Source: an uncultured delta proteobacterium
Lineage (GTDB): Bacteria > Desulfobacterota > Binatia > UBA9968
DNA: 64,000 nucleotides
Direction: 5' to 3'
Assembly: GCA_963760795.1 (NCBI GenBank)
Contig: CAVXEP010000017.1
Coordinates: 64,001-128,000 of the forward strand
Shown: one piece after another, positions 1-64,000 of the stretch
How positions within the stretch are numbered: the first letter of the stretch is position 1
Layout: each line of letters begins with the position of its first letter
Translations under genes and position numbers: made by a program
Notes under the pieces: model-generated
What the model was told of the DNA's origin: nothing
Database searches by the model: none
Seen by the model: the letters and a program-made list of their open reading frames with translations, nothing else

Positions 1-53
1 AATCTTTCATTTTCACTTTTGCATTCTGCATTATCATTTTGACTTGGGAACTT

Positions 54-527
54 TCATTTCATTCCGTCGAGAATTTGCTCGATCTTCTCTTCGGTCAAGT
101 CTTCATAATAGTCGTCGTTCACTTGCATCATCGGCGCGGTGCCGCAAGAGGCCAAACACTCCACTTCCGCCAGCGTGAACCTGCCATCCGCGGTGGTCTG
201 TCCGCATTCGATGCCAAGTTTCTTCTTGAGAAACGCCGTCACTTCCTCGGCGCCACGCAAGGCGCAGGAAAGCGTACGGCAAACCTGAATATGGTGGCGC
301 CCGATCGGCTTCATGTTGTACATGCTGTAAAAACTCACCACGCCATAGACGCGCGCCGGCACCTGGCCCATCAGCTTGGCGACATATTCGATCGCCTCCG
401 GCCCGAGATGGCCAAACTCGCGCTGAGCCAAATAAAGCACCGGCAGCATCGCCGCTTCCTTCTCCGGATAGCGCGCGATTGTCGCTTCAAAAGTTTTCAG
501 CGTCTCAGGTGAAAATTCTAATGCCAT
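54..527 (-). CDS. nuoE: NADH-quinone oxidoreductase subunit E (2Fe-2S)
   Basis: C-x4-C...C-x3-C ligands (VCRTLSC, ECLASC), VYGVVSFYSMY motif; downstream of nuoD; start placed at the MALEF ATG. Confidence 0.93.
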   Translation of the reverse strand: MALEFSPETLKTFEATIARYPEKEAAMLPVLYLAQREFGHLGPEAIEYVAKLMGQVPARVYGVVSFYSMYNMKPIGRHHIQVCRTLSCALRGAEEVTAFLKKKLGIECGQTTADGRFTLAEVECLASCGTAPMMQVNDDYYEDLTEEKIEQILDGMK

Positions 528-540
528 GTTGTTACGGGCC

Positions 541-624
541 GAGGATGGAAAATCGAGGATGGAAGATTGAACGAAAGACCTCAAATCCTCGTATTTCCTC
601 TATCCTCCATCCTCCCATCCTCGA
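541..624. repeat. Intergenic 7-nt periodic inverted repeat (GAGGATG/CATCCTC units)
   Basis: gaggatg-gaaaatc-gaggatg-gaagatt arm and complementary tatcctc-catcctc-ccatcctc arm between nuoD and nuoE. Confidence 0.7.
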
Positions 625-634
625 CTATCCTAAT

Positions 635-1825
635 CTACCGATCACATTCCCCGCCGATCATATTAATCATGCCGAACGTCGGCACGATATCCGCCACCAT
701 GTAACCTTTGATCATTTCGGCAAACGCGCCCATGGCGATGAAGCACGGCGGCCGCACGCGTAAGCGATAGGGCTTACCGCCGCCGTCGCTGACGATGTAA
801 AAACCTAACTCGCCGTTGCCGCCTTCCACGGCGCTATAGGTCTCCCCCGCCGGCACCTGAACGCCTTCCATGATGATTTTGAAATGATGCATCAAGCCTT
901 CGATGCTGCCGTAAACTTTTTCTTTTTCCGGCAGGACGAATCGCGCATCGTCGATCCACACCGGACCGACAGGCAATTGCTGGAGCGCCTGCTCGACGAT
1001 CTTCATGCTCTGCTGGATCTCACCGAGCCGGCACAGGAAGCGATCGTAGTTATCGCCGTGGCTGCCCACTGGGATTTCGAAGTCCAATTTATCGTAAACC
1101 AAATAGGGAAACGCCTTGCGGACATCGTAGTCGACGCCGGTGGCGCGCAGGATCGGTCCGGTGAGGCTGTGATCGAGTGCCGATTCCTTGGAGATCACCC
1201 CGACATTGGACATACGGTCGAGAAAGATTCGGTTGCGCGACAGCAAGCGGTCGCAATCGTCCAGCAGCTTGCGGATCGTTGTGAAAGCCGCCGTCACGTG
1301 TTCGGCGAAATCCTGGGGCAGGTCATGCTTGAGCCCGCCGATGCGCACATAGGTCACGGTCAGCCGGGCGCCGGTGAGATTTTCGATGATGCGGGTGAGC
1401 AGCTCGCGGGCTTCGATCATATAGAAACCGACGGTGATCGCGCCCAACTCCGACGCGGCCATGCCGCAGCAGGTTAAATGATCGAAGAGCCGCGCCAGCT
1501 CGCTGATGATGACGCGAATATACTGGCAGCGCGGCGGCGTTTCCGCGCCGATCAGTTTCTCCACGGCCAGCGCGTAGCCGACGTTGTTGATCAACGACGA
1601 GGCATAATTGAGCCGGTCGGTGTAGGGAATGACTTGGGTCCAGGTCGCCTGTTCGCAGCTCTTGTCGAAGCCACGGTGAAGAAAACCCAATTCGACATCG
1701 CAGTCGAGGACTTTTTCGCCTTCGAGCTTGAGATTGAACTTGATGGTGCCATGGGTCGCCGGATGGGACGGTCCCATCTGCAACTCCATGATCTCATGCG
1801 GCAGCTCTGGGTTATCGGCTTTCAT
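635..1825 (-). CDS. nuoD: NADH-quinone oxidoreductase subunit D
   Basis: MGPSHPATHG, GFLHRGFDK, DRLNY and C-terminal GECDR motifs. Confidence 0.96.
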   Translation of the reverse strand: MKADNPELPHEIMELQMGPSHPATHGTIKFNLKLEGEKVLDCDVELGFLHRGFDKSCEQATWTQVIPYTDRLNYASSLINNVGYALAVEKLIGAETPPRCQYIRVIISELARLFDHLTCCGMAASELGAITVGFYMIEARELLTRIIENLTGARLTVTYVRIGGLKHDLPQDFAEHVTAAFTTIRKLLDDCDRLLSRNRIFLDRMSNVGVISKESALDHSLTGPILRATGVDYDVRKAFPYLVYDKLDFEIPVGSHGDNYDRFLCRLGEIQQSMKIVEQALQQLPVGPVWIDDARFVLPEKEKVYGSIEGLMHHFKIIMEGVQVPAGETYSAVEGGNGELGFYIVSDGGGKPYRLRVRPPCFIAMGAFAEMIKGYMVADIVPTFGMINMIGGECDR

Positions 1826-1846
1826 CGAGTTGTTCGGGCAGCGATG

Positions 1847-2410
1847 CTAGTTCTTTTTCGCCAAAGTTTTCTGCAAGCGCAGGAGCTTGTTACGGGACCG
1901 CTCGTCGACGAAAGTGCCGTCGACATGGCGTTCGGGCACGCGCGGCTGGCACTGGTTAACCGGATAGTCCTTGCGCAGCGGATGGCCGATGAATTCGTCG
2001 TAGAGCAAGATGCGCCGCAAATCTGGATGATCGCTAAAGCGAATGCCGTAGAGATCCCAAACTTCGCGCTCGAGATAGTTGGCGCCGCGCCACAGCGGCG
2101 TCAGCGAATCGACCACCGCGTCGCTTTCCGGCACACCGACGCGAACGCGCAGTCGGCGGCGCTGCTGGAGCGAGACCAACTGATAAACCACCTCGAAGCG
2201 TGGCTCCTGCTTTTGCCAATAATCGACCGCCGTGATGTCGGAAAGGAAATTGAAACTAAGCTCAGGATCTTCCTTGAGCAAGCGAAAGCTTTCTCTCAAA
2301 CCGGCACGATCCAAAGCGACGACGTGGTCTCCCTGGGGTTCGGTCAGGCTGAGTACTTTGGCGCCAAGCCGATCTTGGATATGTTGAAGTTGGGGGCTCG
2401 CTTCAGCCAT
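1847..2410 (-). CDS. nuoC: NADH-quinone oxidoreductase subunit C
   Basis: DITAVDY, RFEVVYQL, EREVWDLYGI, HPDLRRIL, GHPLRKDYP. Confidence 0.95.
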   Translation of the reverse strand: MAEASPQLQHIQDRLGAKVLSLTEPQGDHVVALDRAGLRESFRLLKEDPELSFNFLSDITAVDYWQKQEPRFEVVYQLVSLQQRRRLRVRVGVPESDAVVDSLTPLWRGANYLEREVWDLYGIRFSDHPDLRRILLYDEFIGHPLRKDYPVNQCQPRVPERHVDGTFVDERSRNKLLRLQKTLAKKN

Positions 2411-2416
2411 GAACGA

Positions 2417-2773
2417 TCAATCCCACTCAAGGGCGCCTTTTTTCCAGACATAAACATAACCGATGGCCAGGATGACCAGGAAGATGCCCATCTGCACCAG
2501 ACCGAAGACCCCCAACTGGCGAAAATAGATCGCCCAGGGATAAAGAAACACGATTTCCAGGTCGAAAATCAGAAACAACATGGCGACCAGGTAGAATCGC
2601 ACCGAGAAACGGATGCGCGCGTCGCCTTGGGGTGGATTGCCGGATTCGAAGGGTTCTGCTTTAGCGGCATTGCTCGATTTGGGGCCGAACAGCGAAGCAA
2701 CCGTCAGCAAAGCGAGGACAATCACGCTCGCAACCGCGAACATCACCAGCAAGGGCAAATAAGGATGGTTCAT
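2417..2773 (-). CDS. nuoA: NADH-quinone oxidoreductase subunit A
   Basis: PFESG, RFYLVAMLFLIFDLE, FLYPWA, WKKGALEW; three TM segments; start at MNHPY gives a typical length. Confidence 0.95.
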   Translation of the reverse strand: MNHPYLPLLVMFAVASVIVLALLTVASLFGPKSSNAAKAEPFESGNPPQGDARIRFSVRFYLVAMLFLIFDLEIVFLYPWAIYFRQLGVFGLVQMGIFLVILAIGYVYVWKKGALEWD

Positions 2774-3024
2774 GTCATGAGTGCTATTAAAAAAAACCAT
2801 ACCTTCCCGGACCGAAAAGGTATGGATTCTTGGGCGCGCTTTGATCCTTCAATCTATTGAATTTTGTATTGGAAATGCGCGGAGTTGTCAAGGTAAAGTC
2901 GGTCTCTGGGGGTTCCCCACGCGTTGCATTTCACACTTGACGCGAAAACCATTGGCGATTGACGCTAGCCGAGATTCGATGTTAATCATCACAACCTAAT
3001 CGCGGTCCCGGCGGGAGGTTCTCG

Positions 3025-4035
3025 ATGGCGCAGAGTTTTTCGGCAAGAATTTGCTTCTGCCTTACTTGGGTGCTGTTCGCGAGCTCGCCAGCATGGGCGC
3101 AAGCGCTCATCGACGGCGCCAAGAAAGAAGGGCAAGTCGTCTTCTATGGCTCCATGGAAGCGGTATCTTCGCAACGCATCGTCGCCGGCTTCGAAAAAAA
3201 ATACCCGTTTGTCAAAGTAGACGCCACGCGCATCGGCTCGGAACGGATGGCCACCCGGCTCGTCGCTGAAGCCCAAGCGCGCAAAGTCCGCGCCGATGTC
3301 GTCCAACAATCCGCTTTCGATTTCTACGGCGTGCTGCAAAAAGGCCTCTTTGAAAGCTACTTCTCACCGGAGCGGTCGGCGTTTCCGCCGGAGTATCGCG
3401 ATGAAAAAGGTTTCTGGATGATGCCCGCCTCCACACTCAACGTGATCGCTTACAACAAGAAGATGGTGGCGGCGAACGACGTGCCGAAAAGCTTCTGGGA
3501 TCTCACCGAGCCCCGTTGGAAGGGGCAGCTCTTAATGGACGACAACGAGAGTAAATGGATGGCCGGCATGATCCAGTATTATGGCGAAGCGAAGTCCATG
3601 GACTTGCTGCGCAAGCTCGCGGCTCAGGAAATTCAGTTTCGCACCGGCCACACTCTGCTGCAAACTTTAGTCGCCGCCGGCGAGCGCGCGGTGGTGGTGG
3701 TCGCTTTCGCCAACGGCGTCGATCGGCTAAAAAAAGAAAGCGCGCCGATCGAATGGATCAGCGCCGAACCGGTCATTGGTTTGACCTTCGGCCTCGCGGT
3801 AGTCAAGGACGCGCCTCATCCCAACGCGGCGCGTTTGTTCAATGATTATCTGCTATCGCGCGAGGGCCAAGAAGTGATCGCCGCCGCCGGCTACCACGTG
3901 CCGCGCACCGACGTCGCTTCGCCTATTCTTAAAGACGCCGCGCCGAAAACTAAAGTCGTGCCGCTGCCAATGAGCTTGGCGCCGCGTTACAACGAATATT
4001 TCCAGACCTACCGCAAAGTCATGGGGCTAAAATAA
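3025..4035 (+). CDS. ABC transporter extracellular solute-binding protein (Fe3+/thiamine-like family)
   Basis: Signal peptide, AKKEGQVVFY, PKSFWDL, APHPNAARLF..LLSREGQ motifs; RBS ggaggt. Confidence 0.85.
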   Translation: MAQSFSARICFCLTWVLFASSPAWAQALIDGAKKEGQVVFYGSMEAVSSQRIVAGFEKKYPFVKVDATRIGSERMATRLVAEAQARKVRADVVQQSAFDFYGVLQKGLFESYFSPERSAFPPEYRDEKGFWMMPASTLNVIAYNKKMVAANDVPKSFWDLTEPRWKGQLLMDDNESKWMAGMIQYYGEAKSMDLLRKLAAQEIQFRTGHTLLQTLVAAGERAVVVVAFANGVDRLKKESAPIEWISAEPVIGLTFGLAVVKDAPHPNAARLFNDYLLSREGQEVIAAAGYHVPRTDVASPILKDAAPKTKVVPLPMSLAPRYNEYFQTYRKVMGLK

Positions 4036-4073
4036 GGTGACTGCGTATCGAGATGTCATTTTAGGAGACCGAG

Positions 4074-5436
4074 ATGACCTACCAATCTGAAAAAGGCAAC
4101 TTCACCATCGCCCTCGCCGGCGACACCATGTTGACACGCAAGTTAACGCCCTTCACCGAAGAGCGTTTTCTCAAACTGCGCGAGATCCTGCGCGGCGCCG
4201 ACGCCCGCTTCGCCAATCTCGAAGGCACGGTGCACACCTGGGACGAAGGCACACCGGGGATCACCCAGGGCACGTTCATGACGACGGACCCCAAGCTCCT
4301 CGATGACTTGCAATGGCTTGGCATCAATCTGGTCTCCTGCGCCAACAACCACGCCTTCGACTATGGCGAAGACGGCGTGCTCGCCAATCTCAAGCATCTC
4401 GACGCCGCCGGCATGGTTCACGCCGGCACGGGAAAAAATCTCGCCGAAGCGCGCGCCCCCGGTTATCTCGACACGCCCAATGGGCGCGTCGCCCTGGTCG
4501 CCGCCACCGCTACGTTTCAGACCCTGGAATCAAGCCGGCGAACAGCGGCCCGATTTGCGCGGCCGCCCAGGCATCAATCCGTTGGGATTCACCACCACCT
4601 ACGGCGTCGACGCCGCGGCGTTCGAACAACTGAAACGGATTAGCCAAGGTCTCGGTTTTGAAAAGAGCAACGAGCGCGCCCGCAAACATTTTTACAGCGA
4701 CAAAGAAATCGGCGACGGGAAAGCCGCGGAGTTGAACCTGCTGGGCAATCGCTATGTCCCCGGCGAAGGTTTCGCCATCGCCACCGAAGCCAACCAGCGC
4801 GACCTGCAGGATAACTTACGCTGGATCCGCGAAGCGCGCCGCCAGGCCGACTGGCTCGTCGTCAGCGCTCATTGTCATGAATTTGGCGGCAGCAGTCTAT
4901 TAACCGCAAGCACGCGGGCGGAGTTGGAAGAGACCGCCGATTTCGTCACCAAGTTCGCCCACCAGGCGATCGACGAAGGCGCCGACATTTTCGTCGGCCA
5001 TGGCTCGCACTTCCCGATGGGTGTGGAAATTTATAATGGCAAACCGATCTTTTACAGCGTCGGCAATTTCGTCTTTCAAAACGAAACCGTCGGCTTCTTT
5101 CCCGCCGACGCCTACGAGCGCTTCGATCTCGACCTCAAGGCGACGCCGTCCGACTTCCTCGACGCCCGCACCAACGGCGGCAAAAAAGGCCACCCCAGCG
5201 ATCCCGCCTACTGGGAAAACATGTTCCCGGTCTGCGAGTTCAGCAAGCAGAAATTGACCAGCATTAAGATCTACCCCATCGATCAAGGTTTCGGCCGCCC
5301 GCGCCCGCAACGCGGCCGCCCCGTGCTCGCCGAAGGCGAAGTGGCCAATCGGGTGATCGAGCGAGTCGTGCGCCTCTCGAAACGTTATGGGACGAAGGTT
5401 GTGAATCGTGCAGGCGTCGGCGTGATTGAACTGTAG
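4074..5436 (+). CDS. CapA/PgsA-family metallophosphoesterase (one frameshift near 4517)
   Basis: AGDTML, FANLEG, CANNHAFDYG, HAGTG in ORF 4074-4643; VSAHCHE, GHGSH, PIFYSVGNFVF in the +1 frame ORF ending 5436. Confidence 0.85.
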
Positions 5437-5694
5437 ACGTTGGCCTGGGACTAATCTCGGATTCAACAGTTGCACCGCAGAAACTGCTGCGCGACGCGAT
5501 CCTCGAGTCGTGAAAACACCCAAGATCTGCAACTACTGAGTCGAATTCGCAGCGCCAGTCAATCCGTTAATCTCGCGGGCGATTTCGTGCGGCGTCAATC
5601 ATCGCCAGCCACTTAGGGGCAGTCGCCATTGTCTTCACGATGGAAAGATTGAGTCTCGCTGTCACAAACAATTACCGCTGCGTCCTTGGGGTTC

Positions 5695-6708
5695 CTATTC
5701 GGCCATGATTTCCTTCACCCGTTTGACGACATCGGCGGGTTGACTGACGACGGCGATGATTTTTTTTTGCAGCTGGTCGCCGCTCATGAAGGTCGTGCCG
5801 TCCCAGTCGAGCAGCTTTTTCGCCTCGGCGGTAAACTCGCTATCCTTCAACATCCGTTCGAAGCTGTCGCGCAGAATCTGCACCCGTTCCTTGGGCACGC
5901 TCGGCGGCGCCGCGAAGGGGCGGTCGAACTCGGTGTACGCGAGCATGACATTCATTAAATTGAGATAGGGTTTAGTCTCGGAGCGCGCGAGTTCCGCCAG
6001 CGTGGGTACCGGCGGCAATAACGGGCTTTTGTCCGGCCCTTGCTGAATGATAAAAGTGACATAGTTTTCTTTTACCCAACGATTCCACGGCGCGCGAATC
6101 ACCGTGACATCGGAAGTCGCCCGGCAGTCTATCTCGCCCCGTTCCAAACCGAGATCGGTGTCGCGGCCGCTCTGAAATCCGGTGACGTTTTTCAACTTGA
6201 TATCGAGCAGCCGCTCCATCAAGTTGGCGAATATATAGCTGATGCTGCCGGTGCCCGATTGGCCGAAGCGCGGCGGAGTTTTCGCCGCGCGGATCGCCGC
6301 GATGTTTTTATATTCGGTGTCCGAACGGCAAGCCGCCATCATCGGCGCTTTGTTGAAGCTGCCGATCCAATTGAATTTTCGAAAGTCCGCCTTATTCTCG
6401 GGCCGGCCGATGATTTGCTCCATGTAGTTGGCCCGGCTCACCGCCAATATCGTCAAGCCATCCGGCTTGGCGACATTGTAGAGATAGTTAGCCGCGATCA
6501 GCCCGCCGCCGCCCGACATGTTGCGCACCACCACGCCGGGATTTCCCGGCATATGTTTTCCCAGGAAGCGGCCCACCAAACGGGCACCGAAATCGGTGGT
6601 GGCACCGGGTCCGCTCGCCACCAGCAATTGAATCGTTTTGCCCTCATAGAATTGTTCGGCTGAATGAACGTCACCGGCGCAGATCATCAGCAGCGCTGTC
6701 CAAAACAT
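5695..6708 (-). CDS. Tripartite tricarboxylate transporter substrate-binding protein (Bug/TctC family)
   Basis: FYEGKTIQLLV..PG..TD..AR, PGNP.VVV.NM.GGGG, KPDGLT, ERGEID motifs; start uncertain because the upstream ORF extension is REP-derived. Confidence 0.85.
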   Translation of the reverse strand: MFWTALLMICAGDVHSAEQFYEGKTIQLLVASGPGATTDFGARLVGRFLGKHMPGNPGVVVRNMSGGGGLIAANYLYNVAKPDGLTILAVSRANYMEQIIGRPENKADFRKFNWIGSFNKAPMMAACRSDTEYKNIAAIRAAKTPPRFGQSGTGSISYIFANLMERLLDIKLKNVTGFQSGRDTDLGLERGEIDCRATSDVTVIRAPWNRWVKENYVTFIIQQGPDKSPLLPPVPTLAELARSETKPYLNLMNVMLAYTEFDRPFAAPPSVPKERVQILRDSFERMLKDSEFTAEAKKLLDWDGTTFMSGDQLQKKIIAVVSQPADVVKRVKEIMAE

Positions 6709-6735
6709 CAATCTCAGCGGTAAATTCTTTATATC

Positions 6736-6767
6736 GGACGGGGAGAGCGAAGCGATACCCATCGTCC
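6736..6767. repeat. Degenerate GTAG-type REP copy
   Basis: ggacggggagagcgaagcgatacccatc resembles the copies at 8389 and 15911. Confidence 0.55.
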
Positions 6768-6870
6768 GCTCAGCCACGCGTAAGTTTGTCCGCATAGGCA
6801 ATGACAGAATCAATCTCCTCACGCATTCAATCGGCAATTTGAAATCTGAAATACGCCGCGTCCCGCGGCG

Positions 6871-8352
6871 TCACAGCCCCTGGGCCGCCGCGTTTCTGCC
6901 AGCCAATCGGGAAAACACCACATTGCGCGTCTGACCGGTGCAGGACGGATAGTTATGAAAAAACAAACCGACGATGTCGCCGGAAGCGAATAGCCCGCGG
7001 ATCGGATTGTTCGAAGTGTTGAGCACCTGGGCTTGGGTATTGATCTGCAAGCCGCCGAAAGTGAATGTAACACCGCCGGTAATCGCGTAGGCGAAGTAGG
7101 GCGGTTTGTCGAGGGTATCGGCCCAGTGGGATTTTTTCGGCGTGATGCCCTCGGTGCAGCGGCCGTCCAGTTTGGTCGCATCGAACGGGATGTCTTTGCG
7201 GATGGCACCGTTGAACTCGTCGATGGTCCGCTTGAGAATCATCGGCTCAATGCTGATCTTCTGCGCCAACTCTTCAATCGTGTTCGCTTCGATGGGATGG
7301 GAAAATTCGTAATAGCGCTTGTTCAAAAGCCCCAGCGCCTTCTGATCGTAGATTTGATAGGCGATGGCACCCGGCTGCGCGAGCACCGCCCAACCGGTCT
7401 TGGCGTAGGTGTAGGAATGGCGCGCTTCGCCCTCGTCGAAAAAGCGCTGGCCGAGAGAATTGACGGTGATGCCGTAGGTGTAGCCGTAGCGATTGGCCTT
7501 GTTGCTGATCTCGACATCGGGAAAGGTCGCGTCGATCGGCGTCGCATGGGCGCCCTGCCAATGGCCGGCGGTTTTGGCGCCCATGTCGATGGCCATCATC
7601 AGCACTTCGCCGGTATCATGCTTGCTGCCGCGCACCTTCATCAGATCGGCGTTGGGGCCGAGATAGCGCGCCCGCTTCTCCGCGCTCGCCTGGAATCCGC
7701 CGGCGCACAGAATCACCGAGTTGGCGCGAATTTCATACTCTTCGTTGGGATCCGAGACACGCACACCCTCGATTCGCCGGTCGTTGCCGAGCAGCGCCGC
7801 AACCCGCGACTCGTAGCGCAGCTCGATGCCCATCTTGGTGGCGATCTCGCGCCACTGCATGAGTTGATCCAGTCCGCCCTCAACGCCGCCGCGCGGATGG
7901 ATCACCATCCCCGGTTCGAAGTAATATTTCCCGTCGATGATCACATAGCTGTCGATGTCCCATTTGATGCCGACTTCGCGCATCCAATGGATCGCCGCGG
8001 TGGACTGCGTCACCAAGACCTCGGACAGTTCTTTGCTGATCCGTCCCTTGGTCACCCGCTGCAGATCGGCGTGAAATTGTTCCGCGGTATAGGCCGGGAT
8101 ATGCAGCTTGGCGAACAGCTCTTCGTCCATGTCCGGCAGGAACTTGCGAATCTCCTCCGGGCCGGAAAACACCCAGCGAAAACCGGTGTGCGAATAACGC
8201 GCGTTGCCGCCGAACTCCGGCTCCGGCGCCTTCTCCAACATCACGACTTTAGGCGCGCCCGCTTGCTTCGCCGCCACCGCCGCTTCAAAGGCGGCGCTGC
8301 CGCCGCCGACAACTACCACCGGGATGTCTTCCGTTCTCACGAGTTCCTCCAT
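6871..8352 (-). CDS. FAD-dependent tricarballylate dehydrogenase TcuA-like flavoprotein (paralogue 1)
   Basis: VVVVGGGSAA FAD motif, GGNARYS, LCAGGFQA, VRGS, GQRFFDEG, GGVTFTFGGL, GLFFHNYP. Confidence 0.85.
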   Translation of the reverse strand: MEELVRTEDIPVVVVGGGSAAFEAAVAAKQAGAPKVVMLEKAPEPEFGGNARYSHTGFRWVFSGPEEIRKFLPDMDEELFAKLHIPAYTAEQFHADLQRVTKGRISKELSEVLVTQSTAAIHWMREVGIKWDIDSYVIIDGKYYFEPGMVIHPRGGVEGGLDQLMQWREIATKMGIELRYESRVAALLGNDRRIEGVRVSDPNEEYEIRANSVILCAGGFQASAEKRARYLGPNADLMKVRGSKHDTGEVLMMAIDMGAKTAGHWQGAHATPIDATFPDVEISNKANRYGYTYGITVNSLGQRFFDEGEARHSYTYAKTGWAVLAQPGAIAYQIYDQKALGLLNKRYYEFSHPIEANTIEELAQKISIEPMILKRTIDEFNGAIRKDIPFDATKLDGRCTEGITPKKSHWADTLDKPPYFAYAITGGVTFTFGGLQINTQAQVLNTSNNPIRGLFASGDIVGLFFHNYPSCTGQTRNVVFSRLAGRNAAAQGL

Positions 8353-8388
8353 CTATCCGGACAAACTGTTTAATGTGAATTTGCCTGT

Positions 8389-8419
8389 GTAGGATGGGTG
8401 GAGCGCAGCGATACCCATC
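8389..8419. repeat. GTAG-type REP element
   Basis: GTAGGATGGGTGGAGCGCAGCGATACCCATC: GTAG head plus GATGGGT/ACCCATC palindrome. Confidence 0.75.
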
Positions 8420-8462
8420 AATCTGCTTATTTTAAAAAATGCAATTTGCAATGCCCGAAGGG

Positions 8463-9929
8463 CTATAGCCCCTGCGCCGCCGCGTTCCTTCCGGCCAAGC
8501 GCGAAAACACCACATTGCGCGTCTGTCCGGTGCAGGACGGATAGTTGTGGAAGAACAGACCAACGATATCGCCGGAGGCGAACAGGCCGCGAATCGGATT
8601 GCCGGAAGTATTTAACACCTGCGCCTGCGTATTGATCTGCAAGCCGCCGAAAGTGAATGTCACCCCGCCGGTTATCGAAAACGCCCAGTAAGGCGGCTTG
8701 TCGATTGGACTAGCCCAGTTGGATTTTTTCGGCGTGATGCCCTCAGTACACTTGCCGTCAAGTTTGGTCGCATCGAAGACGACATCCTTGCGCGCCGCGT
8801 TGTTGAATTCCGTGACGGTGTGTTTGAGCACGGTGGGCTCGATGCCGATCTTGCCGGCCAGCTCGTCAATTGATTTCGCTTCTATAGGCGTGGAGAACTC
8901 GTAACGGTTGCCAAGCAGCGGAATCGTCTTCTGATCGTAGATTTGATACGCCAACGCGCCAGGCTGACCGAGCACGGCCCAACCGGTCTTAGCGTAAGTA
9001 TATGAATGGCGCGCTTCGCCTTCGTCGAAAAAGCGCTGCCCCAGAGTATTGACCGTGATGCTGTAAGGATAACCGTAACGATTGGCTTTGCTGCCGATCT
9101 CCACGTCGGGATAGGTCGAATCGATCGGCGTCGCGTGGGCGCCTTGCCAATGACCGGCGGCCTTGGCGCCCATGGCCAATGTCATCATCAGCACTTCGCC
9201 GGTGTCATGCCGGCTGCCGCGCACCTTCATCAAATCGGCATTGGGCCCAAGATAGCGCGCGCGCATTTCCGCATTGGCCTGAAAGCCGCCGGCGCAAAGA
9301 ACGATTGAGCCGCTTTTGATTTCGTATTCTTCGTTGGGGTCGGAGACCACGACACCTTCGATATGCCGGTCGTTGCCGAGTAACGCTTTGACCCGCGACT
9401 CGTAGCGCAGGTCGACACCCATGCCCAGCGCGATCTCGCGCCATTGTCCCAATTGGCCCAGTCCGCCGCCGACACCGCCGACCGGATGGACCACCAATCC
9501 CGGCTCGAAATAATAGCGGCCGTCGATCACCACATGACTATCGATCTCCCACTTGATGCCCAACTCGCGCATCCAATGAATCGCCGCGTTGGACTGGCTC
9601 ACCAGCACGTCGGCTAAAGTCTGGTCGATGCGGCCGCGCGTGACCCGCTGCAAATCGCCGTGAAAGAGTTCCGCTGAATAGGCCGGCAAATTCAGTTTCG
9701 CAAACATCGCGTCGTCGACATCCGGCAAAAATTGGCGGATCTCATCGGCGCCGGAAAACACCCAGCGAAAGCCGGTGTGTGAATAGCGCGCGTTGCCGCC
9801 AAACTCCGGCTCCGGCGCTTTTTCCAACATCACGACTTTCGGCGCGCCGGCTTGCTTGGCCGCCACCGCCGCTTCAAAGGCGGCACTGCCGCCGCCGACA
9901 ACCACTACGTGAATGTTTTCCGTTCTCAC
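8463..9929 (-). CDS. FAD-dependent tricarballylate dehydrogenase TcuA-like flavoprotein (paralogue 2)
   Basis: Same motifs as 6871-8352 and visibly highly similar along its whole length; GTG start. Confidence 0.85.
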   Translation of the reverse strand: MRTENIHVVVVGGGSAAFEAAVAAKQAGAPKVVMLEKAPEPEFGGNARYSHTGFRWVFSGADEIRQFLPDVDDAMFAKLNLPAYSAELFHGDLQRVTRGRIDQTLADVLVSQSNAAIHWMRELGIKWEIDSHVVIDGRYYFEPGLVVHPVGGVGGGLGQLGQWREIALGMGVDLRYESRVKALLGNDRHIEGVVVSDPNEEYEIKSGSIVLCAGGFQANAEMRARYLGPNADLMKVRGSRHDTGEVLMMTLAMGAKAAGHWQGAHATPIDSTYPDVEIGSKANRYGYPYSITVNTLGQRFFDEGEARHSYTYAKTGWAVLGQPGALAYQIYDQKTIPLLGNRYEFSTPIEAKSIDELAGKIGIEPTVLKHTVTEFNNAARKDVVFDATKLDGKCTEGITPKKSNWASPIDKPPYWAFSITGGVTFTFGGLQINTQAQVLNTSGNPIRGLFASGDIVGLFFHNYPSCTGQTRNVVFSRLAGRNAAAQGL

Positions 9930-9978
9930 GGTGCAAAATTCTCCATCTTCGATGACAATTACTATAGCGAGTGAATCA

Positions 9979-11016
9979 TCAATTCTTTTTATACAAGCCC
10001 TGAATGAACCCGGAACTTTCGAGCTTGTTCATGAACGAGTTGTCGAGGAGCGTCTCGACGCGCACGTCGGCGATCTTTGGGTTGAGCTGGATTAAGAGTT
10101 TTTGCAGCCGCTTCATTCCCTCCACGCTGGTGTGCGGCGCGCGCTCATAGTTGGTGATCACGGCTTGATAGGATTCCTCGATATCGGCCGGATTGCTCAA
10201 ACGCAGGTTAGTTGCCAAGAGCCGGCTCACGAGTTCCCTATTCGCCGGATCGTTAATCATCGCGATCGCCTCGATCGTGGCTTTCAAATGGCCTTCGATC
10301 ACCTGCGGCTTTGTCGCCGCCGCGCGCCGCGTAATTACCATCATGTTCTGCGGCAGGGTCACGCCGGCGGCATTCAAATTATAGAGCAAGGTGTAACCTT
10401 TGTTGGCGTAGACCTCGCCCATCGCGCCTCTTAGCGTGGTGGCATCGACACTGCCGCTCTCAAGGGCCAAGCGCCGGTTCATTTCTGTCCCCGGTATCGT
10501 CAGAAAAGAAATCTTCGCTTGAACGGGGTCGAGATTGAGTCCTTGAAGCGCCAACATCGACACCAGATGCGACGTTGATCCTGGACCGCTGACCGCGATC
10601 CGTTTGCCACGAAGGTCTTCCGGCTTCTTGATATCGGGGCGCGTGTTTAGGCGAAAATCCAGTTTCTGATTGAAGTTGGCGATGCCGGCGAGCTCCGCGC
10701 CGCTCAGACCAGCATTGACGAGATGGCCGGGACCGATGATCGCCGCGTCAATTTCACCCGCAAGCAAAGCCGCGATGGCCAAGGGATTGCGCGGCATGAG
10801 TACGAACTGCATGTCGACGCCATACTTTTTGAACAAGCCGCGCTCGCGCGCCACCCAGACATGAGTCATGCTTTCGCTGGTCACGCTGGACGACAGATTT
10901 GATTTAGTCTGACCGCTCGAAGTACTCGGGAGGCAAAAAACCAGCGAGAGGATAACGAACATGCCACACGCGCCATACAACCGTCGGCGGCCATGAGGCA
11001 AAGTGATTCTCGTCAT
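9979..11016 (-). CDS. ABC transporter substrate-binding protein (SsuA/TauA/NMT1-like)
   Basis: Signal peptide, GLFKKYG, AALLAGEID, DLRGKRIAVSGPGS motifs. Confidence 0.85.
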   Translation of the reverse strand: MTRITLPHGRRRLYGACGMFVILSLVFCLPSTSSGQTKSNLSSSVTSESMTHVWVARERGLFKKYGVDMQFVLMPRNPLAIAALLAGEIDAAIIGPGHLVNAGLSGAELAGIANFNQKLDFRLNTRPDIKKPEDLRGKRIAVSGPGSTSHLVSMLALQGLNLDPVQAKISFLTIPGTEMNRRLALESGSVDATTLRGAMGEVYANKGYTLLYNLNAAGVTLPQNMMVITRRAAATKPQVIEGHLKATIEAIAMINDPANRELVSRLLATNLRLSNPADIEESYQAVITNYERAPHTSVEGMKRLQKLLIQLNPKIADVRVETLLDNSFMNKLESSGFIQGLYKKN

Positions 11017-11110
11017 CGCGCTGACTCCGTTTGTTCCGCTCTTGGATCGGCGACCGTATCGCCCTCGCCGAACAATCGAGGATACGAGAAGCGGCTATCG
11101 TTACGGCTGA

Positions 11111-11503
11111 CTAGTCGCTCTTTTTCTCGCCCAGCGGCACGACATTTTGAAAGCCATGCTCGGAGATGTCGAAATAATTGCCATCGGGATCGGAGCCGCG
11201 GGTCTCGGCGTAGGGACGGCCGTTGGGACGGCCTTTCGGCAATTTGTTGGGGTTGACCTTTTTCATTCGGTCGACGATCTTCTCGCCGCTCTCCACTTCG
11301 AAGCCGAAATGGTACAGACCGTTGGGCGCGTTCTGTTCATGATTGGGCAGGATCGCTAGATTGAAATACCCGTCGGTCAGGAAAATCGCGCCGCCTTCGT
11401 TTTTTTCCTTGTGTAGCATCTGCATCTCGAAGACGTCCATGTAGAAGGTCGCGAGCTTGCCGGTATCTTCCGTGCGAATGGCCAAATGTTTGATCTTAGG
11501 CAT
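11111..11503 (-). CDS. VOC/glyoxalase family protein
   Basis: IKHLAI, FY..VF, LTDG..NLAIL, GLYHFGFEV, DPDGN.FD; RBS ggagga. Confidence 0.85.
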   Translation of the reverse strand: MPKIKHLAIRTEDTGKLATFYMDVFEMQMLHKEKNEGGAIFLTDGYFNLAILPNHEQNAPNGLYHFGFEVESGEKIVDRMKKVNPNKLPKGRPNGRPYAETRGSDPDGNYFDISEHGFQNVVPLGEKKSD

Positions 11504-11539
11504 ATTGTCCTCCTAGGAAAAGTTTGTGAACGTAGAGAT

Positions 11540-11893
11540 TTATTTCGCGGCTTCGGCGCGGGTGATGCCGATGCCGAACGGTTCGGAACGGTTACCGAAC
11601 AGCACCAACGGTCCGGTCCCCTTATTGATCAATTGATAATATTCTTTGGCTGGAAAAAAGACGATGTCATCTTTCTTCGCCACCCGCTCGCCGCCCTTGA
11701 TATCTTTAATCGAGCACTCCCCCTGCACCACCAGAAACGTCTCCGGATTCTGGTGAAAATGCATCGGCGTGTCGTCACCCGGCTCGAAGTAAAGCATCCA
11801 CGAGCGAAAATTATCCGTGCCAAAAAAATGGTTATTTTTAATCTTGCCTGCGCGCGCTGCGTCGATCTTCTGCCCGAGATTAATGCATTCCAT
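11540..11893 (-). CDS. Cupin domain protein
   Basis: FEPG..TPMHFH..PETFLVVQG motif 1 and DIVFFPA motif 2. Confidence 0.75.
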   Translation of the reverse strand: MECINLGQKIDAARAGKIKNNHFFGTDNFRSWMLYFEPGDDTPMHFHQNPETFLVVQGECSIKDIKGGERVAKKDDIVFFPAKEYYQLINKGTGPLVLFGNRSEPFGIGITRAEAAK

Positions 11894-11980
11894 AGCGCCC
11901 TCCCAACCAGATTTTTCCGGTGGATCGAACCTATCGCGGCATGGGTTCGCTTGTCAATTGGCGGCGGTAAGAATGGCAGC

Positions 11981-12053
11981 GGAGTAATGGAGTGCTGGAG
12001 TATTGGAGTGGTGGGCTCCGGATAACCCATTACTCCACCACTCCAATACTCCA
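11981..12053. repeat. Intergenic 8-nt periodic inverted repeat (GGAGTNNT/ANNACTCC)
   Basis: ggagtaat-ggagtgct-ggagtatt-ggagtggt arm and attactcc-accactcc-aatactcc arm. Confidence 0.8.
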
Positions 12054-12063
12054 ACGAATCCGT

Positions 12064-13470
12064 TTATCGCAACTCCAGCTCGATCTGATCTTTATCGACG
12101 ATCAGCGGCAGCATCGCTTCGCGAATGACTTTCTCGCTGACTTCGCCGAAGCGCTCTTTGAAACGGTCGAGGGGAACCACGGCTTTGGCCATGGCACGGT
12201 GGCCACCGGCGCTGCCGATATCGTCGTAGAGTTTTTTCATGATGTCGCCCGCGCTTTTAACGTAGCCGACGTTGCGCACGGAAATCACCACGCGATCGTT
12301 GACGAGACCGGACACCACGCCCCAGTCGACGCCTTCGATCTGTAGACAGAACTCGGCCATCTGCGGAATCACGTCTTCGCGGTTGACTTCGCCCAAGTAA
12401 ATCACGGCGACCCCGTTGTCGACTTGCAGGTGGCTCAACGCCCGGCCCATCGCTTCAAGATCTTCCCGCGGCAAGGCCGGCCGCTCGATGCGCGTGATCA
12501 TCGCCTTGTTGGCGAGCGGATAGAGATAGTTGAAGGCGCTCAAGTCGGCCAGGTTGCTGCCCCGTTCGAGAAACAGCGTATCGGTCTTGATGCCGTAGAG
12601 CAGCGCGGTGGCTAAGCGCTGCGACGGCTCCATGCCGGCGGCACGTAGATATTCCGTGAAGATCGTCGCCGTCGAGCCGTAGGCGGTGCGCAAATCGGCG
12701 AAGCGCGCCTTGAAGTTGCTCCGCTTCGGATGGTGGTCGACGACCAAGTCGACCCGTCCGAGAGTCTGCTCAAAGTAAGGCGGCTGGACGTCGACCATGG
12801 CTAGGCGGGCGCCGTCTTTGTGTAAGTCATCGGGGGTTATGTGATCGATTTGAATTTCCAACAGCTCGATCATCGCCAAATTCTCCGGGCGGGTGACCGT
12901 GCCGAACGTCACGATCGGCGTGGTCGTACGGTTGCGCCCGAGCAACTCGCGCAGCGCCAAAGCGCTGCCGATGGCGTCGGGATCGGGATCATGTTGCAAC
13001 AGGATGTGGATCTTCTTGCCTTCGTCGAACAACGAGCGGATGCGCTCGACTTTCTTGATATTGAGAGTGTCGAGCAGTTGAGTAGCGCAAAACTCGGCGA
13101 AGATATCGGCGAGCTGCAAGTGGCGCAACAACGGGTCGTCGGGTTCTTTCGTAGTTTTTTTGCCGTTTTTTTCCGAGGTCAAGGAAACGATCGGGATGTT
13201 TTTGTCGAGGGCACGCAACAAGCGGCACACCCGATCCTGCTCGTCGGCATCACGGACAAAAACCACCGCCTGATCGACATGGTGCAGTTTGATTTTCTTG
13301 TAGGTCTCTTCTTTTAAAAGGTCGCCATGCCAAACCTTAACCCGTTGCCGTTTGATACGCTGGGCGATATTTGCAGTAGGCACGAGGTAGCGCACGTCGC
13401 CCTGCTCGGTGGCGACATTGCGCATAAACTGAAATAACAGGTCGTCTTCACAGATGGCCAGATATTGCAT
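12064..13470 (-). CDS. DHH/DHHA1 phosphoesterase with N-terminal RCK/TrkA-N-like domain
   Basis: HDPDPDAIGS, MVDV, VVDHH, GIKTDT, SAGGH motifs; N-terminal Rossmann-like segment (WHGDLL..ETY). Confidence 0.85.
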   Translation of the reverse strand: MQYLAICEDDLLFQFMRNVATEQGDVRYLVPTANIAQRIKRQRVKVWHGDLLKEETYKKIKLHHVDQAVVFVRDADEQDRVCRLLRALDKNIPIVSLTSEKNGKKTTKEPDDPLLRHLQLADIFAEFCATQLLDTLNIKKVERIRSLFDEGKKIHILLQHDPDPDAIGSALALRELLGRNRTTTPIVTFGTVTRPENLAMIELLEIQIDHITPDDLHKDGARLAMVDVQPPYFEQTLGRVDLVVDHHPKRSNFKARFADLRTAYGSTATIFTEYLRAAGMEPSQRLATALLYGIKTDTLFLERGSNLADLSAFNYLYPLANKAMITRIERPALPREDLEAMGRALSHLQVDNGVAVIYLGEVNREDVIPQMAEFCLQIEGVDWGVVSGLVNDRVVISVRNVGYVKSAGDIMKKLYDDIGSAGGHRAMAKAVVPLDRFKERFGEVSEKVIREAMLPLIVDKDQIELELR

Positions 13471-13590
13471 AAGGATATCCCGTGAGCGGGACTTAGATGC
13501 GGCGGACTTGCACGGCGCAATCGGCAGCTTGTCGTTTCATCGGCACCGCCGGACTCTAGCACCTAGCTTGGGTCAAAGCTAGGCAAACTA

Positions 13591-13620
13591 TTGATGCGTG
13601 GCTGCCAGGCAGCCTATAAG
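13591..13620 (+). promoter_or_regulatory. Putative sigma-70 promoter with palindromic operator in the spacer
   Basis: TTGATG-N18-TATAAG with perfect palindrome GGCTGCC-A-GGCAGCC (13600-13614) between the hexamers. Confidence 0.4.
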
Positions 13621-13656
13621 ATAACGAATTATCGAAAGAAAGTAAGTACAAAAGGC

Positions 13657-14886
13657 ATGATAAACAGTGGTGAAAGAGGCTTTGGCCTAGGAAAATTCAG
13701 CGCAGTGGAACGTGGGCGGCGCTGGGCGCGGGTGCGCGAGCTGATGGCTAGGGAGCAACTCGATGCCATCATTGGATTTCCCAACCAGAGCCACTGGGAT
13801 CAGTTCCAGGCTGACATTCGCTACCTCACTCACATCGGCGGCCACCAAACCGAAGTTGCCATGGTCTTTCCGCTGACGGGTGAGCCCACCGCTTTTGTCC
13901 GCGGCAGCAACGAAATCGACTGGTGGCGCATCGCCCAGGACTGGGTCAGCGACATTCGCCCGTCACGACGCGAATGGAGCCCGCCGATGATCGCGCGCAT
14001 GAAGGAGTTGCAATTGGACCAAGGGCGCATCGGCGTCAGCGGCCTAAGCGGCCTGTTGCGTGCGCCCGAGGGCACTGTCGTCAGCGGCATGCTCGACAGC
14101 GTGCGCCAAGCGTTTCCCAAAGCCAAGTTTGAAAATGCCACCGAGCTGTTGCAAGACGCGCGCTCGATCAAAGGCCCGGAAGAAGTGGCCTGGATGGAAC
14201 GCGCCGCCGAGATCCTTGACCAAGTCGTCGCGGCGATCCTCGCCAAAGCGCGCCCCGGCGTGATGGAGAACGACATGGTCGCGACCATCTGGCAGACGAT
14301 CATCGCCAATGGCGGCGATTATCCATCGATGACCCACTGGGGCGCCGGCGCCGACGTGCCTTGGGCCTGCCGCATCGCGCCCCATCGGCCACTGCAAGCC
14401 GGCGACTTTATCAACACGGAACTCGAGGCCAAATACGGCGGCTATATTTCCCAGACCGTGCAGGCCGCTTGTCTCGGCAAGATTCCCAAAGAACTGAAAG
14501 GCGCCTTCGATACCAGCGTAAATGTCTTCAACGAATTGGTGCAGTTCATGAAGCCCGGCGTCTCTTATCGCGCCGTGATCGAGTTCTATCAGAAACTGGT
14601 TCGTGAAGCAGGCTTCATTCCCAAAGGCATGCTGCTGCACGGCCGCGGCATTGGCGAAGACCGGCCGCAAATCACCGGCGAGGTTGCCGGCGATATGTAC
14701 ACCAGCGCGACCTACACCCAACATCTCGATCTGCCGCTGCTCGAAGGCAACGTCTTCGTGCTCAAGCCCGGCGCCATGCCGGGCGACGCGCCCGACTCGA
14801 TCCGCTGCGGTGACACCGTGGTCATTGAGAAAACCGGCGCCCGACGGCTGGGCAAAAGACAGTTTACTTTTCCCGAAATTATGTAA
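13657..14886 (+). CDS. M24 (creatinase/aminopeptidase P fold) family protein with degenerate metal ligands
   Basis: N-terminal creatinase-like domain (RYLT), IKGPEE, PGVMEND, HGRGIG; canonical acidic ligands replaced. Confidence 0.8.
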   Translation: MINSGERGFGLGKFSAVERGRRWARVRELMAREQLDAIIGFPNQSHWDQFQADIRYLTHIGGHQTEVAMVFPLTGEPTAFVRGSNEIDWWRIAQDWVSDIRPSRREWSPPMIARMKELQLDQGRIGVSGLSGLLRAPEGTVVSGMLDSVRQAFPKAKFENATELLQDARSIKGPEEVAWMERAAEILDQVVAAILAKARPGVMENDMVATIWQTIIANGGDYPSMTHWGAGADVPWACRIAPHRPLQAGDFINTELEAKYGGYISQTVQAACLGKIPKELKGAFDTSVNVFNELVQFMKPGVSYRAVIEFYQKLVREAGFIPKGMLLHGRGIGEDRPQITGEVAGDMYTSATYTQHLDLPLLEGNVFVLKPGAMPGDAPDSIRCGDTVVIEKTGARRLGKRQFTFPEIM

Positions 14887-14974
14887 AAAGTATTTTGGGT
14901 GGGTTCGTTGACGCTTCGCCGCGATTTTAGATACGGTTACCGTTGGTAGCGGGCTCGATGGTGGAGGAAATTGA

Positions 14975-15883
14975 ATGGTTGCAGAAATTCGTTACGGCGT
15001 CGAAACCATCGATCACATCGCGATCCCGGTGCGCGATCTGGCATTGAACCAGGCGTTCTACGTCGAAACTCTTGGGCTTAAATTCAAAACCACCAGGCGC
15101 AATCCCGACGGCAGCCCGCGCCAAACCTACGTGCTCGCCGGTGACAATATCATCGGCCTACATTTACCTGGCGTCAGCGCCGGCACTGCGCCGAGCGGCG
15201 CGCCGAGAATCGGCGTCAGCGTCAGCAGCCAACGTTTCGCGCAAGTTGAAAACAATTTGCGCTTGGCCAAGTACCCGTTCGAAGATCCCGTCGAACATGC
15301 AGCCGACGCGCCGCTCACCCGCTCGATTTATTTCGACGATCCCGATGGCAACCATCTGGAATTTTGTCTGCGCCGCGTCGAACCGCGGATGGAATGTATT
15401 AGCCACACGGTTTTCGAAACCTGCAATATGAAAAAGGCCCTGACATTTTACTCCGAAGTGCTCGGCACAGGCGCGCCCATCCGATGCGGCGAGGAAACCA
15501 TGATGCCGACGCAAAACGGCCAAATGATCGGTCTTGTGGAAGTCGCGGAACTATCTGAGCGCAGTAAGAAACACGGCCGCGGCTGTCACATGGCCATGGA
15601 CGTGCGCCAGGAAGATTTCGACGCCATGGTCGCTCTCGTCGAGCGCCATGGCGGCAAGAGCCAAGGCGACAAGCGCGCCGACGATGGCTTGAGACCGGCG
15701 GGTGAGCGCAGCATTTACCTCTTCGATCCCGACAACAATCGGCTGCAAATCACCGCCCACGCAGCGAATCAGCAAGCAGAACTACTCGACGACGAAGAAA
15801 AATGGCGCCGCATCATCGCCAGCCGCAAAGAGCAAGGCAAAGGCCTCACCCGCTGGGAAAGCGGCGGGAAGAAACTCGTTTAG
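14975..15883 (+). CDS. Two-domain VOC/glyoxalase family protein
   Basis: IDHIAIPV.DL...FY...LG, SIYFDDPDGNHLE, second repeat ISHTVFE...HMAMDV...SIYLFDPDNNRLQ. Confidence 0.85.
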   Translation: MVAEIRYGVETIDHIAIPVRDLALNQAFYVETLGLKFKTTRRNPDGSPRQTYVLAGDNIIGLHLPGVSAGTAPSGAPRIGVSVSSQRFAQVENNLRLAKYPFEDPVEHAADAPLTRSIYFDDPDGNHLEFCLRRVEPRMECISHTVFETCNMKKALTFYSEVLGTGAPIRCGEETMMPTQNGQMIGLVEVAELSERSKKHGRGCHMAMDVRQEDFDAMVALVERHGGKSQGDKRADDGLRPAGERSIYLFDPDNNRLQITAHAANQQAELLDDEEKWRRIIASRKEQGKGLTRWESGGKKLV

Positions 15884-15910
15884 AAAATTCTTTCGCAGTC
15901 CAGCCATCCC

Positions 15911-16000
15911 GTAGGATGGGTGGAACGAAGCGATACCCATCTCAATCAACGCCGCGTGTGACATCAACCGATGGGTTTCGTCGGAACTCAGCCATCCTAC
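15911..16000. repeat. Inverted pair of GTAG-type REP elements (REPIN/BIME-like)
   Basis: GTAGGATGGGTGGAACGAAGCGATACCCATC (15911-15941) and inverted GATGGGTTTCGTCGGAACTCAGCCATCCTAC (15970-16000) between convergent genes. Confidence 0.8.
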
Positions 16001-16105
16001 GGGGTTGCTTTGTAGTCATCATCGCGCTTAGCAAAAAAAGGGCGTAGCTAGCTACGCTCTTCGGAAATTCTTCTTTGCGTTCTTTGCGGTGAAATCATCC
16101 GATTT

Positions 16106-17131
16106 CTAATTCTTCTTTGCCAAAATCAGCGTCGTCCCCGGCAGAGTCTTGGGAATATCGCCCTGGGTCGTGATCGAAGCGAATCCCGCCTTCTTCATCC
16201 AGTCGGAATATTGCCCCAGGGTCCAGCACTCCCCTTCCGGCGTATGCGTCAGCGTGTAAACGGAAAAACGCAACGCAAATGTAGGCTCGGTGCGCTCTTC
16301 GTTGGGCACGAAGTCGTTGACGACGAAGATTCCGCCCGGCTTCAAGGCGGAAAAAGCTTTAGCAAATAATTCCTGATTGCCCTTGGGCGATTCGAAGCGG
16401 CAGAAATTGCTGGCGAGAACTAGATCATAGTGATTGGTTTCGATGTTCGCTGTTTGATGTTCGCCGTCGATAAAACGAATCTTGCCTTCCAGGCCGCGTT
16501 CTTTGTTCACCTTCTGTGCCACCGCGTTGACGTTGGGCCAGTCGAGTTGTGTGACCTGGGCGGTCGGATCGCGCGTGACGATGGTCATGCCGAAGATGCT
16601 CGAACCGCCGGCCACATCGAGCACGCGCAAGCCTTTGCGCTCACTGCCAATTTTTAGCATATCGCATAGCGCTTTGGCCGCCGGCTCGGCGATGACGATG
16701 ATGCCGAGCACGAGTTTTTCCCAAACTTGCAGCTCGGCGTTGGTATCCATGCGGCTGAGCGGCTTGCCGGTCTTGAGCGATTCTTTGAGATGAGCCATGC
16801 CGTCCCACAACGCCAAGGCGACATGACGGAAATCACCGCAATAGGAAGGTTTGCCCTTGACCAGGAAAGCCTGCGCCGATGGTGTGAGGAAATACTTACC
16901 GTCGCGCTTTTCGATCAATGACAACGCCGGCAAGCTGTCGAGCACGATGCGCGTCGCGCGCGCGTCCGTGCCAGCTTCGCGTGCCACCGCTTCGGCGCTA
17001 TCGAAACCTTTGTTGATCAGCGTGAAAAAATCGTACTCCAGCGCGGCGTCCAAGATTTGGCTGTTGGCGAAATCGCCGAGTATCCGCATCAACGGACGGG
17101 GTGAAATTTCTTCTTGGTTAGACTCGGCCAT
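16106..17131 (-). CDS. Class I SAM-dependent O-methyltransferase (Methyltransf_2 with dimerisation domain)
   Basis: N-terminal HTH dimerisation segment (AALEYDFF..I..G), VLDVAGGSS SAM motif, LDWP, ALKPGG.FVVNDF; own ATG (MAESNQ) 2 nt after the upstream stop. Confidence 0.88.
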   Translation of the reverse strand: MAESNQEEISPRPLMRILGDFANSQILDAALEYDFFTLINKGFDSAEAVAREAGTDARATRIVLDSLPALSLIEKRDGKYFLTPSAQAFLVKGKPSYCGDFRHVALALWDGMAHLKESLKTGKPLSRMDTNAELQVWEKLVLGIIVIAEPAAKALCDMLKIGSERKGLRVLDVAGGSSIFGMTIVTRDPTAQVTQLDWPNVNAVAQKVNKERGLEGKIRFIDGEHQTANIETNHYDLVLASNFCRFESPKGNQELFAKAFSALKPGGIFVVNDFVPNEERTEPTFALRFSVYTLTHTPEGECWTLGQYSDWMKKAGFASITTQGDIPKTLPGTTLILAKKN

Positions 17132-17133
17132 GC

Positions 17134-17930
17134 TTACTCTTTGTACAGCCCTTCCTTCTTGATCTGCTGATACACACCCTCGAAGAACCAGGCGAAGTAG
17201 GCCGTGCCCATGCGCATGCAATACTCCAGGTTGAAGCCAGGGCGCGTCTCGGCCTTGCCTTCGATGAGCAGGTTCTTCAAAACCATCCAGTCCAAGATCG
17301 GCATGCGCCATGATGCCGTCATGTTCTTCCAAATCGGCCTTGGCGTGGACGCGAAAGTAGACGATCTTTTCTTCGGGGAAATTATAAACCTTGCGCAGCG
17401 TCGTACCGAAGAAGCGCGCCCAATGGCCGACGGCTTCCTCGACGCAAAACGACGCCCACCACTCGACCATGGTGCCCTCGTAGAGGACGCCGCGGTAGTA
17501 CTCCAGGAACGCGCGGCACTCGGCGAGCATTTCGTATTCGACCATCTCATCGTCGTTGAGTCCGAAGTTGCGTCCCTGTTCGAGGACGATCTGAATATGG
17601 CCGGGCGGCTTGGGATGCATCATCTCGTCGGCCACATGGGCGGCGAAATGCTTTTGCAGCTCCGGATGGCGCTTGAAAAACGGCAGAGTGGCGCTGGTAG
17701 GCGACACCGTGGAAATTATTGATCTCGGCGACAAAGCCGTGCCAGTTCTGCCAGAAGATTTTGATCGCCTCCATCGGCAGTGTGCCGTTGCCCATGTCGG
17801 TGTGGAAACGACCTTTGATCAGCCAGCGGTCGGCTATGTCGAGTAAATATTTCTTTAAGTCCGCGATCACTGCGTCGGCTTCCTGCGGCGAAAGTTTTTT
17901 CCCGGAAAAATCCTGTCTGCCTAGTCCCAT
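17134..17930 (-). CDS. Heme-oxygenase-like (TenA/PqqC/CADD) diiron-type protein; two apparent frameshifts (~17688, ~17293)
   Basis: Joining three frames gives about 264 aa with ADEMMHPKPPGH, VEEA and YFRVHAKADLEEH, matching the CADD-type E..H/E/H..D..H ligand pattern; RBS aaggagg. Confidence 0.72.
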
Positions 17931-18022
17931 AATCCCCTCCTTAATTTAGCTCTGCCGATACCAATCTTTCCCGATTTCTGTTTCCGACGTTGAACCTTTG
18001 AACGCTTGAACCTTGAACGAAA

Positions 18023-19508
18023 TCAGAAAAGCGCCCCCGGGTTGAGAATATTATTCGGATCGACCAATTGTTTGATCTCTTTGACGACATCATAAAGGCT
18101 GCCGAGTCTATTATAGGGCACCGGCCCCTTGGTGCTCAGAGTCGGCGCCGTCCAGACCACGCCGCGTTCGTTGCTGAACTGCGTCACCATGCCCATCCAC
18201 TTGCGCAGCCGGCCGACGTCTTCGTCGTCATAGGGATTATAGAAAGTAAAATACTCTTCTTTGATGGCGAAATCGCGGGTGACGTAGCTATCGTGCTGCG
18301 GCGAGTGCTCGGCGTCCCAGATGCCGCATTCGCGCTTGGCCGCTTCGTCGAGGTCGTACATTTCTTTCAAAAATCGCAGCGGATACATTTTCGAGGTCAC
18401 TGCGAACATGCCGGTATGGCGCACCACCGTACCGCACCAACCGTCCGGCCCCATGATATGCCAGTCGGGCCAGCCATGCAGACCCAGCTCCTGCGCCTTC
18501 GCCCCCATCGCTTTGTCGGCGATCTCCGGCACGTCGACGCCGCCGGCGCTTTCATACACCCGCCGCATGCGCTTTTCTTTGAACGCCAGCTCTTCAGCGT
18601 CACGCGCCATGACAACGGTTTTCAGAAAAAACCAGCCGTCGTCGGGAATCTTGTTTTTGTCGTACAGCCCCTCTGCCATCGGCCAGTGATACTGCCAGCG
18701 GTCGGTGAAATGGATGTCGTAGACGACTTCGCCTCGGACTAATTCAACCAGGGAATCCTGCACCTGTTGGAGTTGATCGCGGCGGAACACGTAGCAGTAA
18801 TCATGCAGCCATTCGCGCTGGCATTGAATCGCGCGTAGACAGACTTTGCTGATGATCCCCATGGAGCCGGCGGCGAGGGTAAACAGACCCAACAGATCCG
18901 GCAGGTGAATCCATTTTTGAAACGGCCCGAAGGTCGTGCCTTGATTGGCCAGCGCGCCCAGGCGAATGGTTTCGCCGTTGGCGAGAATGACTTCCAAGCC
19001 GAGCACCATATCGGCGATCCAGCCGTAGCGGGTCATGCCATAGCCGATACCGCCTTTGTTGATCATCGCACCGATAACCACCGCCGGCCCGTAGGTGCCG
19101 AAGTTGGGCAGCATCAAGCCATGCTGGCGCAGCGCATGATGAATCGCGTACACACTGGCACCGCCCTCGGCAATCACGTACTGCATCGTGCGAATTCACT
19201 TCGAGGATCTTGTCCATGCCGAGCATGTCGAGCAAGACGCCGCCTTTGAGCGGCGAGCTGATGCCCATGCCGACGCCGCCCTTGGCGACGATGGGAATCT
19301 TATGCTCGTTGGCGAATCTCAAAATGTCGGCAACCTTGTGATTGCCTTGGGCGTCGGACTCGATGCGCACGATCACGTCTGGCAGCGCCCGGTAAGCACC
19401 GTAGGCCAGGGTGTGCTGATAATTAATCTTGTCTATCGGGTTAGTCGAAACCCGCCGTGGCCCGACGATCTCAGTCAGCTTGGCGATGATCTCGTCGAGG
19501 GAAAGCAT
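18023..19508 (-). CDS. FAD-binding oxidoreductase (VAO/PCMH, GlcD-like fold); frameshift near 19193
   Basis: PDVIVR, IPIVAKGG, GGVLLDM..MDKILEVN, VLGLEVILANGE, C-terminal DPNNILNPG. Confidence 0.85.
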
Positions 19509-19611
19509 AGAAATGGGAATTTAAGGCAAAATGCAAATATCAAAATGAAACACTGCGGTTCACAGGAGCTGGCTTGAGACTGCAATTCACATTTTGCATT
19601 GTCGCTTGGAC

Positions 19612-20385
19612 TTAAAGCTGCAGATGGCTGCCGCCGGTGATGAGAATATGGCTGCCGGTCAGCATGCTGGCCTCATCGCCGGCGAGAAATGCGATCGCGC
19701 CGGCGACATCTTCCGGGTAGAGATGCTTTTTCAGTGGCCGGGTTTCTTTGACACGCTCGCGGAATGCCTCCGGCATGATCATCGAAGCATCGGTCAGCGT
19801 GAACGCGGGAGTTACGACATTGACGGCAATCCCCAGCGGGCCGAGCTCAATAGCCATCGTGTTGGCCATCGATTCCAACGCCGATTTGGCCGCCGCGTAG
19901 GCGCCCATGCGCGGCAACGGTTGCTGCGCCAAGCGGGTGCTGACAACGATGATCTTGCCGGCCTTTTTCTCTTTCATATCCGGCAAGCAGGCTTGCACAC
20001 AGTGATAAAACGCCGACAGTTCATGGTCGATCGCCTGGTGAAACTTTTCCCAGGCGATTTCATGCAGCGGGCTAACTTGAAATGGAAAGTAAGCATTATT
20101 GACCAGCACGTCGATGGCGCCGAGTTTATCTTTGACAGCGTTGACCATCGAATCGATCTGCACCCGCTGCGTGACATCGGCCTGAAAGATCATGCCGCGG
20201 GCGCCGGCGGCTTCCACTTGGCCAAGAACCTTTTGCGCCGCTTGCTGGTTTTGATGGTAATTGACGACCACCGCCGCGCCGCCCTGGGCTAGTCGAATCG
20301 CTGCCGCCGCGCCGATGCCCCGGCTCGCGCCGGTAACCAGCGCGATTTTGCCATGAAGTGTGGGGAGCTTTTTCTCTTCTGCCAT
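19612..20385 (-). CDS. SDR family oxidoreductase
   Basis: TGASRGIG, VLVNNA, YAAAK catalytic motif. Confidence 0.92.
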   Translation of the reverse strand: MAEEKKLPTLHGKIALVTGASRGIGAAAAIRLAQGGAAVVVNYHQNQQAAQKVLGQVEAAGARGMIFQADVTQRVQIDSMVNAVKDKLGAIDVLVNNAYFPFQVSPLHEIAWEKFHQAIDHELSAFYHCVQACLPDMKEKKAGKIIVVSTRLAQQPLPRMGAYAAAKSALESMANTMAIELGPLGIAVNVVTPAFTLTDASMIMPEAFRERVKETRPLKKHLYPEDVAGAIAFLAGDEASMLTGSHILITGGSHLQL

Positions 20386-20397
20386 GGCCCGGCCAGA

Positions 20398-21879
20398 CTA
20401 GATCGCGACCTTATCTTCCGCCGCGCCCTTTTCGTATTTGGCGGCGTTGTTTTTGAACGATTCGAATTTCATCCGCACGTAAGGCGAGGTGTAGCCATTC
20501 AAGATGCGCTCGATGCGGCCCGGCTTGCTGTAAAAAGACTGAAAGGCCCAGCCCGTCAACTCACCCAACTGCTGGCGCGTCAGGTGCTTAGTCGGCATGA
20601 CGCTATGCTCCAAATCGTAAAGACTCAGATTGTCGACTTCGATGATGTTGTTCTTCACCGCCGCTTTGTAGATCGGCGAGCCGGGGATCGGATTGAGCAC
20701 TTGAATCATGACGATATCAGGATCGATTTCGTCGACCGCTTTGGCGCGCTGGCGAACCTTCGCTTCGTCGTCCTCCCAAAAGCCGTTGAGATAGGTCGAG
20801 ATGGTGGAAATATCGTTCTTGCGCAGGAACTGAATTAGTTCTTTCAACTCTTTGACACCGACTTTCATCGGTCCCTTGCGCGCTTCGGCGATCTCTTCGT
20901 CCGTGCCGCCGTCGATGCCGATCAACACTTGATACAAACCGACTTTGCGCAGCCGCGGCACCAGGTCCATGTCGCGAATCAAGTTCTGCGCCCGGCTGAG
21001 CATGAACCAGCTCATGTCTAACTTTTTCTCTTCCAACGCTTCGACCAAGTCGACCATTTTCTGCCGGTCGGAGTTGAAGTCATCGTCCATGAAGGTCAGC
21101 GCTTTGACGCCGTAGGTCTTGTTTAACAGTTCCATTTCATCGGCGACTCGCTTGCCGCCTTTAGTGCGGTGCGAGCTGAAATCCCGTGGATTGCGCTGGT
21201 CGACCAGCCACCACTCGTAGCAGAAATGACAAGCACCCTCGCATCCCCGAGAAGTCACCGATTCGTTGTAATTGGGTATCACCGAATAACCATAATACTT
21301 GTCCATCGGAAACAAATCGTAGGCTGGCAGGGGCAGGTCATCGAGATTGGCAATTACTGGCCGCGGCGGGGTCAGCACCACCTCGCCATTCTTTCGGTAT
21401 GCCAAGCCCTTAATAGCGCTGAAATCAGGCGCAGGTTTTTTCAGTTCCTCCAACAACTCCCCAACCGCATGTTCATTGTCGGCAAACACCCCGACAATCG
21501 CGAAGTCGAGTTGCGGATTATCGGTCATGATCTTCTGCGGCACCGCGGTGTACATCAAACCGCCGCCGATGGTGACGGTTTGCGGAGCGATTTCCTTGAT
21601 TTTTTGCATCGCCGCATGAAAGCGGTTGAGCGTCGCGGCGCCGCCCGCCGCGGCGATCATGGCGCCGAAGAACACCGCATCCGGCCGCTGCCGCTTCACC
21701 TCGTCGATCATCTGGTCGTCGTTCAACCCCAGCGCGCGGCAGTCGAGGACCGCCACCTCCGCGGCTTTTTTCTCGCGGATAAATGCCGCGACCTGGGCGT
21801 GCAACGAGTTGACGGCCAAATGACGGTCGCCCCACGGCGCCCAGTTGCCCATAGGGGGCGTGATAAAGAGGAGTTTCAT
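20398..21879 (-). CDS. Cobalamin-binding radical SAM protein (BchE/class B methylase superfamily)
   Basis: N-terminal B12-binding-like domain (VLDCRA, TIGGG, IKGLAYR, DDLPLPAYDLFPM), TSRGCEGACHFC CxxxCxxC, FMDDDF, PIPGSPIY; RBS ggag. Confidence 0.9.
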   Translation of the reverse strand: MKLLFITPPMGNWAPWGDRHLAVNSLHAQVAAFIREKKAAEVAVLDCRALGLNDDQMIDEVKRQRPDAVFFGAMIAAAGGAATLNRFHAAMQKIKEIAPQTVTIGGGLMYTAVPQKIMTDNPQLDFAIVGVFADNEHAVGELLEELKKPAPDFSAIKGLAYRKNGEVVLTPPRPVIANLDDLPLPAYDLFPMDKYYGYSVIPNYNESVTSRGCEGACHFCYEWWLVDQRNPRDFSSHRTKGGKRVADEMELLNKTYGVKALTFMDDDFNSDRQKMVDLVEALEEKKLDMSWFMLSRAQNLIRDMDLVPRLRKVGLYQVLIGIDGGTDEEIAEARKGPMKVGVKELKELIQFLRKNDISTISTYLNGFWEDDEAKVRQRAKAVDEIDPDIVMIQVLNPIPGSPIYKAAVKNNIIEVDNLSLYDLEHSVMPTKHLTRQQLGELTGWAFQSFYSKPGRIERILNGYTSPYVRMKFESFKNNAAKYEKGAAEDKVAI

Positions 21880-22108
21880 GTTATCTCCTGGTACCGGCGG
21901 GATTAGTTTCAATCAAAGTATTTAATAGGTTAACGATTGTCAAGATGAGCCGCCGAGAGTATCGGCGACGGACGGTTAAATCCTCGATAGAAATATTGGC
22001 TAACTGGAGATCATTAATCAGTTGACAACCTCCGACCCTTTTGGTACTGCTGCCGAAGCTAGGCGTCGGTAACAAGAACTTAATAGAAACCCCACAAAGG
22101 AGACCGTT

Positions 22109-22954
22109 ATGGCTCAAGGCGTGCAACAAGAAGAACAATTAATGGATATACGCGTCGCTGAATCGTCGGCGGCGTATAAGTTTTATCTCAATCAGGAAAA
22201 AAAGATTCTCGGTAGTTCCGCGGTGATTCTTTTCCTGTTGACTTGGGAGACCATCGGCAACTGGGCTGGACTTATTAACCCGATGTTCATGAGTGCGCCT
22301 TCGCTGGTGGGCAAGGCGGCCTGGCAAATGTTTGCCTCTGGGGAGATTTACAACGATCTCTATATCAGCGGCATTGAGTTCTTCTGGGGCTACCTTCTGT
22401 CTGTCATTTTTGCGATCCCCTTCGGCATCGCCATCGGCTGGTACAAGCGTTTCGCATACGTTTGCGATCCCTTTGTCAACGCCATGAATGCCACACCACG
22501 CGTTGCCCTGTTACCACTGGTCATCATCTGGCTGGGCATCGGCATCCTGTCCAAGGTCGGCATCATCTTTTTGGGCGCGGTGTTTCCGCTGCTGATCAAC
22601 ACCCGTGACGGTGTCAAAACCACTCCGGCAAACTTGCTCACTGCCGCCAGAAGCTTTGGCGCGTCGGAATGGCAGATCTTCAAATCCGTCGTATTGCCGT
22701 CCACCGTGCCGTTCATTCTGACCGGCTTACGCCTTGCCGTCGGCCGCGCACTCATCGGTGTCATGGTCGGCGAGCTTTACGCCGCAACCGCCGGCATCGG
22801 CTTCATGATTACGGTCGCCGGCGCGACCTTCCAAACCGATAAAGTTTTCGTCGGCGTCTTGATTTTCGCCATCAGCGGTATGACCCTGACCGAAGTCATC
22901 GACCGTTACGAACGTCGGTTCGACAAGTGGCGTCCCAAAGTCGGCGCTGAATAA
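22109..22954 (+). CDS. ABC transporter permease (SsuC/TauC-like)
   Basis: Multiple TM segments, ARSFGAS EAA-loop, PFILTGLRLA, VGEL..GIG; RBS aaggag. Confidence 0.9.
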   Translation: MAQGVQQEEQLMDIRVAESSAAYKFYLNQEKKILGSSAVILFLLTWETIGNWAGLINPMFMSAPSLVGKAAWQMFASGEIYNDLYISGIEFFWGYLLSVIFAIPFGIAIGWYKRFAYVCDPFVNAMNATPRVALLPLVIIWLGIGILSKVGIIFLGAVFPLLINTRDGVKTTPANLLTAARSFGASEWQIFKSVVLPSTVPFILTGLRLAVGRALIGVMVGELYAATAGIGFMITVAGATFQTDKVFVGVLIFAISGMTLTEVIDRYERRFDKWRPKVGAE

Positions 22955-22984
22955 GAGAGATCCGACATTAACCGGCTTTAATCC

Positions 22985-23021
22985 AAAATGGCGCTTGGCA
23001 CTACCAAGCGCCATTTTTTTT
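22985..23021 (+). terminator. Rho-independent terminator
   Basis: AAAATGGCGCTTGG-cacta-CCAAGCGCCATTTT stem followed by a T run. Confidence 0.85.
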
Positions 23022-23136
23022 GCCCGACTGGTTTATGAGGTAATAGAGATACCTCGCCAATGACGTTGCCTCGCCGCAGTATTTTCTATACGATCCCCGC
23101 ACTTCTCCCAGCTCAGTCAAAATCGATGGAGGCCCG

Positions 23137-25860
23137 ATGCGCAGACTCGGCGGCGTGACAATATTAATATTTGTTCTTGTCGTAATGTTCTTTCGCCAGG
23201 CAATCGGGCTGTATGTCGATTGGTTGTGGTTCCAGGACGTTGGCTACGGCCCGCTCTTTGGAACGATCTTATTTTATAAGTTCGCACTTGGCGCTTCTGC
23301 CGGCACGCTTCTCGCGTTGCTCATTTACGTCAATTTGAAGATCGCCTCTTCGTCAACGGGCGGATTTCGCTACTCCAGCGCGGAAAACATTATCGAGCTG
23401 CCGCCACCGGAACTGATCGATCCAATTCTTAAGCGGCTGCTTCTGCCCGGCGCCCTGCTCGTCGGCCTCATGGCCGCGCCCCAAGGGGCGGCCAATTGGG
23501 AACAACTCTCGCTGTTTGTCAACTCGACATCGTTCAATCTGCAAGATCCCCAGTTTGGCCGCGATGTCGGTTTTTATGTGTTTGTTTTGCCCTGGCTGCA
23601 AATTGTCTATCACTGGGCGATTTTCGCCATCGGTGTCACCGCGGTTGCCAGCGCCGCTGTCTACTTGGTCTATCGGGGCATTGAGTACACAGCACGCGGC
23701 CTTTTTCTCGGCGAACGCGCGCGCAGTCATCTGTTGATCTTGTTGGGTTTGTTTCTATTGATCAAAGCCTGCGGTTACTACCTAGACGCCTTCGATCTGT
23801 TGCATTCGCCGCGCGGCGTTTCCTTCGGCGCGAGCTATGCCGACATCTATGGCACCCTTCCAGCGCTCCGCGTGCTGACGTTTCTGGCACTCATTGCGGC
23901 GGCGCTCTGCTTTGTGCAGATAGCCCGCACCGGCTATAAATTCGTCTTCCTCGGCGTTGGCGCCTTGGTGGCAGTCCACTTATTGGGTCTCAATGCTTAT
24001 CCGACGCTCTTGCAACGCTTCCGTGTCACGCCCAATGAAATCGAGGCGGAACGGTCGTTCATCGAGCGCACCATTAAATTCACCCGGCTCGCCTTTGGCC
24101 TGGATAAGATTGAAACCAAGGAGTTTCCCGCCGATGAGCAGTTAACAGCCGCCGACTTGAAGCGCAATGAATCGACCATCAGTAATATCCGCCTATGGGA
24201 CCATCGGCCGCTCCTGACCAGCTACGCCCAGCTCCAGGAGATCCGGCCTTATTACAAGTTCATCGATGTCGACAATGACCGTTACATCATCGACGGCACC
24301 TTTCGGCAGGTGATGTTGTCCGCTCGCGAGCTGTCACATCGCCATTTGCAAAGTCAAAACTGGATCAACGAGCATCTGACTTTCACCCATGGCCATGGCG
24401 TGGTCTTTGGACCGGTGAATCAGGTGACCTCCAGTGGTCAGCCCGAGTTTTTCATCAAAGATATTCCGCCGCTGGCGACCACTTCGCTGAAAATCACCCG
24501 CCCCGAGATCTACTACGGCGAACTCGCCAATGAGTATGTACTCGTCCAGACCAAATCCCAGGAATTGGACTACCCCTCTGGCGATCAGAATATATACACC
24601 ACATACAAAGGAAAAGGCGGCGTGGCGATCGGCAGCTTCTGGCGCAAGTTGGTTTTCGCGGCGCACCATACGTCCATGCGCATCCTGCTATCCCAGGATC
24701 TCACCGGCGAAAGCCGGATACTTTTCCATCAGAAGATCCAGGAGCGGGTGAAGAAAATCGCGCCGTTTGTCACCTTCGATACTGACGCCTATATCGTCAT
24801 CGCCCAAGGCGGCAGGTTATTCTGGATTATTGACGGCTATACCAATTCGGCCCGCTATCCCTATTCCGCACCACTGAGCCGGCAAGGGATGAATTATATT
24901 CGCAACTCCGTCAAGGCGGTCGTCGACGCCTATAACGGCACGGTGGAATTTTATCTGAGCGATCCAGCGGATCCGATCATTCAGTCGTTCGCCAAGACTT
25001 TCCCGCAAGTGTTTAAACCTCTCGAAACCATGCCCGAGGATCTGCGCGCCCATGTGCGTTATCCCCAGGATCTCTTCACGATCCAAGCCCATGTCTATGC
25101 CACCTACCATATGCAGGACCCACAGGTCTTTTTTAACAAGGAGGATCTCCTGAGCATCCCGCGGCGCACGATAGAAGGCCGCGAGCGCGATATGGAGCCC
25201 TACTACACGATCATGCGCCTGCCAGGAGAGGAGAAGGAAGAATTCATTCTGCTCTTACCGTTCACGCCGAATAAACGCGACAACATGCGCTCCTGGCTGG
25301 CGGCGCGCAGCGATGGAAAAAACTACGGCAAGTTAACCGCGCTGGAATTTCCCAAAGCGAAATTGGTCTATGGCCCCAAACAGATTGATGCGCGCATCGA
25401 CCAGGATACCATCATCTCCCAACAATTGACGCTGTGGAGCCAGCGCGGCTCGCAGGTGCTCCGCGGCAGCCTACTCGCCATCCCCATCGAGAAGTCCTTG
25501 CTCTACGTGCAGCCGCTCTATTTGGCCGCGGACCAAGGCTCATTGCCGGAATTGAAACGGGTAATTGTCGCCTTCGGTAACCGCATCACTATGGAAGAAA
25601 CGCTCGATCAAGCCCTGCAAAGCATCTTTGGCGCTAAGCCAGCGGTGGCGCCAGAGGCGCTGCCACAGCCCGCCAGTGCAGCGGTATTGCCACCGCCCGT
25701 CAAAGGGGATCCATCGCTATCGCGCCAGGCGTTGGATCATTTCCAGCGCTCCCAGGAACTACTCAAACAAGGCAACTGGGCTGGCTATGGCGAGGAGCTG
25801 AAGAAAGTCGAGGCCCTGCTCAAAGAAATGCAAAAGGGCCGTGAGTCCGAGGCGAAATAA
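23137..25860 (+). CDS. UPF0182 family membrane protein
   Basis: DWLWF, DPQFGRDVGFYVF.LP, NIRLWD, QEIRPYY, YIRNSVKAVVDAYNG, HVRYPQDLF, EPYYTIM, PELKRVIV. Confidence 0.92.
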   Translation: MRRLGGVTILIFVLVVMFFRQAIGLYVDWLWFQDVGYGPLFGTILFYKFALGASAGTLLALLIYVNLKIASSSTGGFRYSSAENIIELPPPELIDPILKRLLLPGALLVGLMAAPQGAANWEQLSLFVNSTSFNLQDPQFGRDVGFYVFVLPWLQIVYHWAIFAIGVTAVASAAVYLVYRGIEYTARGLFLGERARSHLLILLGLFLLIKACGYYLDAFDLLHSPRGVSFGASYADIYGTLPALRVLTFLALIAAALCFVQIARTGYKFVFLGVGALVAVHLLGLNAYPTLLQRFRVTPNEIEAERSFIERTIKFTRLAFGLDKIETKEFPADEQLTAADLKRNESTISNIRLWDHRPLLTSYAQLQEIRPYYKFIDVDNDRYIIDGTFRQVMLSARELSHRHLQSQNWINEHLTFTHGHGVVFGPVNQVTSSGQPEFFIKDIPPLATTSLKITRPEIYYGELANEYVLVQTKSQELDYPSGDQNIYTTYKGKGGVAIGSFWRKLVFAAHHTSMRILLSQDLTGESRILFHQKIQERVKKIAPFVTFDTDAYIVIAQGGRLFWIIDGYTNSARYPYSAPLSRQGMNYIRNSVKAVVDAYNGTVEFYLSDPADPIIQSFAKTFPQVFKPLETMPEDLRAHVRYPQDLFTIQAHVYATYHMQDPQVFFNKEDLLSIPRRTIEGRERDMEPYYTIMRLPGEEKEEFILLLPFTPNKRDNMRSWLAARSDGKNYGKLTALEFPKAKLVYGPKQIDARIDQDTIISQQLTLWSQRGSQVLRGSLLAIPIEKSLLYVQPLYLAADQGSLPELKRVIVAFGNRITMEETLDQALQSIFGAKPAVAPEALPQPASAAVLPPPVKGDPSLSRQALDHFQRSQELLKQGNWAGYGEELKKVEALLKEMQKGRESEAK

Positions 25861-25881
25861 GATCGTAGAACCACACAGCGT

Positions 25882-27870
25882 TCAGCCTATGTGCGGGTTA
25901 GTGTGGTAGCGGCCACTGACAAGCAGATCCTCGGCGCTACGCAAGATCGCTAAGCCGTCTTCGGTCCGCTCTGCCTGCGTTGCGCTCATCGCCATTTCTG
26001 ACCATGGCGTGCCACGAGCCGCGCGCTCATAAGCAATCCGGTCGCCGGACTCGCGCAGGACAATCAGCTCACGATCCGTGACCATGCCGTAGCGCTTCTT
26101 GTTGTAAATCACCATGGCGGCCGGAGCTTCGGCTGGCTCCTTGAGCACATCGCGGCCGAAAAATGTGCTGCGGTATGCGCCGCCGACCATGCCCATGACC
26201 GTCGGCGGTAAGTCCATCTGACTGGTTACCGCGCCGATGCGCCCCGCCGCGATATGTTTCGGCGCCAGGAACAAAGCCGGGACGATGTATTCGTCGATGG
26301 GGATGAGCTCATTGCCGCGCAAGTGCACGCCATGATCGCCGACAAAGACAAATAACGTATCATCGAAGTAGGGCGCCTGGCGCGCCGCGCGAATAAATTG
26401 ACCGACACAGAAGTCGGCATAGAGAAAGTTATTCAACTCGGCGAGCTCAAAGCCGGGCGGCACCCTGGTATCAGCGCCAAGTGGTTTAATCTTGCCCGCC
26501 GGGAATTGCCAGGGCGAGTGCAGCGATACCGTCAACAGGGTGGCAAAAAACGGCTTCCCCGCTTCATGGTAACGGCGAAATTCCTCGCCGGCCCGTTCAA
26601 AGAGATCTTCATCCGACACACCCCAAGGGCTTTTGTAGTGCGGCGCGGAGAAATCTTTTTCCTCGATAAAGCGATCGAAGCCGTTACCGAGAAAGAAAGC
26701 CAGCATGTGATCGAAAATCCCCTGGCCGCCGTAGAAAAAACTCGTCGCATAACCGCGCTCACGCAGCACACTCGCCAAGGTCAAAAAATTTTGCCGCGCC
26801 TGCGGCCGTTTGACCACCCCTTCGCCGGGAAGTGGTGGAAACGAACAGACCGCGGCTTCGAGGCCTTGGATGGTTCGCTCTCCGGTGGCGTAGCAGCGTT
26901 CCAACAGCAGGCCTTCTTCAGCGAGTTTGTCTAGTTCCGGTGAAAGCGCCGGCACACCGCCAAGACATCCGGTCAGCCCTCCGGTAAAACTCTCCATCAC
27001 GACTAACACCACGTTGAGCGGCGCGGCCTTCGCCGCATTGGTAATTCGCCGCACCAGAGGATTCGGCCCGTCGTCGGTGAATTGACAGCCCTCAGCTAAA
27101 ATTTTGCGGGACCGCTCAATCGCTCGCTCGGCGGATGGTAGTTGGGTCACGCTCTTAAGCGCCGTGAATTCATTTTTAGCGCGTTGACTCCACTCGTAGA
27201 GCAGATTGAAAATCCCGCAACAGGCGATCTCGTTGGCGATCCGATTGGTTGTAAACGACGCCAGACTGGGATTGAGCGGCCGATGATCGAAGGTGCCGCG
27301 GCTAGCGAAGCCGACGACAAGAAGCCAGAGTAGAGTCATAACGCGATCCGACAACCACAGGAAATCACTTCTGGCGTTGCCCTCCGCCACTGGAGCTAGA
27401 AACTGTACCGCAATCACTGCCAACCAAGCGCCGATCCCGCTCAGCAAGAAAATGCGCACTAAGGGATAGGCTTTGGCGACGGTCTTGAGCACCTCGCGAT
27501 CGGCTCCATGTTCGAAGACCAGATAATTGGGTCGGAAATCATAAAAGCGAAAGAAGAAACTGCCGGCGATCTCGGCGAAAAATAGTGTGAAGTAAAGAAC
27601 GCTGAGGTAGAGCCCAAAGAAAAACTGACTTGCAACAAGGAGATCGCCAGGCAACGTCAGCGCGGCAACCACCAGCGGCAGGCAGCCTCGGCTGACGATC
27701 ACGGCGTCCAACCGGAAACCGATCCAAAATAGTTTTAACTTTTGCCGGCGGTTCAGCTCTTTGACATCGGCGCGCCGTTCCCAATAGAGCCACAGGCGAA
27801 ACCCGGTCAAAATGAGCGCGGCAACAAGGCAAATGGCGACGGCTAAGGTCGTGCGCGGCAGTTCAAACAT
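25882..27870 (-). CDS. LTA synthase/MdoB-like membrane sulfatase-fold phosphotransferase
   Basis: N-terminal TM region (GFRLD), NVVLVVMES, ATGERT (catalytic Thr), LTVSLHSP, FVGDHG. Confidence 0.88.
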   Translation of the reverse strand: MFELPRTTLAVAICLVAALILTGFRLWLYWERRADVKELNRRQKLKLFWIGFRLDAVIVSRGCLPLVVAALTLPGDLLVASQFFFGLYLSVLYFTLFFAEIAGSFFFRFYDFRPNYLVFEHGADREVLKTVAKAYPLVRIFLLSGIGAWLAVIAVQFLAPVAEGNARSDFLWLSDRVMTLLWLLVVGFASRGTFDHRPLNPSLASFTTNRIANEIACCGIFNLLYEWSQRAKNEFTALKSVTQLPSAERAIERSRKILAEGCQFTDDGPNPLVRRITNAAKAAPLNVVLVVMESFTGGLTGCLGGVPALSPELDKLAEEGLLLERCYATGERTIQGLEAAVCSFPPLPGEGVVKRPQARQNFLTLASVLRERGYATSFFYGGQGIFDHMLAFFLGNGFDRFIEEKDFSAPHYKSPWGVSDEDLFERAGEEFRRYHEAGKPFFATLLTVSLHSPWQFPAGKIKPLGADTRVPPGFELAELNNFLYADFCVGQFIRAARQAPYFDDTLFVFVGDHGVHLRGNELIPIDEYIVPALFLAPKHIAAGRIGAVTSQMDLPPTVMGMVGGAYRSTFFGRDVLKEPAEAPAAMVIYNKKRYGMVTDRELIVLRESGDRIAYERAARGTPWSEMAMSATQAERTEDGLAILRSAEDLLVSGRYHTNPHIG

Positions 27871-27895
27871 CTGGCTGGTGCGAGCTCCGAGCTAT

Positions 27896-29293
27896 TTACA
27901 TGCCAAACAGCGAAAAAAACAACCGTGCCCGCTCGGCGATAGTGAGAGGAGCGACGACATTCCAAAAATTGATGACGGCGAAAAAAGTCCAAACGCAGGC
28001 GATGCGTCGCAGGCTGCGTAACTTGCTCGCTGACTCGGTTTGCGCCGCTGGCGGCCGGCTGCGTTGGCGCTGTTGGCGTAGCATCGAGATGGCGATGCCG
28101 GCAGCAAGCAAGGCGCAATAGATCAAGCGCGCCCCCAGTAGCGACCAGAGTCTATGCCAGTCGCCGGCAACCAATTGCTCTTTGTGCTGCAAGAGGTGAT
28201 AGTACATGTTGCCGACGAAGGCCGCGGCAAAAACCGCGGCGACTAGCCGCAACATCGGTGAGTGACGAAAGTAGCGCGCGTAGAGCGGCAGAAAGAAGCT
28301 CTCCATCATCAACTCTTTGAAATAGTAATAATAGCGGTTCCAGAACTCTACGACAGTTTGCGCCAGTAGCGGCTTGTAAGTATTGCGAAAAATATTGAAG
28401 CCAAACAGCCGGATCACGCCGACCCAGACATGCCCCTTGGCCGCCAGCGAAAGCGTCTCCCAGACCAGCTCCAGATAAAGGCTGAACCATACTTGGACCA
28501 GCGGGAACGCCAGTTGTCTGCTGAGGATTTGCTTCACCCGCGGCAGACCGAAAGTGTAATCATAAAACAGCGCGCTGAAAGGACTTTTCGGATCGCCGTA
28601 TATCAGGGCCGCGATCAGTTCCAAAACTACCTTCCACAACGCCACCAGGAGCAAGAGCTTAAACCCGCCGAGTATCGTCCGCGCATAGCTGTCCGGCGTC
28701 TGCGCCACGGTGCGCGACAAATAATCATGACCCTTTGCCAGGAGGCGTATTGGTGCCATCCCAGATCGGCCAAATGTAAAATAAGTGATCGCGAAAACGG
28801 CTGTTTTGCGCTTTGCCGCGTTGACCCGACAAAAGCATGTAGCCCGTACGCCAGATCAAGTAGGGAAACGATAGCGCAATCACTGATAGAACCGCGACGA
28901 CGAATCCATCACTGGGCGGCAAACCACAGCAACGCGAGGAGCAGCCAGAAAATTAAATGAAAAAATATTTGTGGCCGGCGGCGCATCATCGGCGGCAACT
29001 GCTTGAAACGTAACCGTGGCGAGATAAAGAGCGAAAAGAGACCGAGCAGAATCAAGAAACGCCAGACCATGCACTAACCAAGGCGCCAGGGCGCGATAGT
29101 CGTGCCATTTCGCGTTGCGGCTAAAGATGCCGACCAGCCCGGCGACTATAGCGCCGAAAAAAAGCATCGATTTGCGTCGTTCCGGCGTCAGCCAAATCAC
29201 CCAGGGTTGGCCGCTCAGCCAGGCGATCAACCGGTCATTTTCATGGAATTGCGAAATACTTCGGTAAGCCGTACGCAGGGCGGTGAGATTCAT
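27896..29293 (-). CDS. Divergent MBOAT-family membrane acyltransferase (several frameshifts)
   Basis: LFGFNIFRNTYKPLLAQTVVEFWNRY resembles the MBOAT N-F-x-P...FW motif; GNMYYH gives a putative catalytic His; hydrophobic fragments in frames 28880-29293, 28725-28922 and 27896-28759; ATG overlaps the carrier-protein stop. Confidence 0.7.
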
Positions 29294-29551
29294 GACGCCG
29301 CTTCGCGGGCAATTAAATCGAGGATGGAATTGACCGAGCGCAGATCTTCCGGGTCGATGCCTCGCTCGCTGAAGTCGACTCCATAGGACCTGCTCCAAGT
29401 AGGTGACGATCTGCAGCAGCGCCAACGAATCGATCAAACCAGACTCGACCAGGCCGGACTGTTCGTCGATGGCCGCGTGCGCATAATCTGGTCTTTGGAT
29501 CGTCCGTAAAAAATCGATCAGCTCTTGTCGGCTTCGTTCCCGGTCCGTCAT
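29290..29551 (-). CDS. Acyl/aminoacyl carrier protein (DltC-like); frameshift near 29389
   Basis: LVESGLIDSLALLQIVTYLEQ phosphopantetheine motif; the corrected frame continues SYGVDFSERGIDPEDLRSVNSILDLI to TGA. Confidence 0.85.
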
Positions 29552-31137
29552 CGTAAACTTCCAAGTATTAGTTTTGTCAAAACAGCGGCGTTGCTGCTGG
29601 CGTCACGAACCACGCCGTAACAGTCCAACCAAGTCCACAGGTGCAATGACGCGCACAGTTCCTGCACCGTCGCACGGCTCACCTTGCCCCGCGAGTTTTG
29701 CGGCAGCGCGTCGACGACATACCAGCGCTGGGGAATTTTAAACTCCGCCAAATGCTCTTTGAGCCAGCCATGGAGCTGGCGCAGGGTCGCGTCATCCTGA
29801 CGGCTCAAGACCACCGCCATGGCGACGTTCTGACCGTAGGCCGGATCGGCGATGGCAAAAGTACATACCGCGGTGGCAGGCTCGAACCGTTCGACCACGG
29901 CGTCGACATCGGCGGGATAGACTTTAGCGCCGCCTTTATTGATTTCGTCCCGCTCGCGCCCCTTGAGATAGAATCTGCCGCGATCGTCGATAAGCCCCAT
30001 GTCGCCGCTGACGAACCAGCCGCCCGAAATCACCTGATCGGTGAGTTCCGGCTGACCGCAATAGCCTTGCATCAGCGCCGGCGTGTTGATCCAGACATAG
30101 CCCGTCTCAGCGACTTTGCACTCGGCACCGTCGGCAAACGGCGTCTGCGGTTCGGCGTTTTTGAGAATTTTGATCACCGCACCCCAAGGCACACCGACTA
30201 GGCCATCTTCCGGTTCGAAGTCTTCAATGCTCGTGCCGGCCACCCAACTGCCCGTTTCAGTAATACCGTAGGCGTTATAAACCGCGCGGATTCCCGACCA
30301 TTGTTGAATCTGACCCCATAGGTGCGCTGATAACGGCGCCGAGCCGCAATGAATGCGCTGGAGGGTTTTGCCCTGCGGTGGCTTACTGCCCTTCAAGCTC
30401 AACCCCCACATGGATGGCACGGAGGAGAGAAACGTAATCTTCTGCTCATCGACGATGGGCCCTAAGCGTAGGAGTAAATACGGACTGAATGGCTGCGCGA
30501 TGATCACATCCTGGCCGAAGAGCCAAGGAAACAAACTGTTACAGATCAAGCCATGACCGAAATGGGTCGGCAACAAACATAGCGTGCGGCGAAAGCAATC
30601 GATACCGAGACTCTGGCGTAAACACAGCCAACGCGCGCGTAATGACCGATGAGTGTGAACCACGCCTTTGGGCACTCCGGTGGTGCCGGAGGTAAACAGG
30701 ATCAACGCCTCATCGTCGAGCCGCGCGGCGCAGAATGCACTGGCCGACGACACCGATGTTACCGCATCCGCCGCCAAGTCGCTCGAACTGAGGAGCTTAA
30801 CTCCCAGCGCAGCCAGCGCGTCACCAAGAGCCATGGGCACCGTCGCATCGATGAGCGCGATCTTGGGCGTCACCGTCCGCGCTAAGTTTTCGACTTCAAA
30901 CGGCGTCAACCGGTTGTCCACTGGCACAACGCTCGCCCCGACGTTCCACGCAGCCAGCAGGTCGACAAAGAATTCGAGATTGTTGCCGTAAAGGATGAAC
31001 ACGCGATCGCCACGCTGTAAACCATGGGCGCGCAGCCGGGCGGCGCTGGCCGCTAAACGCATGGCGATCTCTTGGCTGCTCCAGCTGCGGCCCGATTCCA
31101 GCTCGCTCAGAGCACCGCATGTCAAATCGGCAAACAT
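29548..31137 (-). CDS. Class I adenylate-forming enzyme (AMP-binding/acyl-CoA synthetase-like)
   Basis: LFTSGTTGVPKG, AYGITETG, SGDMG, KGRERDEINKGG, LPQNSRGKV. Confidence 0.92.
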   Translation of the reverse strand: MFADLTCGALSELESGRSWSSQEIAMRLAASAARLRAHGLQRGDRVFILYGNNLEFFVDLLAAWNVGASVVPVDNRLTPFEVENLARTVTPKIALIDATVPMALGDALAALGVKLLSSSDLAADAVTSVSSASAFCAARLDDEALILFTSGTTGVPKGVVHTHRSLRARWLCLRQSLGIDCFRRTLCLLPTHFGHGLICNSLFPWLFGQDVIIAQPFSPYLLLRLGPIVDEQKITFLSSVPSMWGLSLKGSKPPQGKTLQRIHCGSAPLSAHLWGQIQQWSGIRAVYNAYGITETGSWVAGTSIEDFEPEDGLVGVPWGAVIKILKNAEPQTPFADGAECKVAETGYVWINTPALMQGYCGQPELTDQVISGGWFVSGDMGLIDDRGRFYLKGRERDEINKGGAKVYPADVDAVVERFEPATAVCTFAIADPAYGQNVAMAVVLSRQDDATLRQLHGWLKEHLAEFKIPQRWYVVDALPQNSRGKVSRATVQELCASLHLWTWLDCYGVVRDASSNAAVLTKLILGSLR

Positions 31138-31276
31138 GAAGGCTAAATATTCCTGAATACTAAACTATTTTGTAACAACCCCGGCCGAACCAAGCAAGGC
31201 GAATCGCTCCGATAACGGCATGCCCGGCGCAACGCGGCTCTCGTCTTTGGAAACAATAGTTGCTATAAAGCGCCGG

Positions 31277-32008
31277 ATGAGCGATCAGCGCCGCCGGCTC
31301 GTCATACGCGGGGCCATCTTCATCGGCCTCATGTTGCTGCTGTTTTTTTTCAGCCGCTACATTCCGCGGCCGTTTAGCGCTTTCGCGCCTCCCGGCGCCG
31401 AGCTCGACGATTTCGAGGGCATCTATTCCAGCAGCGATAAGCTCGGCAAGTTTCTGCAACAGCTGGGCCCCTATTCGCCGGCGGTCTTCGTGGTGTTGCA
31501 AATCCTCCAAGTGATAGCCGCACCGTTTCCGGGGGAGCTTACTGGGGTCGCCGGCGGCATTGTCTACGGCGAAACCATCGGCTTCATCCTCTCCATTGTC
31601 GGCCTGGCCATCGGTTCCTGGGTAGCTTTCGAATTGGCGAGTATACTCGGCCGGCCATTTGTCGAACGCTTCGTTAAACGCGATGTCTTGGAGAAGTTTA
31701 ATTTCCTCACCACCAAGACCGGTGTGTTCATCTGCTTCGTGCTGTTTCTGTTTCCCGGCTTTCCCAAAGATTATCTTTGCTACGTGCTTGGCTTGAGCCG
31801 AATGAGCGTAACTACCTTCCTGCTGGTATCGATCATCGGGCGAATTCCCGGTACCTATTGGCTTACTATGCAGGGAGCGATGATCAGAAATGAGCAGTAC
31901 CTCACCTTCGCGATTTTCGTCGGCGTCACTCTCGTTGGCTTGGTAATCGGCTATATATATCGCAATCAAATCTTCGCTTGGATCAAGCACCGCCACGATC
32001 ATGACTAG
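31277..32008 (+). CDS. TVP38/TMEM64 (DedA superfamily) membrane protein
   Basis: ILQVIAAPFPGE, GGIVYG, FLFPGFPKD, GRIPG. Confidence 0.88.
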   Translation: MSDQRRRLVIRGAIFIGLMLLLFFFSRYIPRPFSAFAPPGAELDDFEGIYSSSDKLGKFLQQLGPYSPAVFVVLQILQVIAAPFPGELTGVAGGIVYGETIGFILSIVGLAIGSWVAFELASILGRPFVERFVKRDVLEKFNFLTTKTGVFICFVLFLFPGFPKDYLCYVLGLSRMSVTTFLLVSIIGRIPGTYWLTMQGAMIRNEQYLTFAIFVGVTLVGLVIGYIYRNQIFAWIKHRHDHD

Positions 32009-32056
32009 AGCATTGCTAGTCGTGGCTCTCGCACTTCGAGCTTCTATGTGAATGGC

Positions 32057-32881
32057 TTAAAGCCCTGAGCCGCGCGTGAGGTAATAGAAGATCGGCGCCA
32101 CGACGATGCGATACCAGGCGAACGGCGCCAGCCTGCCGTGGCTGAGGTAGCGGACAAAACCTTTAATTGCCAGTAACGCCACCGCGAAAGAAATCACGAA
32201 GCCGATAACCAGGCCGATGACATCGTCGGACATCAATTGATCGCGCATTTTGAGCAGCTCGTAGCCGGACGCCGCGCATAATACCGGGACAGCGATCAGA
32301 AACGAGAATTCCGCCGCCGCCTTGCGCTCGAGTCCAAGTATCATACCACCGACGATGGTCGCCGCCGCTCGCGAAGTGCCGGGCCAGAGCGCCAAGATTT
32401 GAAATAGCCCGACCCCTAATGCCTGCACCAACGTCACTGCGTCCAAACCGTTGGCGCGGCGGCGCGCGGCGAGCCGCTCGACGAGTAGAATCGCCACACC
32501 ACCGACCGCCAACGCCAAGCTGACGGCTTCCGGATTGAAAAGTTTTTCTTTGATCCCATGGCGGGCCAAGTAACCCACCGCTAACGCCGGCAGCGTCGCC
32601 AAAGCGACACGCCAGAGGCCTGGCCAACCATTCAAGCTCGATTCTGCCGTCGCCGTGAATAGCCTCGTACCAGGGACCAAGCCGATAAACCGCCGCCAGT
32701 AGAGCCAAACCACGGATAGGATCGCACCCAACTGAATCGCCACTTCGAAGCTCGCGGCCTTGTCGCCGACGAAGCCGAGCAAATGACCGGCGATAATCAG
32801 ATGGCCGGTGGATGACACGGGTAAGAACTCGGTAAGTCCCTCGACGACCCCCAACACGGCCGCAATGGCGAAATTACTCAT
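32057..32881 (-). CDS. uppP: Undecaprenyl-diphosphate phosphatase (BacA/UppP)
   Basis: LGVVEGLTEFLPVSSTGH, IQLGAIL, PGTSR, AAEFSF, FAWYR. Confidence 0.95.
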   Translation of the reverse strand: MSNFAIAAVLGVVEGLTEFLPVSSTGHLIIAGHLLGFVGDKAASFEVAIQLGAILSVVWLYWRRFIGLVPGTRLFTATAESSLNGWPGLWRVALATLPALAVGYLARHGIKEKLFNPEAVSLALAVGGVAILLVERLAARRRANGLDAVTLVQALGVGLFQILALWPGTSRAAATIVGGMILGLERKAAAEFSFLIAVPVLCAASGYELLKMRDQLMSDDVIGLVIGFVISFAVALLAIKGFVRYLSHGRLAPFAWYRIVVAPIFYYLTRGSGL

Positions 32882-32967
32882 ACAGTTCCTTCCGATTGAG
32901 AGTCGTGCCGCCGCCCATACCGTCAATCGCTGCGCGACAAGCGCAAAGGTGAGCGAATCGGCGTCGA

Positions 32968-34866
32968 CTACGGTCGGGCGACGATTAAGTATTCGTCGTG
33001 CACCGCAAGTCTTTTGAGGACCACGCCGACGAGCCGTTCCAAGCGGCGCAGATTCTTCTCTTTTACGAGGATCACAAATGGCCTGTCGGAGCGGTTCCAA
33101 TGCTCGGCGAACTCGTCAAAAGTTAAGAGAGATTTCCCCCAGCGCGTGATCGGGTCGGGTTGATTGGTAAGCTCATAAAAATTGCCCAAGAACGTGCTTT
33201 TCTTATTGCTGTGGGTGACCACCCACAGCGGCTTGGCGGTGTTGAGGTAAAATGGCAACGCTTCGGCATAGGTATCGTATAAGACGAGCTGTGTCGTTGC
33301 GGTGATGTACGGCAGCGCCTTTACGGCGATTTCCTGCGACGATCTGGCCGGCGCTAACAAGACCATCATTTCGCTGAGCGTAACCATAAAGATCAACAGA
33401 CCGAATCCCTGACTGAAATAAACATACCGGAGACTAACCGCCGTCCAGATATTCCGCTTGCCAGCGAGATAAACCAGTGCCAGTGAAATAAACGCGCTGC
33501 TCCAGAACAGAATTGCGATGCGATCGTAGCGCCCGCGAATAATCTTGGGAAAGATCTCGGGCGCGATCACACCGGCGGCCAAGTAGATGAACAACGAACC
33601 TAAAACCATCCAGATCGCGGCGAAGCCGTAGCGGAGGCGTTCTCGGGAATCGCTTAATATGCGACTCACCGCGACGCCGAGCAAAATTGCCAGTGGGGGA
33701 AAGCTCGGCAAAATGTAATGCGCCAACTTGGACTTGGACATCGAGAAAAACATGATCGGCAAGAGCGCCCACAAGATTAGCCACAAGGTCCGGTCGTCGA
33801 GCCGGCGTCGCCAATGAAACCTTACCGTCGCCGGAAGCAGCAAGGTCCAAGGCAACAAGCCCAAGGGCACGACATAGAGGTAGAAGTACCAGGGACTGAA
33901 ACGGTCAAACTTCTTCGTCGCAAAACGGCCAAAATGCTCGTCCCAAAAATAGTAACGGAGATAGCCGGGATTCTGCGTCTCGGCCAAAATATACCAAGGC
34001 ATTACGATCAAGAGAAACAGCACCACGCCAGAAAGCAAGCGTATCTTTCCCAAGATTCTCCAGCTGTTGGTAAGTAGGAGGTAAGAGACAATGATCATAC
34101 CCGGCACGATCAGACCGACGAGCCCCTTGGTTAGCGTGGCTACGCCGAGGGCGCCGTATAAGATCGCGCAGGTGGCCCAGCTCGCCGGCGATTCTGACTC
34201 CCGGGCGGCATGGTAAAAGGCGCACAACGCTAACATAATGTATGCGGTCAGGGTCATATCGAAAATCACCAGGCGTGAGAAGACAATAAACCCCGCGCTG
34301 GTAACTAGAACTAAGACGCTCCAACGGCCTTCCCATTCGCCCCACCAGCGACGGGCAAAAAAGTAGACCATGACGATACAGCCAAAAGCCGCCAGCGCCG
34401 ATGGCAATCTGGCCGCCCATTCGGAAACCCCGAAGATTTTGTAAGAGAGCGCGATCAGCCAGTAGAAAAAAATTGGTTTGTCGAGCACGGCACTGAAGTT
34501 TTCATGGGGCGTTATCCAATTGTTCAAGACGAGAATCTCGCGCGCCTTCTCAGCGTTCCGGCCTTCGTCCGGTTCAAACAAGGCCGGCCCGCCGAGTCGA
34601 TAAAAAAGAATCGCCAAGACAAAGCCGAACAATACCCAAGGGAACCAGGGATCAGTCGTGTTTTTCCGAGCTGATTCGCTTCCCTTATCAGGATTTATCG
34701 TTGAGATTGGCGGCACTGGAGAAGGCGTAGCTTTCGACGACGAATTTACCTGACGTTGCCAAATTATCAAGATAAAGAACAAATAAGCCGGATAACCAAC
34801 AGCCCCCGATCGATCCATGATCGATCGATGATTTTGCGAGCGTCCGATCGATGCTTCATGTGTCAA
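32968..34866 (-). CDS. ArnT-like GT-C glycosyltransferase (family 39/83)
   Basis: EPDEGRNAE..RE, DKP.FFYW, SEWAARLPSA, LTKG, SK.KL.HYILP; true start uncertain and probably internal. Confidence 0.85.
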   Translation of the reverse strand: MTHEASIGRSQNHRSIMDRSGAVGYPAYLFFILIIWQRQVNSSSKATPSPVPPISTINPDKGSESARKNTTDPWFPWVLFGFVLAILFYRLGGPALFEPDEGRNAEKAREILVLNNWITPHENFSAVLDKPIFFYWLIALSYKIFGVSEWAARLPSALAAFGCIVMVYFFARRWWGEWEGRWSVLVLVTSAGFIVFSRLVIFDMTLTAYIMLALCAFYHAARESESPASWATCAILYGALGVATLTKGLVGLIVPGMIIVSYLLLTNSWRILGKIRLLSGVVLFLLIVMPWYILAETQNPGYLRYYFWDEHFGRFATKKFDRFSPWYFYLYVVPLGLLPWTLLLPATVRFHWRRRLDDRTLWLILWALLPIMFFSMSKSKLAHYILPSFPPLAILLGVAVSRILSDSRERLRYGFAAIWMVLGSLFIYLAAGVIAPEIFPKIIRGRYDRIAILFWSSAFISLALVYLAGKRNIWTAVSLRYVYFSQGFGLLIFMVTLSEMMVLLAPARSSQEIAVKALPYITATTQLVLYDTYAEALPFYLNTAKPLWVVTHSNKKSTFLGNFYELTNQPDPITRWGKSLLTFDEFAEHWNRSDRPFVILVKEKNLRRLERLVGVVLKRLAVHDEYLIVARP

Positions 34867-34942
34867 TTGACATCCCCTAACCCCTGACGTAGCCTGACTC
34901 TCGCTTCACGGATTGTTGTTACCCATGACGCGGTACTTCACC

Positions 34943-36100
34943 ATGACCGCCAAAATGTTCTTGGTAGCAGTGTTGCTACTACAATCATTCGCGCCAGCTT
35001 TCGGTCAGCAACCCATCGCCAGCTTCTATTATGACGAGCGCGGCAGTGTAGTGCGCCAGGAGCAGGACACCAACGGTGACGGCAAAATGGATCGTTGGAC
35101 CTATTATAATAAGCAAGGTCAAGTCGAAAAAGTCGAACAGGATCTAAACTTTGACGGCAAGGCCGACACCTTCGCTATCTATGAAGCGGGCCGGCCGGTG
35201 CGCCAAGAGCTCGCCAGTAAGAACGATGGCCAGATCGACACTTGGTTTTTCTACAACGCTGCAGGCGAAATCGAACGGCGCGGCCAAGACCCCAGCCGTA
35301 CTGGCAAGGCCACGGTTTGGATCTATTATCAGAATGGCCATGCGGTACGCAGCGAGGAAACAACGAACTCGAGCGGTAAGTCTAACCGCACGGTCCATTT
35401 GCGCGATGGCCAGATCAGCCGCGTCGATGAAGACACCAACGGCGACGGCAAGCCGGATAGTTTTTCGTATCATGAGAACGGCCAGCTCGTGCGCAAGGAG
35501 TTGGACCGCAAGTTCAACGGCAAGATCGATCTCTGGGGTTACTATCAAAGCGGCCGCTTAATCAAACAAGAGGACGATCTGCGCGGCGACGGCAAAGTGA
35601 GCCGGATCGTCTACTTTGACGGCGACCAGGTGCTGCGCCGGGAGGAAGACACCGGCCGGCACGGCCGCATGGATATGATCGAGTCCTTCGCCCAGGGCAA
35701 GATCGCCAAACGGCTGCGCGATACCAAGGGTACCGGCAAGTGGGATATTGTTTACTATTTCGAAAATAACGAGCTCGACCGTGAGGAGCGCGACACCGAC
35801 GGCGATGGCTATTTCGATTTGCGGATTTTCTACGCTAAGGGCCAGATCCGCGCTCAGGAAGCCGACACCAATGGCGATCGGCGCGTCGATGTCTGGGTGA
35901 ATTTTACCAATGGCGAGCGCGTCGAACAGCTTGAAGATCTAAAGGCCGAGGGTAAGATAACTGCGCGCTATGTATTCAAAGGCGGACAGGTGGTCAGTCA
36001 AGAAGCGGTCGCCGACGGCCAACCGCCGCGGGCGTCGCCCGCCTTCGGAACCGTTGCGGAAGAGCTACGGGCTATGGCGCTGATACCGCCGCCGGCGTAG
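34943..36100 (+). CDS. Exported protein of about 13 tandem 24-aa beta-hairpin repeats (ExDxNxDGxxDxWxYYxxG)
   Basis: Signal peptide ending AFG; repeats such as EQDTNGDGKMDRWTYY, DEDTNGDGKPDSFSYH, ERDTDGDGYFDLRIFY. Confidence 0.8.
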   Translation: MTAKMFLVAVLLLQSFAPAFGQQPIASFYYDERGSVVRQEQDTNGDGKMDRWTYYNKQGQVEKVEQDLNFDGKADTFAIYEAGRPVRQELASKNDGQIDTWFFYNAAGEIERRGQDPSRTGKATVWIYYQNGHAVRSEETTNSSGKSNRTVHLRDGQISRVDEDTNGDGKPDSFSYHENGQLVRKELDRKFNGKIDLWGYYQSGRLIKQEDDLRGDGKVSRIVYFDGDQVLRREEDTGRHGRMDMIESFAQGKIAKRLRDTKGTGKWDIVYYFENNELDREERDTDGDGYFDLRIFYAKGQIRAQEADTNGDRRVDVWVNFTNGERVEQLEDLKAEGKITARYVFKGGQVVSQEAVADGQPPRASPAFGTVAEELRAMALIPPPA

Positions 36101-36175
36101 GTTTTGAGAGATCGCATTGGCGGGTTGCCCCGGGATATTGAAATCTAGTAGGATTGCCAAGGTTGGCATAGTTTC

Positions 36176-37297
36176 ATGAGAAGCCTCGCTGCATTCATAC
36201 TATCAGGTCTAATCGCCCAGGGTTGCGAAACCGCGGTAACCCAGTATCCGCCGGGTTCCGGGCAAATTCCTGGCGCAACTACCAACCCGCAACAGGCTAA
36301 AATCGACAACGATCGCCGCTGGGCTCATGCGGTTGAGAGCGCTCAGAAAGCCGCTTTTCTCGGCGGCATCTTCGGCGGCCCCTTCGGTGCGCCGGCGAGT
36401 ATGGTAATGGGTGTGATCGGCTTCACCTACGGCATGTTTAGCGCCGATTCGAAGATCGCCGAAGAGAAGGCCCAAGCCCAGGTGCGCTATCAAAAGGAAT
36501 CCGACAAAGACCGCGTCTTGGAAAGTGCCATTGAGCAGGAAATCGAACGTCAGCGCGCCTTCGAAAATCAGATTGCCGGGGCAACGGGGCAGCCGGTCAG
36601 CACGCAACCGGCGCGCCTACCACCCCAGGTCAATCAACCGGCACCGGCCGTGTCGAATCCTCAGCCGCAACCGAATAATTCGCCTGCTGGTATCACGATT
36701 GCCCGCGCCAGCACCCCACCGTCGCCGCCGCCTTTTCGCAATGTCGAAGTCCGCGATATCAACAATGACGGCGTGCCCGATATTTGGATTTACTACAATC
36801 CGCAGAAGCCGGCCGAGATTATCCGTCAGGAAGAAGCGACCAAGAACGATGGCCGCGTCGATGCCTGGAGCTACTACAAAGACGGTCAACTGATGCGCCG
36901 CGACGTTGATCGCAAAGGCCAAGGTCGCCCGGACACTATTTATTACTATGAGAACGACAAAATCGTCCGCGAAGAACGGGACGAGACCGGCGATGGGCGC
37001 ATGACCTACCGCGCGAGTTATCAGAACGGCCGCATTGAGAAAGTAGAAAAAGATTCCACCGGCCAAGGACGGCCCGACCTCTGGCTGTTCTATGATACTT
37101 CGCGAGACGGTGAGATCGTGGTAAAAGAGGAACGCGACTTAAACGGCGACGGTGTCGCCGATCTCTGGTCCTTCTACGATAACGGCAGGCTAGCGCGCCG
37201 GGATGTCAATGCTCCAGGACTGGAGATCTTGTCTAAACAAGATCAGGTGCCCCTACCCACCGCTGAGATAAGACCGCCTGCGATTCCCGGCAGCTAA
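36176..37297 (+). CDS. Putative lipoprotein with glycine-rich hydrophobic segment, Pro-rich linker and about 6 DxNxDG repeats
   Basis: LIAQGC lipobox-like; FLGGIFGGPFGA segment; DINNDGVPDIWIYY ... DLNGDGVADLWSFY. Confidence 0.78.
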   Translation: MRSLAAFILSGLIAQGCETAVTQYPPGSGQIPGATTNPQQAKIDNDRRWAHAVESAQKAAFLGGIFGGPFGAPASMVMGVIGFTYGMFSADSKIAEEKAQAQVRYQKESDKDRVLESAIEQEIERQRAFENQIAGATGQPVSTQPARLPPQVNQPAPAVSNPQPQPNNSPAGITIARASTPPSPPPFRNVEVRDINNDGVPDIWIYYNPQKPAEIIRQEEATKNDGRVDAWSYYKDGQLMRRDVDRKGQGRPDTIYYYENDKIVREERDETGDGRMTYRASYQNGRIEKVEKDSTGQGRPDLWLFYDTSRDGEIVVKEERDLNGDGVADLWSFYDNGRLARRDVNAPGLEILSKQDQVPLPTAEIRPPAIPGS

Positions 37298-37298
37298 G

Positions 37299-38318
37299 AT
37301 GACCTACGATTCCTCGTCAAGCGAAGAGGCTGGGTTGCTGTCGCTCTTCCGCAGCCCGTTTTTGCTGCCTTCGGTGATTTTCCATGGGCTACTACTTCTC
37401 CTAGCGCTACGCACAGCAGCGCTGACGATCGTCAAGCCCGCTGCCGAAACGCCGATCTCTGTGCAACTCATGGAAGTGCGCACTGGTAGCTCGGAAACCA
37501 AGAGTATCGGTCCCGGCCAGGGCGCCGGCGGGCCGAAGACGATGCCCAAGCTTGGTCTGCCAATCCCGCCGCGCCAACAGACCGGCAAGCTAGACAGTGG
37601 TACCGTCGAGAGCACAGCGCCGGCCGTCAAAACTGAAGCCGCTCCAGAACCAAAGCTGGTTCCGCTGCCAGGTCCGAAAGTGCTTGCCGCCGACAGCCGA
37701 CAAACGGTCAATGCCAAAGAAACTTCGCCAGACTCTCTAGTGAGTTTGCCAACTAAAGCAGCGCCATCGAATCTACCCGGTAGCACGGCCACTGACTTAG
37801 CGCTCAATCAGCAAAGTCTCGCCGCGCTCAAAGGCACCGGCGACGGGCCAGGTGTCAAAGCATTGAAAGAAGGCGCGCAGGTTCCCGGCGCGTTGCAGGG
37901 TACAGGAAGCGGCACGGCTTCCTACGGCGTGCCCGGTGGCACAAAGAGTGGAACTGGGATCGCCGGCGGTGGCACTGGGATAGGCAGTGGGGGTGGCAGT
38001 AGCACCGGACTTAAAGGCGTCCCAGCGGCCGATTTCAATAATTATTTTACTCAACTCAAACGCCGCGTTGAGTCCGTGTGGAAATTCCCCGATGGCGTTT
38101 CCGGGTTGCAAAAGGTCGGCGTGGTCTTCACCCTTGACCGCAGTGGCAGACTGATCAAAGCCGACGTCTTGGAATCGTCAGACCCGCGGCTCAACGCCGG
38201 CGCCGTGGAAGCGATGAAAAAAGCGTCGCCCTTCCCGCCCATTCCGGAGAGCTTAAAAGATCTCGCCAACGAACCGCTGCGCATGCAGTTTACAGTGACC
38301 GTTGGCATTCGCGGTTAG
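37299..38318 (+). CDS. TonB/TolA-family energy transducer
   Basis: TM helix with S-x3-H (SVIFH), Pro/Gly-rich linker, C-terminal YFTQLKRRVESVW...FTLDRSG...ASPFPPIP. Confidence 0.88.
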   Translation: MTYDSSSSEEAGLLSLFRSPFLLPSVIFHGLLLLLALRTAALTIVKPAAETPISVQLMEVRTGSSETKSIGPGQGAGGPKTMPKLGLPIPPRQQTGKLDSGTVESTAPAVKTEAAPEPKLVPLPGPKVLAADSRQTVNAKETSPDSLVSLPTKAAPSNLPGSTATDLALNQQSLAALKGTGDGPGVKALKEGAQVPGALQGTGSGTASYGVPGGTKSGTGIAGGGTGIGSGGGSSTGLKGVPAADFNNYFTQLKRRVESVWKFPDGVSGLQKVGVVFTLDRSGRLIKADVLESSDPRLNAGAVEAMKKASPFPPIPESLKDLANEPLRMQFTVTVGIRG

Positions 38319-38408
38319 TCCCAGTCCTGGCGCGCGTTGTTCCTGGCGATTCATTGAATTAGTTGTCATTTTCGTTCATCTTCGTCGGAGTAACTGGAAA
38401 GGTCTTCC

Positions 38409-39035
38409 ATGCAACCGCAAGGTCTCGATCTTGTATCGATCATTAATCAAGGCGCCATCGCCACCTATCCGCTGATCTTGTTGTCAATCATCAGCGTCAC
38501 CGTTGTATTCGAGCGGCTGTGGTCACTACGTAACTTGAGCTCAATGACTCTGCGGATCGCCGATTCCCTGCAAGAGCCGCTCAAGAAGGGTCAGCGCGAT
38601 CTCGCCGTGGCGATCTGCAAGCAGAACTCGAACTCCCCCGCTGGCCGGATTTTTCTAAATATCTTGAATCACGAAAACATCTCTCGTCCCGACCTCGCCA
38701 ATGGCATCGCCACCGAGGCGATGTTCGAAGAAAGTCAGAAGCTTAGAAAACATTTATGGATTCTCGGCACCGTCGCCAGCAGCGCACCGTTTATCGGCTT
38801 GTTAGGTACGGTTATCGGCATTATTCGTTCCTTCGAGAGTATGGCGGTGGCCGGCACCGGCGGCTTTGCGGTCGTCGCTGCGGGCATCTCCGAAGCCTTG
38901 GTCGCGACTGCGTTAGGCCTCGCAGTCGCCATCATCGCGGTAATCTTTTACAACTATTTTCAGACCCGTATCGGCAGCTTAAATGCGCTTTTTCGCATCC
39001 AAGTCGGCAAGGTTCTCCAGAGCGTCAGCCTCTAA
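38409..39035 (+). CDS. MotA/TolQ/ExbB proton channel
   Basis: LGTVASSAPFIGLLGTVIGII, GISEALVATALGL. Confidence 0.93.
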   Translation: MQPQGLDLVSIINQGAIATYPLILLSIISVTVVFERLWSLRNLSSMTLRIADSLQEPLKKGQRDLAVAICKQNSNSPAGRIFLNILNHENISRPDLANGIATEAMFEESQKLRKHLWILGTVASSAPFIGLLGTVIGIIRSFESMAVAGTGGFAVVAAGISEALVATALGLAVAIIAVIFYNYFQTRIGSLNALFRIQVGKVLQSVSL

Positions 39036-39044
39036 GGTATTGCC

Positions 39045-39470
39045 ATGGCGATAACACCCCTGGGCGGCGGCGAGGACAACGGCGACATCGTTGCCGAGAT
39101 CAATATCACGCCGCTAACCGATATCTTTCTCGTCCTGCTAATCATTTTCATGATTACCAGCTCGGCGATGATCGAGTCCGGCGGCAAAGTGAATTTGCCC
39201 AAGGCGGTGGCGACCCAAACCGAAAGCCGCGGCACAACCGTGACTTTGACACCGAAGAAAGAAGTCTTTGTCAATCAAAGGAAGGTCAGCGAGGAGAGCT
39301 TAGAAAAAGCCCTTCAGGAAGCTCTCGATAATAACGCCAACAAGACCGTCATTCTCCGCGGCGATAAAGATGTCTTACTCGGCGAGACTGTCAAGGTGAT
39401 GTCGATCATCAAGCGCGCCGGTGCCACCGAGATCGCCATCGCCGCCGAGGCCGAACGTAAGGCGCGTTAA
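39045..39470 (+). CDS. ExbD/TolR family protein
   Basis: EINITPLTDIFLVLLIIFMI with conserved Asp; VNLPKA; ILRGD. Confidence 0.93.
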   Translation: MAITPLGGGEDNGDIVAEINITPLTDIFLVLLIIFMITSSAMIESGGKVNLPKAVATQTESRGTTVTLTPKKEVFVNQRKVSEESLEKALQEALDNNANKTVILRGDKDVLLGETVKVMSIIKRAGATEIAIAAEAERKAR

Positions 39471-39501
39471 CGATCTGTTACCGTAAAATCGACCCACTGA
39501 T

Positions 39502-40788
39502 TTAACGCGGCGGGCCTTGGGTGGGCGGCGGCGACTGTTGTGGCCGTCGCAATCCTTCTTGCCGCTGGCGCTCGACGTCACGCTGAATCTCTTCCGGAGT
39601 CTTGCCCAATCTTTCGACTTCTAACTTGAGTTTCTTCTCTCTTTCAAGAAAAATCTCGAGCTCCAAGGACTTTTGGGTTCCCGACTGGTAAAAGACCGAA
39701 ATTGACGCGCGGCTATTCGATCCATCGCTGGAACGCGCCAGGACATCGATCTGATTCTTGCCCTCGACCACCGGCAATGCCGCCGCAAAAAAGCCGTCCG
39801 CCGCCAGACGTAAGTTCGGCGCCTTCTGCCCCGAGGTCTGGTTAACGATCTGGACGAAATCGACGCCGACGACGGAGATTTGATCCATGATCGCCAAGAC
39901 ATCAGCCGGGCGCGATAGCGGCGTGTAGGTGCCAGCGCTCTCCTTGGCGATCCCTTGAACCGCCCAAGGAAAATTAACAACCTCGTCGCCGAGGCCAAAC
40001 ACGTGAATTTTAATCCCGGCGCGGCCGGCCAATCGTGCGGCGTTGAGCGTCAGCTGCACATCGGTTTCGGCCACGCTCCTGCCATCACCGGTTGGTAATG
40101 ACGGTAAGCCGTCGGTCAAGAAAAACTGCGCTTTGATCGCATCTTGTCGTTTGGCGCTCTGGCCAAGTCCCAAAAGCTCAGTGATGCCAAGGCGGATGCC
40201 TTCCACCATGTTGGTACCGCCGTTGGGGCCAGCCCAATAAACTTCATCAAGCACTCGGCGCACTTGCTCGAAATCATTCGTCAGCGGCTGAACCAAGCGC
40301 GCATCTTTGGCGAAGGTAATGACACCGACGCGGGTAGTTTGGGAATTTAACTGGGTCAGCAAACGGCGCGAAGCCACGACCTCCGCGCCAAGAATTGAAT
40401 GGCGTAAGTTGATACGCGTTGGCTCGAAGGTAGGGGCGCCCATCCCCATGCCGCGCCGGGAAATGGAAATCTGCGGTTGCACGCTCGGCGCGCCGCCAAA
40501 AAGGTACTTATCCGGCAGCTCGGCTTGATTGGCAAATTCAGCGCCCGCGGAATTGACTGTACTACCGGAAGTATCGAGAACTAAAAATATATCGACATTG
40601 GCCGAACGTGAATTGTCGCTCGCGACTTTGCCGCTAATCAGGATCATCTTTTGATCTTCGGCGATCTGCGAACCGTCTTTGGGCGAAAGGATTTGAATCT
40701 TAGGCTCGGCGGACCAGCCCAGGCTCACCATGGCAGCGAGGAAAAAAGAAAGGGATAAAATAACCATTCGGGTCGATTTTTCGGTCAT
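39502..40788 (-). CDS. Exported von Willebrand A domain protein with Ig-like flanks
   Basis: Signal peptide; MIDAS DTSGS...GGTN...LTDG; ILSPKDG and VVEGKNQI Ig-like strands on either side. Confidence 0.85.
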   Translation of the reverse strand: MTEKSTRMVILSLSFFLAAMVSLGWSAEPKIQILSPKDGSQIAEDQKMILISGKVASDNSRSANVDIFLVLDTSGSTVNSAGAEFANQAELPDKYLFGGAPSVQPQISISRRGMGMGAPTFEPTRINLRHSILGAEVVASRRLLTQLNSQTTRVGVITFAKDARLVQPLTNDFEQVRRVLDEVYWAGPNGGTNMVEGIRLGITELLGLGQSAKRQDAIKAQFFLTDGLPSLPTGDGRSVAETDVQLTLNAARLAGRAGIKIHVFGLGDEVVNFPWAVQGIAKESAGTYTPLSRPADVLAIMDQISVVGVDFVQIVNQTSGQKAPNLRLAADGFFAAALPVVEGKNQIDVLARSSDGSNSRASISVFYQSGTQKSLELEIFLEREKKLKLEVERLGKTPEEIQRDVERQRQEGLRRPQQSPPPTQGPPR

Positions 40789-40906
40789 GCCATTCTTGCC
40801 CCCAAGGACTAAAACGCTAACACGAACCAGCTACCCTGTAAATGTCACCCGAGCCCCACCATCGAAACAGTACAACTGAGCGCGGCGCCGTGGTATAATC
40901 GTTGGT

Positions 40907-41689
40907 ATGATCATTAAGACGACCGCGACAGCGGCCCTGTTTGTGCTCTTATGGATCGGCGAGATCGAAGCGCAATACGTTTTGATTTTAAATAACGGTC
41001 GGCAAATCTCCGTACAGGATTACCGTGAAGAATCAGGAATGATCAAATTTCACGGGTTTGGCGGCGAGATCGGCATCAGCAAAAGTCAGGTCAAGGCGAT
41101 TCGCAAGTCTGCCGGGACGGCTGACGGGGGATTAACTATACCTGCTTCGATGCCGGAGCCCGTCAACACAGCGGATTCAAGTTCACCCTCTCCCTCTCCC
41201 TCGCCATCGGCGGCAAAACCGGAACCACCGCTGTCGCCGGAAGAACAACGAGCTAAGGAAGAGCAGGACTATCAACAGCAACTAATCGACGTCAACGAAC
41301 GACTTAAAGCGGCAAGGGATAGTTACTCCGAGACGATCCGTGGCACAACCAGTTCAGACCCGAGTCTGCTAACCACCGAAACGCAGATGAAAGCGCGCCA
41401 GGACGACATCGTTTCGCGCGCCCTCGATGCACAATACAAACCCAGCGATCCCGCCGGCACGAGACTGGTAACACCGTCACCGTTTAGTACTCTCCCACCA
41501 ACCATCGTCGATACCCGGCCCCCGCCCGAGGCTACGCCGCGTTACGACACCACCCTGCCACAATACACGCCGCGGCAAAAAGAGCTCAGCGAATTGCGCA
41601 GCCAGACCATCGATCTGGAGAAGGAACGAGATAGATTAATCGAAGAGATGAATAAGAAGAATTTTGGCAGCGGCAAGCTGTTTGAATAA
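40907..41689 (+). CDS. Exported hypothetical protein with Pro/Ser linker and coiled coils
   Basis: Signal peptide, small N-terminal beta domain (LNNGRQI), SPSPSP linker, heptad-rich segments. Confidence 0.65.
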   Translation: MIIKTTATAALFVLLWIGEIEAQYVLILNNGRQISVQDYREESGMIKFHGFGGEIGISKSQVKAIRKSAGTADGGLTIPASMPEPVNTADSSSPSPSPSPSAAKPEPPLSPEEQRAKEEQDYQQQLIDVNERLKAARDSYSETIRGTTSSDPSLLTTETQMKARQDDIVSRALDAQYKPSDPAGTRLVTPSPFSTLPPTIVDTRPPPEATPRYDTTLPQYTPRQKELSELRSQTIDLEKERDRLIEEMNKKNFGSGKLFE

Positions 41690-41701
41690 CATTTTTTTCG
41701 C

Positions 41702-42142
41702 CTATTGGCGCGCGACGGCCGCACGCAATCCCAACAGATAACTGTCCAATCCGAATCCCGTAATTTGTCCAACCGCCACCTCGGCGATAAACGAGTGATG
41801 GCGAAATTGCTCGCGCTTATGAATGTTGGAAATGTGAATTTCGATGGTCGGAATACCCACTGCGGAAATCGCATCGCGCATTGCCAGGCTCGTGTGAGTG
41901 TAGGCCGCCGGATTAATCACGATGGCGGCGAAATTGCCGGCCGCTTGTTGAATCCAGGTCACCAACTCGCCTTCGTTATTGGATTGGCGAAAGTCGATCT
42001 CCACCGCTAATTCCTTGGCTAAGGCTCGCACGTGTTTTTCGATCTGCGCGAGCGTCAGCTTTCCATATATCTCCGGCTGACGAGTTCCCAAAAGATTTAG
42101 GTTAGGTCCGTTGAGGATCAGAATTTTCTGTTTCTTCGCCAT
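41702..42142 (-). CDS. aroQ: Type II 3-dehydroquinate dehydratase
   Basis: [39 protein letters not shown]. Confidence 0.96.
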
Positions 42143-42181
42143 CGCTGCTTTCCGCTTTCCGCTAGCCTTGGGTAACCGTGA

Positions 42182-43261
42182 CTAAGCACCGAGCCCGCGC
42201 AAGATTTCGCTTGGCACCAACCAGTGAAATCGCGTTTTGCCGATCCCTTCGCACATCACGAACTTGATTGCGCCGCCGGCAGCCTTCTTGTCGACTTCCA
42301 TCGCTTGAATTAAGCCCGTCAGTGAAACATCGGCAGGGATATCGCTTGGCAGTCCGGCGTTGGCGATCAACTGAACGATGCGCTGGAAACTCTGAGCATC
42401 GCAAAAACCGTGGCGCTCCGACAATAGCGCAGCTTTAGCCATGCCGACTGCCACCGCTTCACCGTGGAAAAACTGGGTATAACCGGTGACTGCTTCCAAG
42501 GCGTGGCCGATGGTGTGACCGAAGTTGAGCACGGCACGATAGTCGTCTTCGCGCTCGTCGGCTTCGACAACCCGCGCTTTGATGGCACAGGAAGTCGCGA
42601 TCGTCTCGATCAGTAAATCTTCATCGAGCCGCGCAAGCGCAGCGATTTTTTGCTCAAGCAGGCGAAAGAACTGAGCGTCTTCAATGACACCGTATTTAAT
42701 CACTTCGGCCAGACCGGCGCAGAGTTCCCGGCGCGGCAGCGTGCGCAACACCGAGACATCGATCAACACCAGTTTCGGTTGATAAAAAGCGCCGATCAGG
42801 TTCTTACCATCGGCATGGTTGACACCGGTTTTACCGCCAACGCTGGAGTCCACCTGGGCCAACAACGTCGTCGGCACCTGGACATAGGGCACGCCGCGCA
42901 TATATGTCGCCGCGGCGAAACCGGCCATGTCGCCGACCACACCGCCGCCCAGCGCAAGCACACAGGATTTGCGCTCGAAGCGCTGGGCGATCAGGCGGTC
43001 GTAAATGGTTTGCAACGATTGGACGGTCTTGTGTTCTTCGCCGTCGGGAATGAGAACTGGGGTGACCTCGAATCCCGATTCCTTTAGGGTATTGCCGACG
43101 ATATCGAGATAGAGCTGGGCCACAGTTGGATTGGTCACCACCGCGACTTTGCCGCGCAGCCCCGCTTGTTCGAGAAACTCGCCGATGCGAGCCAAATTAC
43201 CGGCACCGATATGGATCGGGTACGAGCGATCGCCAAGATTGACGGTAAGGCTTTGCATCAT
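42182..43261 (-). CDS. aroB: 3-dehydroquinate synthase
   Basis: GGGVVGD, PTTLLAQVDSSVGGKTG, KNLIGAFYQP, LNFGHT.GH. Confidence 0.96.
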   Translation of the reverse strand: MMQSLTVNLGDRSYPIHIGAGNLARIGEFLEQAGLRGKVAVVTNPTVAQLYLDIVGNTLKESGFEVTPVLIPDGEEHKTVQSLQTIYDRLIAQRFERKSCVLALGGGVVGDMAGFAAATYMRGVPYVQVPTTLLAQVDSSVGGKTGVNHADGKNLIGAFYQPKLVLIDVSVLRTLPRRELCAGLAEVIKYGVIEDAQFFRLLEQKIAALARLDEDLLIETIATSCAIKARVVEADEREDDYRAVLNFGHTIGHALEAVTGYTQFFHGEAVAVGMAKAALLSERHGFCDAQSFQRIVQLIANAGLPSDIPADVSLTGLIQAMEVDKKAAGGAIKFVMCEGIGKTRFHWLVPSEILRGLGA

Positions 43262-43262
43262 T

Positions 43263-43781
43263 TTATCGAAACCTGTCAACCGCTGCCACGATCTGGTCGA
43301 CCACCTGTTCAAGTGTCAATTCACTGGTATCGACGGTTAGGTGAGCTTGAGCGTATTTATCGGCCCGGCATGCCATCAGCTCTTCGATGCGCTCACGCCG
43401 ATTGGGTCCCTTGAGCAGCGGTCTCTTGGCTCCATTACCCACTCGCGCCAGGATTGTCTCCGTCGATGCGGTCAAGCAGACGAGCAGCGTTTTATCTTTG
43501 AGCAATTGAAGATTTTCCTCGTCCATCACCACGCCGCCGCCGGTAGCGATTACATTTCCTGGCTGCTGCACCAAGTCGGCGAGCGCCTGCTTTTCCAATT
43601 CGCGAAAGTACGGCTCGCCTTTTAGCTCGAAGATTTCACGAACCTTGAGGCCGGCACGCTTTTCGATCATGCGGTCGAGATCGATAAATCGCCGGCGCAA
43701 CCGTTTGGCCAGATTGCGCCCCACGGCGCTCTTGCCCGCCGCCATGAAACCGATCAACGCAATGTTCTCCAGGTCCGGCAA
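43263..43781 (-). CDS. aroK: Shikimate kinase
   Basis: GFMAAGKS P-loop, DLD, GEPYFRELE, ATGGG, RPLL. Confidence 0.94.
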   Translation of the reverse strand: MPDLENIALIGFMAAGKSAVGRNLAKRLRRRFIDLDRMIEKRAGLKVREIFELKGEPYFRELEKQALADLVQQPGNVIATGGGVVMDEENLQLLKDKTLLVCLTASTETILARVGNGAKRPLLKGPNRRERIEELMACRADKYAQAHLTVDTSELTLEQVVDQIVAAVDRFR

Positions 43782-43783
43782 GT

Positions 43784-44981
43784 TCAGTAGTTTTTGATCT
43801 GCTCGAGATAGTTTTCGTAATTGCGTTTGATCTCGCGCAGGGAGTCGCCGCCGAATTTTTCCAGAAACGCTTTGGCCACTTCAAAGGCGACCACGACTCT
43901 CGCCTACCACCGCGGCGGCCGGTGCGGCGCAGACATCCGAGCGTTCCACTGAGGCATCGGTGGGTTGCTTCGAGCGCGTGTCGACAGATTGCAACGGACT
44001 CATCAGGGTCGAGATCGGTTTCATCGCCACGCGTACGACAAGTGGCGAACCGTTGGTCATGCCACCTTCAGTGCCACCTGAGTTGTTGCTGCCACGATAA
44101 AAACCGGTGGGGACGATGCGCGGTGTGCTTTCGGTCACCATTTTGGCCGGATCGAAAAAAATCTCGTCATGGACTTGCGATCCACGGCGGCGCGCCATTT
44201 CGAAACCGAGACCAATCTCCACGCCTTTCATTGCCTGAATGCTCATCAATGCCTGCGACAGCCGGCCGTCGAGCTTGCGGTCCCACTGCGTGTGGCTACC
44301 TAGACCAGGCGGTAGACCGAGGGTGACGACTTCAAACACGCCGCCCAGAGTATTGCCTTCTTTTTTGCACTCCTCGATGAGCGCGATCATTTTTTCTTCG
44401 GCGTTTTTGTCGGCGGTGCGCACTGGCGACTCTTCGGCGCGTTCAAAGGTCTCACCGTAGGTCAGCCCATCCAGATTGGCGGTAATCCCGCCGAGGGAAC
44501 GAATATAGCCCATGATGCGAATGCCAAATGGCGCGAGCAACTGCTTAGCAAAGGAACCAACCGCGGTTCGAGCGACAGTTTCGCGGGCACTAGCCCGCTC
44601 AAGAATATCGCGAATATCGGTTCGGTCGTATTTGAGCACACCGTTCAGGTCGGCGTGGCCTGGCCGTGGCTTGGTGACAGCGATGTTATCGTCGCGGTCT
44701 TCTGGTTTCGCGGACATTTTCTTTGTCCAGTTTTTCCAATCACGGTTCTCAATGCCCAAAGCGATCGGCGATCCCATGGTCTCGCCCCAACGGATGCCAG
44801 AACGAATCTCCGCCTCGTCTTTTTCGATAAGCATGCGGCCGCCCCGGCCATAGCCCTGCTGACGGCGCCAAAGATCCTGATTGATTTGAGAGATCTCAAC
44901 CGGAAAACCGGCCGGCACCCCATCGATAATCATGGTTAGGCAGGGGCCATGCGACTCCCCCGCGGTGAAGTAGCGCAACAT
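43784..44981 (-). CDS. aroC: Chorismate synthase (frameshift near 43897)
   Basis: TAGESHG, PRPGHAD, ERASARET, KPISTL, ERSD; C-terminus (AFEVAKAFLEKFGGDS) continues in another frame to TGA at 43784. Confidence 0.94.
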
Positions 44982-45073
44982 GGGCGTATCCTACATTATC
45001 ACGCCACGCAGTGCCATAATGGGCGGAGCTACGCCCAAACCCGAATCAGGGATAGGACACAAAAGGCAACGAG

Positions 45074-45748
45074 CTATTTACCGACTAGGATGAGTTCAAA
45101 ATCGCGGTCGTTGCTAAAACTTTTGAAAGAGGGATCGTTTCTCACTGAAGCCAGGTCTTTGTAGCCCTGTCGGCGCGCTCGATCGAGCCACTGCAAGGCT
45201 GCGTCGCGGTTACCGTAGTGTGCGTGTAGGCGGGCTACCTGAAAACTCGCCTGAGGATCCTTGGGATTTATCGCGGCAGCATTCTCCGCCCTTTGAATTT
45301 GTGCCTGGCGTTCTTGAATCGCTGCTTTGTTCTTCCTAGCGGTTGCTAGATTGTTTATTGCGCCGCCATTGTTGGGATCGATTCTGCTGGCGCTGTCAAA
45401 CGCCGCGATCGCCTCATCGTAGCGCCCCTGCTTGTCGTAGAGCACGCCGAGGTTATTATAGGCGAAATAGCTGTTCGGGTGGGTTTCTGTAACTCGTCGA
45501 TATTCAGCGATGGCCTCGTCCGCTGAACCCAGTCGGTCGTAAGCGAAGGCCAAATGCAATCGCACCTCGGCGTCCGCGGAATTTTTCTGCAGTGATCGCT
45601 GCAACTCAGGAATAGCTTCTCGAAGACTGCCTTGGCGAAATAGCTCCAATGCCCGCTGCCGCGCTGGGATTTGTGAATCTTCGGACTGGGCACCCGCGCC
45701 GCCAGCTGCGATCACTAGACCGAGAAAAACCACCCCGGGAAGTCGCAT
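45074..45748 (-). CDS. Exported TPR-repeat protein
   Basis: Signal peptide, TPRs (AYNNLGVLY..QGRYDEAI), C-terminal capping TPR (ALQWLDRA..GY..DPSF); ATG overlaps the pilY1 stop. Confidence 0.85.
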   Translation of the reverse strand: MRLPGVVFLGLVIAAGGAGAQSEDSQIPARQRALELFRQGSLREAIPELQRSLQKNSADAEVRLHLAFAYDRLGSADEAIAEYRRVTETHPNSYFAYNNLGVLYDKQGRYDEAIAAFDSASRIDPNNGGAINNLATARKNKAAIQERQAQIQRAENAAAINPKDPQASFQVARLHAHYGNRDAALQWLDRARRQGYKDLASVRNDPSFKSFSNDRDFELILVGK

Positions 45749-48650
45749 CAAAACACCTCGCGCCAACCGATTAGCTTGCGTAGCGCGACCAGAGGTATCT
45801 GCGTCGTTGAGATCTGCTGGTTCGTCGTACCAGATATTACGTAGGGTGTTCCCTGATTGCCCTGCTGACTCATGATGATGATCGGTTTGGACGGAATACC
45901 TGATCCGATAGTCTTGGCCAGCGTTAAAGCCGCGGTTCCGGCAACAGCAACCGCCCCAGTCGTCAAGTTGAGCGCGGCGTCACCGGTAGTCATGTTGATC
46001 GAGTACAGCTTAGCATCACCGCCACCACCGCCACAGACCGCCGCGGTCGACGGCGTGAAACTGGTAAAAAGCACCACGGAATTAAACACATCCGCCGATG
46101 CTAGAATTTTTTCATTGCTATTCAGGGGCACATACCAGCCTTGGGTAACCGTCCCAGTCCCGCTGCTGACATTGGTCAAACTGGATTCTGTCAAAGTACT
46201 CCCATTGGCCATTGTCGTATTTTCCTTGATCCCATAGAAACGATTCGACGCCGTACTGTTCGGGTGATAGCGGTCGCCGGAGCCGATGAACAGCCATAGA
46301 TTGCTATTAGCGTCGTAGGCGAGCGTGGGCGGGGAATACATCCCTTGAGCAGGATAATACTGTCCCGCGGCGGGCGGATTGGTTTGACTCGATGCCGCGG
46401 CGAATAATCGTTTGCCCATCCAGCAATCGGTGTCCGTAATCGACGAGCAGTTCTTCACCGTCCCGCTAACAAGGGACGCCGCTTTGGACATATCGAACTT
46501 CCACATTTGCCCGCCGACGTCGGCGATATAAACACGGTCGATATAACCATCGCCATTGAGATCCACCGCCGTAGGCGAGGCCGGGAGACTAAAATTCATC
46601 TGGGCAGCGTCCGCCGAGTTCGCCACGGATGCCGAGAATTCCCATAACTTGGCCCCATTCGACAGGTCGATCACAAAAAAGGCTTCACTGACAACGTTGC
46701 CGCTATCGTAATTGGCGAACGTGCTATCGAAACCACCGCCGACAAACGCAACCCACTTGTCGGTGCCATCCGACATTTTGATTTTTCCGATCGCCGGCTC
46801 CGACCAGGTCTCGCCCAATCGCGCGTGGCTGAAGCTCCACAGATATAGCGGATTGGTGGTATCGGTGATGTCGAGAGCATAGTAGTTGTTACCGCCGCGG
46901 CGCTGACCGAAGACGACGATGGTTTTCCAGCTGCCGCCGATCTTGACATCGGCAGCAATCGGACTGGAGTCCACCGTATATTCGTGTGTGCCGTTATGTG
47001 CCGTCATGTCATTCAGATCGTCGAGGACATGCGGCGGGATAAAGCCCCACAATTCAGCGCCGTCGCTTTCTTGAAATGCGTGCAGCACGCCATCGTTCGC
47101 CCCGGCGATCAGTACGGAAGTGCGACTGGCTTGAGCCGATTTAAAGGTATTGTAGGTTGCATCGGACGACGCCCGGAACGGTGGCGACACCAAAACAGGG
47201 GTCGAGTGAAAAATATCGCCGAGCTTCCATGGGCGATCTTCCATTGTATTTATGCCATCGCCGTCCTCATCATTCGTATCCGGCGTACCACGTATAAAAT
47301 TGATCACCCTGTTCTTTTCTGTACTACCTGAGACGCCCAACAAAGTATCGGTAACAGCCGAATTGCTGGTTGTGAAACTTTCCCTTGTGCCACTAACTAC
47401 AGTGTAGAGGGTTCTGCTTGCCGGTGTCTTGATGCTCAGCGCTTGGCCGGCGTCCCAGGCCGGCGTCCCGGAAGGCAGTCCGTTAACGTCAACCGGTATC
47501 AGCCCATTGGAGTCGCGGTTATATGCCTTCAAGTAGCCCTGCCAGAACGGGCGCGAGGGATTGGACTGAAACGATGCCAGATACGCTCGGCTCGTGCCGC
47601 TCGTCCCGGTGGTCGGCACCACCGGCGTCGCGAATGAAAACGTCGCCGCCATGATCTGGCTGATCGCATCCTCCAGCGCTTGCTCCAGCGCCGTTTCAGT
47701 GGTCGCGGTGTAGTAACTGCCGCCGCCGTTCTTGGCAGCGTCTTGAAGATTCGTCGTTCCACCCGCGGCGATGTCCGCCGCGGAAAGACCAAAACCTACC
47801 GTATGAACGATGACATTCTGCTTGCCGGTGAAACTGCCAGCATGGTCCTCGGTGTAGCGGTTGGCCGCTTCCGTGCGCACATCCAGCGAACCGTTTTGAA
47901 TACCGTCCGTCATCAAAATAACGAAGTTAGGCTGGCACTCATATTGAATCGGAGAACTGTAGCCGGTGTAGGTTCCCTTGTAATAATTGCCGGCATCCCG
48001 CAATTGTTCCCCAAGTGGCGTGATACCGGTAGGCGTGAGCGTGTCGATCGCCGCCAATATCGTGGCCTTGCTCGATCCGACTTCCGCCAACATGGTAGCG
48101 CCGTTGGGGCTGTATTTAAACTTCATCACGCCGAAGCGAACACCATCGACGTTGTTGATCAGGTTTTTGACCACGCGCTTGGCAACGACGATCTTCTGTT
48201 CAGGCGTAGAACAGCTCGAGCACGCTTTATAATTAAGATAGTTTCCCAGAAATAGGTCGACGTTAGATCCTGAAATACTGCCGCTCCAAAACCCTGAGGC
48301 GGATAACGCCGTTCGTGCCGCGGAACTGTTCACCTGGGCAACCGTGTTGGTGTAAACTTTGTAGCAGGGCTTGGGATTGGGTTTACAGTCCTTCTTAGAC
48401 GTGTATTTGCGATAAACTTTGTTGGTGCTGTAATCGAGAGGTGTACTGTACGTCGTGCTAGAGGCGTAACCGCTAGCGGGCACTGTGTCGCTCATACTCC
48501 CGGAATTGTCGAACAGGATCAAAACGTTGGGCGAAATATTGCTGCCGAAGATATCGCTATCGTCGGCTTTAGCTATACGCACATGGCTGACGTTCAAGAA
48601 TATAATGCAAACGATCTGGACCAACGCTAAGAACTTTTTCTAAGTGTCAT
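45748..48650 (-). CDS. pilY1: Type IV pilus adhesin PilY1 (VWA + beta-propeller)
   Basis: LFDNSGSM MIDAS, TPLGE, LGDIFHSTP, GANDG.LHAF, GAELWGFIP, YALDIT, LGETWSEP, DLNGDGYID; start needs a homopolymer correction near 48637. Confidence 0.9.
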
Positions 48651-48661
48651 ACATGATACTC

Positions 48662-49148
48662 CTACTGGGCGACTGGACCGTACAGCGCGAGGGCTTCGAC
48701 CTCGCGCGCAGCCGTTTCAGAACCAATCGACGGACAACCGGATGCAAGGCTATAAGTGCCGGTAACATTGACTTGATACTGATAGAACGAATAACCGGAA
48801 CGTTGTAGACCCGTCCCGGACCCCAGCGAGTAGCCCACCTTGGGTCTTCAGGGTCGGAGTCATGGACGACGGTGTGCCGTCCCGTTTGCCAAAGCGGTAA
48901 CAAAGGTTATTGCCCAAAGTCACCGGTGTTGATGACGGTGTCGCGCCGGGAGTGACCGACAGGGCGATGGCCAACATGCCCGTATCGGCGGCGTTGAATG
49001 CTCTCGTACCGGTGCGGTAGTTCATCGCCACTTTGGTGTTGATCCCGCTAAAAATGAGTCCGGCGCCGATCACCGTGAGTAGTATCGCCATCACCATCAA
49101 CACGACGACGAGGCTGATGCCTTGATTACTGTTTAGCCTGGCTTTCAT
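48662..49148 (-). CDS. pilX: PilX-like minor pilin (frameshifted)
   Basis: QGISLVVVLMVM prepilin lacking Glu5, RAFNAADTG; C-terminus (VEALALYGPVAQ) in another frame. Confidence 0.72.
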
Positions 49149-49186
49149 GCTTTCCTCTCGAAAGGTTTTCGCCCGTCCTTTGACGG

Positions 49187-49828
49187 TCAGACTCCATGGT
49201 TCCGCAAATCCGCGGTCAACGACATGGTCACCGGCGAACCGGTAAAGTTGCTATCGGTGCTCTTCGGCGCGACGGTTAGCGAGATGGTGATCTTCTGCAC
49301 GGTCTTATAGTTTGACGACAGAGTCCCACTGCAACCGGACGGCACATTAGTTGAGACGCAGAAGGGCGCCGGCGCGCTGCTCGTTGTTTGCTGCGGATAA
49401 TAGGTAAACGCTACCGCCGTAACGTTTCCATCCGAAAGCGCTACACCGTTACGCGTGACGTTCTTATTGGCGGTATCGTAGGCAAAGGCGATGATCTCGT
49501 CATCGCCACTGCACGCGCCATTGCTGTTTTTATCGTATTGAATGGTTATTCCCGTGGCCGTTGCCGCCGTGATCCCGCCCGTTGCATCGCACGCGGTGGA
49601 TGGAAAATATCCCGCGTTCCTGACTTCCCGCACCACCATGTCGTTCACCGTCAGCGCGTATTCGTTCGCTTCCATTTTGCTTTCTTGGCCTTTGACCGTA
49701 TGGGATTGGGCGCGAAACAAGCTGCCGACGCCGGCCAACACGAACAGAGATAATCCCATGGAAACCATAAGTTCCGTCAGGGTAAATCCCCGCTCGTTTT
49801 TAAGCGCTAGGGATGGCCATGTTGTCAT
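49187..49828 (-). CDS. pilW: PilW-like minor pilin
   Basis: RGFTLTELMVSM prepilin motif, EVRNAGY, C-terminal LRN. Confidence 0.8.
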   Translation of the reverse strand: MTTWPSLALKNERGFTLTELMVSMGLSLFVLAGVGSLFRAQSHTVKGQESKMEANEYALTVNDMVVREVRNAGYFPSTACDATGGITAATATGITIQYDKNSNGACSGDDEIIAFAYDTANKNVTRNGVALSDGNVTAVAFTYYPQQTTSSAPAPFCVSTNVPSGCSGTLSSNYKTVQKITISLTVAPKSTDSNFTGSPVTMSLTADLRNHGV

Positions 49829-49859
49829 TGGCTGAGCGTATGAAATTCATTGGTGCTTT

Positions 49860-50264
49860 TCACTGGGCGACCGATGAGGAGAATGTCAGACTTTGATTGG
49901 TATAGTCCTTCCAATCGATTTTGACGTCGATCTTATTCATACCAGCGGCTGGGGAGTTCGCCGTGATCATCCAACTTCGAGTATACGTGAAGCCTGACGC
50001 GGCCTGGGTATCAGAACACCCAGACGTCGAATAGTTTGGGCATGACAAGGCGGTAAAGGCTGTGTTTTTCATCGCTCTGATTTCTTCCAGCTTCGCCTGG
50101 GCAAGATTGATCGCGGCGGCATTCAAATGACTGTTGTTATTGGTCCGAGTGATTGTCACCGTACCCACGGCAAGACCGAGCACCGCGAAGGTGAAGATGG
50201 TCAAGGCGACCAATATTTCCACCAACGTGAATCCCGCCGAATTATTGAATTGTTTGAGTTTCAT
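49860..50264 (-). CDS. pilV: PilV-like minor pilin
   Basis: AGFTLVEILVAL prepilin motif, AINLAQAKLEE, YTRSW. Confidence 0.8.
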   Translation of the reverse strand: MKLKQFNNSAGFTLVEILVALTIFTFAVLGLAVGTVTITRTNNNSHLNAAAINLAQAKLEEIRAMKNTAFTALSCPNYSTSGCSDTQAASGFTYTRSWMITANSPAAGMNKIDVKIDWKDYTNQSLTFSSSVAQ

Positions 50265-50280
50265 CGGTTCGCCCGACAAT

Positions 50281-50748
50281 TTAGGTGCAAACGCTGTCCT
50301 GAATCTTGATTCTGCCGATCACGGTCACGCAGACCCACTTGTTCGTAGTGCCATTGCTCAGGCGAATTGTGGTCGCTGCCGGGACCGTGCCGCGGGTTTG
50401 AAACTGCGGCGAGGTCCCTGGGGGCGTTATGGTTATTCCCTCCGGTATCGCCATGTTGCCGCCATCGTTGGCGCAGGTTCCGTTGCAGCGCTGGACGATG
50501 TAAGTGGAAGTCGAGAAATTGATCTGATGAGGTATACTTTGGGCGATCGCTTTCATCCGCACCTGCTGCAACTCCGTGGCAACCTGGCGCGCTGCGTCAT
50601 TAAGCCGAAGCCTCGGCAAAGTGCTTCGAAAAGCCGGGATCGCGATGACCATCAACAGCCCGCCTACGCCCAGAGTTGCCATCAATTCGATCAGCGTGAA
50701 GCCACGACAATTAGTCGCGTGTTGGAAGATTCCCAGCCTCTTTTTCAT
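50281..50748 (-). CDS. FimT/FimU/GspH-like minor pilin
   Basis: RGFTLIELMATL, IAIPAF, AARQVATELQQVRMKA, F.TRG. Confidence 0.82.
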   Translation of the reverse strand: MKKRLGIFQHATNCRGFTLIELMATLGVGGLLMVIAIPAFRSTLPRLRLNDAARQVATELQQVRMKAIAQSIPHQINFSTSTYIVQRCNGTCANDGGNMAIPEGITITPPGTSPQFQTRGTVPAATTIRLSNGTTNKWVCVTVIGRIKIQDSVCT

Positions 50749-50806
50749 ACGTAAATTTCGCTTCGAGTGTCGCCGATAAATCATTGGTTTCTCGCTCCAC
50801 CGAATG

Positions 50807-50822
50807 AGCTATTAGCATGCCA
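50807..50822 (-). promoter_or_regulatory. Putative sigma-54 (-24/-12) promoter of the minor pilin operon
   Basis: TGGCATGCTAATAGCT on the minus strand, GG-N10-GC spacing. Confidence 0.6.
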
Positions 50823-50918
50823 AGCAAGCACGATCGCACTTTCAAGATGATCCCGGGAAATTGACGTAGTCTGGGAAGGTCAGAGTGATTCCGACGCTAG
50901 CCCCGGACCACTGAGGCA

Positions 50919-50935
50919 CTGACAATTTTTGTCAG
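50919..50935. promoter_or_regulatory. Palindromic enhancer-binding-protein site (PilR-like)
   Basis: CTGACAA-TTT-TTGTCAG perfect inverted repeat about 100 nt upstream of the -24 box. Confidence 0.55.
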
Positions 50936-51152
50936 AATGCCGAAAACCGACGAATGTGACGCTTAGAAAACTATCGCAATTGTCGTTAGTTTCGGAAAAC
51001 GGCGGAAATTTAGAAAAGATGAGGTTCGTCAAACCTCGGGGAGTGTTAAAAATTGTGACTGGCACAGTTGTCAGCTACTGGGGAAGTGCGAGGACCCGCT
51101 AAACCGGCAAGTGAAAATGCCAATCCTCCGGCCAAACTAGGGATTCATGAGA

Positions 51153-53180
51153 CTACGGACCGATGCGCGGCGGAAATGACTGGTCTCCATAGGTTTTCCC
51201 CATTTGCTCGCGCCAGATCTGTTCCGCGGACGGGAGATTTGTCGCGCCGGCATCGATGATTCTTGGAGTGATAAAAACCATCAGCTCCTCAAAGTTTTTT
51301 TGTATCGATTCACTCTTAAAGAGCCAACCCAAGATTGGAATATTTCTTAGATATGGCACGCCCCCGGTTGATTCCGAGCTCGTGTCCTTCAAAATACCAC
51401 CCAAGACAATCGTTTCACCGTCTTTGACCAAAACATTGGCCACGACTTCGCGATTAATTTCATCGAACGGGATCACGCTCGCTGAGCCACTAACCGTCGG
51501 CGAATCCGCGATCGTACTGGATTTGACGTTGATATTCATCGAGATATAACCGTCGCTCGAAACTTGCGGTGTTACGGTAAGAATAATACCAACCGGGACT
51601 TTTTCCGTTGCCACCGCGGAACCAGCTGCCGAAGAACCGCTACCCGTTGCGATGTTTGTCGAACTGGGCAAGTTAATTCTCAAGATCTTCTCGCTGCGAA
51701 TTGTCGAAGCGATATTGTTAAGCGTGACTACCGACGGGCGCGAGATGATTCGCGCGTTTCCTTCCTTTTCAGCCGCTTCAAGCGTCGCTGATAGATTTCT
51801 AAAACCGCCCAAGACACTTTGAATAACAGAGACGGTACCGCCAAATCCGCCGGGGGCTAGAGGGAAAGCGGAGCTGTTTCCGGCGAACGGCGACCCAGCT
51901 CCTTGAGCACTGCTGAAGTTAGCCCCCCCGCTGTTAAATTGTAGTCTCAGCCCGAGTGCCCGAGCGAAGGTCGGTGTCGTTTCAATCAAATTGGATTCAA
52001 TCAAAATCTGCGGGGTTCGGGTGTCCAGTTTGCTGACCAACGTACTCGCGTCCTCGATGGTTTTTTTTACGTCGCGAATCATTATCGTATTACTGCGTTC
52101 ATCGATCACCAGCGAGACATCCGGCCGTTTGCTCAAGACCGTTTTTATTTTCGCCTCGAGATCCTTAGCCTTGGCATAGTTGACATTGAAATAAACGGTC
52201 AGGAGCGGTTCGAGGTTCTCCTCGGATTTACGTGCTGCCACCACCGCATCGCGCTCGGTTTTGAGGGTGCCCGCTGTCGAGATGCGCACGACATTGCCGA
52301 TCTGCTCCTTACCGAGACCATTGGTATTGATCAGAAGATCGAGCGCTTGATCCCAGGGAACCTCCACCAGGCGCAGGGTTACCTTGCGATTGACGTCGGC
52401 CGTCACGATGATATTTAGACCGCTGATTTCGGCGAGAAGTCGGAAGATGTTTTTAATATCGGCGTCCTTGAAATCGAAGGACAGTTTTTGCCCAGTGTAC
52501 CTTTTCTCGTCAGGAATATTCCCACCGCTTGTTGAGGCGGAAGCCGGACTGTCGCCCAACGCCACCCGCGCTTGGCCGACCACGTTATCCATCCGCTTGC
52601 CGCCGAGCACCAGCGTACGCTCCTGTGTGCCGGGAATTTTTGGATCGTCGCTGCCAATGACGATGCGCAGACCGTTGTTTTCCGGAGTCACAGTATAGAC
52701 CGGCGGCGTGCTCGGAACCATGTCCGCGGTGAGTCTCAAGGAGCCTTGTGCTGAACTGAATCGCACAGTACCGATCAATTGCGTGCCGACACGGAAGGTT
52801 TCAAAATCTGCTGGTGTTCTGGCGTCGCCTATAATATCCAGAACAATTCTTGCCGGCTGGATCAATGGAAAATGACGATACTGCGAGATCGGCTTGGAGA
52901 GTTTTAATAGCAAAACCGTCTGCCCAGACTGCTCACGAACCGAAAAATCTTGAATCTGTAGCTGTTCCTCGTCGGCGCGAGCGGACGGCTGTGGCGGCGC
53001 TGGAGTTTTCGCCCTGGGGCTTGGTTGCGGCTCCACCGAGGTCGCGTTCGAGCAAGCGCTGCCATAAATGACTACCAGGATGGCTAGTAGCAACAACGGT
53101 AGATAACATAACGGTAGCGTGTAACGGCTTCTGAGCGAGCCCGCGGATTTTTGCCGATGATATGAGTCGATTCTATTCAT
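51153..53180 (-). CDS. pilQ: Type IV pilus secretin PilQ
   Basis: AMIN-like domain (PARIVLDI), YTGQKLSFDFKDADI, VPWDQALD, DERSNT, DGETIVLGG, ELMVFITPRI. Confidence 0.95.
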   Translation of the reverse strand: MNRIDSYHRQKSAGSLRSRYTLPLCYLPLLLLAILVVIYGSACSNATSVEPQPSPRAKTPAPPQPSARADEEQLQIQDFSVREQSGQTVLLLKLSKPISQYRHFPLIQPARIVLDIIGDARTPADFETFRVGTQLIGTVRFSSAQGSLRLTADMVPSTPPVYTVTPENNGLRIVIGSDDPKIPGTQERTLVLGGKRMDNVVGQARVALGDSPASASTSGGNIPDEKRYTGQKLSFDFKDADIKNIFRLLAEISGLNIIVTADVNRKVTLRLVEVPWDQALDLLINTNGLGKEQIGNVVRISTAGTLKTERDAVVAARKSEENLEPLLTVYFNVNYAKAKDLEAKIKTVLSKRPDVSLVIDERSNTIMIRDVKKTIEDASTLVSKLDTRTPQILIESNLIETTPTFARALGLRLQFNSGGANFSSAQGAGSPFAGNSSAFPLAPGGFGGTVSVIQSVLGGFRNLSATLEAAEKEGNARIISRPSVVTLNNIASTIRSEKILRINLPSSTNIATGSGSSAAGSAVATEKVPVGIILTVTPQVSSDGYISMNINVKSSTIADSPTVSGSASVIPFDEINREVVANVLVKDGETIVLGGILKDTSSESTGGVPYLRNIPILGWLFKSESIQKNFEELMVFITPRIIDAGATNLPSAEQIWREQMGKTYGDQSFPPRIGP

Positions 53181-53181
53181 C

Positions 53182-53757
53182 CTACTGCTCCACCGCCAGC
53201 CTCATGCTGACTTCGCGTCTCTTTTTCGCGCCGTATAAGTCGACGAAAAACTCCTCGACGATTAGACTATCGCGTCTAACCTCTCTTACCTTGCCATCGT
53301 TAGAGCCGATCGGCGTGCCGACTTTGACCATGTAACCGAGCCCCGAGCTATCTTCGACCAAGGCCGTCGGTTCTTTAACGTTCCAAACCACGCCGACGAG
53401 TTTGAGCTGGCCGATTTCGAAGCGCTCTAGAGGGGATAGGTTTTCCCGACGACGCGTGTTCGTGCGCACATTCAACGTAATCGGACGAAACGGATCGCGC
53501 CTCCCCGGCGCCAATCGTAGCCCCTCTGGTGCTTCGGCGTTGGTCTCTGAGGCCCCGGAGACGCTTTCGGTTGAAGGCGTAACTGCGGTCGATTTCTCCG
53601 CCTTCTCTGCTTTACTTACGGGTTGGGCCGCCGCAACCGTCTTTGCCGCCTCTACAGCTTTTGAGGACGTTGCCGGAGCGCTTGATTGTGCTAGCACTGG
53701 ACTACCGGCCAAGAGAATGAGCGAGGCGGTAAGTGTATTTTTGATCGTTCGTAACAC
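53182..53757 (-). CDS. pilP: Type IV pilus assembly protein PilP
   Basis: RRDPFRP, PLERFEIGQLKLVG, ALVED..G.GY.VKVG..IG.NDGKV. Confidence 0.92.
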   Translation of the reverse strand: MLRTIKNTLTASLILLAGSPVLAQSSAPATSSKAVEAAKTVAAAQPVSKAEKAEKSTAVTPSTESVSGASETNAEAPEGLRLAPGRRDPFRPITLNVRTNTRRRENLSPLERFEIGQLKLVGVVWNVKEPTALVEDSSGLGYMVKVGTPIGSNDGKVREVRRDSLIVEEFFVDLYGAKKRREVSMRLAVEQ

Positions 53758-53763
53758 GGCAAT

Positions 53764-54378
53764 CTATTTCTTGATTTTGACTTTATCGGCGGCTACCTTC
53801 TTACGCTCAGCGTCATCGAGAAAGCGATAGGTGGTCGCCAGGTTGGAGATATCCATCGTCATCTGATCGTTGACAACCTTGGGATTGCGAAATTCGATAT
53901 TATCGATATTGACGATGCGATTAAGCTTGCCGACTTCGTCAAAAAACCCCACTGCATTATGGAAGCCGCCGCGCACCACTATGTCCACCGGGACTTCCGC
54001 GTAGAACTCCTGGAACGCTTCATTGCGTGGACGGAACAGGACGATTTCCAAGCCCGCCTCCCGCGCTTTGTTAGAAAGATTCGTTAACAGGTCGGGAATT
54101 TCCTTGCGATCAGGCAGTTGGGCGACCGCTTCCTTGAGCTTCGTTTCCATCTCCCGAAGCTCTTTCTCAAGCCGCGCCAGGTTACCGGCCTTTTTTTCTT
54201 TGACCAACTTTTCATTGCGGGCGATGTGGACACTTTCGGCTAAGTTAGCGATAGCATCGGAATTTGGACTGTAAACGAAACTGATATACAACCCATACGC
54301 CAAACAGATAATCCCCGCCAAGATGCCAATTTTTCTGGCGACCGACTGTTCGAGGAATTTGTCGAGTAGCTGGTTCAA
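53764..54378 (-). CDS. pilO: Type IV pilus assembly protein PilO
   Basis: QLPDRKEIPDLL, FYAEVPV, L.RIVNI, TYRF. Confidence 0.93.
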   Translation of the reverse strand: MNQLLDKFLEQSVARKIGILAGIICLAYGLYISFVYSPNSDAIANLAESVHIARNEKLVKEKKAGNLARLEKELREMETKLKEAVAQLPDRKEIPDLLTNLSNKAREAGLEIVLFRPRNEAFQEFYAEVPVDIVVRGGFHNAVGFFDEVGKLNRIVNIDNIEFRNPKVVNDQMTMDISNLATTYRFLDDAERKKVAADKVKIKK

Positions 54379-54980
54379 CCGCGTTGCTCCTGTTTGGTCG
54401 ACGGATTAACGCCAGGCGCAGCCGCCGCGGCCGCAGGTGGCAAATACGACACCGAAGCTCTGATTGCGAAACGCTTGTAAGGACCGGCGTCTTGACTACT
54501 TTGAGCCGTCTCCACTAATTCGACATCCCGGAAATACGGATATTTTGCCAACGCCGTGAGAAAGTCCGCCACGGTTTGGTTATCCGCGGCGATGCCGTTC
54601 ATGCTGAGCCGACCGCCGATTTCTTTGAACTCGGTAAGCCAAAGTCTCGTCGGTGTCGCATCGGACAAACTTTGCATGACACCTACCGGACCGGCTTTTT
54701 TTCGGTTGAGATCGGTGATGACCTTGTGTTTGGCGGTGAACTCTTTTATCCGATTTTGTAAGTCGCCGACCTGCTTCACCTTGGTATTGAGTGCCTGGAT
54801 TTCGTTACGCAGGGTCGCCAGCTCGGAATCGAGTGACGTGAGTTGATAATACTGCTGGGCGAACAGACCCGCGATAATCAGTCCGGCGATCCCGAGCACG
54901 ATACCGCCAATGGCCAGCTCGCGCCGCCGGCGTATGGCTGCCAACAATTCTTTTACTGGAAGCAAATTGACGCGGATCAT
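54375..54980 (-). CDS. pilN: Type IV pilus assembly protein PilN
   Basis: MIRVNLLP motif, TM helix, coiled coil, P.RLWL. Confidence 0.93.
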   Translation of the reverse strand: MIRVNLLPVKELLAAIRRRRELAIGGIVLGIAGLIIAGLFAQQYYQLTSLDSELATLRNEIQALNTKVKQVGDLQNRIKEFTAKHKVITDLNRKKAGPVGVMQSLSDATPTRLWLTEFKEIGGRLSMNGIAADNQTVADFLTALAKYPYFRDVELVETAQSSQDAGPYKRFAIRASVSYLPPAAAAAAPGVNPSTKQEQRG

Positions 54981-56077
54981 TTGTCCCCCGGCCTGCGGAT
55001 CGACAGCCCTGTGGCAACCGCAAATACCGGCGCATTCTCAGCCAGATAAACCCGGTCAATTTTTCTGCCGACATTGAAAACCTTAAACGGTTCACTGAGC
55101 TTCACCGGAACGCTCATTCGCTCTTCCAGCATCGCGCGCAGTCCGGTTAGCCGCGCCCCGCCACCGCTCAGATAAATCGCCTTCAGCCCGTCGTTGTCGT
55201 CAGACGGCACGGCACCATACAGACTGACCGTCCGGCGAATCTCTTCGGCCAACTCCTCTGAAATGGGATGTAACGCGGACTCAAGGTCTACACCCACAGC
55301 CTTTTCCGAAACTCCAGTGATCTTGAAGCTCTCGGCTTGTTCGCGCGATAGGTTTAAATGCTGTGAAAGTCTGTCGGTAAAATAGCCACCTCCGGTGGAT
55401 AGATCGCCGGTAAATGTCGATACGCCATTTTGCAATAGCGATATGCTGGTATTCTCCGCGCCAATATGAATCAGACCGGTCACGCCCTTAATGCCGTCGG
55501 CTTCATAGTTAGCTTCAAACATGTTTTCCAGCGCGAAATAATCGACGTCCATCAGAGTAGGGGTCAGGCCAGCTTCCGAGATCGCATCGGTGTAGCTATT
55601 GACGATTTCTTTTTTGACTGCCACCAGAAGGATTTCCATCCGGTTGCCATCTTCCGATTGGCTTAACACCTGGTAATCTAGATTGACATTCTCGATGTTC
55701 TCCGGAATCACATTCTGCGCTTCAAATTCAATGTTATTTTCTAACTCGGCCGACTCTTGTTTCGGCATCTGGAATTTTTTCATGATGACGGCGCGACCCG
55801 GCACCGCGGAGATGACCTGTTTCGACGTCACGCCGCTTTGTTGAATCAGGCGCTTGATGGCATCGACGATCGGCCCAGGTTCGACGATCATATTATTTTT
55901 GATCGCGTTGCTTGGCAGCGGCACAACACCTAGATTCAAAACATGATAACCATTCTTGTCGATTGCGGTTTCGACCATCTTTATCGAAGTCGAGCCGATG
56001 TCGAGGGCAACATATCCACTACCCCCAGCCAGGGAGCCGAGAACGCCGAATTTAAGTTTGTTCCAGAGTGGCGTCAT
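54977..56077 (-). CDS. pilM: Type IV pilus assembly protein PilM
   Basis: ALDIGSTSIK, EAQ..IP, LDYQ, DVDYFALEN, LSGGGA, VATGLS.R. Confidence 0.95.
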   Translation of the reverse strand: MTPLWNKLKFGVLGSLAGGSGYVALDIGSTSIKMVETAIDKNGYHVLNLGVVPLPSNAIKNNMIVEPGPIVDAIKRLIQQSGVTSKQVISAVPGRAVIMKKFQMPKQESAELENNIEFEAQNVIPENIENVNLDYQVLSQSEDGNRMEILLVAVKKEIVNSYTDAISEAGLTPTLMDVDYFALENMFEANYEADGIKGVTGLIHIGAENTSISLLQNGVSTFTGDLSTGGGYFTDRLSQHLNLSREQAESFKITGVSEKAVGVDLESALHPISEELAEEIRRTVSLYGAVPSDDNDGLKAIYLSGGGARLTGLRAMLEERMSVPVKLSEPFKVFNVGRKIDRVYLAENAPVFAVATGLSIRRPGDK

Positions 56078-56082
56078 TAAAA

Positions 56083-56283
56083 TTATTGCTTGAAGAGTGT
56101 ATTTTTTTGCTCGATCGACAATCCCAAAGCCAACAGGATCTTGCGTTTGGTGGCCATGCGGCAGTCCTTGCCTTTTTCAATGCGATCGAGAGTCAACGGC
56201 GATATACCCGCCAAACGAGCGAGTTCAGCCTTGCTCAGCATCTTCGCTTCGCGAACCTTTTTGACGTTATTACTGTGAGCCAT
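56083..56283 (-). CDS. XRE-family helix-turn-helix protein leading the pilM operon
   Basis: VKKVRE..MLSKAELARLAGISPLTLDRIEKG; 5 nt from the pilM start. Confidence 0.88.
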   Translation of the reverse strand: MAHSNNVKKVREAKMLSKAELARLAGISPLTLDRIEKGKDCRMATKRKILLALGLSIEQKNTLFKQ

Positions 56284-56600
56284 CGCTACAGGCGGTTTGA
56301 CAGAGGATGGAAACTATTGGCAAAAGTAAGCAATACTGATCCAAAGAGACCCCTTAAGTCAACTTAAATTATATCTAAATTATGTATAAATATAGAACTT
56401 CGATGCTTCTTTCATAAGCAAACCGACTGCCAAGGACTCCCCAGCAGCGCCGTGGTACCTTCGGGATAGTTAAGGCAGTTTCATGCCATTTGACCCACCT
56501 AACGGGTTAGGGCTAAGCGACGAGTTCGCACGACCATGAGGTTCTTGGACAATTTTGCGCAAAGTTGCATTTGCCGGGAGGTGCCGGTAAGAAACTAACC

Positions 56601-58883
56601 ATGCACGAGGCGCAAAAGTTCGCTTGGGTCATCGTGCCGTCATCTCACAGAGAGCCGCTGATCTATCGCCTGCCCGCCGCCCATATAGCCAATCTGGCGC
56701 CGGGCACGCGCGTGTTGGTGCCGCTGCAGAATCGCCAAGTGACCGGAGTGGTACTGAGCATCGTCGATGAATCGCCACATAGTGATGGTCAAAGACCTGA
56801 GCGAGATTCTCGACGACCAGCCAATTGTCGATGCCGAACTGCTAAAACTGGCGCAGTGGATTTCGCAGTATTATCTCGCCCCCCTGGGCGACGTGGTTGC
56901 AACAATTCTACCGCCCAATTCGCGCCGTGACAGTCAACGGTTGGTAATCTTACAGCAACGCGATGCGGTTCCACAGGACGAGTTGGAAGACGAAGTATTG
57001 CAGGAACTCGGCAAACGTAGAGGCAAAGTTAGCCTTAAGACACTAATTGGACTGTTCTCAGGTCGGCGCATTGACCGGGCTCTGGCAAAACTGGAGGTTC
57101 GCGGGGTGATAAGCCAGGCTGAGCACTTGGCCAAAATCCGGCGCCGCAACGTTCCCCTGCCTTCGACACCGGTCTGCGACATCGATGCGCACACGACACT
57201 TATACTAAATTCGCAGCAAGCGCTTGCCTTGGATACCGTCGCGGCGGGAATCGAACAAGGTGGTTTTGAAACCTTTTTGCTCCATGGCATCACCGGCAGC
57301 GGCAAGACCGAAGTGTACCTACGCGCCATGGGATACGCACGCGAACGCGGCCGGAGCAGCATTATTTTAATTCCAGAAATTTCCCTGACACCACAACTTT
57401 TGGACCACATGCACCGCCAGTTTCCGGGAAAAGTCGGCGTGTTGCATAGTGCGCTCACCGGCGCCGAACGTTGGGCTCAATGGTGGCGGATTCTGCGCGG
57501 CGAGGTCGATGTTGTCGTCGGCGCGCGCTCGGCGGTCTTCGCGCCGCTGGCGAATCTCGGCCTGATCATCGTCGATGAAGAACATGACTCGTCGTACAAA
57601 CAAGAAGAAGGGCTGCGCTACAACGGCCGCGATGTCGCGGTGGTGCGCGGCAAGCAGTTGGGCTGTCCGGTAATCTTGGGTTCCGCCACTCCGGCCCTGG
57701 AAAGCTACGAGAACTGCCGCCAGGGGCGTTATAAGCTGGTCGAACTGACCCAACGGGTGGAGCAGCGTCCGTTGCCAGCGGTGGAAACCATCGATATGCG
57801 CTACCAGTTCGTCAAACCAGCTGCGCCAGAGAAGCCTTCCGAGTCGTTACAGAAGAATACTAAAAAGACGGTCAAGCCGCGCTTAATGGCCGCAAGCTTT
57901 ATCGCAGCGATCAAGCAAAACCTTCTCGACAAGCGTCAGACTCTGATATTTCTCAATCGCCGCGGCTTCGCCAATTTCTTGCAGTGCGGCTTATGCGGCC
58001 ATGTCTGGCATTGTCCACATTGCAGCGTGACGTTAACTTTGCATCTGCGGCGTAAACTGCTGGCTTGCCACCATTGCGATTATCGCCACGTCATGAGCGA
58101 CGTTTGTCCGGAGTGTAAAAACCCAAGCCTGGCCCCAGTGGGGACCGGTACGGAGCAGGTTGAAGAGGCACTCCGCGAACTGCTTCCCGACGCCAGAGTG
58201 GCGAGAATGGACCGCGACACCACCAGCAAGCGCGGCTCTCAAGAGGCATTGATCAGGGCTGGGAGCGCGGTGACATCGACATCTTGGTCGGCACCCAGAT
58301 GATCACCAAAGGCCATGATGTCGCCGGCGTGACACTAGTCGGCGCTCTCTCAGCGGACCTGTCGTTGAATTTACCCGACTTCCGCGCCGCCGAGCGGACT
58401 TTTCAACTGCTCAGCCAAGTCGCCGGGCGCGCCGGACGGGGCAGCGATCCGGGCCGCATGGTGATTCAAACTTACTCCCCCGATCATTATGCGATTCAGC
58501 ACTTGCCGAACCATGATTATAAGGGTTTCTTCGCCGTCGAGAGCGAATTCCGCCGGGCGCTTAGCTATCCGCCCTTCGCCAAATTAATTAATTTACGCTT
58601 CGACGGTCCCAAGGCTGAAGAAGTTGAGAGGCGCGCGAAATCCGTAGCTGCACAGTTACGCCGACTCCAAGTCCGCGAGCCAAAGTTTAACGCCGGCATC
58701 GAAGTGCTCGGCCCCGCGGCCGCGCCCATCGAAAAACTGCGCAACCGCTTTCGCTGGCAGCTCCTGCTCAAAGGGAAAAATAGCGCCAGCCTGTTGGAGT
58801 TTGCCAGCCACGCCCGCAGGCTCTCTCCTGATGGCCGCGGCGGGCGCCTCCAGATTGATGTCGATCCTTACAGTATGTTATAA
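56601..58883 (+). CDS. priA: Primosomal protein N' (two frameshifts, ~56780 and ~58260)
   Basis: GITGSGKTEVY, PEISLTPQ, DEEHD, GSATP, LNRRG, four CxxC pairs, GTQM.TKGHD, QVAGRAGR, IDVDP. Confidence 0.94.
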
Positions 58884-58896
58884 ATTTCAGTAAGTT

Positions 58897-59439
58897 ATGG
58901 CTATTTTAAAAATTCTTAAATACCCTGAGCCGGCACTTAAGAAAGTAGCGTCACCGGTGCGTGACTTCGGCGCGCAAACCGTCCAGCTGGTCAACGACAT
59001 GCTCGAAACTATGTATGCCGCGCCGGGTGTCGGCCTCGCCGCGCCGCAGGTCGGCGTATCTCAGCGTGTAGTGGTCCTCGACACCGATCACGAGAATCCC
59101 GGCAAGCAGGTTTATAAGCTTGTCAATCCGGTGATAACCCACGCGGAGGGGTCCGTGCTCTGGGAAGAGGGTTGTCTCAGTGTGGTCGACTTCACCGCCG
59201 ACGTGAAGCGCGCGGCGCAAGTGCAAGTCAGCGCTTTCGATGAGCATCAAAACGAAATCAAGATCGAAGCTGAAGGTTTGCTGGCAGTGGCACTGCAGCA
59301 CGAGATCGATCATCTCGATGGTAAACTATTCATCGACCGGATCAGCCGGTTAAAGCGTGAGCTCTATACCCGCAAGCGTATCAAGAGTCTGCGCAGCGGC
59401 GTCGAGCCGGCGCACGAACCAGCGCACATCATGATCTAA
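58897..59439 (+). CDS. def: Peptide deformylase
   Basis: GVGLAAPQVG, EEGCLS, QHEIDHLDG. Confidence 0.97.
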   Translation: MAILKILKYPEPALKKVASPVRDFGAQTVQLVNDMLETMYAAPGVGLAAPQVGVSQRVVVLDTDHENPGKQVYKLVNPVITHAEGSVLWEEGCLSVVDFTADVKRAAQVQVSAFDEHQNEIKIEAEGLLAVALQHEIDHLDGKLFIDRISRLKRELYTRKRIKSLRSGVEPAHEPAHIMI

Positions 59440-59493
59440 CCGCGGCCGTCAAGTTTCTAAAATAACTGCCGCATCGTCGAGTCATTTATTTTC

Positions 59494-60435
59494 ATGGCAG
59501 CACCCTGGCGCATCATCTTTATGGGCACGCCGCAAATCGCTGCGACGACTTTGGCGCAACTCCTCACCGGCCCAGATACCGTCGTCGGCGTGGTCACCCA
59601 GCCGAATAGCAGCGCCGGACGCGGCCAGAAAAGTTCCGCCTCGCCGGTACGAAAATTGGCCGAGTCACATGCCATCCCGGTTCTTGCCGCGGAAAAAATT
59701 CGCACCCCGGAATTTCTTCAATCGCTGCGCAATTGGCAGCCCGACATCATTGTGGTAGTTGCCTACGGCCGTATCTTGCCGAAATCGATTCTCGAGCTGG
59801 CTCCCCACGGCTGCGTCAACGTACATTACTCACTCTTGCCGAAATACCGCGGCGCCGCGCCGGCCGCCTGGACGATTATCAACGGCGAAGCGGAAGCTGG
59901 CGTCAGCACCATGAAGCTAGTGGAAAAAATGGATGCCGGGGCGATCTATTTGCAAGAGGCTATCAGGCTCAGTGGTGAGGAAACCACCGGATCGCTGCAG
60001 GCCCAGCTGACGCCCGTCGGCGCCCGGTTGTTGCTGGAAACCTTGCGCCGACTCAAATCAGGAACCCTCAGTGCAACCGAACAAGATGAAAACCTGGCGA
60101 CCCTTGCGCCAATCTTGAAGAAAGAAAACGGCCTCATCGACTGGCAGCGGCCGGCGATAGACATCGAGCGGCGGATTCGCGGCTTCGACCCTTGGCCGGG
60201 AAGTTTCACGCATTTCGCCGGCAAGATGCTGAAGATTCAGCGAGCTACAATCGTCGGCACCGAGCGACACGGCAGCCCCGGCGAAATCATCCGCGCCGAT
60301 GCGGCAGGCTTTTGGCTGGCGACCTCGTCGGGGGTCTTGAGTCTCGAAGAGGTGCAGCAAGAAAACAAAAAGCGGCTGGCGGGCGTTGAGTTTATCAAGG
60401 GCGCGAGGATTAAACCCGGTGACCGTCTTGAGTGA
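59494..60435 (+). CDS. fmt: Methionyl-tRNA formyltransferase
   Basis: IFMGTP, VVTQP, VAYGRILP, NVHYSLLPKYRGAAP, MDAG. Confidence 0.96.
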   Translation: MAAPWRIIFMGTPQIAATTLAQLLTGPDTVVGVVTQPNSSAGRGQKSSASPVRKLAESHAIPVLAAEKIRTPEFLQSLRNWQPDIIVVVAYGRILPKSILELAPHGCVNVHYSLLPKYRGAAPAAWTIINGEAEAGVSTMKLVEKMDAGAIYLQEAIRLSGEETTGSLQAQLTPVGARLLLETLRRLKSGTLSATEQDENLATLAPILKKENGLIDWQRPAIDIERRIRGFDPWPGSFTHFAGKMLKIQRATIVGTERHGSPGEIIRADAAGFWLATSSGVLSLEEVQQENKKRLAGVEFIKGARIKPGDRLE

Positions 60436-61781
60436 CGGTAAGAACGTCCGCCAAATCGCCGGCGAGATTCTGCATCGAGTCGAGAGTCAGAAGGCGTATG
60501 CCGACCTAATGCTCGATCATCATCTGCGCCGCGATGATCTTAAAGACGCTGACCGCGGGCTATTAACAGAGTTGACCTACGGGACGCTGCGCTGGCGCGG
60601 CAGGATCGACTCCAAGCTTGTACCATTGCTCGACCGGTCGTCTCTCCGATACCGATCCGTTTATTCGCAATTTACTCCGGGTCACCCTCTATCAATTGCT
60701 CTTCCTCGACAAAATTCCTGCCTATGCCGCGGTCAATGAAGCGGTCGAGATCGCTAAAGCCACACAGCCCGGAAGCGCCGGTTTCGTCAATGGCGTCCTG
60801 CGCAGTTTTCTCAGGCAATTGGCGAAGGATGGCAAGGCGAGTGACATCCAGAGTTCAGCTGCGAACCTAGCCGATGAATATTCGCATCCCCAATGGTTGG
60901 TGGATCGCTGGCGCGAATACTTTGGCGATGAGCAGGCGAAAGCATTAATGCTTGCGAGCAATCAAAAATCGCCGCTGGTGGTGCGGGCCAACTTGGGTAA
61001 GACCAGCCGCGAGAAATTATTAGCAAGCTGGGACGAACACCACATCGCGGCCGAACCCACCGCAGTCTCGGCGCAAGCCATCCGGCTGCCCACTGGTGTG
61101 AGCATTGAGACGCTACCGGGCTTTACTGAAGGATTGTTTCAAGTGCAAAGCACAGCGTCGCAACTGGTATCATACCTGGTCGGCCCGGCGTCGGGAGACC
61201 TGATTCTCGACGCGTGCGCCGCGCCGGGCGGCAAAGCCACCCATCTCGCCGAGTTGATCGGCGATCAAGGTAGCATCATCGCCATCGATACTTCGGCCCG
61301 CGGCGTTGAGAGAATCGAGCAGAATGCTCAACGCTTGGGACTAGCATCCATACAAGCCAAGTGCGCCAACGCCGGCAAGGCCTTACCGGCCAACCTCGCC
61401 GGGCTCTACGATCGCATCCTCGTCGACGCGCCATGCAGCGGTCTTGGCACTTTGCGCTCTCACCCTGAGATCAAATGGCAGCGCGATGACAGCGACATCG
61501 CCCGTCTCGCCGCTCTCCAAGCGCGCATTGTCCAGTCCGTCGCGCAATATTTAAAAGTCGGCGGCGTTCTGGTTTATTCCACATGTACCTTGACGGTCGA
61601 TGAAAATGAGCGAGTAGTAGAGAACTTCTTGCGCCAAAATAGTCGGTTTGAGTTGGCCGATGCAGCGCGCTATCTTCCCGAATCGGCGCGCCACATGGTC
61701 CACGGCAAATATTTTCAAGCGCTGCCCCAGCGCGACGACACCGATGGGTTTTTCGCAGCGCGCATGAGAAAGGTGACTTAG
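60428..61781 (+). CDS. rsmB: 16S rRNA m5C967 methyltransferase RsmB (frameshift near 60635)
   Basis: NusB-like N-terminus (DRGLLTELTYGTLR), AAVNEAV, SHPQW, DACAAPGGK, DAPCSG.G, YSTCT, DGFF. Confidence 0.93.
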
Positions 61782-62441
61782 ATGCCAGGGATGAAAATCG
61801 CTCCGTCGATATTGTCGGCCGACTTCAGTCGCTTGAAAGACGAGATCCAGGCGGTGGAAGCGGCCGGCGCCGACTGGATTCATGTCGATGTCATGGACGG
61901 CCACTTCGTACCCAACATCACCATCGGTCCCGTCGTCGTCGAGTGGGTGCGCAAGGTGACGACGATTGCCGTCGATGTCCATCTCATGATCACCGACCCA
62001 GACAAGTACGCTCCGGAATTTATCAAAGCCGGCGCCGACTGGGTGTCGATCCATCCCGACACTTGCGCCAATCCTAACGCTACATTGAAAAAAATCCGTA
62101 AGCTCGGCGCCAAGCCATCGATCGCCGTCAATCCAGATGTCCCGCTCAGCAATGTCGCCGGCTGCTTTGACGATGTCGATATGATTCTGATGATGACGGT
62201 GTTCCCAGGTTTCGGCGGCCAGGCGTTCATCGCCGATGTGCTGACGAAAATCACCGAAGTTAGGAAGTTAATCGATGCGCGTAAACCGGGCGTGCTTATC
62301 GAGGTCGACGGCGGTATTAAAACTGACAACATCGCCAGAGTGGTCCAAGCCGGCGGTGAGGTCATCGTTTCCGGCTCTGGAATCTTCAAAACGCCAAGTT
62401 ACGCCGAGACTATACGTCAGATGCGCCAAGCCGTGGGCTAA
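61782..62441 (+). CDS. rpe: Ribulose-phosphate 3-epimerase
   Basis: IAPSILSADF, HVDVMDGHFVPNIT, DVHLM, PGFGGQ, EVDGG. Confidence 0.97.
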   Translation: MPGMKIAPSILSADFSRLKDEIQAVEAAGADWIHVDVMDGHFVPNITIGPVVVEWVRKVTTIAVDVHLMITDPDKYAPEFIKAGADWVSIHPDTCANPNATLKKIRKLGAKPSIAVNPDVPLSNVAGCFDDVDMILMMTVFPGFGGQAFIADVLTKITEVRKLIDARKPGVLIEVDGGIKTDNIARVVQAGGEVIVSGSGIFKTPSYAETIRQMRQAVG

Positions 62442-62538
62442 CCCAACTATACCCCGTCAACTGACTATTCCAAGTTACAAATTCCAGATTACAAACCAAT
62501 CGTCCGACAATCCGGGATCTGGAATTTGAAATCTGCCA

Positions 62539-62566
62539 TGCCTCGCTACGCGAGGCAGTTGTTTTC
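62539..62566 (+). terminator. Possible terminator hairpin after rpe
   Basis: TGCCTCGC-tac-GCGAGGCA stem followed by gttgtttt. Confidence 0.45.
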
Positions 62567-62594
62567 CCTCGGTGGTGTGTTAGTTTGTCCGGGT

Positions 62595-62671
62595 CGGGGC
62601 GTGGCTCAGCTTGGTAGAGCGCACGGTTCGGGTCCGTGAAGTCGGTGGTTCAAATCCACTCGCCCCGACCA
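62595..62671 (+). tRNA. tRNA-Pro (anticodon CGG)
   Basis: CGGGGCG/CGCCCCG acceptor stem, D-arm TGGCTCAGCTTGGTAGAGC, CACGG-TTCGGGT-CCGTG anticodon arm, GGTTCAAATCC T-loop, encoded CCA. Confidence 0.96.
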
Positions 62672-63049
62672 TTTTTCTTCTTCCGTCTTCCAATTGTTTT
62701 CATCTACTTTTTCAAACACTTCGGAGTAGGCTACTAAGAACTTATACTCGGCATCGTCGGTGCCGGTGCGTAAGGCTTCGGGAAAGGTTTCGGTTTTCGA
62801 GCCGAATAGCCTCTGTAGCTGCTCTAGGGAATCGCTCTGAACATACCGGCCATAGAGCTTTTCGATCATCGCCACCGATGTTCCGCAATACTCGGCGAGC
62901 CACTTGATATTGACCCCATGCGATAGCGCATCCGAAATGAATATGTGCCGCGTCGCGTAGAACTTCCGTACTCGAACACCGCAGGCTGAAAGCGCTAGGT
63001 ACGAGTATTTGCCACGCCACTTGTCCTCGTTGATCGGGTTGCGCTCTTG
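62672..63049 (-). pseudogene. C-terminal part of a tyrosine recombinase/integrase interrupted by an IS3 element
   Basis: FYATRHIFIS (box II variant) and LAEYCGTSVAMIEKLYG (catalytic Tyr region); convergent on the tRNA 3' end; frame cut at the IS end. Confidence 0.75.
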
Positions 63050-63110
63050 TGAGGTAGCCCGGGTTTGACGGACACCAAGAAAGGGGTCAAAACCCCGGAG
63101 GAGGTGTTCG

Positions 63111-63405
63111 ATGACAAAGCGGAAGCAGTTTAGCGCAGAGTTCAAACGCGAAGCGGTTCGGTTGCTGGAGACATCAAAGAAACAGCCAAGCGATCTTGCC
63201 CGGGAACTCGGGGTTCGTCGCAATCAACTCTACAAGTGGAAAGATCAACTCAGCCGACGCGGCAAGCAAGCTTTCCCTGGGCACGGACGCCGGGCCAGAG
63301 AGCAGCGACGAGGTGACTCGACTGCGCGAGGAATTGGAGCAGGTTAAAGAGGAGCGAGACATTTTAAAAAAGGCCGCCGCGTACTTTGCCAAGGAGCTCA
63401 AGTGA
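63111..63405 (+). CDS. IS3 transposase OrfA (frameshift near 63295)
   Basis: KRKQFSAEFKREAV, ARELGV..NQLYKW, then EERDILKKAAAYFAK in the next frame. Confidence 0.85.
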
Positions 63406-64000
63406 AGTACGTCTTTATGCGAGCCAACCGCGAAGAGTTTGACGTCAAGCGCATGTGCGAGGTTCTACAAGTCAGCCGCAGCGGATACTACGACTGGGCT
63501 GAGCGTGAAGAGTCCAAGCGCAGCCAACAGGATCGTGTTCTGCTCAAGGAGATTCGCAAGATCCATCAGGAGACCAAGGAAGCCTACGGAGCAACCAAGA
63601 CGTGGCGACTTTGAAACAGTCGGGTACGGAATGTGGCAAGCATCGAGTGGCCCGCTACGGCGTCAGGCGGGGATCGAGGCACGGCGCAAGCGCAAATTCA
63701 GATTGGCGTACAAGGCCCGCAACACGGCCCCTGCGGCACCCAATCTTTTACGCTGGCCGTTCAAGGCCGCTTTCTCCGATCAGATCTGGGTGACGATGTA
63801 ACTTTCATCCCTACTCGATCCGGGTGGTTGTATTTGCTGTGATGATCGACTTGCATACTCGTCTAGTGTTGGTCATGAAGGACCGCCCTAACCAGGAGCT
63901 TGTCAATGAAACGCTGATGATGGCGGTGGAGCAGCGCCGACCTAAGCCGGGCCTGATTCACCACAGTGACCAGGGAATTTTGTATTCCAGTGGGAGTTAT
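63402..64000 (+). CDS. IS3 transposase OrfB (partial, several frameshifts)
   Basis: MCEVLQVSRSGYYDW, AYG, APNLL, WV.DVTFIPTRSGWLYL, LIHHSDQG (DDE domain). Confidence 0.82.

Follow-up and report, generated by a model that had tools for sequence, protein, structure and literature searches.

The locus analysed here raises the question of what five neighboring enzyme genes in an uncultured member of the class Binatia do together. They lie co-directionally on the minus strand at positions 16106-21879 of a 64,000-nucleotide stretch of DNA (the window) and encode, in gene order, a B12-binding radical SAM enzyme (rSAM), an SDR, a flavoprotein with a FAD_binding_4 domain, a CADD-like heme-oxygenase-like diiron (HDO) protein and a methyltransferase of the Methyltransf_2 family. 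Taken as a whole, the observations are, in our moderately confident view, best explained by a vertically inherited Binatia operon that tailors a small metabolite and whose broken reading frames are errors of assembly.

Gene content and protein identities

A preliminary description of this DNA had reported five genes on one strand with short gaps, and all of them were recovered (Table 1), separated in gene order by 12, 103, 92 and 2 nt. The five genes and the flanking genes scanned were free of PKS, NRPS and terpene synthase domains, in line with that description. It had also seen no obvious precursor peptide, and the DNA between the genes has neither the length nor the conservation needed to encode a shared one. 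At the superfamily level, the identities of all five operon proteins are established.

Table 1. Features of the five-gene locus, in window positions
Feature	Position	Strand	Basis
Putative promoter/operator block	21919..21944	-	alignment of 17 upstream regions
B12-binding radical SAM enzyme, 493 aa, intact	20398..21879	-	Pfam, NCBIfam
Classical SDR oxidoreductase, 257 aa	19612..20385	-	adh_short_C2 185.6 bits
VAO/PCMH-superfamily flavoprotein dehydrogenase, 494 aa if intact; split over two frames	18023..19508	-	FAD_binding_4, AF2
CADD-like HDO, 264 aa if intact; split over three frames	17134..17930	-	AF2, Foldseek, conserved ligands
Class I SAM-dependent methyltransferase, Methyltransf_2, N-terminal dimerisation domain, 341 aa	16106..17131	-	Pfam
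Hairpin plus T-run resembling a terminator, 3' of the last gene	16033..16057	-	consensus match only

The open reading frame of the rSAM extends to a TTG at 21912; the length in Table 1 follows from the ATG used by its orthologs, which mostly have the same length and start with MKLLFITPP. The protein matches the Pfam domains B12-binding (36.2 bits, cut-off 32.1) and Radical_SAM (40.3 bits, cut-off 29.5) and carries the cluster motif CEGACHFC. Among NCBIfam models it comes closest to BchE (TIGR02026; 165 bits over model positions 36-418 of 497, cut-off 481), and no other protein of the genome matches BchE as well. Scores against BzaD (TIGR04385; 79 bits, cut-off 450) and the AprD4 family (47 bits, cut-off 500) are lower, AprD4 being the best sequence match of solved structure (6fd2, E 3e-8). 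Judged by these scores, the enzyme is BchE-like but not BchE.

For the SDR, the motifs TGASRGIG and YAAAK are readable in the translation, and no NCBIfam equivalog cut-off is reached. FAD_binding_4 matches both broken pieces of the flavoprotein and gives 103.7 bits for an intact ortholog. The AF2 model of this protein (pLDDT 82.3) has D-lactate dehydrogenase as its nearest match (E 1.5e-27), and its family forms an isolated clade, with identity in steps of at least 67%, then 43-47% and finally 25-29%. The methyltransferase matches Methyltransf_2 (41.2 bits) and Dimerisation (37.9 bits), both above cut-off. Its best solved relative is an uncharacterised Nostoc protein (2r3s, E 4e-37), followed by MfnG, DsyB, RedM and SibL, and its score against BchU (TIGR02716) is 24 bits at a cut-off of 276.

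The middle piece of the HDO matches Haem_oxygenas_2 at 27.5 bits. A Foldseek comparison of its AF2 model (pLDDT 94.3), a check proposed along with the preliminary description, places CADD/CT610 at the top (TM 0.70/0.85 to 1rcw) and supports the HDO fold. Residues E102, H111, E165, H195, D199 and H203 are invariant among 23 sequences, a conserved set of six predicted diiron ligands. The protein scores 26.6 bits against the CADD family (TIGR04305, cut-off 200), and the positions aligned to CADD Tyr27 and Lys152, which we take to be the sacrificial residues, are not conserved. The previously highlighted pairing of an O2-sensitive B12 rSAM with a diiron-type HDO is real. The expectation that frameshifts would hide the HDO from annotation fared less well, as intact genomes do annotate the gene, but as 'PqqC' (by JGI) or 'hypothetical'; rSAM orthologs carry the public name "BchE". 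Such automatic names suggest the bacteriochlorophyll, PQQ and pABA pathways, and the operon is none of these.

Frameshifts

This sequence does contain three frameshifts, each the result of one inserted base: near 19190 in the flavoprotein gene, and near 17688 and 17292/3 in the HDO gene. All three insertions are missing from five related genomes, and metagenome contigs from independent runs are one base shorter at 17292 (four of four runs), at 17688 (X3, the sole covering run) and at 19190 (X1, again the sole one). Neither the five relatives nor any independent contig that spans a site has the extra base, so the frameshifts are most likely assembly errors. Near relatives, on contigs 97-99% identical, point to single-base insertions of a long-read-type assembly as their most likely origin. 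Both genes are then most likely intact in nature, and the frameshifts no biological feature.

True pseudogenes in a decaying operon of this strain would be a different reading of the same breaks, to which the occurrence of three frameshifts in 1.9 kb, none in a long homopolymer, could be credited, together with the intact state of the remaining three genes. We consider it improbable, given the independent contigs and given that the broken pieces retain 84-98% protein identity to genome G003 with no further damage. Similar random splits also occur in other MAGs of the same series, with within-gene splits in 4 of 12 'MFD' MAG loci (different genes affected) versus 1 of 54 other loci, and in this genome itself, where two further genes examined, a CCG gene and a DAO gene, are split as well.

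Co-inheritance and genomic setting

Whether the five genes travel together, a point raised by the preliminary description, was followed in 66 related loci, defined by an HDO of at least 68% identity. The operon is complete and collinear in 49 of them; 13 are consistent with this order but interrupted by contig ends, and 4 are rearranged. The locus flanks vary while the five-gene block persists. The notion of a self-contained cluster holds in that the genes form a co-inherited unit, but the unit is not strictly indivisible: three genomes retain a rSAM of 75-77% identity elsewhere in the genome, one has no orthologous methyltransferase, and one (G409) has the operon split into [rSAM-MT] and [HDO-SDR-FAD-CCG] modules. 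Median dN/dS values of 0.05-0.10 for all five genes, in 10 loci chosen from the 66, show that they are under purifying selection.

An ortholog of the HDO is found in 57 of 70 genomes of family f1 (a count that takes in four unpublished genomes, G004, G341, G347 and G382), in 1 of 5 of family f2 and in none of 325 from 18 other Binatia families. The operon is real, vertically inherited and specific to one family of this class, a family of uncultured soil bacteria in which it is single-copy, near-universal and set among housekeeping genes (UPF0182, BacA, DHH, RtcB/Archease). An EamA exporter-type gene directly precedes the rSAM gene in 2 genomes, and a divergent TauC/SsuC-type permease gene lies upstream in 38 of the 66 loci. 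CobS was found upstream in L058, the one such locus scanned, and the same gene family occupies this position in L065. Downstream of the operon, the window holds extradiol-dioxygenase-like and M24 genes (Pfam on the window copies), and 17 and 21 of the 66 loci have the respective gene families at these positions. Both genes are convergent and hence not co-transcribed with the operon.

Some 40 nt ahead of the start codon of the rSAM gene lies the block CTTGACAAT-N-TATTAAATA, in which a -35 TTGACA is followed after ~17 nt by a -10-like TAnTTT. Alignment of 17 upstream regions reveals this block of ~30 nt as nearly invariant, and it persists in L058 and L065 despite their different upstream gene. 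With up to two mismatches allowed, the motif is unique both in the window and in the whole genome. We read the block as a promoter, and the operon appears to be served by a single conserved promoter of sigma-70 type. A terminator-like element, matched by consensus only, follows the methyltransferase gene as GCGTAGCTAGCTACGC and then CCTTTTTTTG.

Proposed function and alternatives

From the sequences, the operon most likely represents a short tailoring route that oxidises and methylates a small metabolite, probably one that is aromatic or carries a ring. The BchE-like rSAM would C-methylate an unactivated carbon or, like BchE, oxidise a methylene without using O2; the CADD-like HDO would carry out an O2-dependent hydroxylation or oxidative cleavage; and the Methyltransf_2 enzyme might transfer a methyl group to a hydroxyl or to some other nucleophile. 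Alcohol/ketone or 2-hydroxy-acid redox steps could fall to the SDR and the GlcD/VAO-type flavoprotein, with flavoprotein electrons probably passing to a CCG/Fe-S partner that in most genomes would be encoded elsewhere. A tailoring or biosynthetic role is suggested by the two SAM-consuming enzymes, by the lack of ring-cleavage, beta-oxidation, regulator and transporter genes in the operon, and by the housekeeping flanks together with the EamA exporter-type gene. The combination had not been recognised as a described pathway, and this stands: all NCBIfam equivalog scores fall well short of the curated cut-offs, no characterised pathway being matched among BchE, BchU, CADD, GlcD, BzaD and AprD4, and a literature search found no description of the five-gene operon.

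The biosynthetic character that the preliminary description had proposed is not thereby established, as paralogues of the HDO, rSAM and flavoprotein sit in aromatic and organic-acid catabolic neighborhoods. The HDO family is expanded: this genome has 8 further loci, and G025 and G029 have 18 matches apiece. The neighbors of the HDO paralogues include UbiD decarboxylases, Amidohydro_2, bicupins, Rieske proteins, Mo-hydroxylases and aldolases. Three of six paralogues examined in this genome directly adjoin a UbiD-family gene, and the others lie near Amidohydro_2, NMT1 binding proteins, Mo-hydroxylases and luciferase-like monooxygenases. The 16 examined in G025 are found among bicupins, Rieske oxygenases, RraA/DHDPS aldolases and FAA hydrolase, and relatives outside Binatia near DmpG, Rieske dioxygenase and PaaA. 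A rSAM of 71% identity is followed by a UbiD gene in G029, and other rSAM paralogues lie near TRAP/Tct transporters, with a rSAM-TRAP adjacency in G025. Flavoprotein homologues (43-46% identical) occur near UbiD, M24, SDR, Mo-hydroxylase and CCG/Fe-S protein genes, in orders such as UbiD-M24-SDR-FAD-CCG and Mo-hydroxylase-FAD-CCG.

Because these paralogues keep company with aromatic-degradation genes, a catabolic role is a serious rival, which we rate as possible but rather unlikely. The operon would then be a peripheral pathway oxidising the side chain or ring of an aromatic, heteroaromatic or hydroxy-acid compound from soil, with the HDO using O2, the rSAM as O2-independent hydroxylase or oxidase, the flavoprotein and SDR as dehydrogenases, and the methyltransferase detoxifying or channelling the compound. 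The downstream dioxygenase-like and M24 genes and the upstream permease would fit such a pathway, the convergent orientation of the former less so. Two SAM-consuming enzymes are costly for catabolism, and the operon has no ring-cleavage, decarboxylase, CoA-ligase, regulator or binding-protein gene. Its single-copy, near-universal conservation in a housekeeping setting is, moreover, unusual for patchy catabolic islands.

We give little credence to the idea that rSAM and HDO catalyse one and the same oxidation step, the former without O2 and the latter with it, so that the pathway could run in oxic and in anoxic soil alike. Its precedent, described in PMC13598231, is the pair of BchE, which turns a methylene into a ketone using oxygen taken from water, and the diiron enzyme AcsF, which achieves this with O2. 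The rSAM does score best with BchE, and both enzyme types share one operon. Nevertheless, the two genes are retained together in nearly all loci rather than as alternatives, and G409 has them in different modules with different partners. To our knowledge, AcsF is also not an HDO.

Very unlikely is a cofactor made by known HDO-type chemistry, be it pABA (self-sacrificing CADD), PQQ (PqqC) or a cobamide lower ligand (BzaC/BzaD-like methylations). CADD is the closest solved relative of the HDO, the JGI name is 'PqqC', CobS or its gene family is present upstream in L058 and L065, and the rSAM/O-methyltransferase module of G409 presumably resembles BzaD/BzaC. The low scores against CADD and BzaD, the unconserved Tyr27/Lys152 positions, the absence of pqqA/B/D/E genes nearby and of a ThiC-like BzaF in the operon all oppose it. 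That the genes belong to bacteriochlorophyll biosynthesis (bchE, bchU, bchQ/R), as remnants or as parts, can practically be dismissed: Murphy et al. 2021 (PMC8262859) describe homologues of bchE, bchU, bchQ and bchR as present throughout Binatota, with which the automatic annotation agrees, but their survey itself reports missing key genes and no reaction centre, the BchE and BchU scores fall far short even for the genome's best BchE match, and the SDR, GlcD-like flavoprotein and CADD-like HDO partners are not bch genes.

Comparison with known systems

The rSAM of the tailoring route proposed here has the same N-terminal B12-binding domain, radical SAM core and CxxxCxxC motif as BchE, the class B, cobalamin-dependent, anaerobic Mg-protoporphyrin IX monomethyl ester oxidative cyclase. 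It differs in reaching about one third of the family cut-off, in lacking bch neighbors, in occurring in a non-phototroph and in its SDR partner. A reductase-type gene 12 nt on recalls the apramycin diol dehydratase AprD4, whose partner is the reductase AprD3. The combination of a B12 rSAM with a Methyltransf_2-type methyltransferase is also known from BchQ/BchR, the rSAM C-methylases of BChl c, with BchU, and from BzaD/BzaE with BzaC for the cobamide lower ligand; in G409 this pair stands alone as a module, while the rest of both pathways is absent here.

With CADD/CT610, the Chlamydia 4-aminobenzoate synthase, and with UndA, BesC and SznF, the HDO has the helical fold in common. The CADD metal ligands align with its Glu/His/Glu/His/Asp/His pattern, yet identity to this group is 14-16%, the last His is off by one residue (H-x3-D-x3-H), and the protein comes from a family present in 8-18 copies per Binatia genome. 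The modelled flavoprotein resembles mouse LDHD in its two-domain VAO/PCMH fold (TM 0.78/0.84), and its FAD_binding_4 domain is shared by D-lactate and D-2-hydroxyacid dehydrogenases, GlcD(EF) and the 4-phenol oxidases VAO, PCMH and EUGO. Identity to the D-lactate dehydrogenase/GlcD/VAO group is ~20%, the cap domain has no sequence match, and the GlcD score (TIGR00387) is 88.9 against a cut-off of 567.9. As in GlcD(EF), a GlcF-like CCG/Fe-S gene lies 3' of the flavoprotein gene in G409 and of the genes for its distant homologues.

Architecture of the operon

The five co-directional genes spanning window positions 16106-21879 were correctly observed in the preliminary description, as were the gaps of 12, 103, 92 and 2 nt between them. 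In this order they encode a B12-binding radical SAM enzyme (rSAM), an SDR, a flavoprotein, a heme-oxygenase-like diiron protein (HDO) and a methyltransferase. The rSAM orthologs are mostly 493 aa long and mostly begin at the position equivalent to ATG 21879, so that the gene does not start from the upstream TTG (21912). The GC content of the operon (0.55-0.57) is the same as in the remainder of the window. A precursor-peptide reading was dropped, since the upstream ORFs are only 25-33 aa long and unconserved, and the intergenic gaps are too short.

Features of the operon, its surroundings and related loci (plain coordinates refer to the window; C, contigs of the source genome G000; L, fetched loci)
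Feature	Location	Strand	Remark
Terminator-like hairpin with T-run	16033-16057		3' of the last gene
Methyltransf_2 methyltransferase with dimerisation domain	16106-17131	-	
HDO protein	17134-17930	-	frame-split
Inserted base, HDO gene	near 17292/3		alignment with five relatives
Inserted base, HDO gene	near 17688		alignment with five relatives
Heptamer repeat, two overlapping copies	17990-18012	-	flavoprotein-HDO gap
FAD_binding_4 flavoprotein	18023-19508	-	frame-split
Inserted base, flavoprotein gene	near 19190		alignment with five relatives
Classical SDR	19612-20385	-	adh_short_C2 185.6 bits; TGASRGIG and YAAAK
B12-binding radical SAM enzyme	20398-21879	-	Pfam B12-binding 36.2 bits, Radical_SAM 40.3 bits; CEGACHFC
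Conserved upstream block	21919-21944		
TauC/SsuC/SaoP-type ABC permease	22109-22954	+	divergent, upstream of the operon
HDO paralogues of G000 (L103-L108)	C31:10682-11443; C35:34810-35508; C35:47937-48662; C34:55181-55873; C25:150718-151323; C2:172889-173602		
HDO paralogues of G025	L109-L118		
DAO-family FAD oxidoreductase of G000	C34 (L105:3541-4903)		two overlapping ORFs
CCG/Fe-S gene of G000	C29:340829-342038, within the region C29:340829-346849 (L207:6833-12849)		after a MarR gene

A nearly invariant block of ~30 nt, CTTGACAAT..TT.A.GTATTAA.TA.TTT, precedes the rSAM gene in 17 loci and starts ~65 nt upstream of the rSAM ATG in the window. It is retained even where the upstream gene differs, and at up to two mismatches the 6.58-Mb genome has no copy besides the one in the window, where it is likewise unique. 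Judged by its sequence, the block may comprise a -35 element (TTGACA) and a -10-like hexamer separated by 17 nt, and the conserved spacer of this putative promoter may serve as an operator too. A sigma-70 consensus scan missed the conserved block and returned only two weak sites, under the shuffle mean. Between 15500 and 22500, Rfam models gave no match (E up to 1), whether to a riboswitch or to another RNA family.

The divergent ABC permease gene is present in 38 of 66 loci and has its own conserved upstream block in the 21945-22108 intergenic region (TGTCAA ... CAAAAG, operon strand). It stands alone, with no adjoining ATPase or binding-protein gene.

Between the genes for the flavoprotein and the HDO lie GGTTCAA-type heptamer copies (GGTTCAAGCGTTCAAAGGTTCAA). 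Metagenome contig depth at this repeat is 79 vs about 10-25 elsewhere, and many loose contig ends fall at 17983 and 18018; the repeat therefore seemingly occurs at many unrelated soil-metagenome sites. A search with a 30-base guessed version of it gave no matches. Short contigs from the RNA run X15 map to three of the genes (rSAM, flavoprotein and HDO), a weak hint at transcription rather than proof of it.

Origin of the frameshifts

In the window, the flavoprotein gene is spread over two frames and the HDO gene over three, and the preliminary description expected these breaks to conceal the HDO gene from automatic annotation. Alignment with five related genomes reveals exactly three differences in coding length, each being one additional base in the window. 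The extra bases are also missing from independent contigs: at 17292 one base is left out by the contigs of all four public runs, at 17688 by X3 and at 19190 by X1, each the sole run covering its site. These contigs are ~97-99% identical to the window and thus stem from close relatives, not from the reads behind this assembly.

Similar splits interrupt genes in 4 of 12 loci sharing the title prefix of the MAG series (L033, L034, L046 and L087), where they fall in other operon genes, and in 1 of 54 loci elsewhere (L044). Among the genes of G000 that were incidentally examined, the CCG/Fe-S gene and the DAO gene are split as well, the latter by another probable assembly indel. The breaks in the flavoprotein and HDO genes are hence most likely artefacts of assembly, not biology, and it is very improbable that both copies are truly broken in the G000 strain. 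Coding DNA of this assembly is to be read with caution, as it carries about one indel per few kilobases.

Co-inheritance and selection

The five genes are present in the same order in all eight loci retrieved by way of rSAM orthologs sharing 85% identity or more, and in the relative G003 the flavoprotein and HDO reading frames are intact. An HDO-profile scan with one genome per species yielded 310 relatives, of which 80 were kept, and co-occurrence was counted over the 66 loci whose HDO shares 68% identity or more. Complete collinear five-gene sets were found in 49 loci, 13 more are consistent and cut by contig ends, and 4 are different; co-localisation in related genomes, for which the preliminary description had set a check, is thereby borne out. 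Flanking genes differ among loci, the five-gene block being constant.

The remaining four loci depart from this arrangement. L043 and L073 lack an adjacent rSAM gene, L074 lacks the methyltransferase gene, and L083 reads HDO-SDR-FAD, after which comes a GlcF-like CCG/Fe-S gene. Where the rSAM gene has left the cluster, in the three genomes G407-G409, a 75-77% identical rSAM is encoded elsewhere, in two of them after an EamA transporter gene. In the third, it directly precedes the orthologous methyltransferase gene at the usual DHH-Archease-RtcB flank. Because the relocated rSAM and methyltransferase genes adjoin apart from the HDO, SDR and flavoprotein genes, the operon can be separated into an rSAM-methyltransferase module and an HDO-SDR-flavoprotein module. 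No UbiD gene lies within 1.5 kb of the relocated rSAM genes, the wider regions of which show EamA or the methyltransferase. The orthologous methyltransferase is absent from the genome of L074, where the best match has 27% identity.

Two loci show further peculiarities. Divergent from and upstream of the SDR gene, L043:4978-6144 (-) encodes an LldD/MftD-like FMN-dependent alpha-hydroxy-acid oxidase/dehydrogenase that scores below cut-offs. L037:12076-12330 holds a partial second methyltransferase copy (residues 229-313, 87% identity) ~1.3 kb downstream of the complete gene.

For 10 diverse loci out of the 66, median dN/dS is 0.05-0.10 for all five genes, these ratios being rough because dS is near saturation. 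Purifying selection acts strongly on each of the five. Among 401 sampled genomes of the class, each at least 80% complete, the HDO ortholog (E up to 1e-95) occurs in 57 of the 70 that belong to the window's family (53 of 66 without the unpublished genomes G004, G341, G347 and G382), in 1 of 5 genomes of a sister family and in none of 325 genomes from 18 other families. The source genome itself falls below this threshold solely because its HDO gene is in pieces. The rSAM ortholog is found in 21 of 24 congeners (20 of 23 without G004). The five genes thus form a real operon that is under selection and specific to the family.

The radical SAM enzyme

The B12-binding domain (PF02310, cut-off 32.1 bits) covers residues 40-144 of the rSAM and the Radical_SAM domain (PF04055, cut-off 29.5 bits) residues 219-378, the translation also containing the CxxxCxxC motif for a [4Fe-4S] cluster. 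Domains and motif place the protein in class B of the radical SAM enzymes, with predicted cobalamin binding. The best curated family is BchE (TIGR02026), at 164.3-165 bits against a cut-off of 481.35. A P-methyltransferase family scores 130 bits and HpnJ 117 bits; like the other families matched, they fall far short of their cut-offs. The BchE cut-off is not attained by any gene of G000, whose best BchE match is the operon rSAM. Both this score and its neighbors, the SDR, flavoprotein, HDO and methyltransferase genes, argue against BchE. BzaD (TIGR04385, 79.3 bits vs 450) and AprD4 (NF033070, 47.4 bits vs 500) were also rejected; the diol dehydratase AprD4 is the closest solved sequence (E 3e-8).

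More distant rSAM proteins are encoded in other settings. A 71% identical relative in G029 is followed by a UbiD gene (L015:8363-11367), a 45% paralogue in G025 by TRAP (DctPQM) transporter genes (L019:6816-11394), and 55% paralogues lie near Tct transporters and hemerythrin (L018, L020). For BchE-like B12 radical SAM enzymes, this is unusual company.

Flavoprotein, SDR and methyltransferase

The intact flavoprotein ortholog scores 103.7 bits with PF01565, and its model (pLDDT 82.3) displays a two-domain VAO/PCMH fold, matching LDHD, EUGO and PCMH in Foldseek at E 1e-27 to 1e-24. Profile and model together point to membership of the VAO/PCMH superfamily. D-lactate/D-2-hydroxyacid dehydrogenases (E 1e-27) and 4-phenol oxidases (E 1e-24) resemble the model about equally well. 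Assignment to the GlcD/D-2-hydroxyacid dehydrogenase family fails (TIGR00387, 88.9 bits vs 567.9), with the FAD domain alone aligning. The clade is isolated: identity within it is at least 67%, whereas the next homologues reach 43-47% and those beyond them 25-29%. Homologues of 43-46% identity reside in UbiD-M24-SDR-FAD-Fe/S and Mo-hydroxylase-FAD-Fe/S-CCG arrangements. In a metagenome scan with distant homologues, 2 of 80 kept loci belonged to the clade of these homologues, and the remainder held generic FAD_binding_4 proteins.

The frameshift-split CCG/Fe-S gene of G000, which encodes the likely partner of the flavoprotein, shares 60-69% identity with its counterpart immediately after the flavoprotein gene of G409. 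Downstream of it lie PNP_UDP_1, IF-2B and class II aldolase family genes, a trio that, we assume, resembles a methylthioadenosine/5'-deoxyadenosine salvage set of the DHAP-shunt kind.

The SDR carries the cofactor motif TGxxxGxG and the catalytic motif YxxxK and scores 167 bits with adh_short, as expected of a classical SDR. The methyltransferase joins a dimerisation domain (PF08100, 37.4 bits, cut-off 25.6) to a class I SAM-binding domain (PF00891, 43.8 bits, cut-off 22.3), as do small-molecule methyltransferases of the Methyltransf_2 type. Its best solved relative is an uncharacterised Nostoc protein, followed by MfnG, DsyB, RedM and SibL; BchU was rejected (TIGR02716, 24.1 bits vs 276.1).

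The HDO protein and its expanded family

The AF2 model of the HDO protein (pLDDT 94.3) adopts a heme-oxygenase-like helical fold. The preliminary description had called for structure and profile comparisons, and Chlamydia CADD/CT610 came first in both: as the nearest structure in Foldseek (TM 0.70/0.85), ahead of PqqC, TenA, UndA and BesC, and in a profile search of PDB sequences (E 6e-6). Both results support the HDO fold. The profile search was needed, as phmmer against PDB gave only chance annexin matches. An intact ortholog scores 27.8 bits with PF14518, against a gathering score of 28.9 that several paralogues pass.

Across 23 diverse family sequences, E102, H111, E165, H195, D199 and H203 are invariant; these three His and three carboxylates we take to be metal ligands of the diiron type. 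In the profile alignment, the metal motifs of CADD coincide with E102, H111, E165, H195 and D199, its last His aligning one residue before H203. The positions aligned with Tyr27 and Lys152 of CADD, presumably its sacrificial residues, are neither Tyr/Lys nor conserved in the HDO. A CADD-type 4-aminobenzoate synthase was rejected (TIGR04305, 26.6 bits vs 200), as was PqqC, there being no pqq gene among the operon's neighbors in the window. In JGI, proteins of this ortholog cluster often bear the name "PqqC", and PQQ-pathway calls could be inflated as a result.

The family is strongly expanded, with 8 further loci in G000, 18 matches each in G025 and G029, and 12 in G027. A UbiD-family decarboxylase gene lies directly beside three of the six G000 paralogues examined. 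Other neighbors in G000 and G025 encode Amidohydro_2 decarboxylase-type proteins, bicupins, Rieske and molybdenum hydroxylases, DHDPS/RraA aldolases, FAA and dienelactone hydrolases, and NMT1 binding proteins. This large, little-studied expansion, often adjoining UbiD decarboxylases, may represent a new class of aromatic-compound oxidases.

Function and relation to known systems

A biosynthetic or tailoring role of the operon is the more likely one. Of the self-contained tailoring or biosynthetic pathway envisaged in the preliminary description, the co-inherited unit stands, whereas the biosynthetic nature is not established in view of the catabolic surroundings of the paralogues. A catabolic role of the operon is the less likely reading, and we retain it mainly because homologues of its HDO, rSAM and flavoprotein occur in such surroundings. 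The operon itself, however, includes two SAM-consuming enzymes and lacks decarboxylase, ring-cleavage, CoA-ligase, regulator and binding-protein genes. Furthermore, it is single-copy and near-universal within its family, and its flanks are of the housekeeping type (UPF0182, BacA, VTT, DHH, RtcB/Archease).

A broader conjecture has a small chance of being right. Binatia would carry an undescribed toolkit, in which HDO proteins (8-18 per genome, often with UbiD) and BchE-like enzymes act as O2-dependent and O2-independent aromatic-ring oxidases or alkylases. The operon would be the only application of this toolkit conserved throughout the family. Through hydroxylation, O-methylation and C-methylation, and independently of the known Ubi/Coq/Men enzymes, it would produce an aromatic cofactor or quinone-like compound bearing methyl and methoxy groups. 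As a five-gene unit running from promoter to terminator, the operon could, upon synthesis and expression, yield a new metabolite of an uncultured, globally common soil lineage.

The absence of a described pathway, stated in the preliminary description, agrees with our results: no NCBIfam equivalog cut-off was reached, and the openly accessible literature searched held no description of the operon and nothing relevant on Binatota with aromatic compounds or UbiD. The operon unites two enzyme classes with opposite oxygen needs, which makes it a useful test case for radical SAM beside O2-activating diiron chemistry in soil bacteria. That the rSAM and the HDO serve one step under different oxygen regimes is highly doubtful, the precedent being BchE and AcsF: according to a 2026 reconstitution paper (PMC13598231), BchE turns a methylene into a ketone using water-derived oxygen, and the diiron AcsF does the same step with O2.

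Murphy et al. 2021 (PMC8262859) describe ubiquitous homologues of bchE, bchU, bchQ and bchR in Binatota, which they single out as their most intriguing result, with key bch genes, among them bchM and bchXYZ, and a reaction centre reported missing. The names bchE and bchU fail for the operon genes, whose curated scores are far under the cut-offs. Since the best BchE-like gene of G000 sits in a non-chlorophyll operon, pathways called from KEGG names mislead in this case. The operon offers a candidate identity for some of the "bacteriochlorophyll gene shrapnel" and "PqqC" assignments that have been puzzling in Binatota.

What the first reader, a model, noticed from the sequence alone, without database searches (positions are those of the whole stretch)
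25882..31137. Dlt-like acyl-transfer operon coupled to an LtaS-family gene in a diderm bacterium
Seen: adenylating enzyme, carrier protein (GLIDSL) and MBOAT-like gene, each joined by ATGA overlaps, then an LtaS/MdoB-like gene 25 nt later. No DltD/SGNH gene is visible. Established: DltA-DltC-DltB-DltD D-alanylate lipoteichoic acid made by LtaS in Firmicutes; this genome has a PilQ secretin and TonB, so it has an outer membrane. The ligase looks like an acyl-CoA synthetase rather than NRPS-like DltA. Inference: an undescribed route that exports a carrier-bound acyl group and may use the sulfatase-fold enzyme either as polymer synthase or in place of DltD to modify a lipid or surface glycan.
Basis: partly seen in the sequence, partly recalled or inferred. 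Interest (0 to 1): 0.7.

Follow-up and report, generated by a model that had tools for sequence, protein, structure and literature searches.

The report
Hidden Dlt-like envelope acylation operon
A soil bacterium with an outer membrane carries a four-gene cluster (acid-activating enzyme, carrier protein, unannotated DltB-like membrane acyltransferase, LtaS-like transferase) that probably sends an unknown organic acid across the inner membrane to decorate the cell envelope.

Summary
The four genes are real, on the minus strand at 25882-31137. In this window three of them are broken by single-base indels, which are most likely assembly errors. The membrane protein has no Pfam or NCBIfam match. 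A model of its 93%-identical intact relative (pLDDT 84) finds DltB as the closest solved structure (Z 18.3), and the next 17 entries are all MBOATs. It keeps the invariant MBOAT histidine. It replaces DltB's second active-site histidine with tyrosine, and it lacks the C-terminal tyrosine shuttle motif of bacterial MBOAT-SGNH systems. No DltD or DltX is present.

The ligase resembles acyl-CoA synthetases, not DltA. Ligase and carrier both lie within about 2.7 kb of the membrane protein in 63 of 77 related loci from many diderm phyla. An LtaS-family gene of the type of the uncharacterised Vibrio protein VP1736 lies nearby in 32 of 77 loci, in at least seven places on the membrane-protein tree, so it is a recurrent partner but not a universal one. 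Other lineages carry an isocitrate-lyase-family gene instead.

The acyl group and the acceptor are unknown. My searches found no published description. The scan had already noted the same cassette on four other genomes.

The parts
29603..31137 (-). ANL-superfamily carboxylic acid ligase (acyl-CoA-synthetase-like). A 1-nt deletion near 29643 shifts the tail, so the ORF as called runs on to 29548.
   Evidence: Pfam AMP-binding 1e-57 and AMP-binding_C 1.1e-7. Best NCBIfam match is long-chain-fatty-acid--CoA ligase at 253 bits, below its cut-off of 476. Best PDB matches are FadD5 (4.6e-45), malonyl-CoA synthetase (1e-41) and oxalate-CoA ligase (4.8e-41). The true C-terminus was found in another frame.
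29290..29551 (-). Small carrier protein (about 86 aa) with the phosphopantetheine serine in SGLIDSLA. A 1-nt insertion near 29385-29390 splits it over two frames.
   Evidence: Three-frame reading. The L001 orthologue matches PP-binding at 2.1e-6. D41 and S42 are invariant in the 30 aligned orthologues. The indel is absent from all relatives.
27896..29293 (-). Divergent MBOAT-fold membrane acyltransferase (intact relatives are 462-466 aa), broken here into four frame segments by five indel events.
   Evidence: No Pfam or NCBIfam match. hhalign against 18 canonical MBOATs gives E 3e-5, probability 73%. The AlphaFold2 model of the 93%-identical P0001 has pLDDT 84.1. Foldseek: DltB 6bug, E 8.4e-5. 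VIA-align: DltB 8jem, Z 18.3, with 360 residues aligned.
25882..27870 (-). LtaS-family (alkaline-phosphatase superfamily) membrane transferase, 662 aa and intact. It has about five N-terminal hydrophobic segments followed by a sulfatase-fold domain.
   Evidence: PF00884 at 3.6e-43. PDB 3lxq (VP1736, uncharacterised) at 2.4e-81, LtaP 4uop at 9e-19, LtaS 2w8d at 5e-8. E293, D512, H513 and H451 are invariant and position 333 is Thr or Ser in 21 of 21 cassette-linked homologues. Hydropathy.
31220..32008 (+). DedA/VTT-family membrane protein, divergent from the ligase (context).
   Evidence: Pfam VTT_dom 5.3e-22. Conserved at this position in close relatives (cluster 11).
32057..33100 (-). Undecaprenyl-diphosphatase UppP/BacA (context). 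The called start is probably over-extended.
   Evidence: Pfam BacA 2.2e-77. NCBIfam NF001390 at 303 bits, above its cut-off of 260.
32968..34866 (-). ArnT-like GT-C glycosyltransferase (context).
   Evidence: Pfam PMT_2 1.6e-22. Its best NCBIfam match is lipid IV(A) 4-amino-4-deoxy-L-arabinosyltransferase at 216 bits, below the cut-off of 567.

Best explanation
This is an operon for carrier-protein-dependent acylation of an envelope component across the inner membrane. It is built like the Dlt pathway but made of different parts.

Proposed steps:
1. In the cytoplasm the ligase adenylates a carboxylic acid that is not an alpha-amino acid and loads it onto the phosphopantetheine arm of the dedicated carrier. 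The domains are shown; the chemistry is inferred.
2. The carrier docks on the cytoplasmic face of the MBOAT-fold membrane protein. The fold is shown; docking is inferred from DltB-DltC.
3. The conserved His366 sits on the outer face by analogy with DltB His336, and the acyl group is passed to an acceptor there.
4. The protein has no C-terminal tyrosine shuttle, and no SGNH or DltX partner is present. Transfer is therefore probably direct to a membrane-anchored acceptor, as in lipid-acylating MBOATs (inferred).
5. The co-transcribed LtaS-family enzyme keeps its metal ligands and its Thr/Ser nucleophile. It most likely moves a phospho-headgroup such as glycerophosphate from a phospholipid onto the same target, either creating the acceptor or adding a second decoration (inferred).

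The target is probably lipopolysaccharide or another periplasmic-face glycoconjugate. The indels in the window are most likely long-read assembly errors rather than gene decay.
For: MBOAT fold:
- The model has pLDDT 84.1 and pTM 0.80.
- In Foldseek the three matches with E <= 0.001 are all DltB, and ranks 4-12 are all MBOATs.
- In VIA-align, DltB scores Z 18.3 and 17.7, the top 19 entries are all MBOATs (Z 9.5-18.3), and the next row scores 4.5.
- An independent Atlas model of P0117 gives TM 0.65/0.68 and 0.63/0.60 to PF03062 clusters.
- hhalign gives E 3e-5.
- In a joint MAFFT alignment, MP H366 aligns with the MBOAT 'WHG' histidine and W318 with DltB W285. Residue roles come from passages of PMC11035591.

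Linkage:
- The ligase lies within 1.6 kb of the membrane protein in 67 of 77 loci. The carrier lies within 2.7 kb in 65 of 77. Both are present in 63 of 77, in two gene orders (32 ligase-carrier-MP, 34 MP-ligase-carrier).
- An LtaS-like gene lies within 2.3 kb in 32 of 77 loci, and on the same strand as the membrane protein in 26 of those (adjacent in most, but about 1.9-2.2 kb away in L030, L043, L045 and L055, where ligase and carrier lie between). These fall in at least seven separate places on the MP tree.
- The MP stop overlaps the sulfatase start as ATGA in L031, L033, L076 and L077.
- All four sulfatase subtypes tested have 3lxq as their best solved relative.

Non-amino acid substrate:
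- The best NCBIfam and PDB relatives are acyl-, malonyl-, oxalyl- and succinylbenzoyl-CoA ligases. No DltA appears among the 25 NCBIfam or 60 PDB rows shown.
- The segment LLPTHFGHGLICN, nearly invariant in 44 orthologues, contains no Asp.

No tyrosine shuttle:
- All 18 canonical MBOATs end in F[IL]Y[FYA]xF. The MP family ends in F[FL][ST][LI]FG[LFW].
- No DltX-like ORF end was found in the window 22-36 kb or in any of the 77 loci.
- The shuttle mechanism is described in passages of PMC12148441.

Envelope context:
- ArnT-like, UppP and DedA genes lie beside the cluster here. Elsewhere there are GT9 heptosyltransferases (L016, L071), ArnT-like genes (L011, L016, L067), EptA-like genes (7 of 77 loci), and GT4, NeuB and a cytidylyltransferase (L042).

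Indels as assembly errors:
- PriA is also split in the window.
- The genome is 6.58 Mb in 35 contigs but only 88.9% complete.
- The sister assembly L003 has similar clusters of breaks in other genes.
- Read in the orthologue's frame, the broken part of MP shows 40 synonymous against 30 non-synonymous codon differences, and 50 of 81 differences fall at third positions. This matches the intact genes.
Against: - No sequence profile recognises the membrane protein as an MBOAT. Pfam found nothing for 6 of 6 and 53 of 53 family members (one faint MBOAT_2 hit at E 0.075). A profile search of PDB sequences returned only chance myosin hits. hhalign probability is only 73%.
- The position of DltB His289 is a tyrosine here, so the catalytic chemistry may differ.
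- The LtaS-like gene is missing from 45 of 77 loci within 2.3 kb, although some of those are cut by contig ends. Co-location with other envelope genes could be simple clustering.
- Neither the acid nor the acceptor was identified. Best relatives of the ligase range from fatty-acid to small dicarboxylate ligases with similar E-values.
- Expression is not shown. Contigs from one RNA library cover parts of the region, but DNA carry-over cannot be excluded.
- The indels could be real. They cluster within about 900 nt, and I had no reads from the source sample.
- The cassette is patchy within the genus, with a strong match in 8 of 24 other genomes, so it is dispensable.
Confidence: 0.55

Rival explanations
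1. Lipid recycling or remodelling. The ligase is a fatty acyl-carrier synthetase. The MBOAT-like enzyme re-acylates a membrane lipid, for example the diacylglycerol or a lysolipid left behind when the LtaS-family enzyme removes a phospholipid headgroup. This would resemble Aas, or DGAT1 and the LPLAT-type MBOATs.
For: - The two best NCBIfam matches of the ligase are long-chain-fatty-acid--CoA ligase and the FadD7 family. FadD5, FadD13 and FadD10 are among the PDB hits.
- The MBOAT-like protein lacks the tyrosine shuttle used for polymer acylation.
- Lipid-acylating MBOATs (MBOAT7, LPCAT3, DGAT1, ACAT1) match its fold at Z 9.5-15.6.
- That LtaS-type enzymes release diacylglycerol is established knowledge, recalled.
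Against: - All ligase matches are far below the family cut-offs.
- Small-dicarboxylate ligases score equally well.
- In 25 of 77 loci the cassette carries a small-acid lyase of the isocitrate-lyase family, which fits a small acid better than a fatty acid.
- DltB, not a lipid MBOAT, is the closest structure.
- 45 of 77 loci have no LtaS-like gene within 2.3 kb.
Confidence: 0.17
2. The sulfatase-fold enzyme replaces DltD. It takes the acyl group from the MBOAT-like protein onto its Thr/Ser nucleophile and passes it to the final acceptor. This would be an acyl-transfer role not known for the alkaline-phosphatase superfamily.
For: - No SGNH partner, DltX or tyrosine shuttle is present.
- The sulfatase gene is translationally coupled to the MBOAT-like gene in several lineages.
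- Position 333 is Thr or Ser in 21 of 21 homologues.
Against: - The full set of metal ligands typical of phosphoryl transfer is invariant (E293, D512, H513).
- The nearest characterised relatives are LtaS and LtaP phosphoglycerol transferases.
- Most cassettes (45 of 77) have no such gene nearby, so the MBOAT-like protein must be able to work without it.
Confidence: 0.07
3. There is no functional coupling. The triad and the LtaS-like gene are independent envelope-modification genes that happen to sit together in a modification island.
For: - The accessory gene varies (LtaS-like, EptA-like, ICL-like or none) and sometimes lies on the opposite strand (L021, L022, L024, L039, L042, L052).
- Neighbouring ArnT-like, UppP and DedA genes show that such genes cluster here.
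Against: - The gene lies on the same strand as the membrane protein in 26 of 77 loci, with gaps of 14-55 nt or ATGA overlaps in many of them.
- The association recurs in at least seven separate clades and three gene orders, always with the same VP1736-like subtype.
Confidence: 0.15
4. In this particular genome the cassette is a decaying pseudogene, and the seven or more indels are real.
For: - The indels are concentrated in about 900 nt (29643-28731), while the sulfatase gene and most of the ligase are intact.
- They are not clearly in homopolymers.
- The cassette is dispensable in the genus.
Against: - Substitutions in the broken part show the same third-position and synonymous bias as the intact genes.
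- An essential gene, priA, is split too.
- The sister long-read assembly L003 has similar clusters of breaks in other genes.
- All relatives and the soil contigs read through.
Confidence: 0.2

Closest known systems
DltA-DltC-DltB-DltX-DltD, D-alanylation of teichoic acids in Firmicutes
   Same: - The logic matches: adenylating enzyme, then a small phosphopantetheinyl carrier, then an MBOAT-fold membrane protein.
- DltB is the closest solved structure (Z 18.3).
- The invariant histidine is kept.
- An LtaS-family gene lies next door, as LtaS makes the Dlt acceptor.
   Different: - The ligase is of the acyl-CoA-synthetase type, with no Asp in the A4-like segment.
- There is no DltD/SGNH and no DltX.
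- DltB His289 is replaced by Tyr.
- The membrane protein is not recognised by PF03062.
- The hosts are diderm bacteria.
Bacterial MBOAT-SGNH polymer acetylation pairs (PatA/PatB, AlgI/AlgJ/AlgX, WssH/WssI), as described in PMC12148441 (passages read)
   Same: An MBOAT moves an acyl group from the cytoplasm to an extracytoplasmic envelope target in Gram-negative bacteria.
   Different: - Those systems use acyl-CoA, a C-terminal F-x-Y-x-x-F tyrosine shuttle and an SGNH partner.
- This system has its own ligase and carrier, a different C-terminal motif without Tyr, and no SGNH gene.
AlmE-AlmF-AlmG, glycine addition to lipid A in Vibrio cholerae (recalled from memory, not checked here)
   Same: A ligase and a carrier protein feed an acyltransferase that modifies the envelope of a diderm bacterium, beside other lipid A modification genes.
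   Different: AlmG is, as I recall, an LpxL-type acyltransferase acting on the cytoplasmic side, and the substrate is an amino acid. Here the transferase is MBOAT-fold and the ligase looks non-amino-acid.
LtaS/LtaP lipoteichoic acid synthases, OpgB phosphoglycerol transferase, and the uncharacterised VP1736 of Vibrio parahaemolyticus (PDB 3lxq)
   Same: - Architecture of about five N-terminal hydrophobic segments followed by a sulfatase-fold domain.
- Conserved metal ligands and Thr/Ser nucleophile.
- 3lxq matches at 2.4e-81.
   Different: - Scores fall far below the LtaS equivalog (37 against a cut-off of 970) and the OpgB models (80 against 572).
- The nearest relative has no assigned function.
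- Substrate and acceptor are unknown.

Membership tests
MBOAT superfamily | MBOAT fold (conserved helical core with a central funnel) | tested here: met
   The model has pLDDT 84.1. DltB scores Z 18.3 (rmsd 4.3, 360 residues aligned). The top 19 entries are all MBOATs and the next row scores Z 4.5. Foldseek gives DltB at E 8.4e-5. The Atlas model gives TM 0.63-0.68 to PF03062 clusters.
MBOAT superfamily | Invariant catalytic histidine (DltB His336) | tested here: met
   H366 is invariant in 60 of 60 sequences. It aligns with the 'WHG' histidine of 18 canonical MBOATs. Its role is taken from PMC11035591 passages.
MBOAT superfamily | Second active-site His/Asn/Asp (DltB His289, in FWRRWH) | tested here: not met
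   The aligned motif is FWNRYYYY, with Tyr322 at the His289 position.
MBOAT superfamily | Match to Pfam PF03062 or PF13813 | tested here: not met
   No hit for 6 of 6 members at E <= 10. No significant hit for 53 of 53 members, with one MBOAT_2 hit at E 0.075. hhalign against an MBOAT alignment gives E 3e-5, probability 73%.
Bacterial MBOAT-SGNH acyl-shuttle systems | C-terminal hexapeptide with an invariant Tyr, on the MBOAT or on DltX | tested here: not met
   All 18 canonical MBOATs end in F[IL]Y[FYA]xF. The MP family ends in F[FL][ST][LI]FG[LFW]. No DltX-like ORF end was found in the window 22-36 kb or in the 77 loci.
Dlt pathway | DltA-type D-alanine ligase | tested here: not met
   The best relatives are acyl-, malonyl- and oxalyl-CoA ligases. 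No DltA appears among the 25 NCBIfam or 60 PDB rows shown.
Dlt pathway | DltC-type phosphopantetheinyl carrier | tested here: inconclusive
   PP-binding at 2.1e-6 with a conserved DS motif. The DltC model scores 23.8 bits against a cut-off of 68, and the AsbD and OlsHI-ACP models score slightly higher.
Dlt pathway | DltD (SGNH) partner | tested here: not met
   No SGNH/GDSL domain appeared among the Pfam matches of the 55 window ORFs scanned. No further gene family recurs beside the triad in the 77 loci, apart from those named in this report.
LtaS family / alkaline-phosphatase superfamily phosphotransferases | Sulfatase-fold domain after N-terminal membrane segments | tested here: met
   PF00884 at 3.6e-43 over residues 286-563. 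Hydrophobic stretches lie within residues 1-188.
LtaS family / alkaline-phosphatase superfamily phosphotransferases | Metal ligands (Glu, Asp-His) and Thr/Ser nucleophile | tested here: met
   E293, D512 and H513 are invariant, and position 333 is T (18) or S (3) in 21 of 21 sequences. The assignment to LtaS residues is by motif and is recalled.
LtaS (lipoteichoic acid synthase) equivalog / OpgB | Score above the curated NCBIfam cut-off | tested here: not met
   LtaS model NF053595: 37 bits against a cut-off of 970. PRK12363: 80 against 572. PRK03776: 45.5 against 574.
ANL adenylate-forming superfamily | AMP-binding and C-terminal domains, with the catalytic Lys in the A10 region | tested here: met
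   Pfam 1e-57 and 1.1e-7. TSGTTGxPKG, YGxTE and the C-terminal GK are conserved in 44 orthologues.

The most novel reading that the evidence does not exclude
Diderm bacteria have a teichoic-acid-like two-step decoration. First, a VP1736-type LtaS-family enzyme puts a glycerophosphate (or other headgroup) on lipopolysaccharide or a periplasmic glycan. Then a new MBOAT subfamily esterifies it directly, with no tyrosine shuttle and no SGNH enzyme. The acyl group is a small non-amino organic acid delivered by its own ligase and carrier. It may be a dicarboxylate supplied in other lineages by the linked isocitrate-lyase-family enzyme, in which case it would add negative rather than positive charge.
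Probability: 0.2. Interest if true: 0.85.

Novelty: new variant of a known kind. Interest (0 to 1): 0.62.

Why it matters
- Carrier-protein-fed MBOAT acylation is so far known only from the Dlt pathway of Gram-positive bacteria. The 2025 PatAB paper states that other MBOAT systems lack a carrier (passage).
- This is a widespread, unannotated relative. About 977 clusters at 50% identity match it, and 160 genome stretches encode a relative. Those come from Binatia, Proteobacteria, Rokubacteria, Nitrospirota, Verrucomicrobiota, Acidobacteriota and others.
- It would add a new way for bacteria with an outer membrane to modify their surface. It uses a different ligase, lacks the known shuttle, and has an alkaline-phosphatase-superfamily partner whose closest solved relative (3lxq) has no function assigned.
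- Finding the acid and the acceptor would give a function to three uncharacterised families at once.

Tried and rejected
1. Fusion claim, retracted. I first read stop-free frames of about 1100 aa in L031, L033, L072, L076 and L077 as MBOAT-sulfatase fusions. This was wrong. They are the sulfatase frame running stop-free across the MP gene in another frame. The MP frame ends in a stop, and public gene calls give a separate 670-aa sulfatase. The same applies to the apparent MP-ICL fusion in L024. What remains is ATGA overlap, not fusion.
2. The search for longer, fused relatives of P0001 found nothing. This is weak evidence, as the tool itself notes.
3. True PEP mutase, rejected. The accessory 286-aa gene has the Pfam name PEP_mutase, but all 20 members carry ED-Q-x5-C-G (lyase type), not the EDKxxxxxNS motif I recalled for PEP mutase. 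The best NCBIfam match is PrpB at 150 bits against a cut-off of 354.
4. A profile search of PDB sequences with A1 gave only chance myosin hits.
5. No riboswitch or other Rfam family was found in window 25000-36000 at E <= 1. Eight loci scanned at gathering scores gave only an SRP RNA and a tRNA.
6. Promoter and terminator scans gave no more sites than shuffled sequence.
7. The OlsH/OlsI ornithine-lipid pathway was considered because of the carrier's weak match to its ACP model. It uses a GH3-like enzyme and an alpha/beta hydrolase and is unrelated.
8. The small proteins upstream of the ligase in L016 and L020 are unrelated to each other and match nothing.
9. The neighbours of lone MP paralogues (MFS transporter, SSB, AsmA) gave no clue to the acceptor.
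11. Sequencing runs: no run holds more than 0.36 of the sampled words, and no source-sample reads were identified. Parts of the region without RNA-library contigs say nothing.
12. Searches for VP1736 and 3LXQ in papers returned nothing.

Full report
**What is in the window**

On the minus strand, 25882-31137 holds four consecutive genes.
- The first is an ANL-superfamily ligase (Pfam AMP-binding 1e-57, AMP-binding_C 1.1e-7).
- The second is a small carrier protein with the serine motif SGLIDSLA. Its intact orthologue in L001 matches PP-binding at 2.1e-6.
- The third is a polytopic membrane protein (MP) with no Pfam or NCBIfam match.
- The fourth is a 662-aa protein. It has hydrophobic stretches within residues 1-188 and a sulfatase-fold domain at 286-563 (PF00884, 3.6e-43).

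Upstream lie an ArnT-like GT-C glycosyltransferase and the undecaprenyl-diphosphatase UppP, both on the same strand, and a DedA/VTT protein on the other strand. The window also has a secretin, TonB, ExbB/ExbD and a type IV pilus cluster, so the organism is diderm. Names on close relatives place it among Candidatus Binatia or 'delta proteobacterium' soil MAGs.

**State of the sequence**

Three of the four genes are broken here. I compared the window with L001 and L003 and with contigs of three soil DNA runs and one RNA library. The window has single-base indels near 29643, 29385-29390, 29053, 29038, 29011 and 28737/28731, and a 2-nt deletion near 28920/28917. Every relative reads through all of them.

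In the correct frame the ligase ends at about 29603. The carrier/MP ATGA overlap and the 25-nt gap before the sulfatase gene are real.

I think the indels are assembly errors, for four reasons:
- priA is split too.
- The genome is 6.58 Mb in only 35 contigs yet 88.9% complete.
- The sister assembly L003 shows similar clusters of breaks in other genes.
- Read in the orthologue's frame, the broken part of MP differs from L001 at 40 synonymous and 30 non-synonymous codons, with 50 of 81 differences at third positions. This is like the intact genes.

A real, very recent pseudogene cannot be excluded. I give it about 0.2.

**The membrane protein is a divergent MBOAT**

Intact relatives are 462-466 aa. 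Of the 120 best hits, none has a precomputed Pfam domain, and nearly all that carry a name are called 'hypothetical protein'. One JGI record is called DltB.

Sequence profiles do not recognise it. Pfam finds nothing for 6 of 6 members at E <= 10. For 53 of 53 more distant members it finds nothing significant, with one MBOAT_2 hit at E 0.075. A profile search of PDB sequences gave only chance hits.

Profile-profile comparison with 18 canonical PF03062 proteins from genomes of the same phylum gave E 3e-5 and probability 73% over 134 columns. It aligns FRNTYKPLLAxSIVDFWNRYYY with NFxxPYxAxNxxEFWRRWHI.

An AlphaFold2 model of P0001 (93% identical to the window's C-terminal fragment) has pLDDT 84.1 and pTM 0.80. 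In Foldseek the only three matches with E <= 0.001 are DltB chains, and ranks 4-12 are all MBOATs. In VIA-align, DltB scores Z 18.3 (rmsd 4.3, 360 residues aligned) and 17.7. The top 19 entries are all MBOATs, and the next row scores 4.5. The ESM Atlas's own model of P0117 agrees, with TM 0.63-0.68 to PF03062 clusters.

In a joint MAFFT alignment, MP His366 (invariant in 60 of 60) falls on the MBOAT 'WHG' histidine, and Trp318 falls on DltB Trp285. The position of DltB His289 is Tyr322. Residue roles come from passages of PMC11035591.

**It differs from known bacterial MBOAT systems**

According to passages of PMC12148441, MBOAT-SGNH systems pass the acyl group through an invariant tyrosine in a C-terminal hexapeptide. 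That hexapeptide is on the MBOAT itself, or on DltX in the Dlt pathway. Systems other than Dlt lack a carrier protein.

All 18 canonical MBOATs I collected end in F[IL]Y[FYA]xF. The MP family instead ends in F[FL][ST][LI]FG[LFW], without tyrosine. No ORF ending in a DltX-like motif exists in window 22-36 kb or in any of the 77 related loci. No SGNH domain appeared among the Pfam matches of 55 window ORFs scanned.

**The ligase and the carrier**

The best ligase relatives are acyl-CoA-type enzymes, all far below family cut-offs. They include long-chain-fatty-acid--CoA ligase, the FadD7 family and MenE. In the PDB they include FadD5, feruloyl-CoA synthetase, malonyl-CoA synthetase, FadD13 and oxalate-CoA ligase. 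No DltA is among the rows shown.

The segment LLPTHFGHGLICN, where amino-acid-activating enzymes carry their amino-binding Asp (the motif position is recalled), is nearly invariant in 44 orthologues and has no Asp. I infer a non-amino carboxylic acid. Whether it is fatty or small is open.

The carrier family is well conserved, with D41 and S42 invariant in the 30 aligned orthologues.

**Linkage in other genomes**

A pattern scan of one genome per species found 160 stretches that encode a relative. 77 loci were kept. A search of 1.84 billion representatives found 977 clusters at E <= 0.001.

| Feature near MP | Loci (of 77) |
|---|---|
| Ligase within 1.6 kb | 67 |
| Carrier within 2.7 kb | 65 |
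| Both ligase and carrier | 63 |
| Order ligase-carrier-MP | 32 |
| Order MP-ligase-carrier | 34 |
| Other arrangements | 11 |
| LtaS-like gene within 2.3 kb | 32 |
| LtaS-like gene on the same strand as MP | 26 |
| EptA-like gene within 4 kb | 7 |
| Isocitrate-lyase/PEP-mutase-superfamily gene | 25 |
| None of these accessory genes | 24 |

- In most of the 26 same-strand loci the LtaS-like gene directly follows the cassette. In L030, L043, L045 and L055 it lies about 1.9-2.2 kb from MP, with the ligase and carrier between.
- The LtaS-like association occurs in at least seven separate places on a quick MP tree: Binatia (two clades), Acidobacteriota, Rokubacteria/Methylomirabilota, Thermodesulfobacteriota, Gammaproteobacteria and a betaproteobacterial paralogue clade.
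- The MP stop overlaps the sulfatase start as ATGA in L031, L033, L076 and L077.
- All four sulfatase subtypes tested have the uncharacterised Vibrio protein VP1736 (3lxq) as their best solved relative, followed by LtaS/LtaP.
- Their metal ligands and a Thr/Ser at the nucleophile position are conserved in 21 of 21 sequences.
- The isocitrate-lyase-superfamily gene encodes a 286-aa protein with motif EDQKRPRRCGH, nearest to PrpB but far below its cut-off.
- Several of the 24 loci with no accessory gene are cut by contig ends.
- Other neighbours include GT9 heptosyltransferases, ArnT-like genes, GT4, NeuB and a cytidylyltransferase.
- Some genomes carry a second MP paralogue without its own ligase and carrier, sometimes with its own sulfatase (L048, L056).
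- Within the window's genus the cassette is patchy, with a strong match in 8 of 24 other genomes. The window's genome has only this one copy.

**Reading**

- Shown: the domains, the fold, the conserved residues and the linkage.
- Inferred: the ligase loads a non-amino acid on the carrier. The MBOAT-like protein takes it at the cytoplasmic face and delivers it at the outer face directly to a membrane-anchored acceptor. The LtaS-family enzyme installs a phospho-headgroup on the same target, probably LPS or another periplasmic-face glycoconjugate.
- Rivals: lipid re-acylation, the sulfatase-fold enzyme acting as the terminal acyltransferase, mere co-location, and a pseudogene in this strain.

**A correction**

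I first took long stop-free frames for MBOAT-sulfatase fusions. Searches showed that they are overlapping frames of two separate genes. No fusion is claimed.

**Prior knowledge**

- My paper searches found no description. One search listed 3 papers and one search listed 10. I saw only titles and abstract starts, and none dealt with such a system. Searches returned nothing.
- Supplements were not consulted.
- The scan's own earlier notes describe the same cassette on four other genomes. They agree with this reading but are not independent evidence.

**Not done**

- Expression is only hinted at by RNA-library contigs covering parts of the region.

Noticed in passing
window 56767-58883: The essential helicase gene priA is split into two overlapping ORFs (511 and 199 aa), and its N-terminal domain starts at profile position 55. 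Several other genes match only part of their profile (FAD_binding_4 at 18026-19186, PGA_cap at 4303-5433, RsmB at 60618-61778). The assembly seems to carry indel errors throughout.
   Followed up: partly
L003 2557-4320 and 11459-14163: In this sister assembly the ArnT-like gene and the UPF0182 gene are each broken into several tblastn pieces, while the acylation cassette is intact. This is the mirror image of the window and suggests clustered long-read errors.
   Followed up: no
window 16109-17734: One 542-aa ORF combines a Haem_oxygenas_2 (iron-containing redox enzyme) region with an O-methyltransferase and its dimerisation domain. This is an unusual pairing.
   Followed up: no
window 34913-36097 and 36176-37294: Two adjacent proteins have weak, below-cut-off matches to the Lsa25.6 adhesin family. 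A homologue keeps the same position beside the ArnT-like gene in close relatives (cluster 5).
   Followed up: no
L038, L059, L065 (betaproteobacterial loci): A second paralogue of the MBOAT-like gene, without ligase or carrier, sits in a conserved block with an MFS transporter and SSB. An AsmA-family gene is also there in L059 and L065.
   Followed up: partly
window 28212-29319 versus 30140-31046: Soil contigs of run X1 differ from the window by 81 of 1108 bases over the MBOAT-like gene but by only 13 of 907 over the ligase. The two neighbouring genes differ about five-fold in divergence, which could reflect recombination between strains or a mixed consensus.
   Followed up: no
window 20401-21912: A B12-binding radical SAM enzyme lies next to a short-chain dehydrogenase and an ABC permease. 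Its function is unknown.
   Followed up: no
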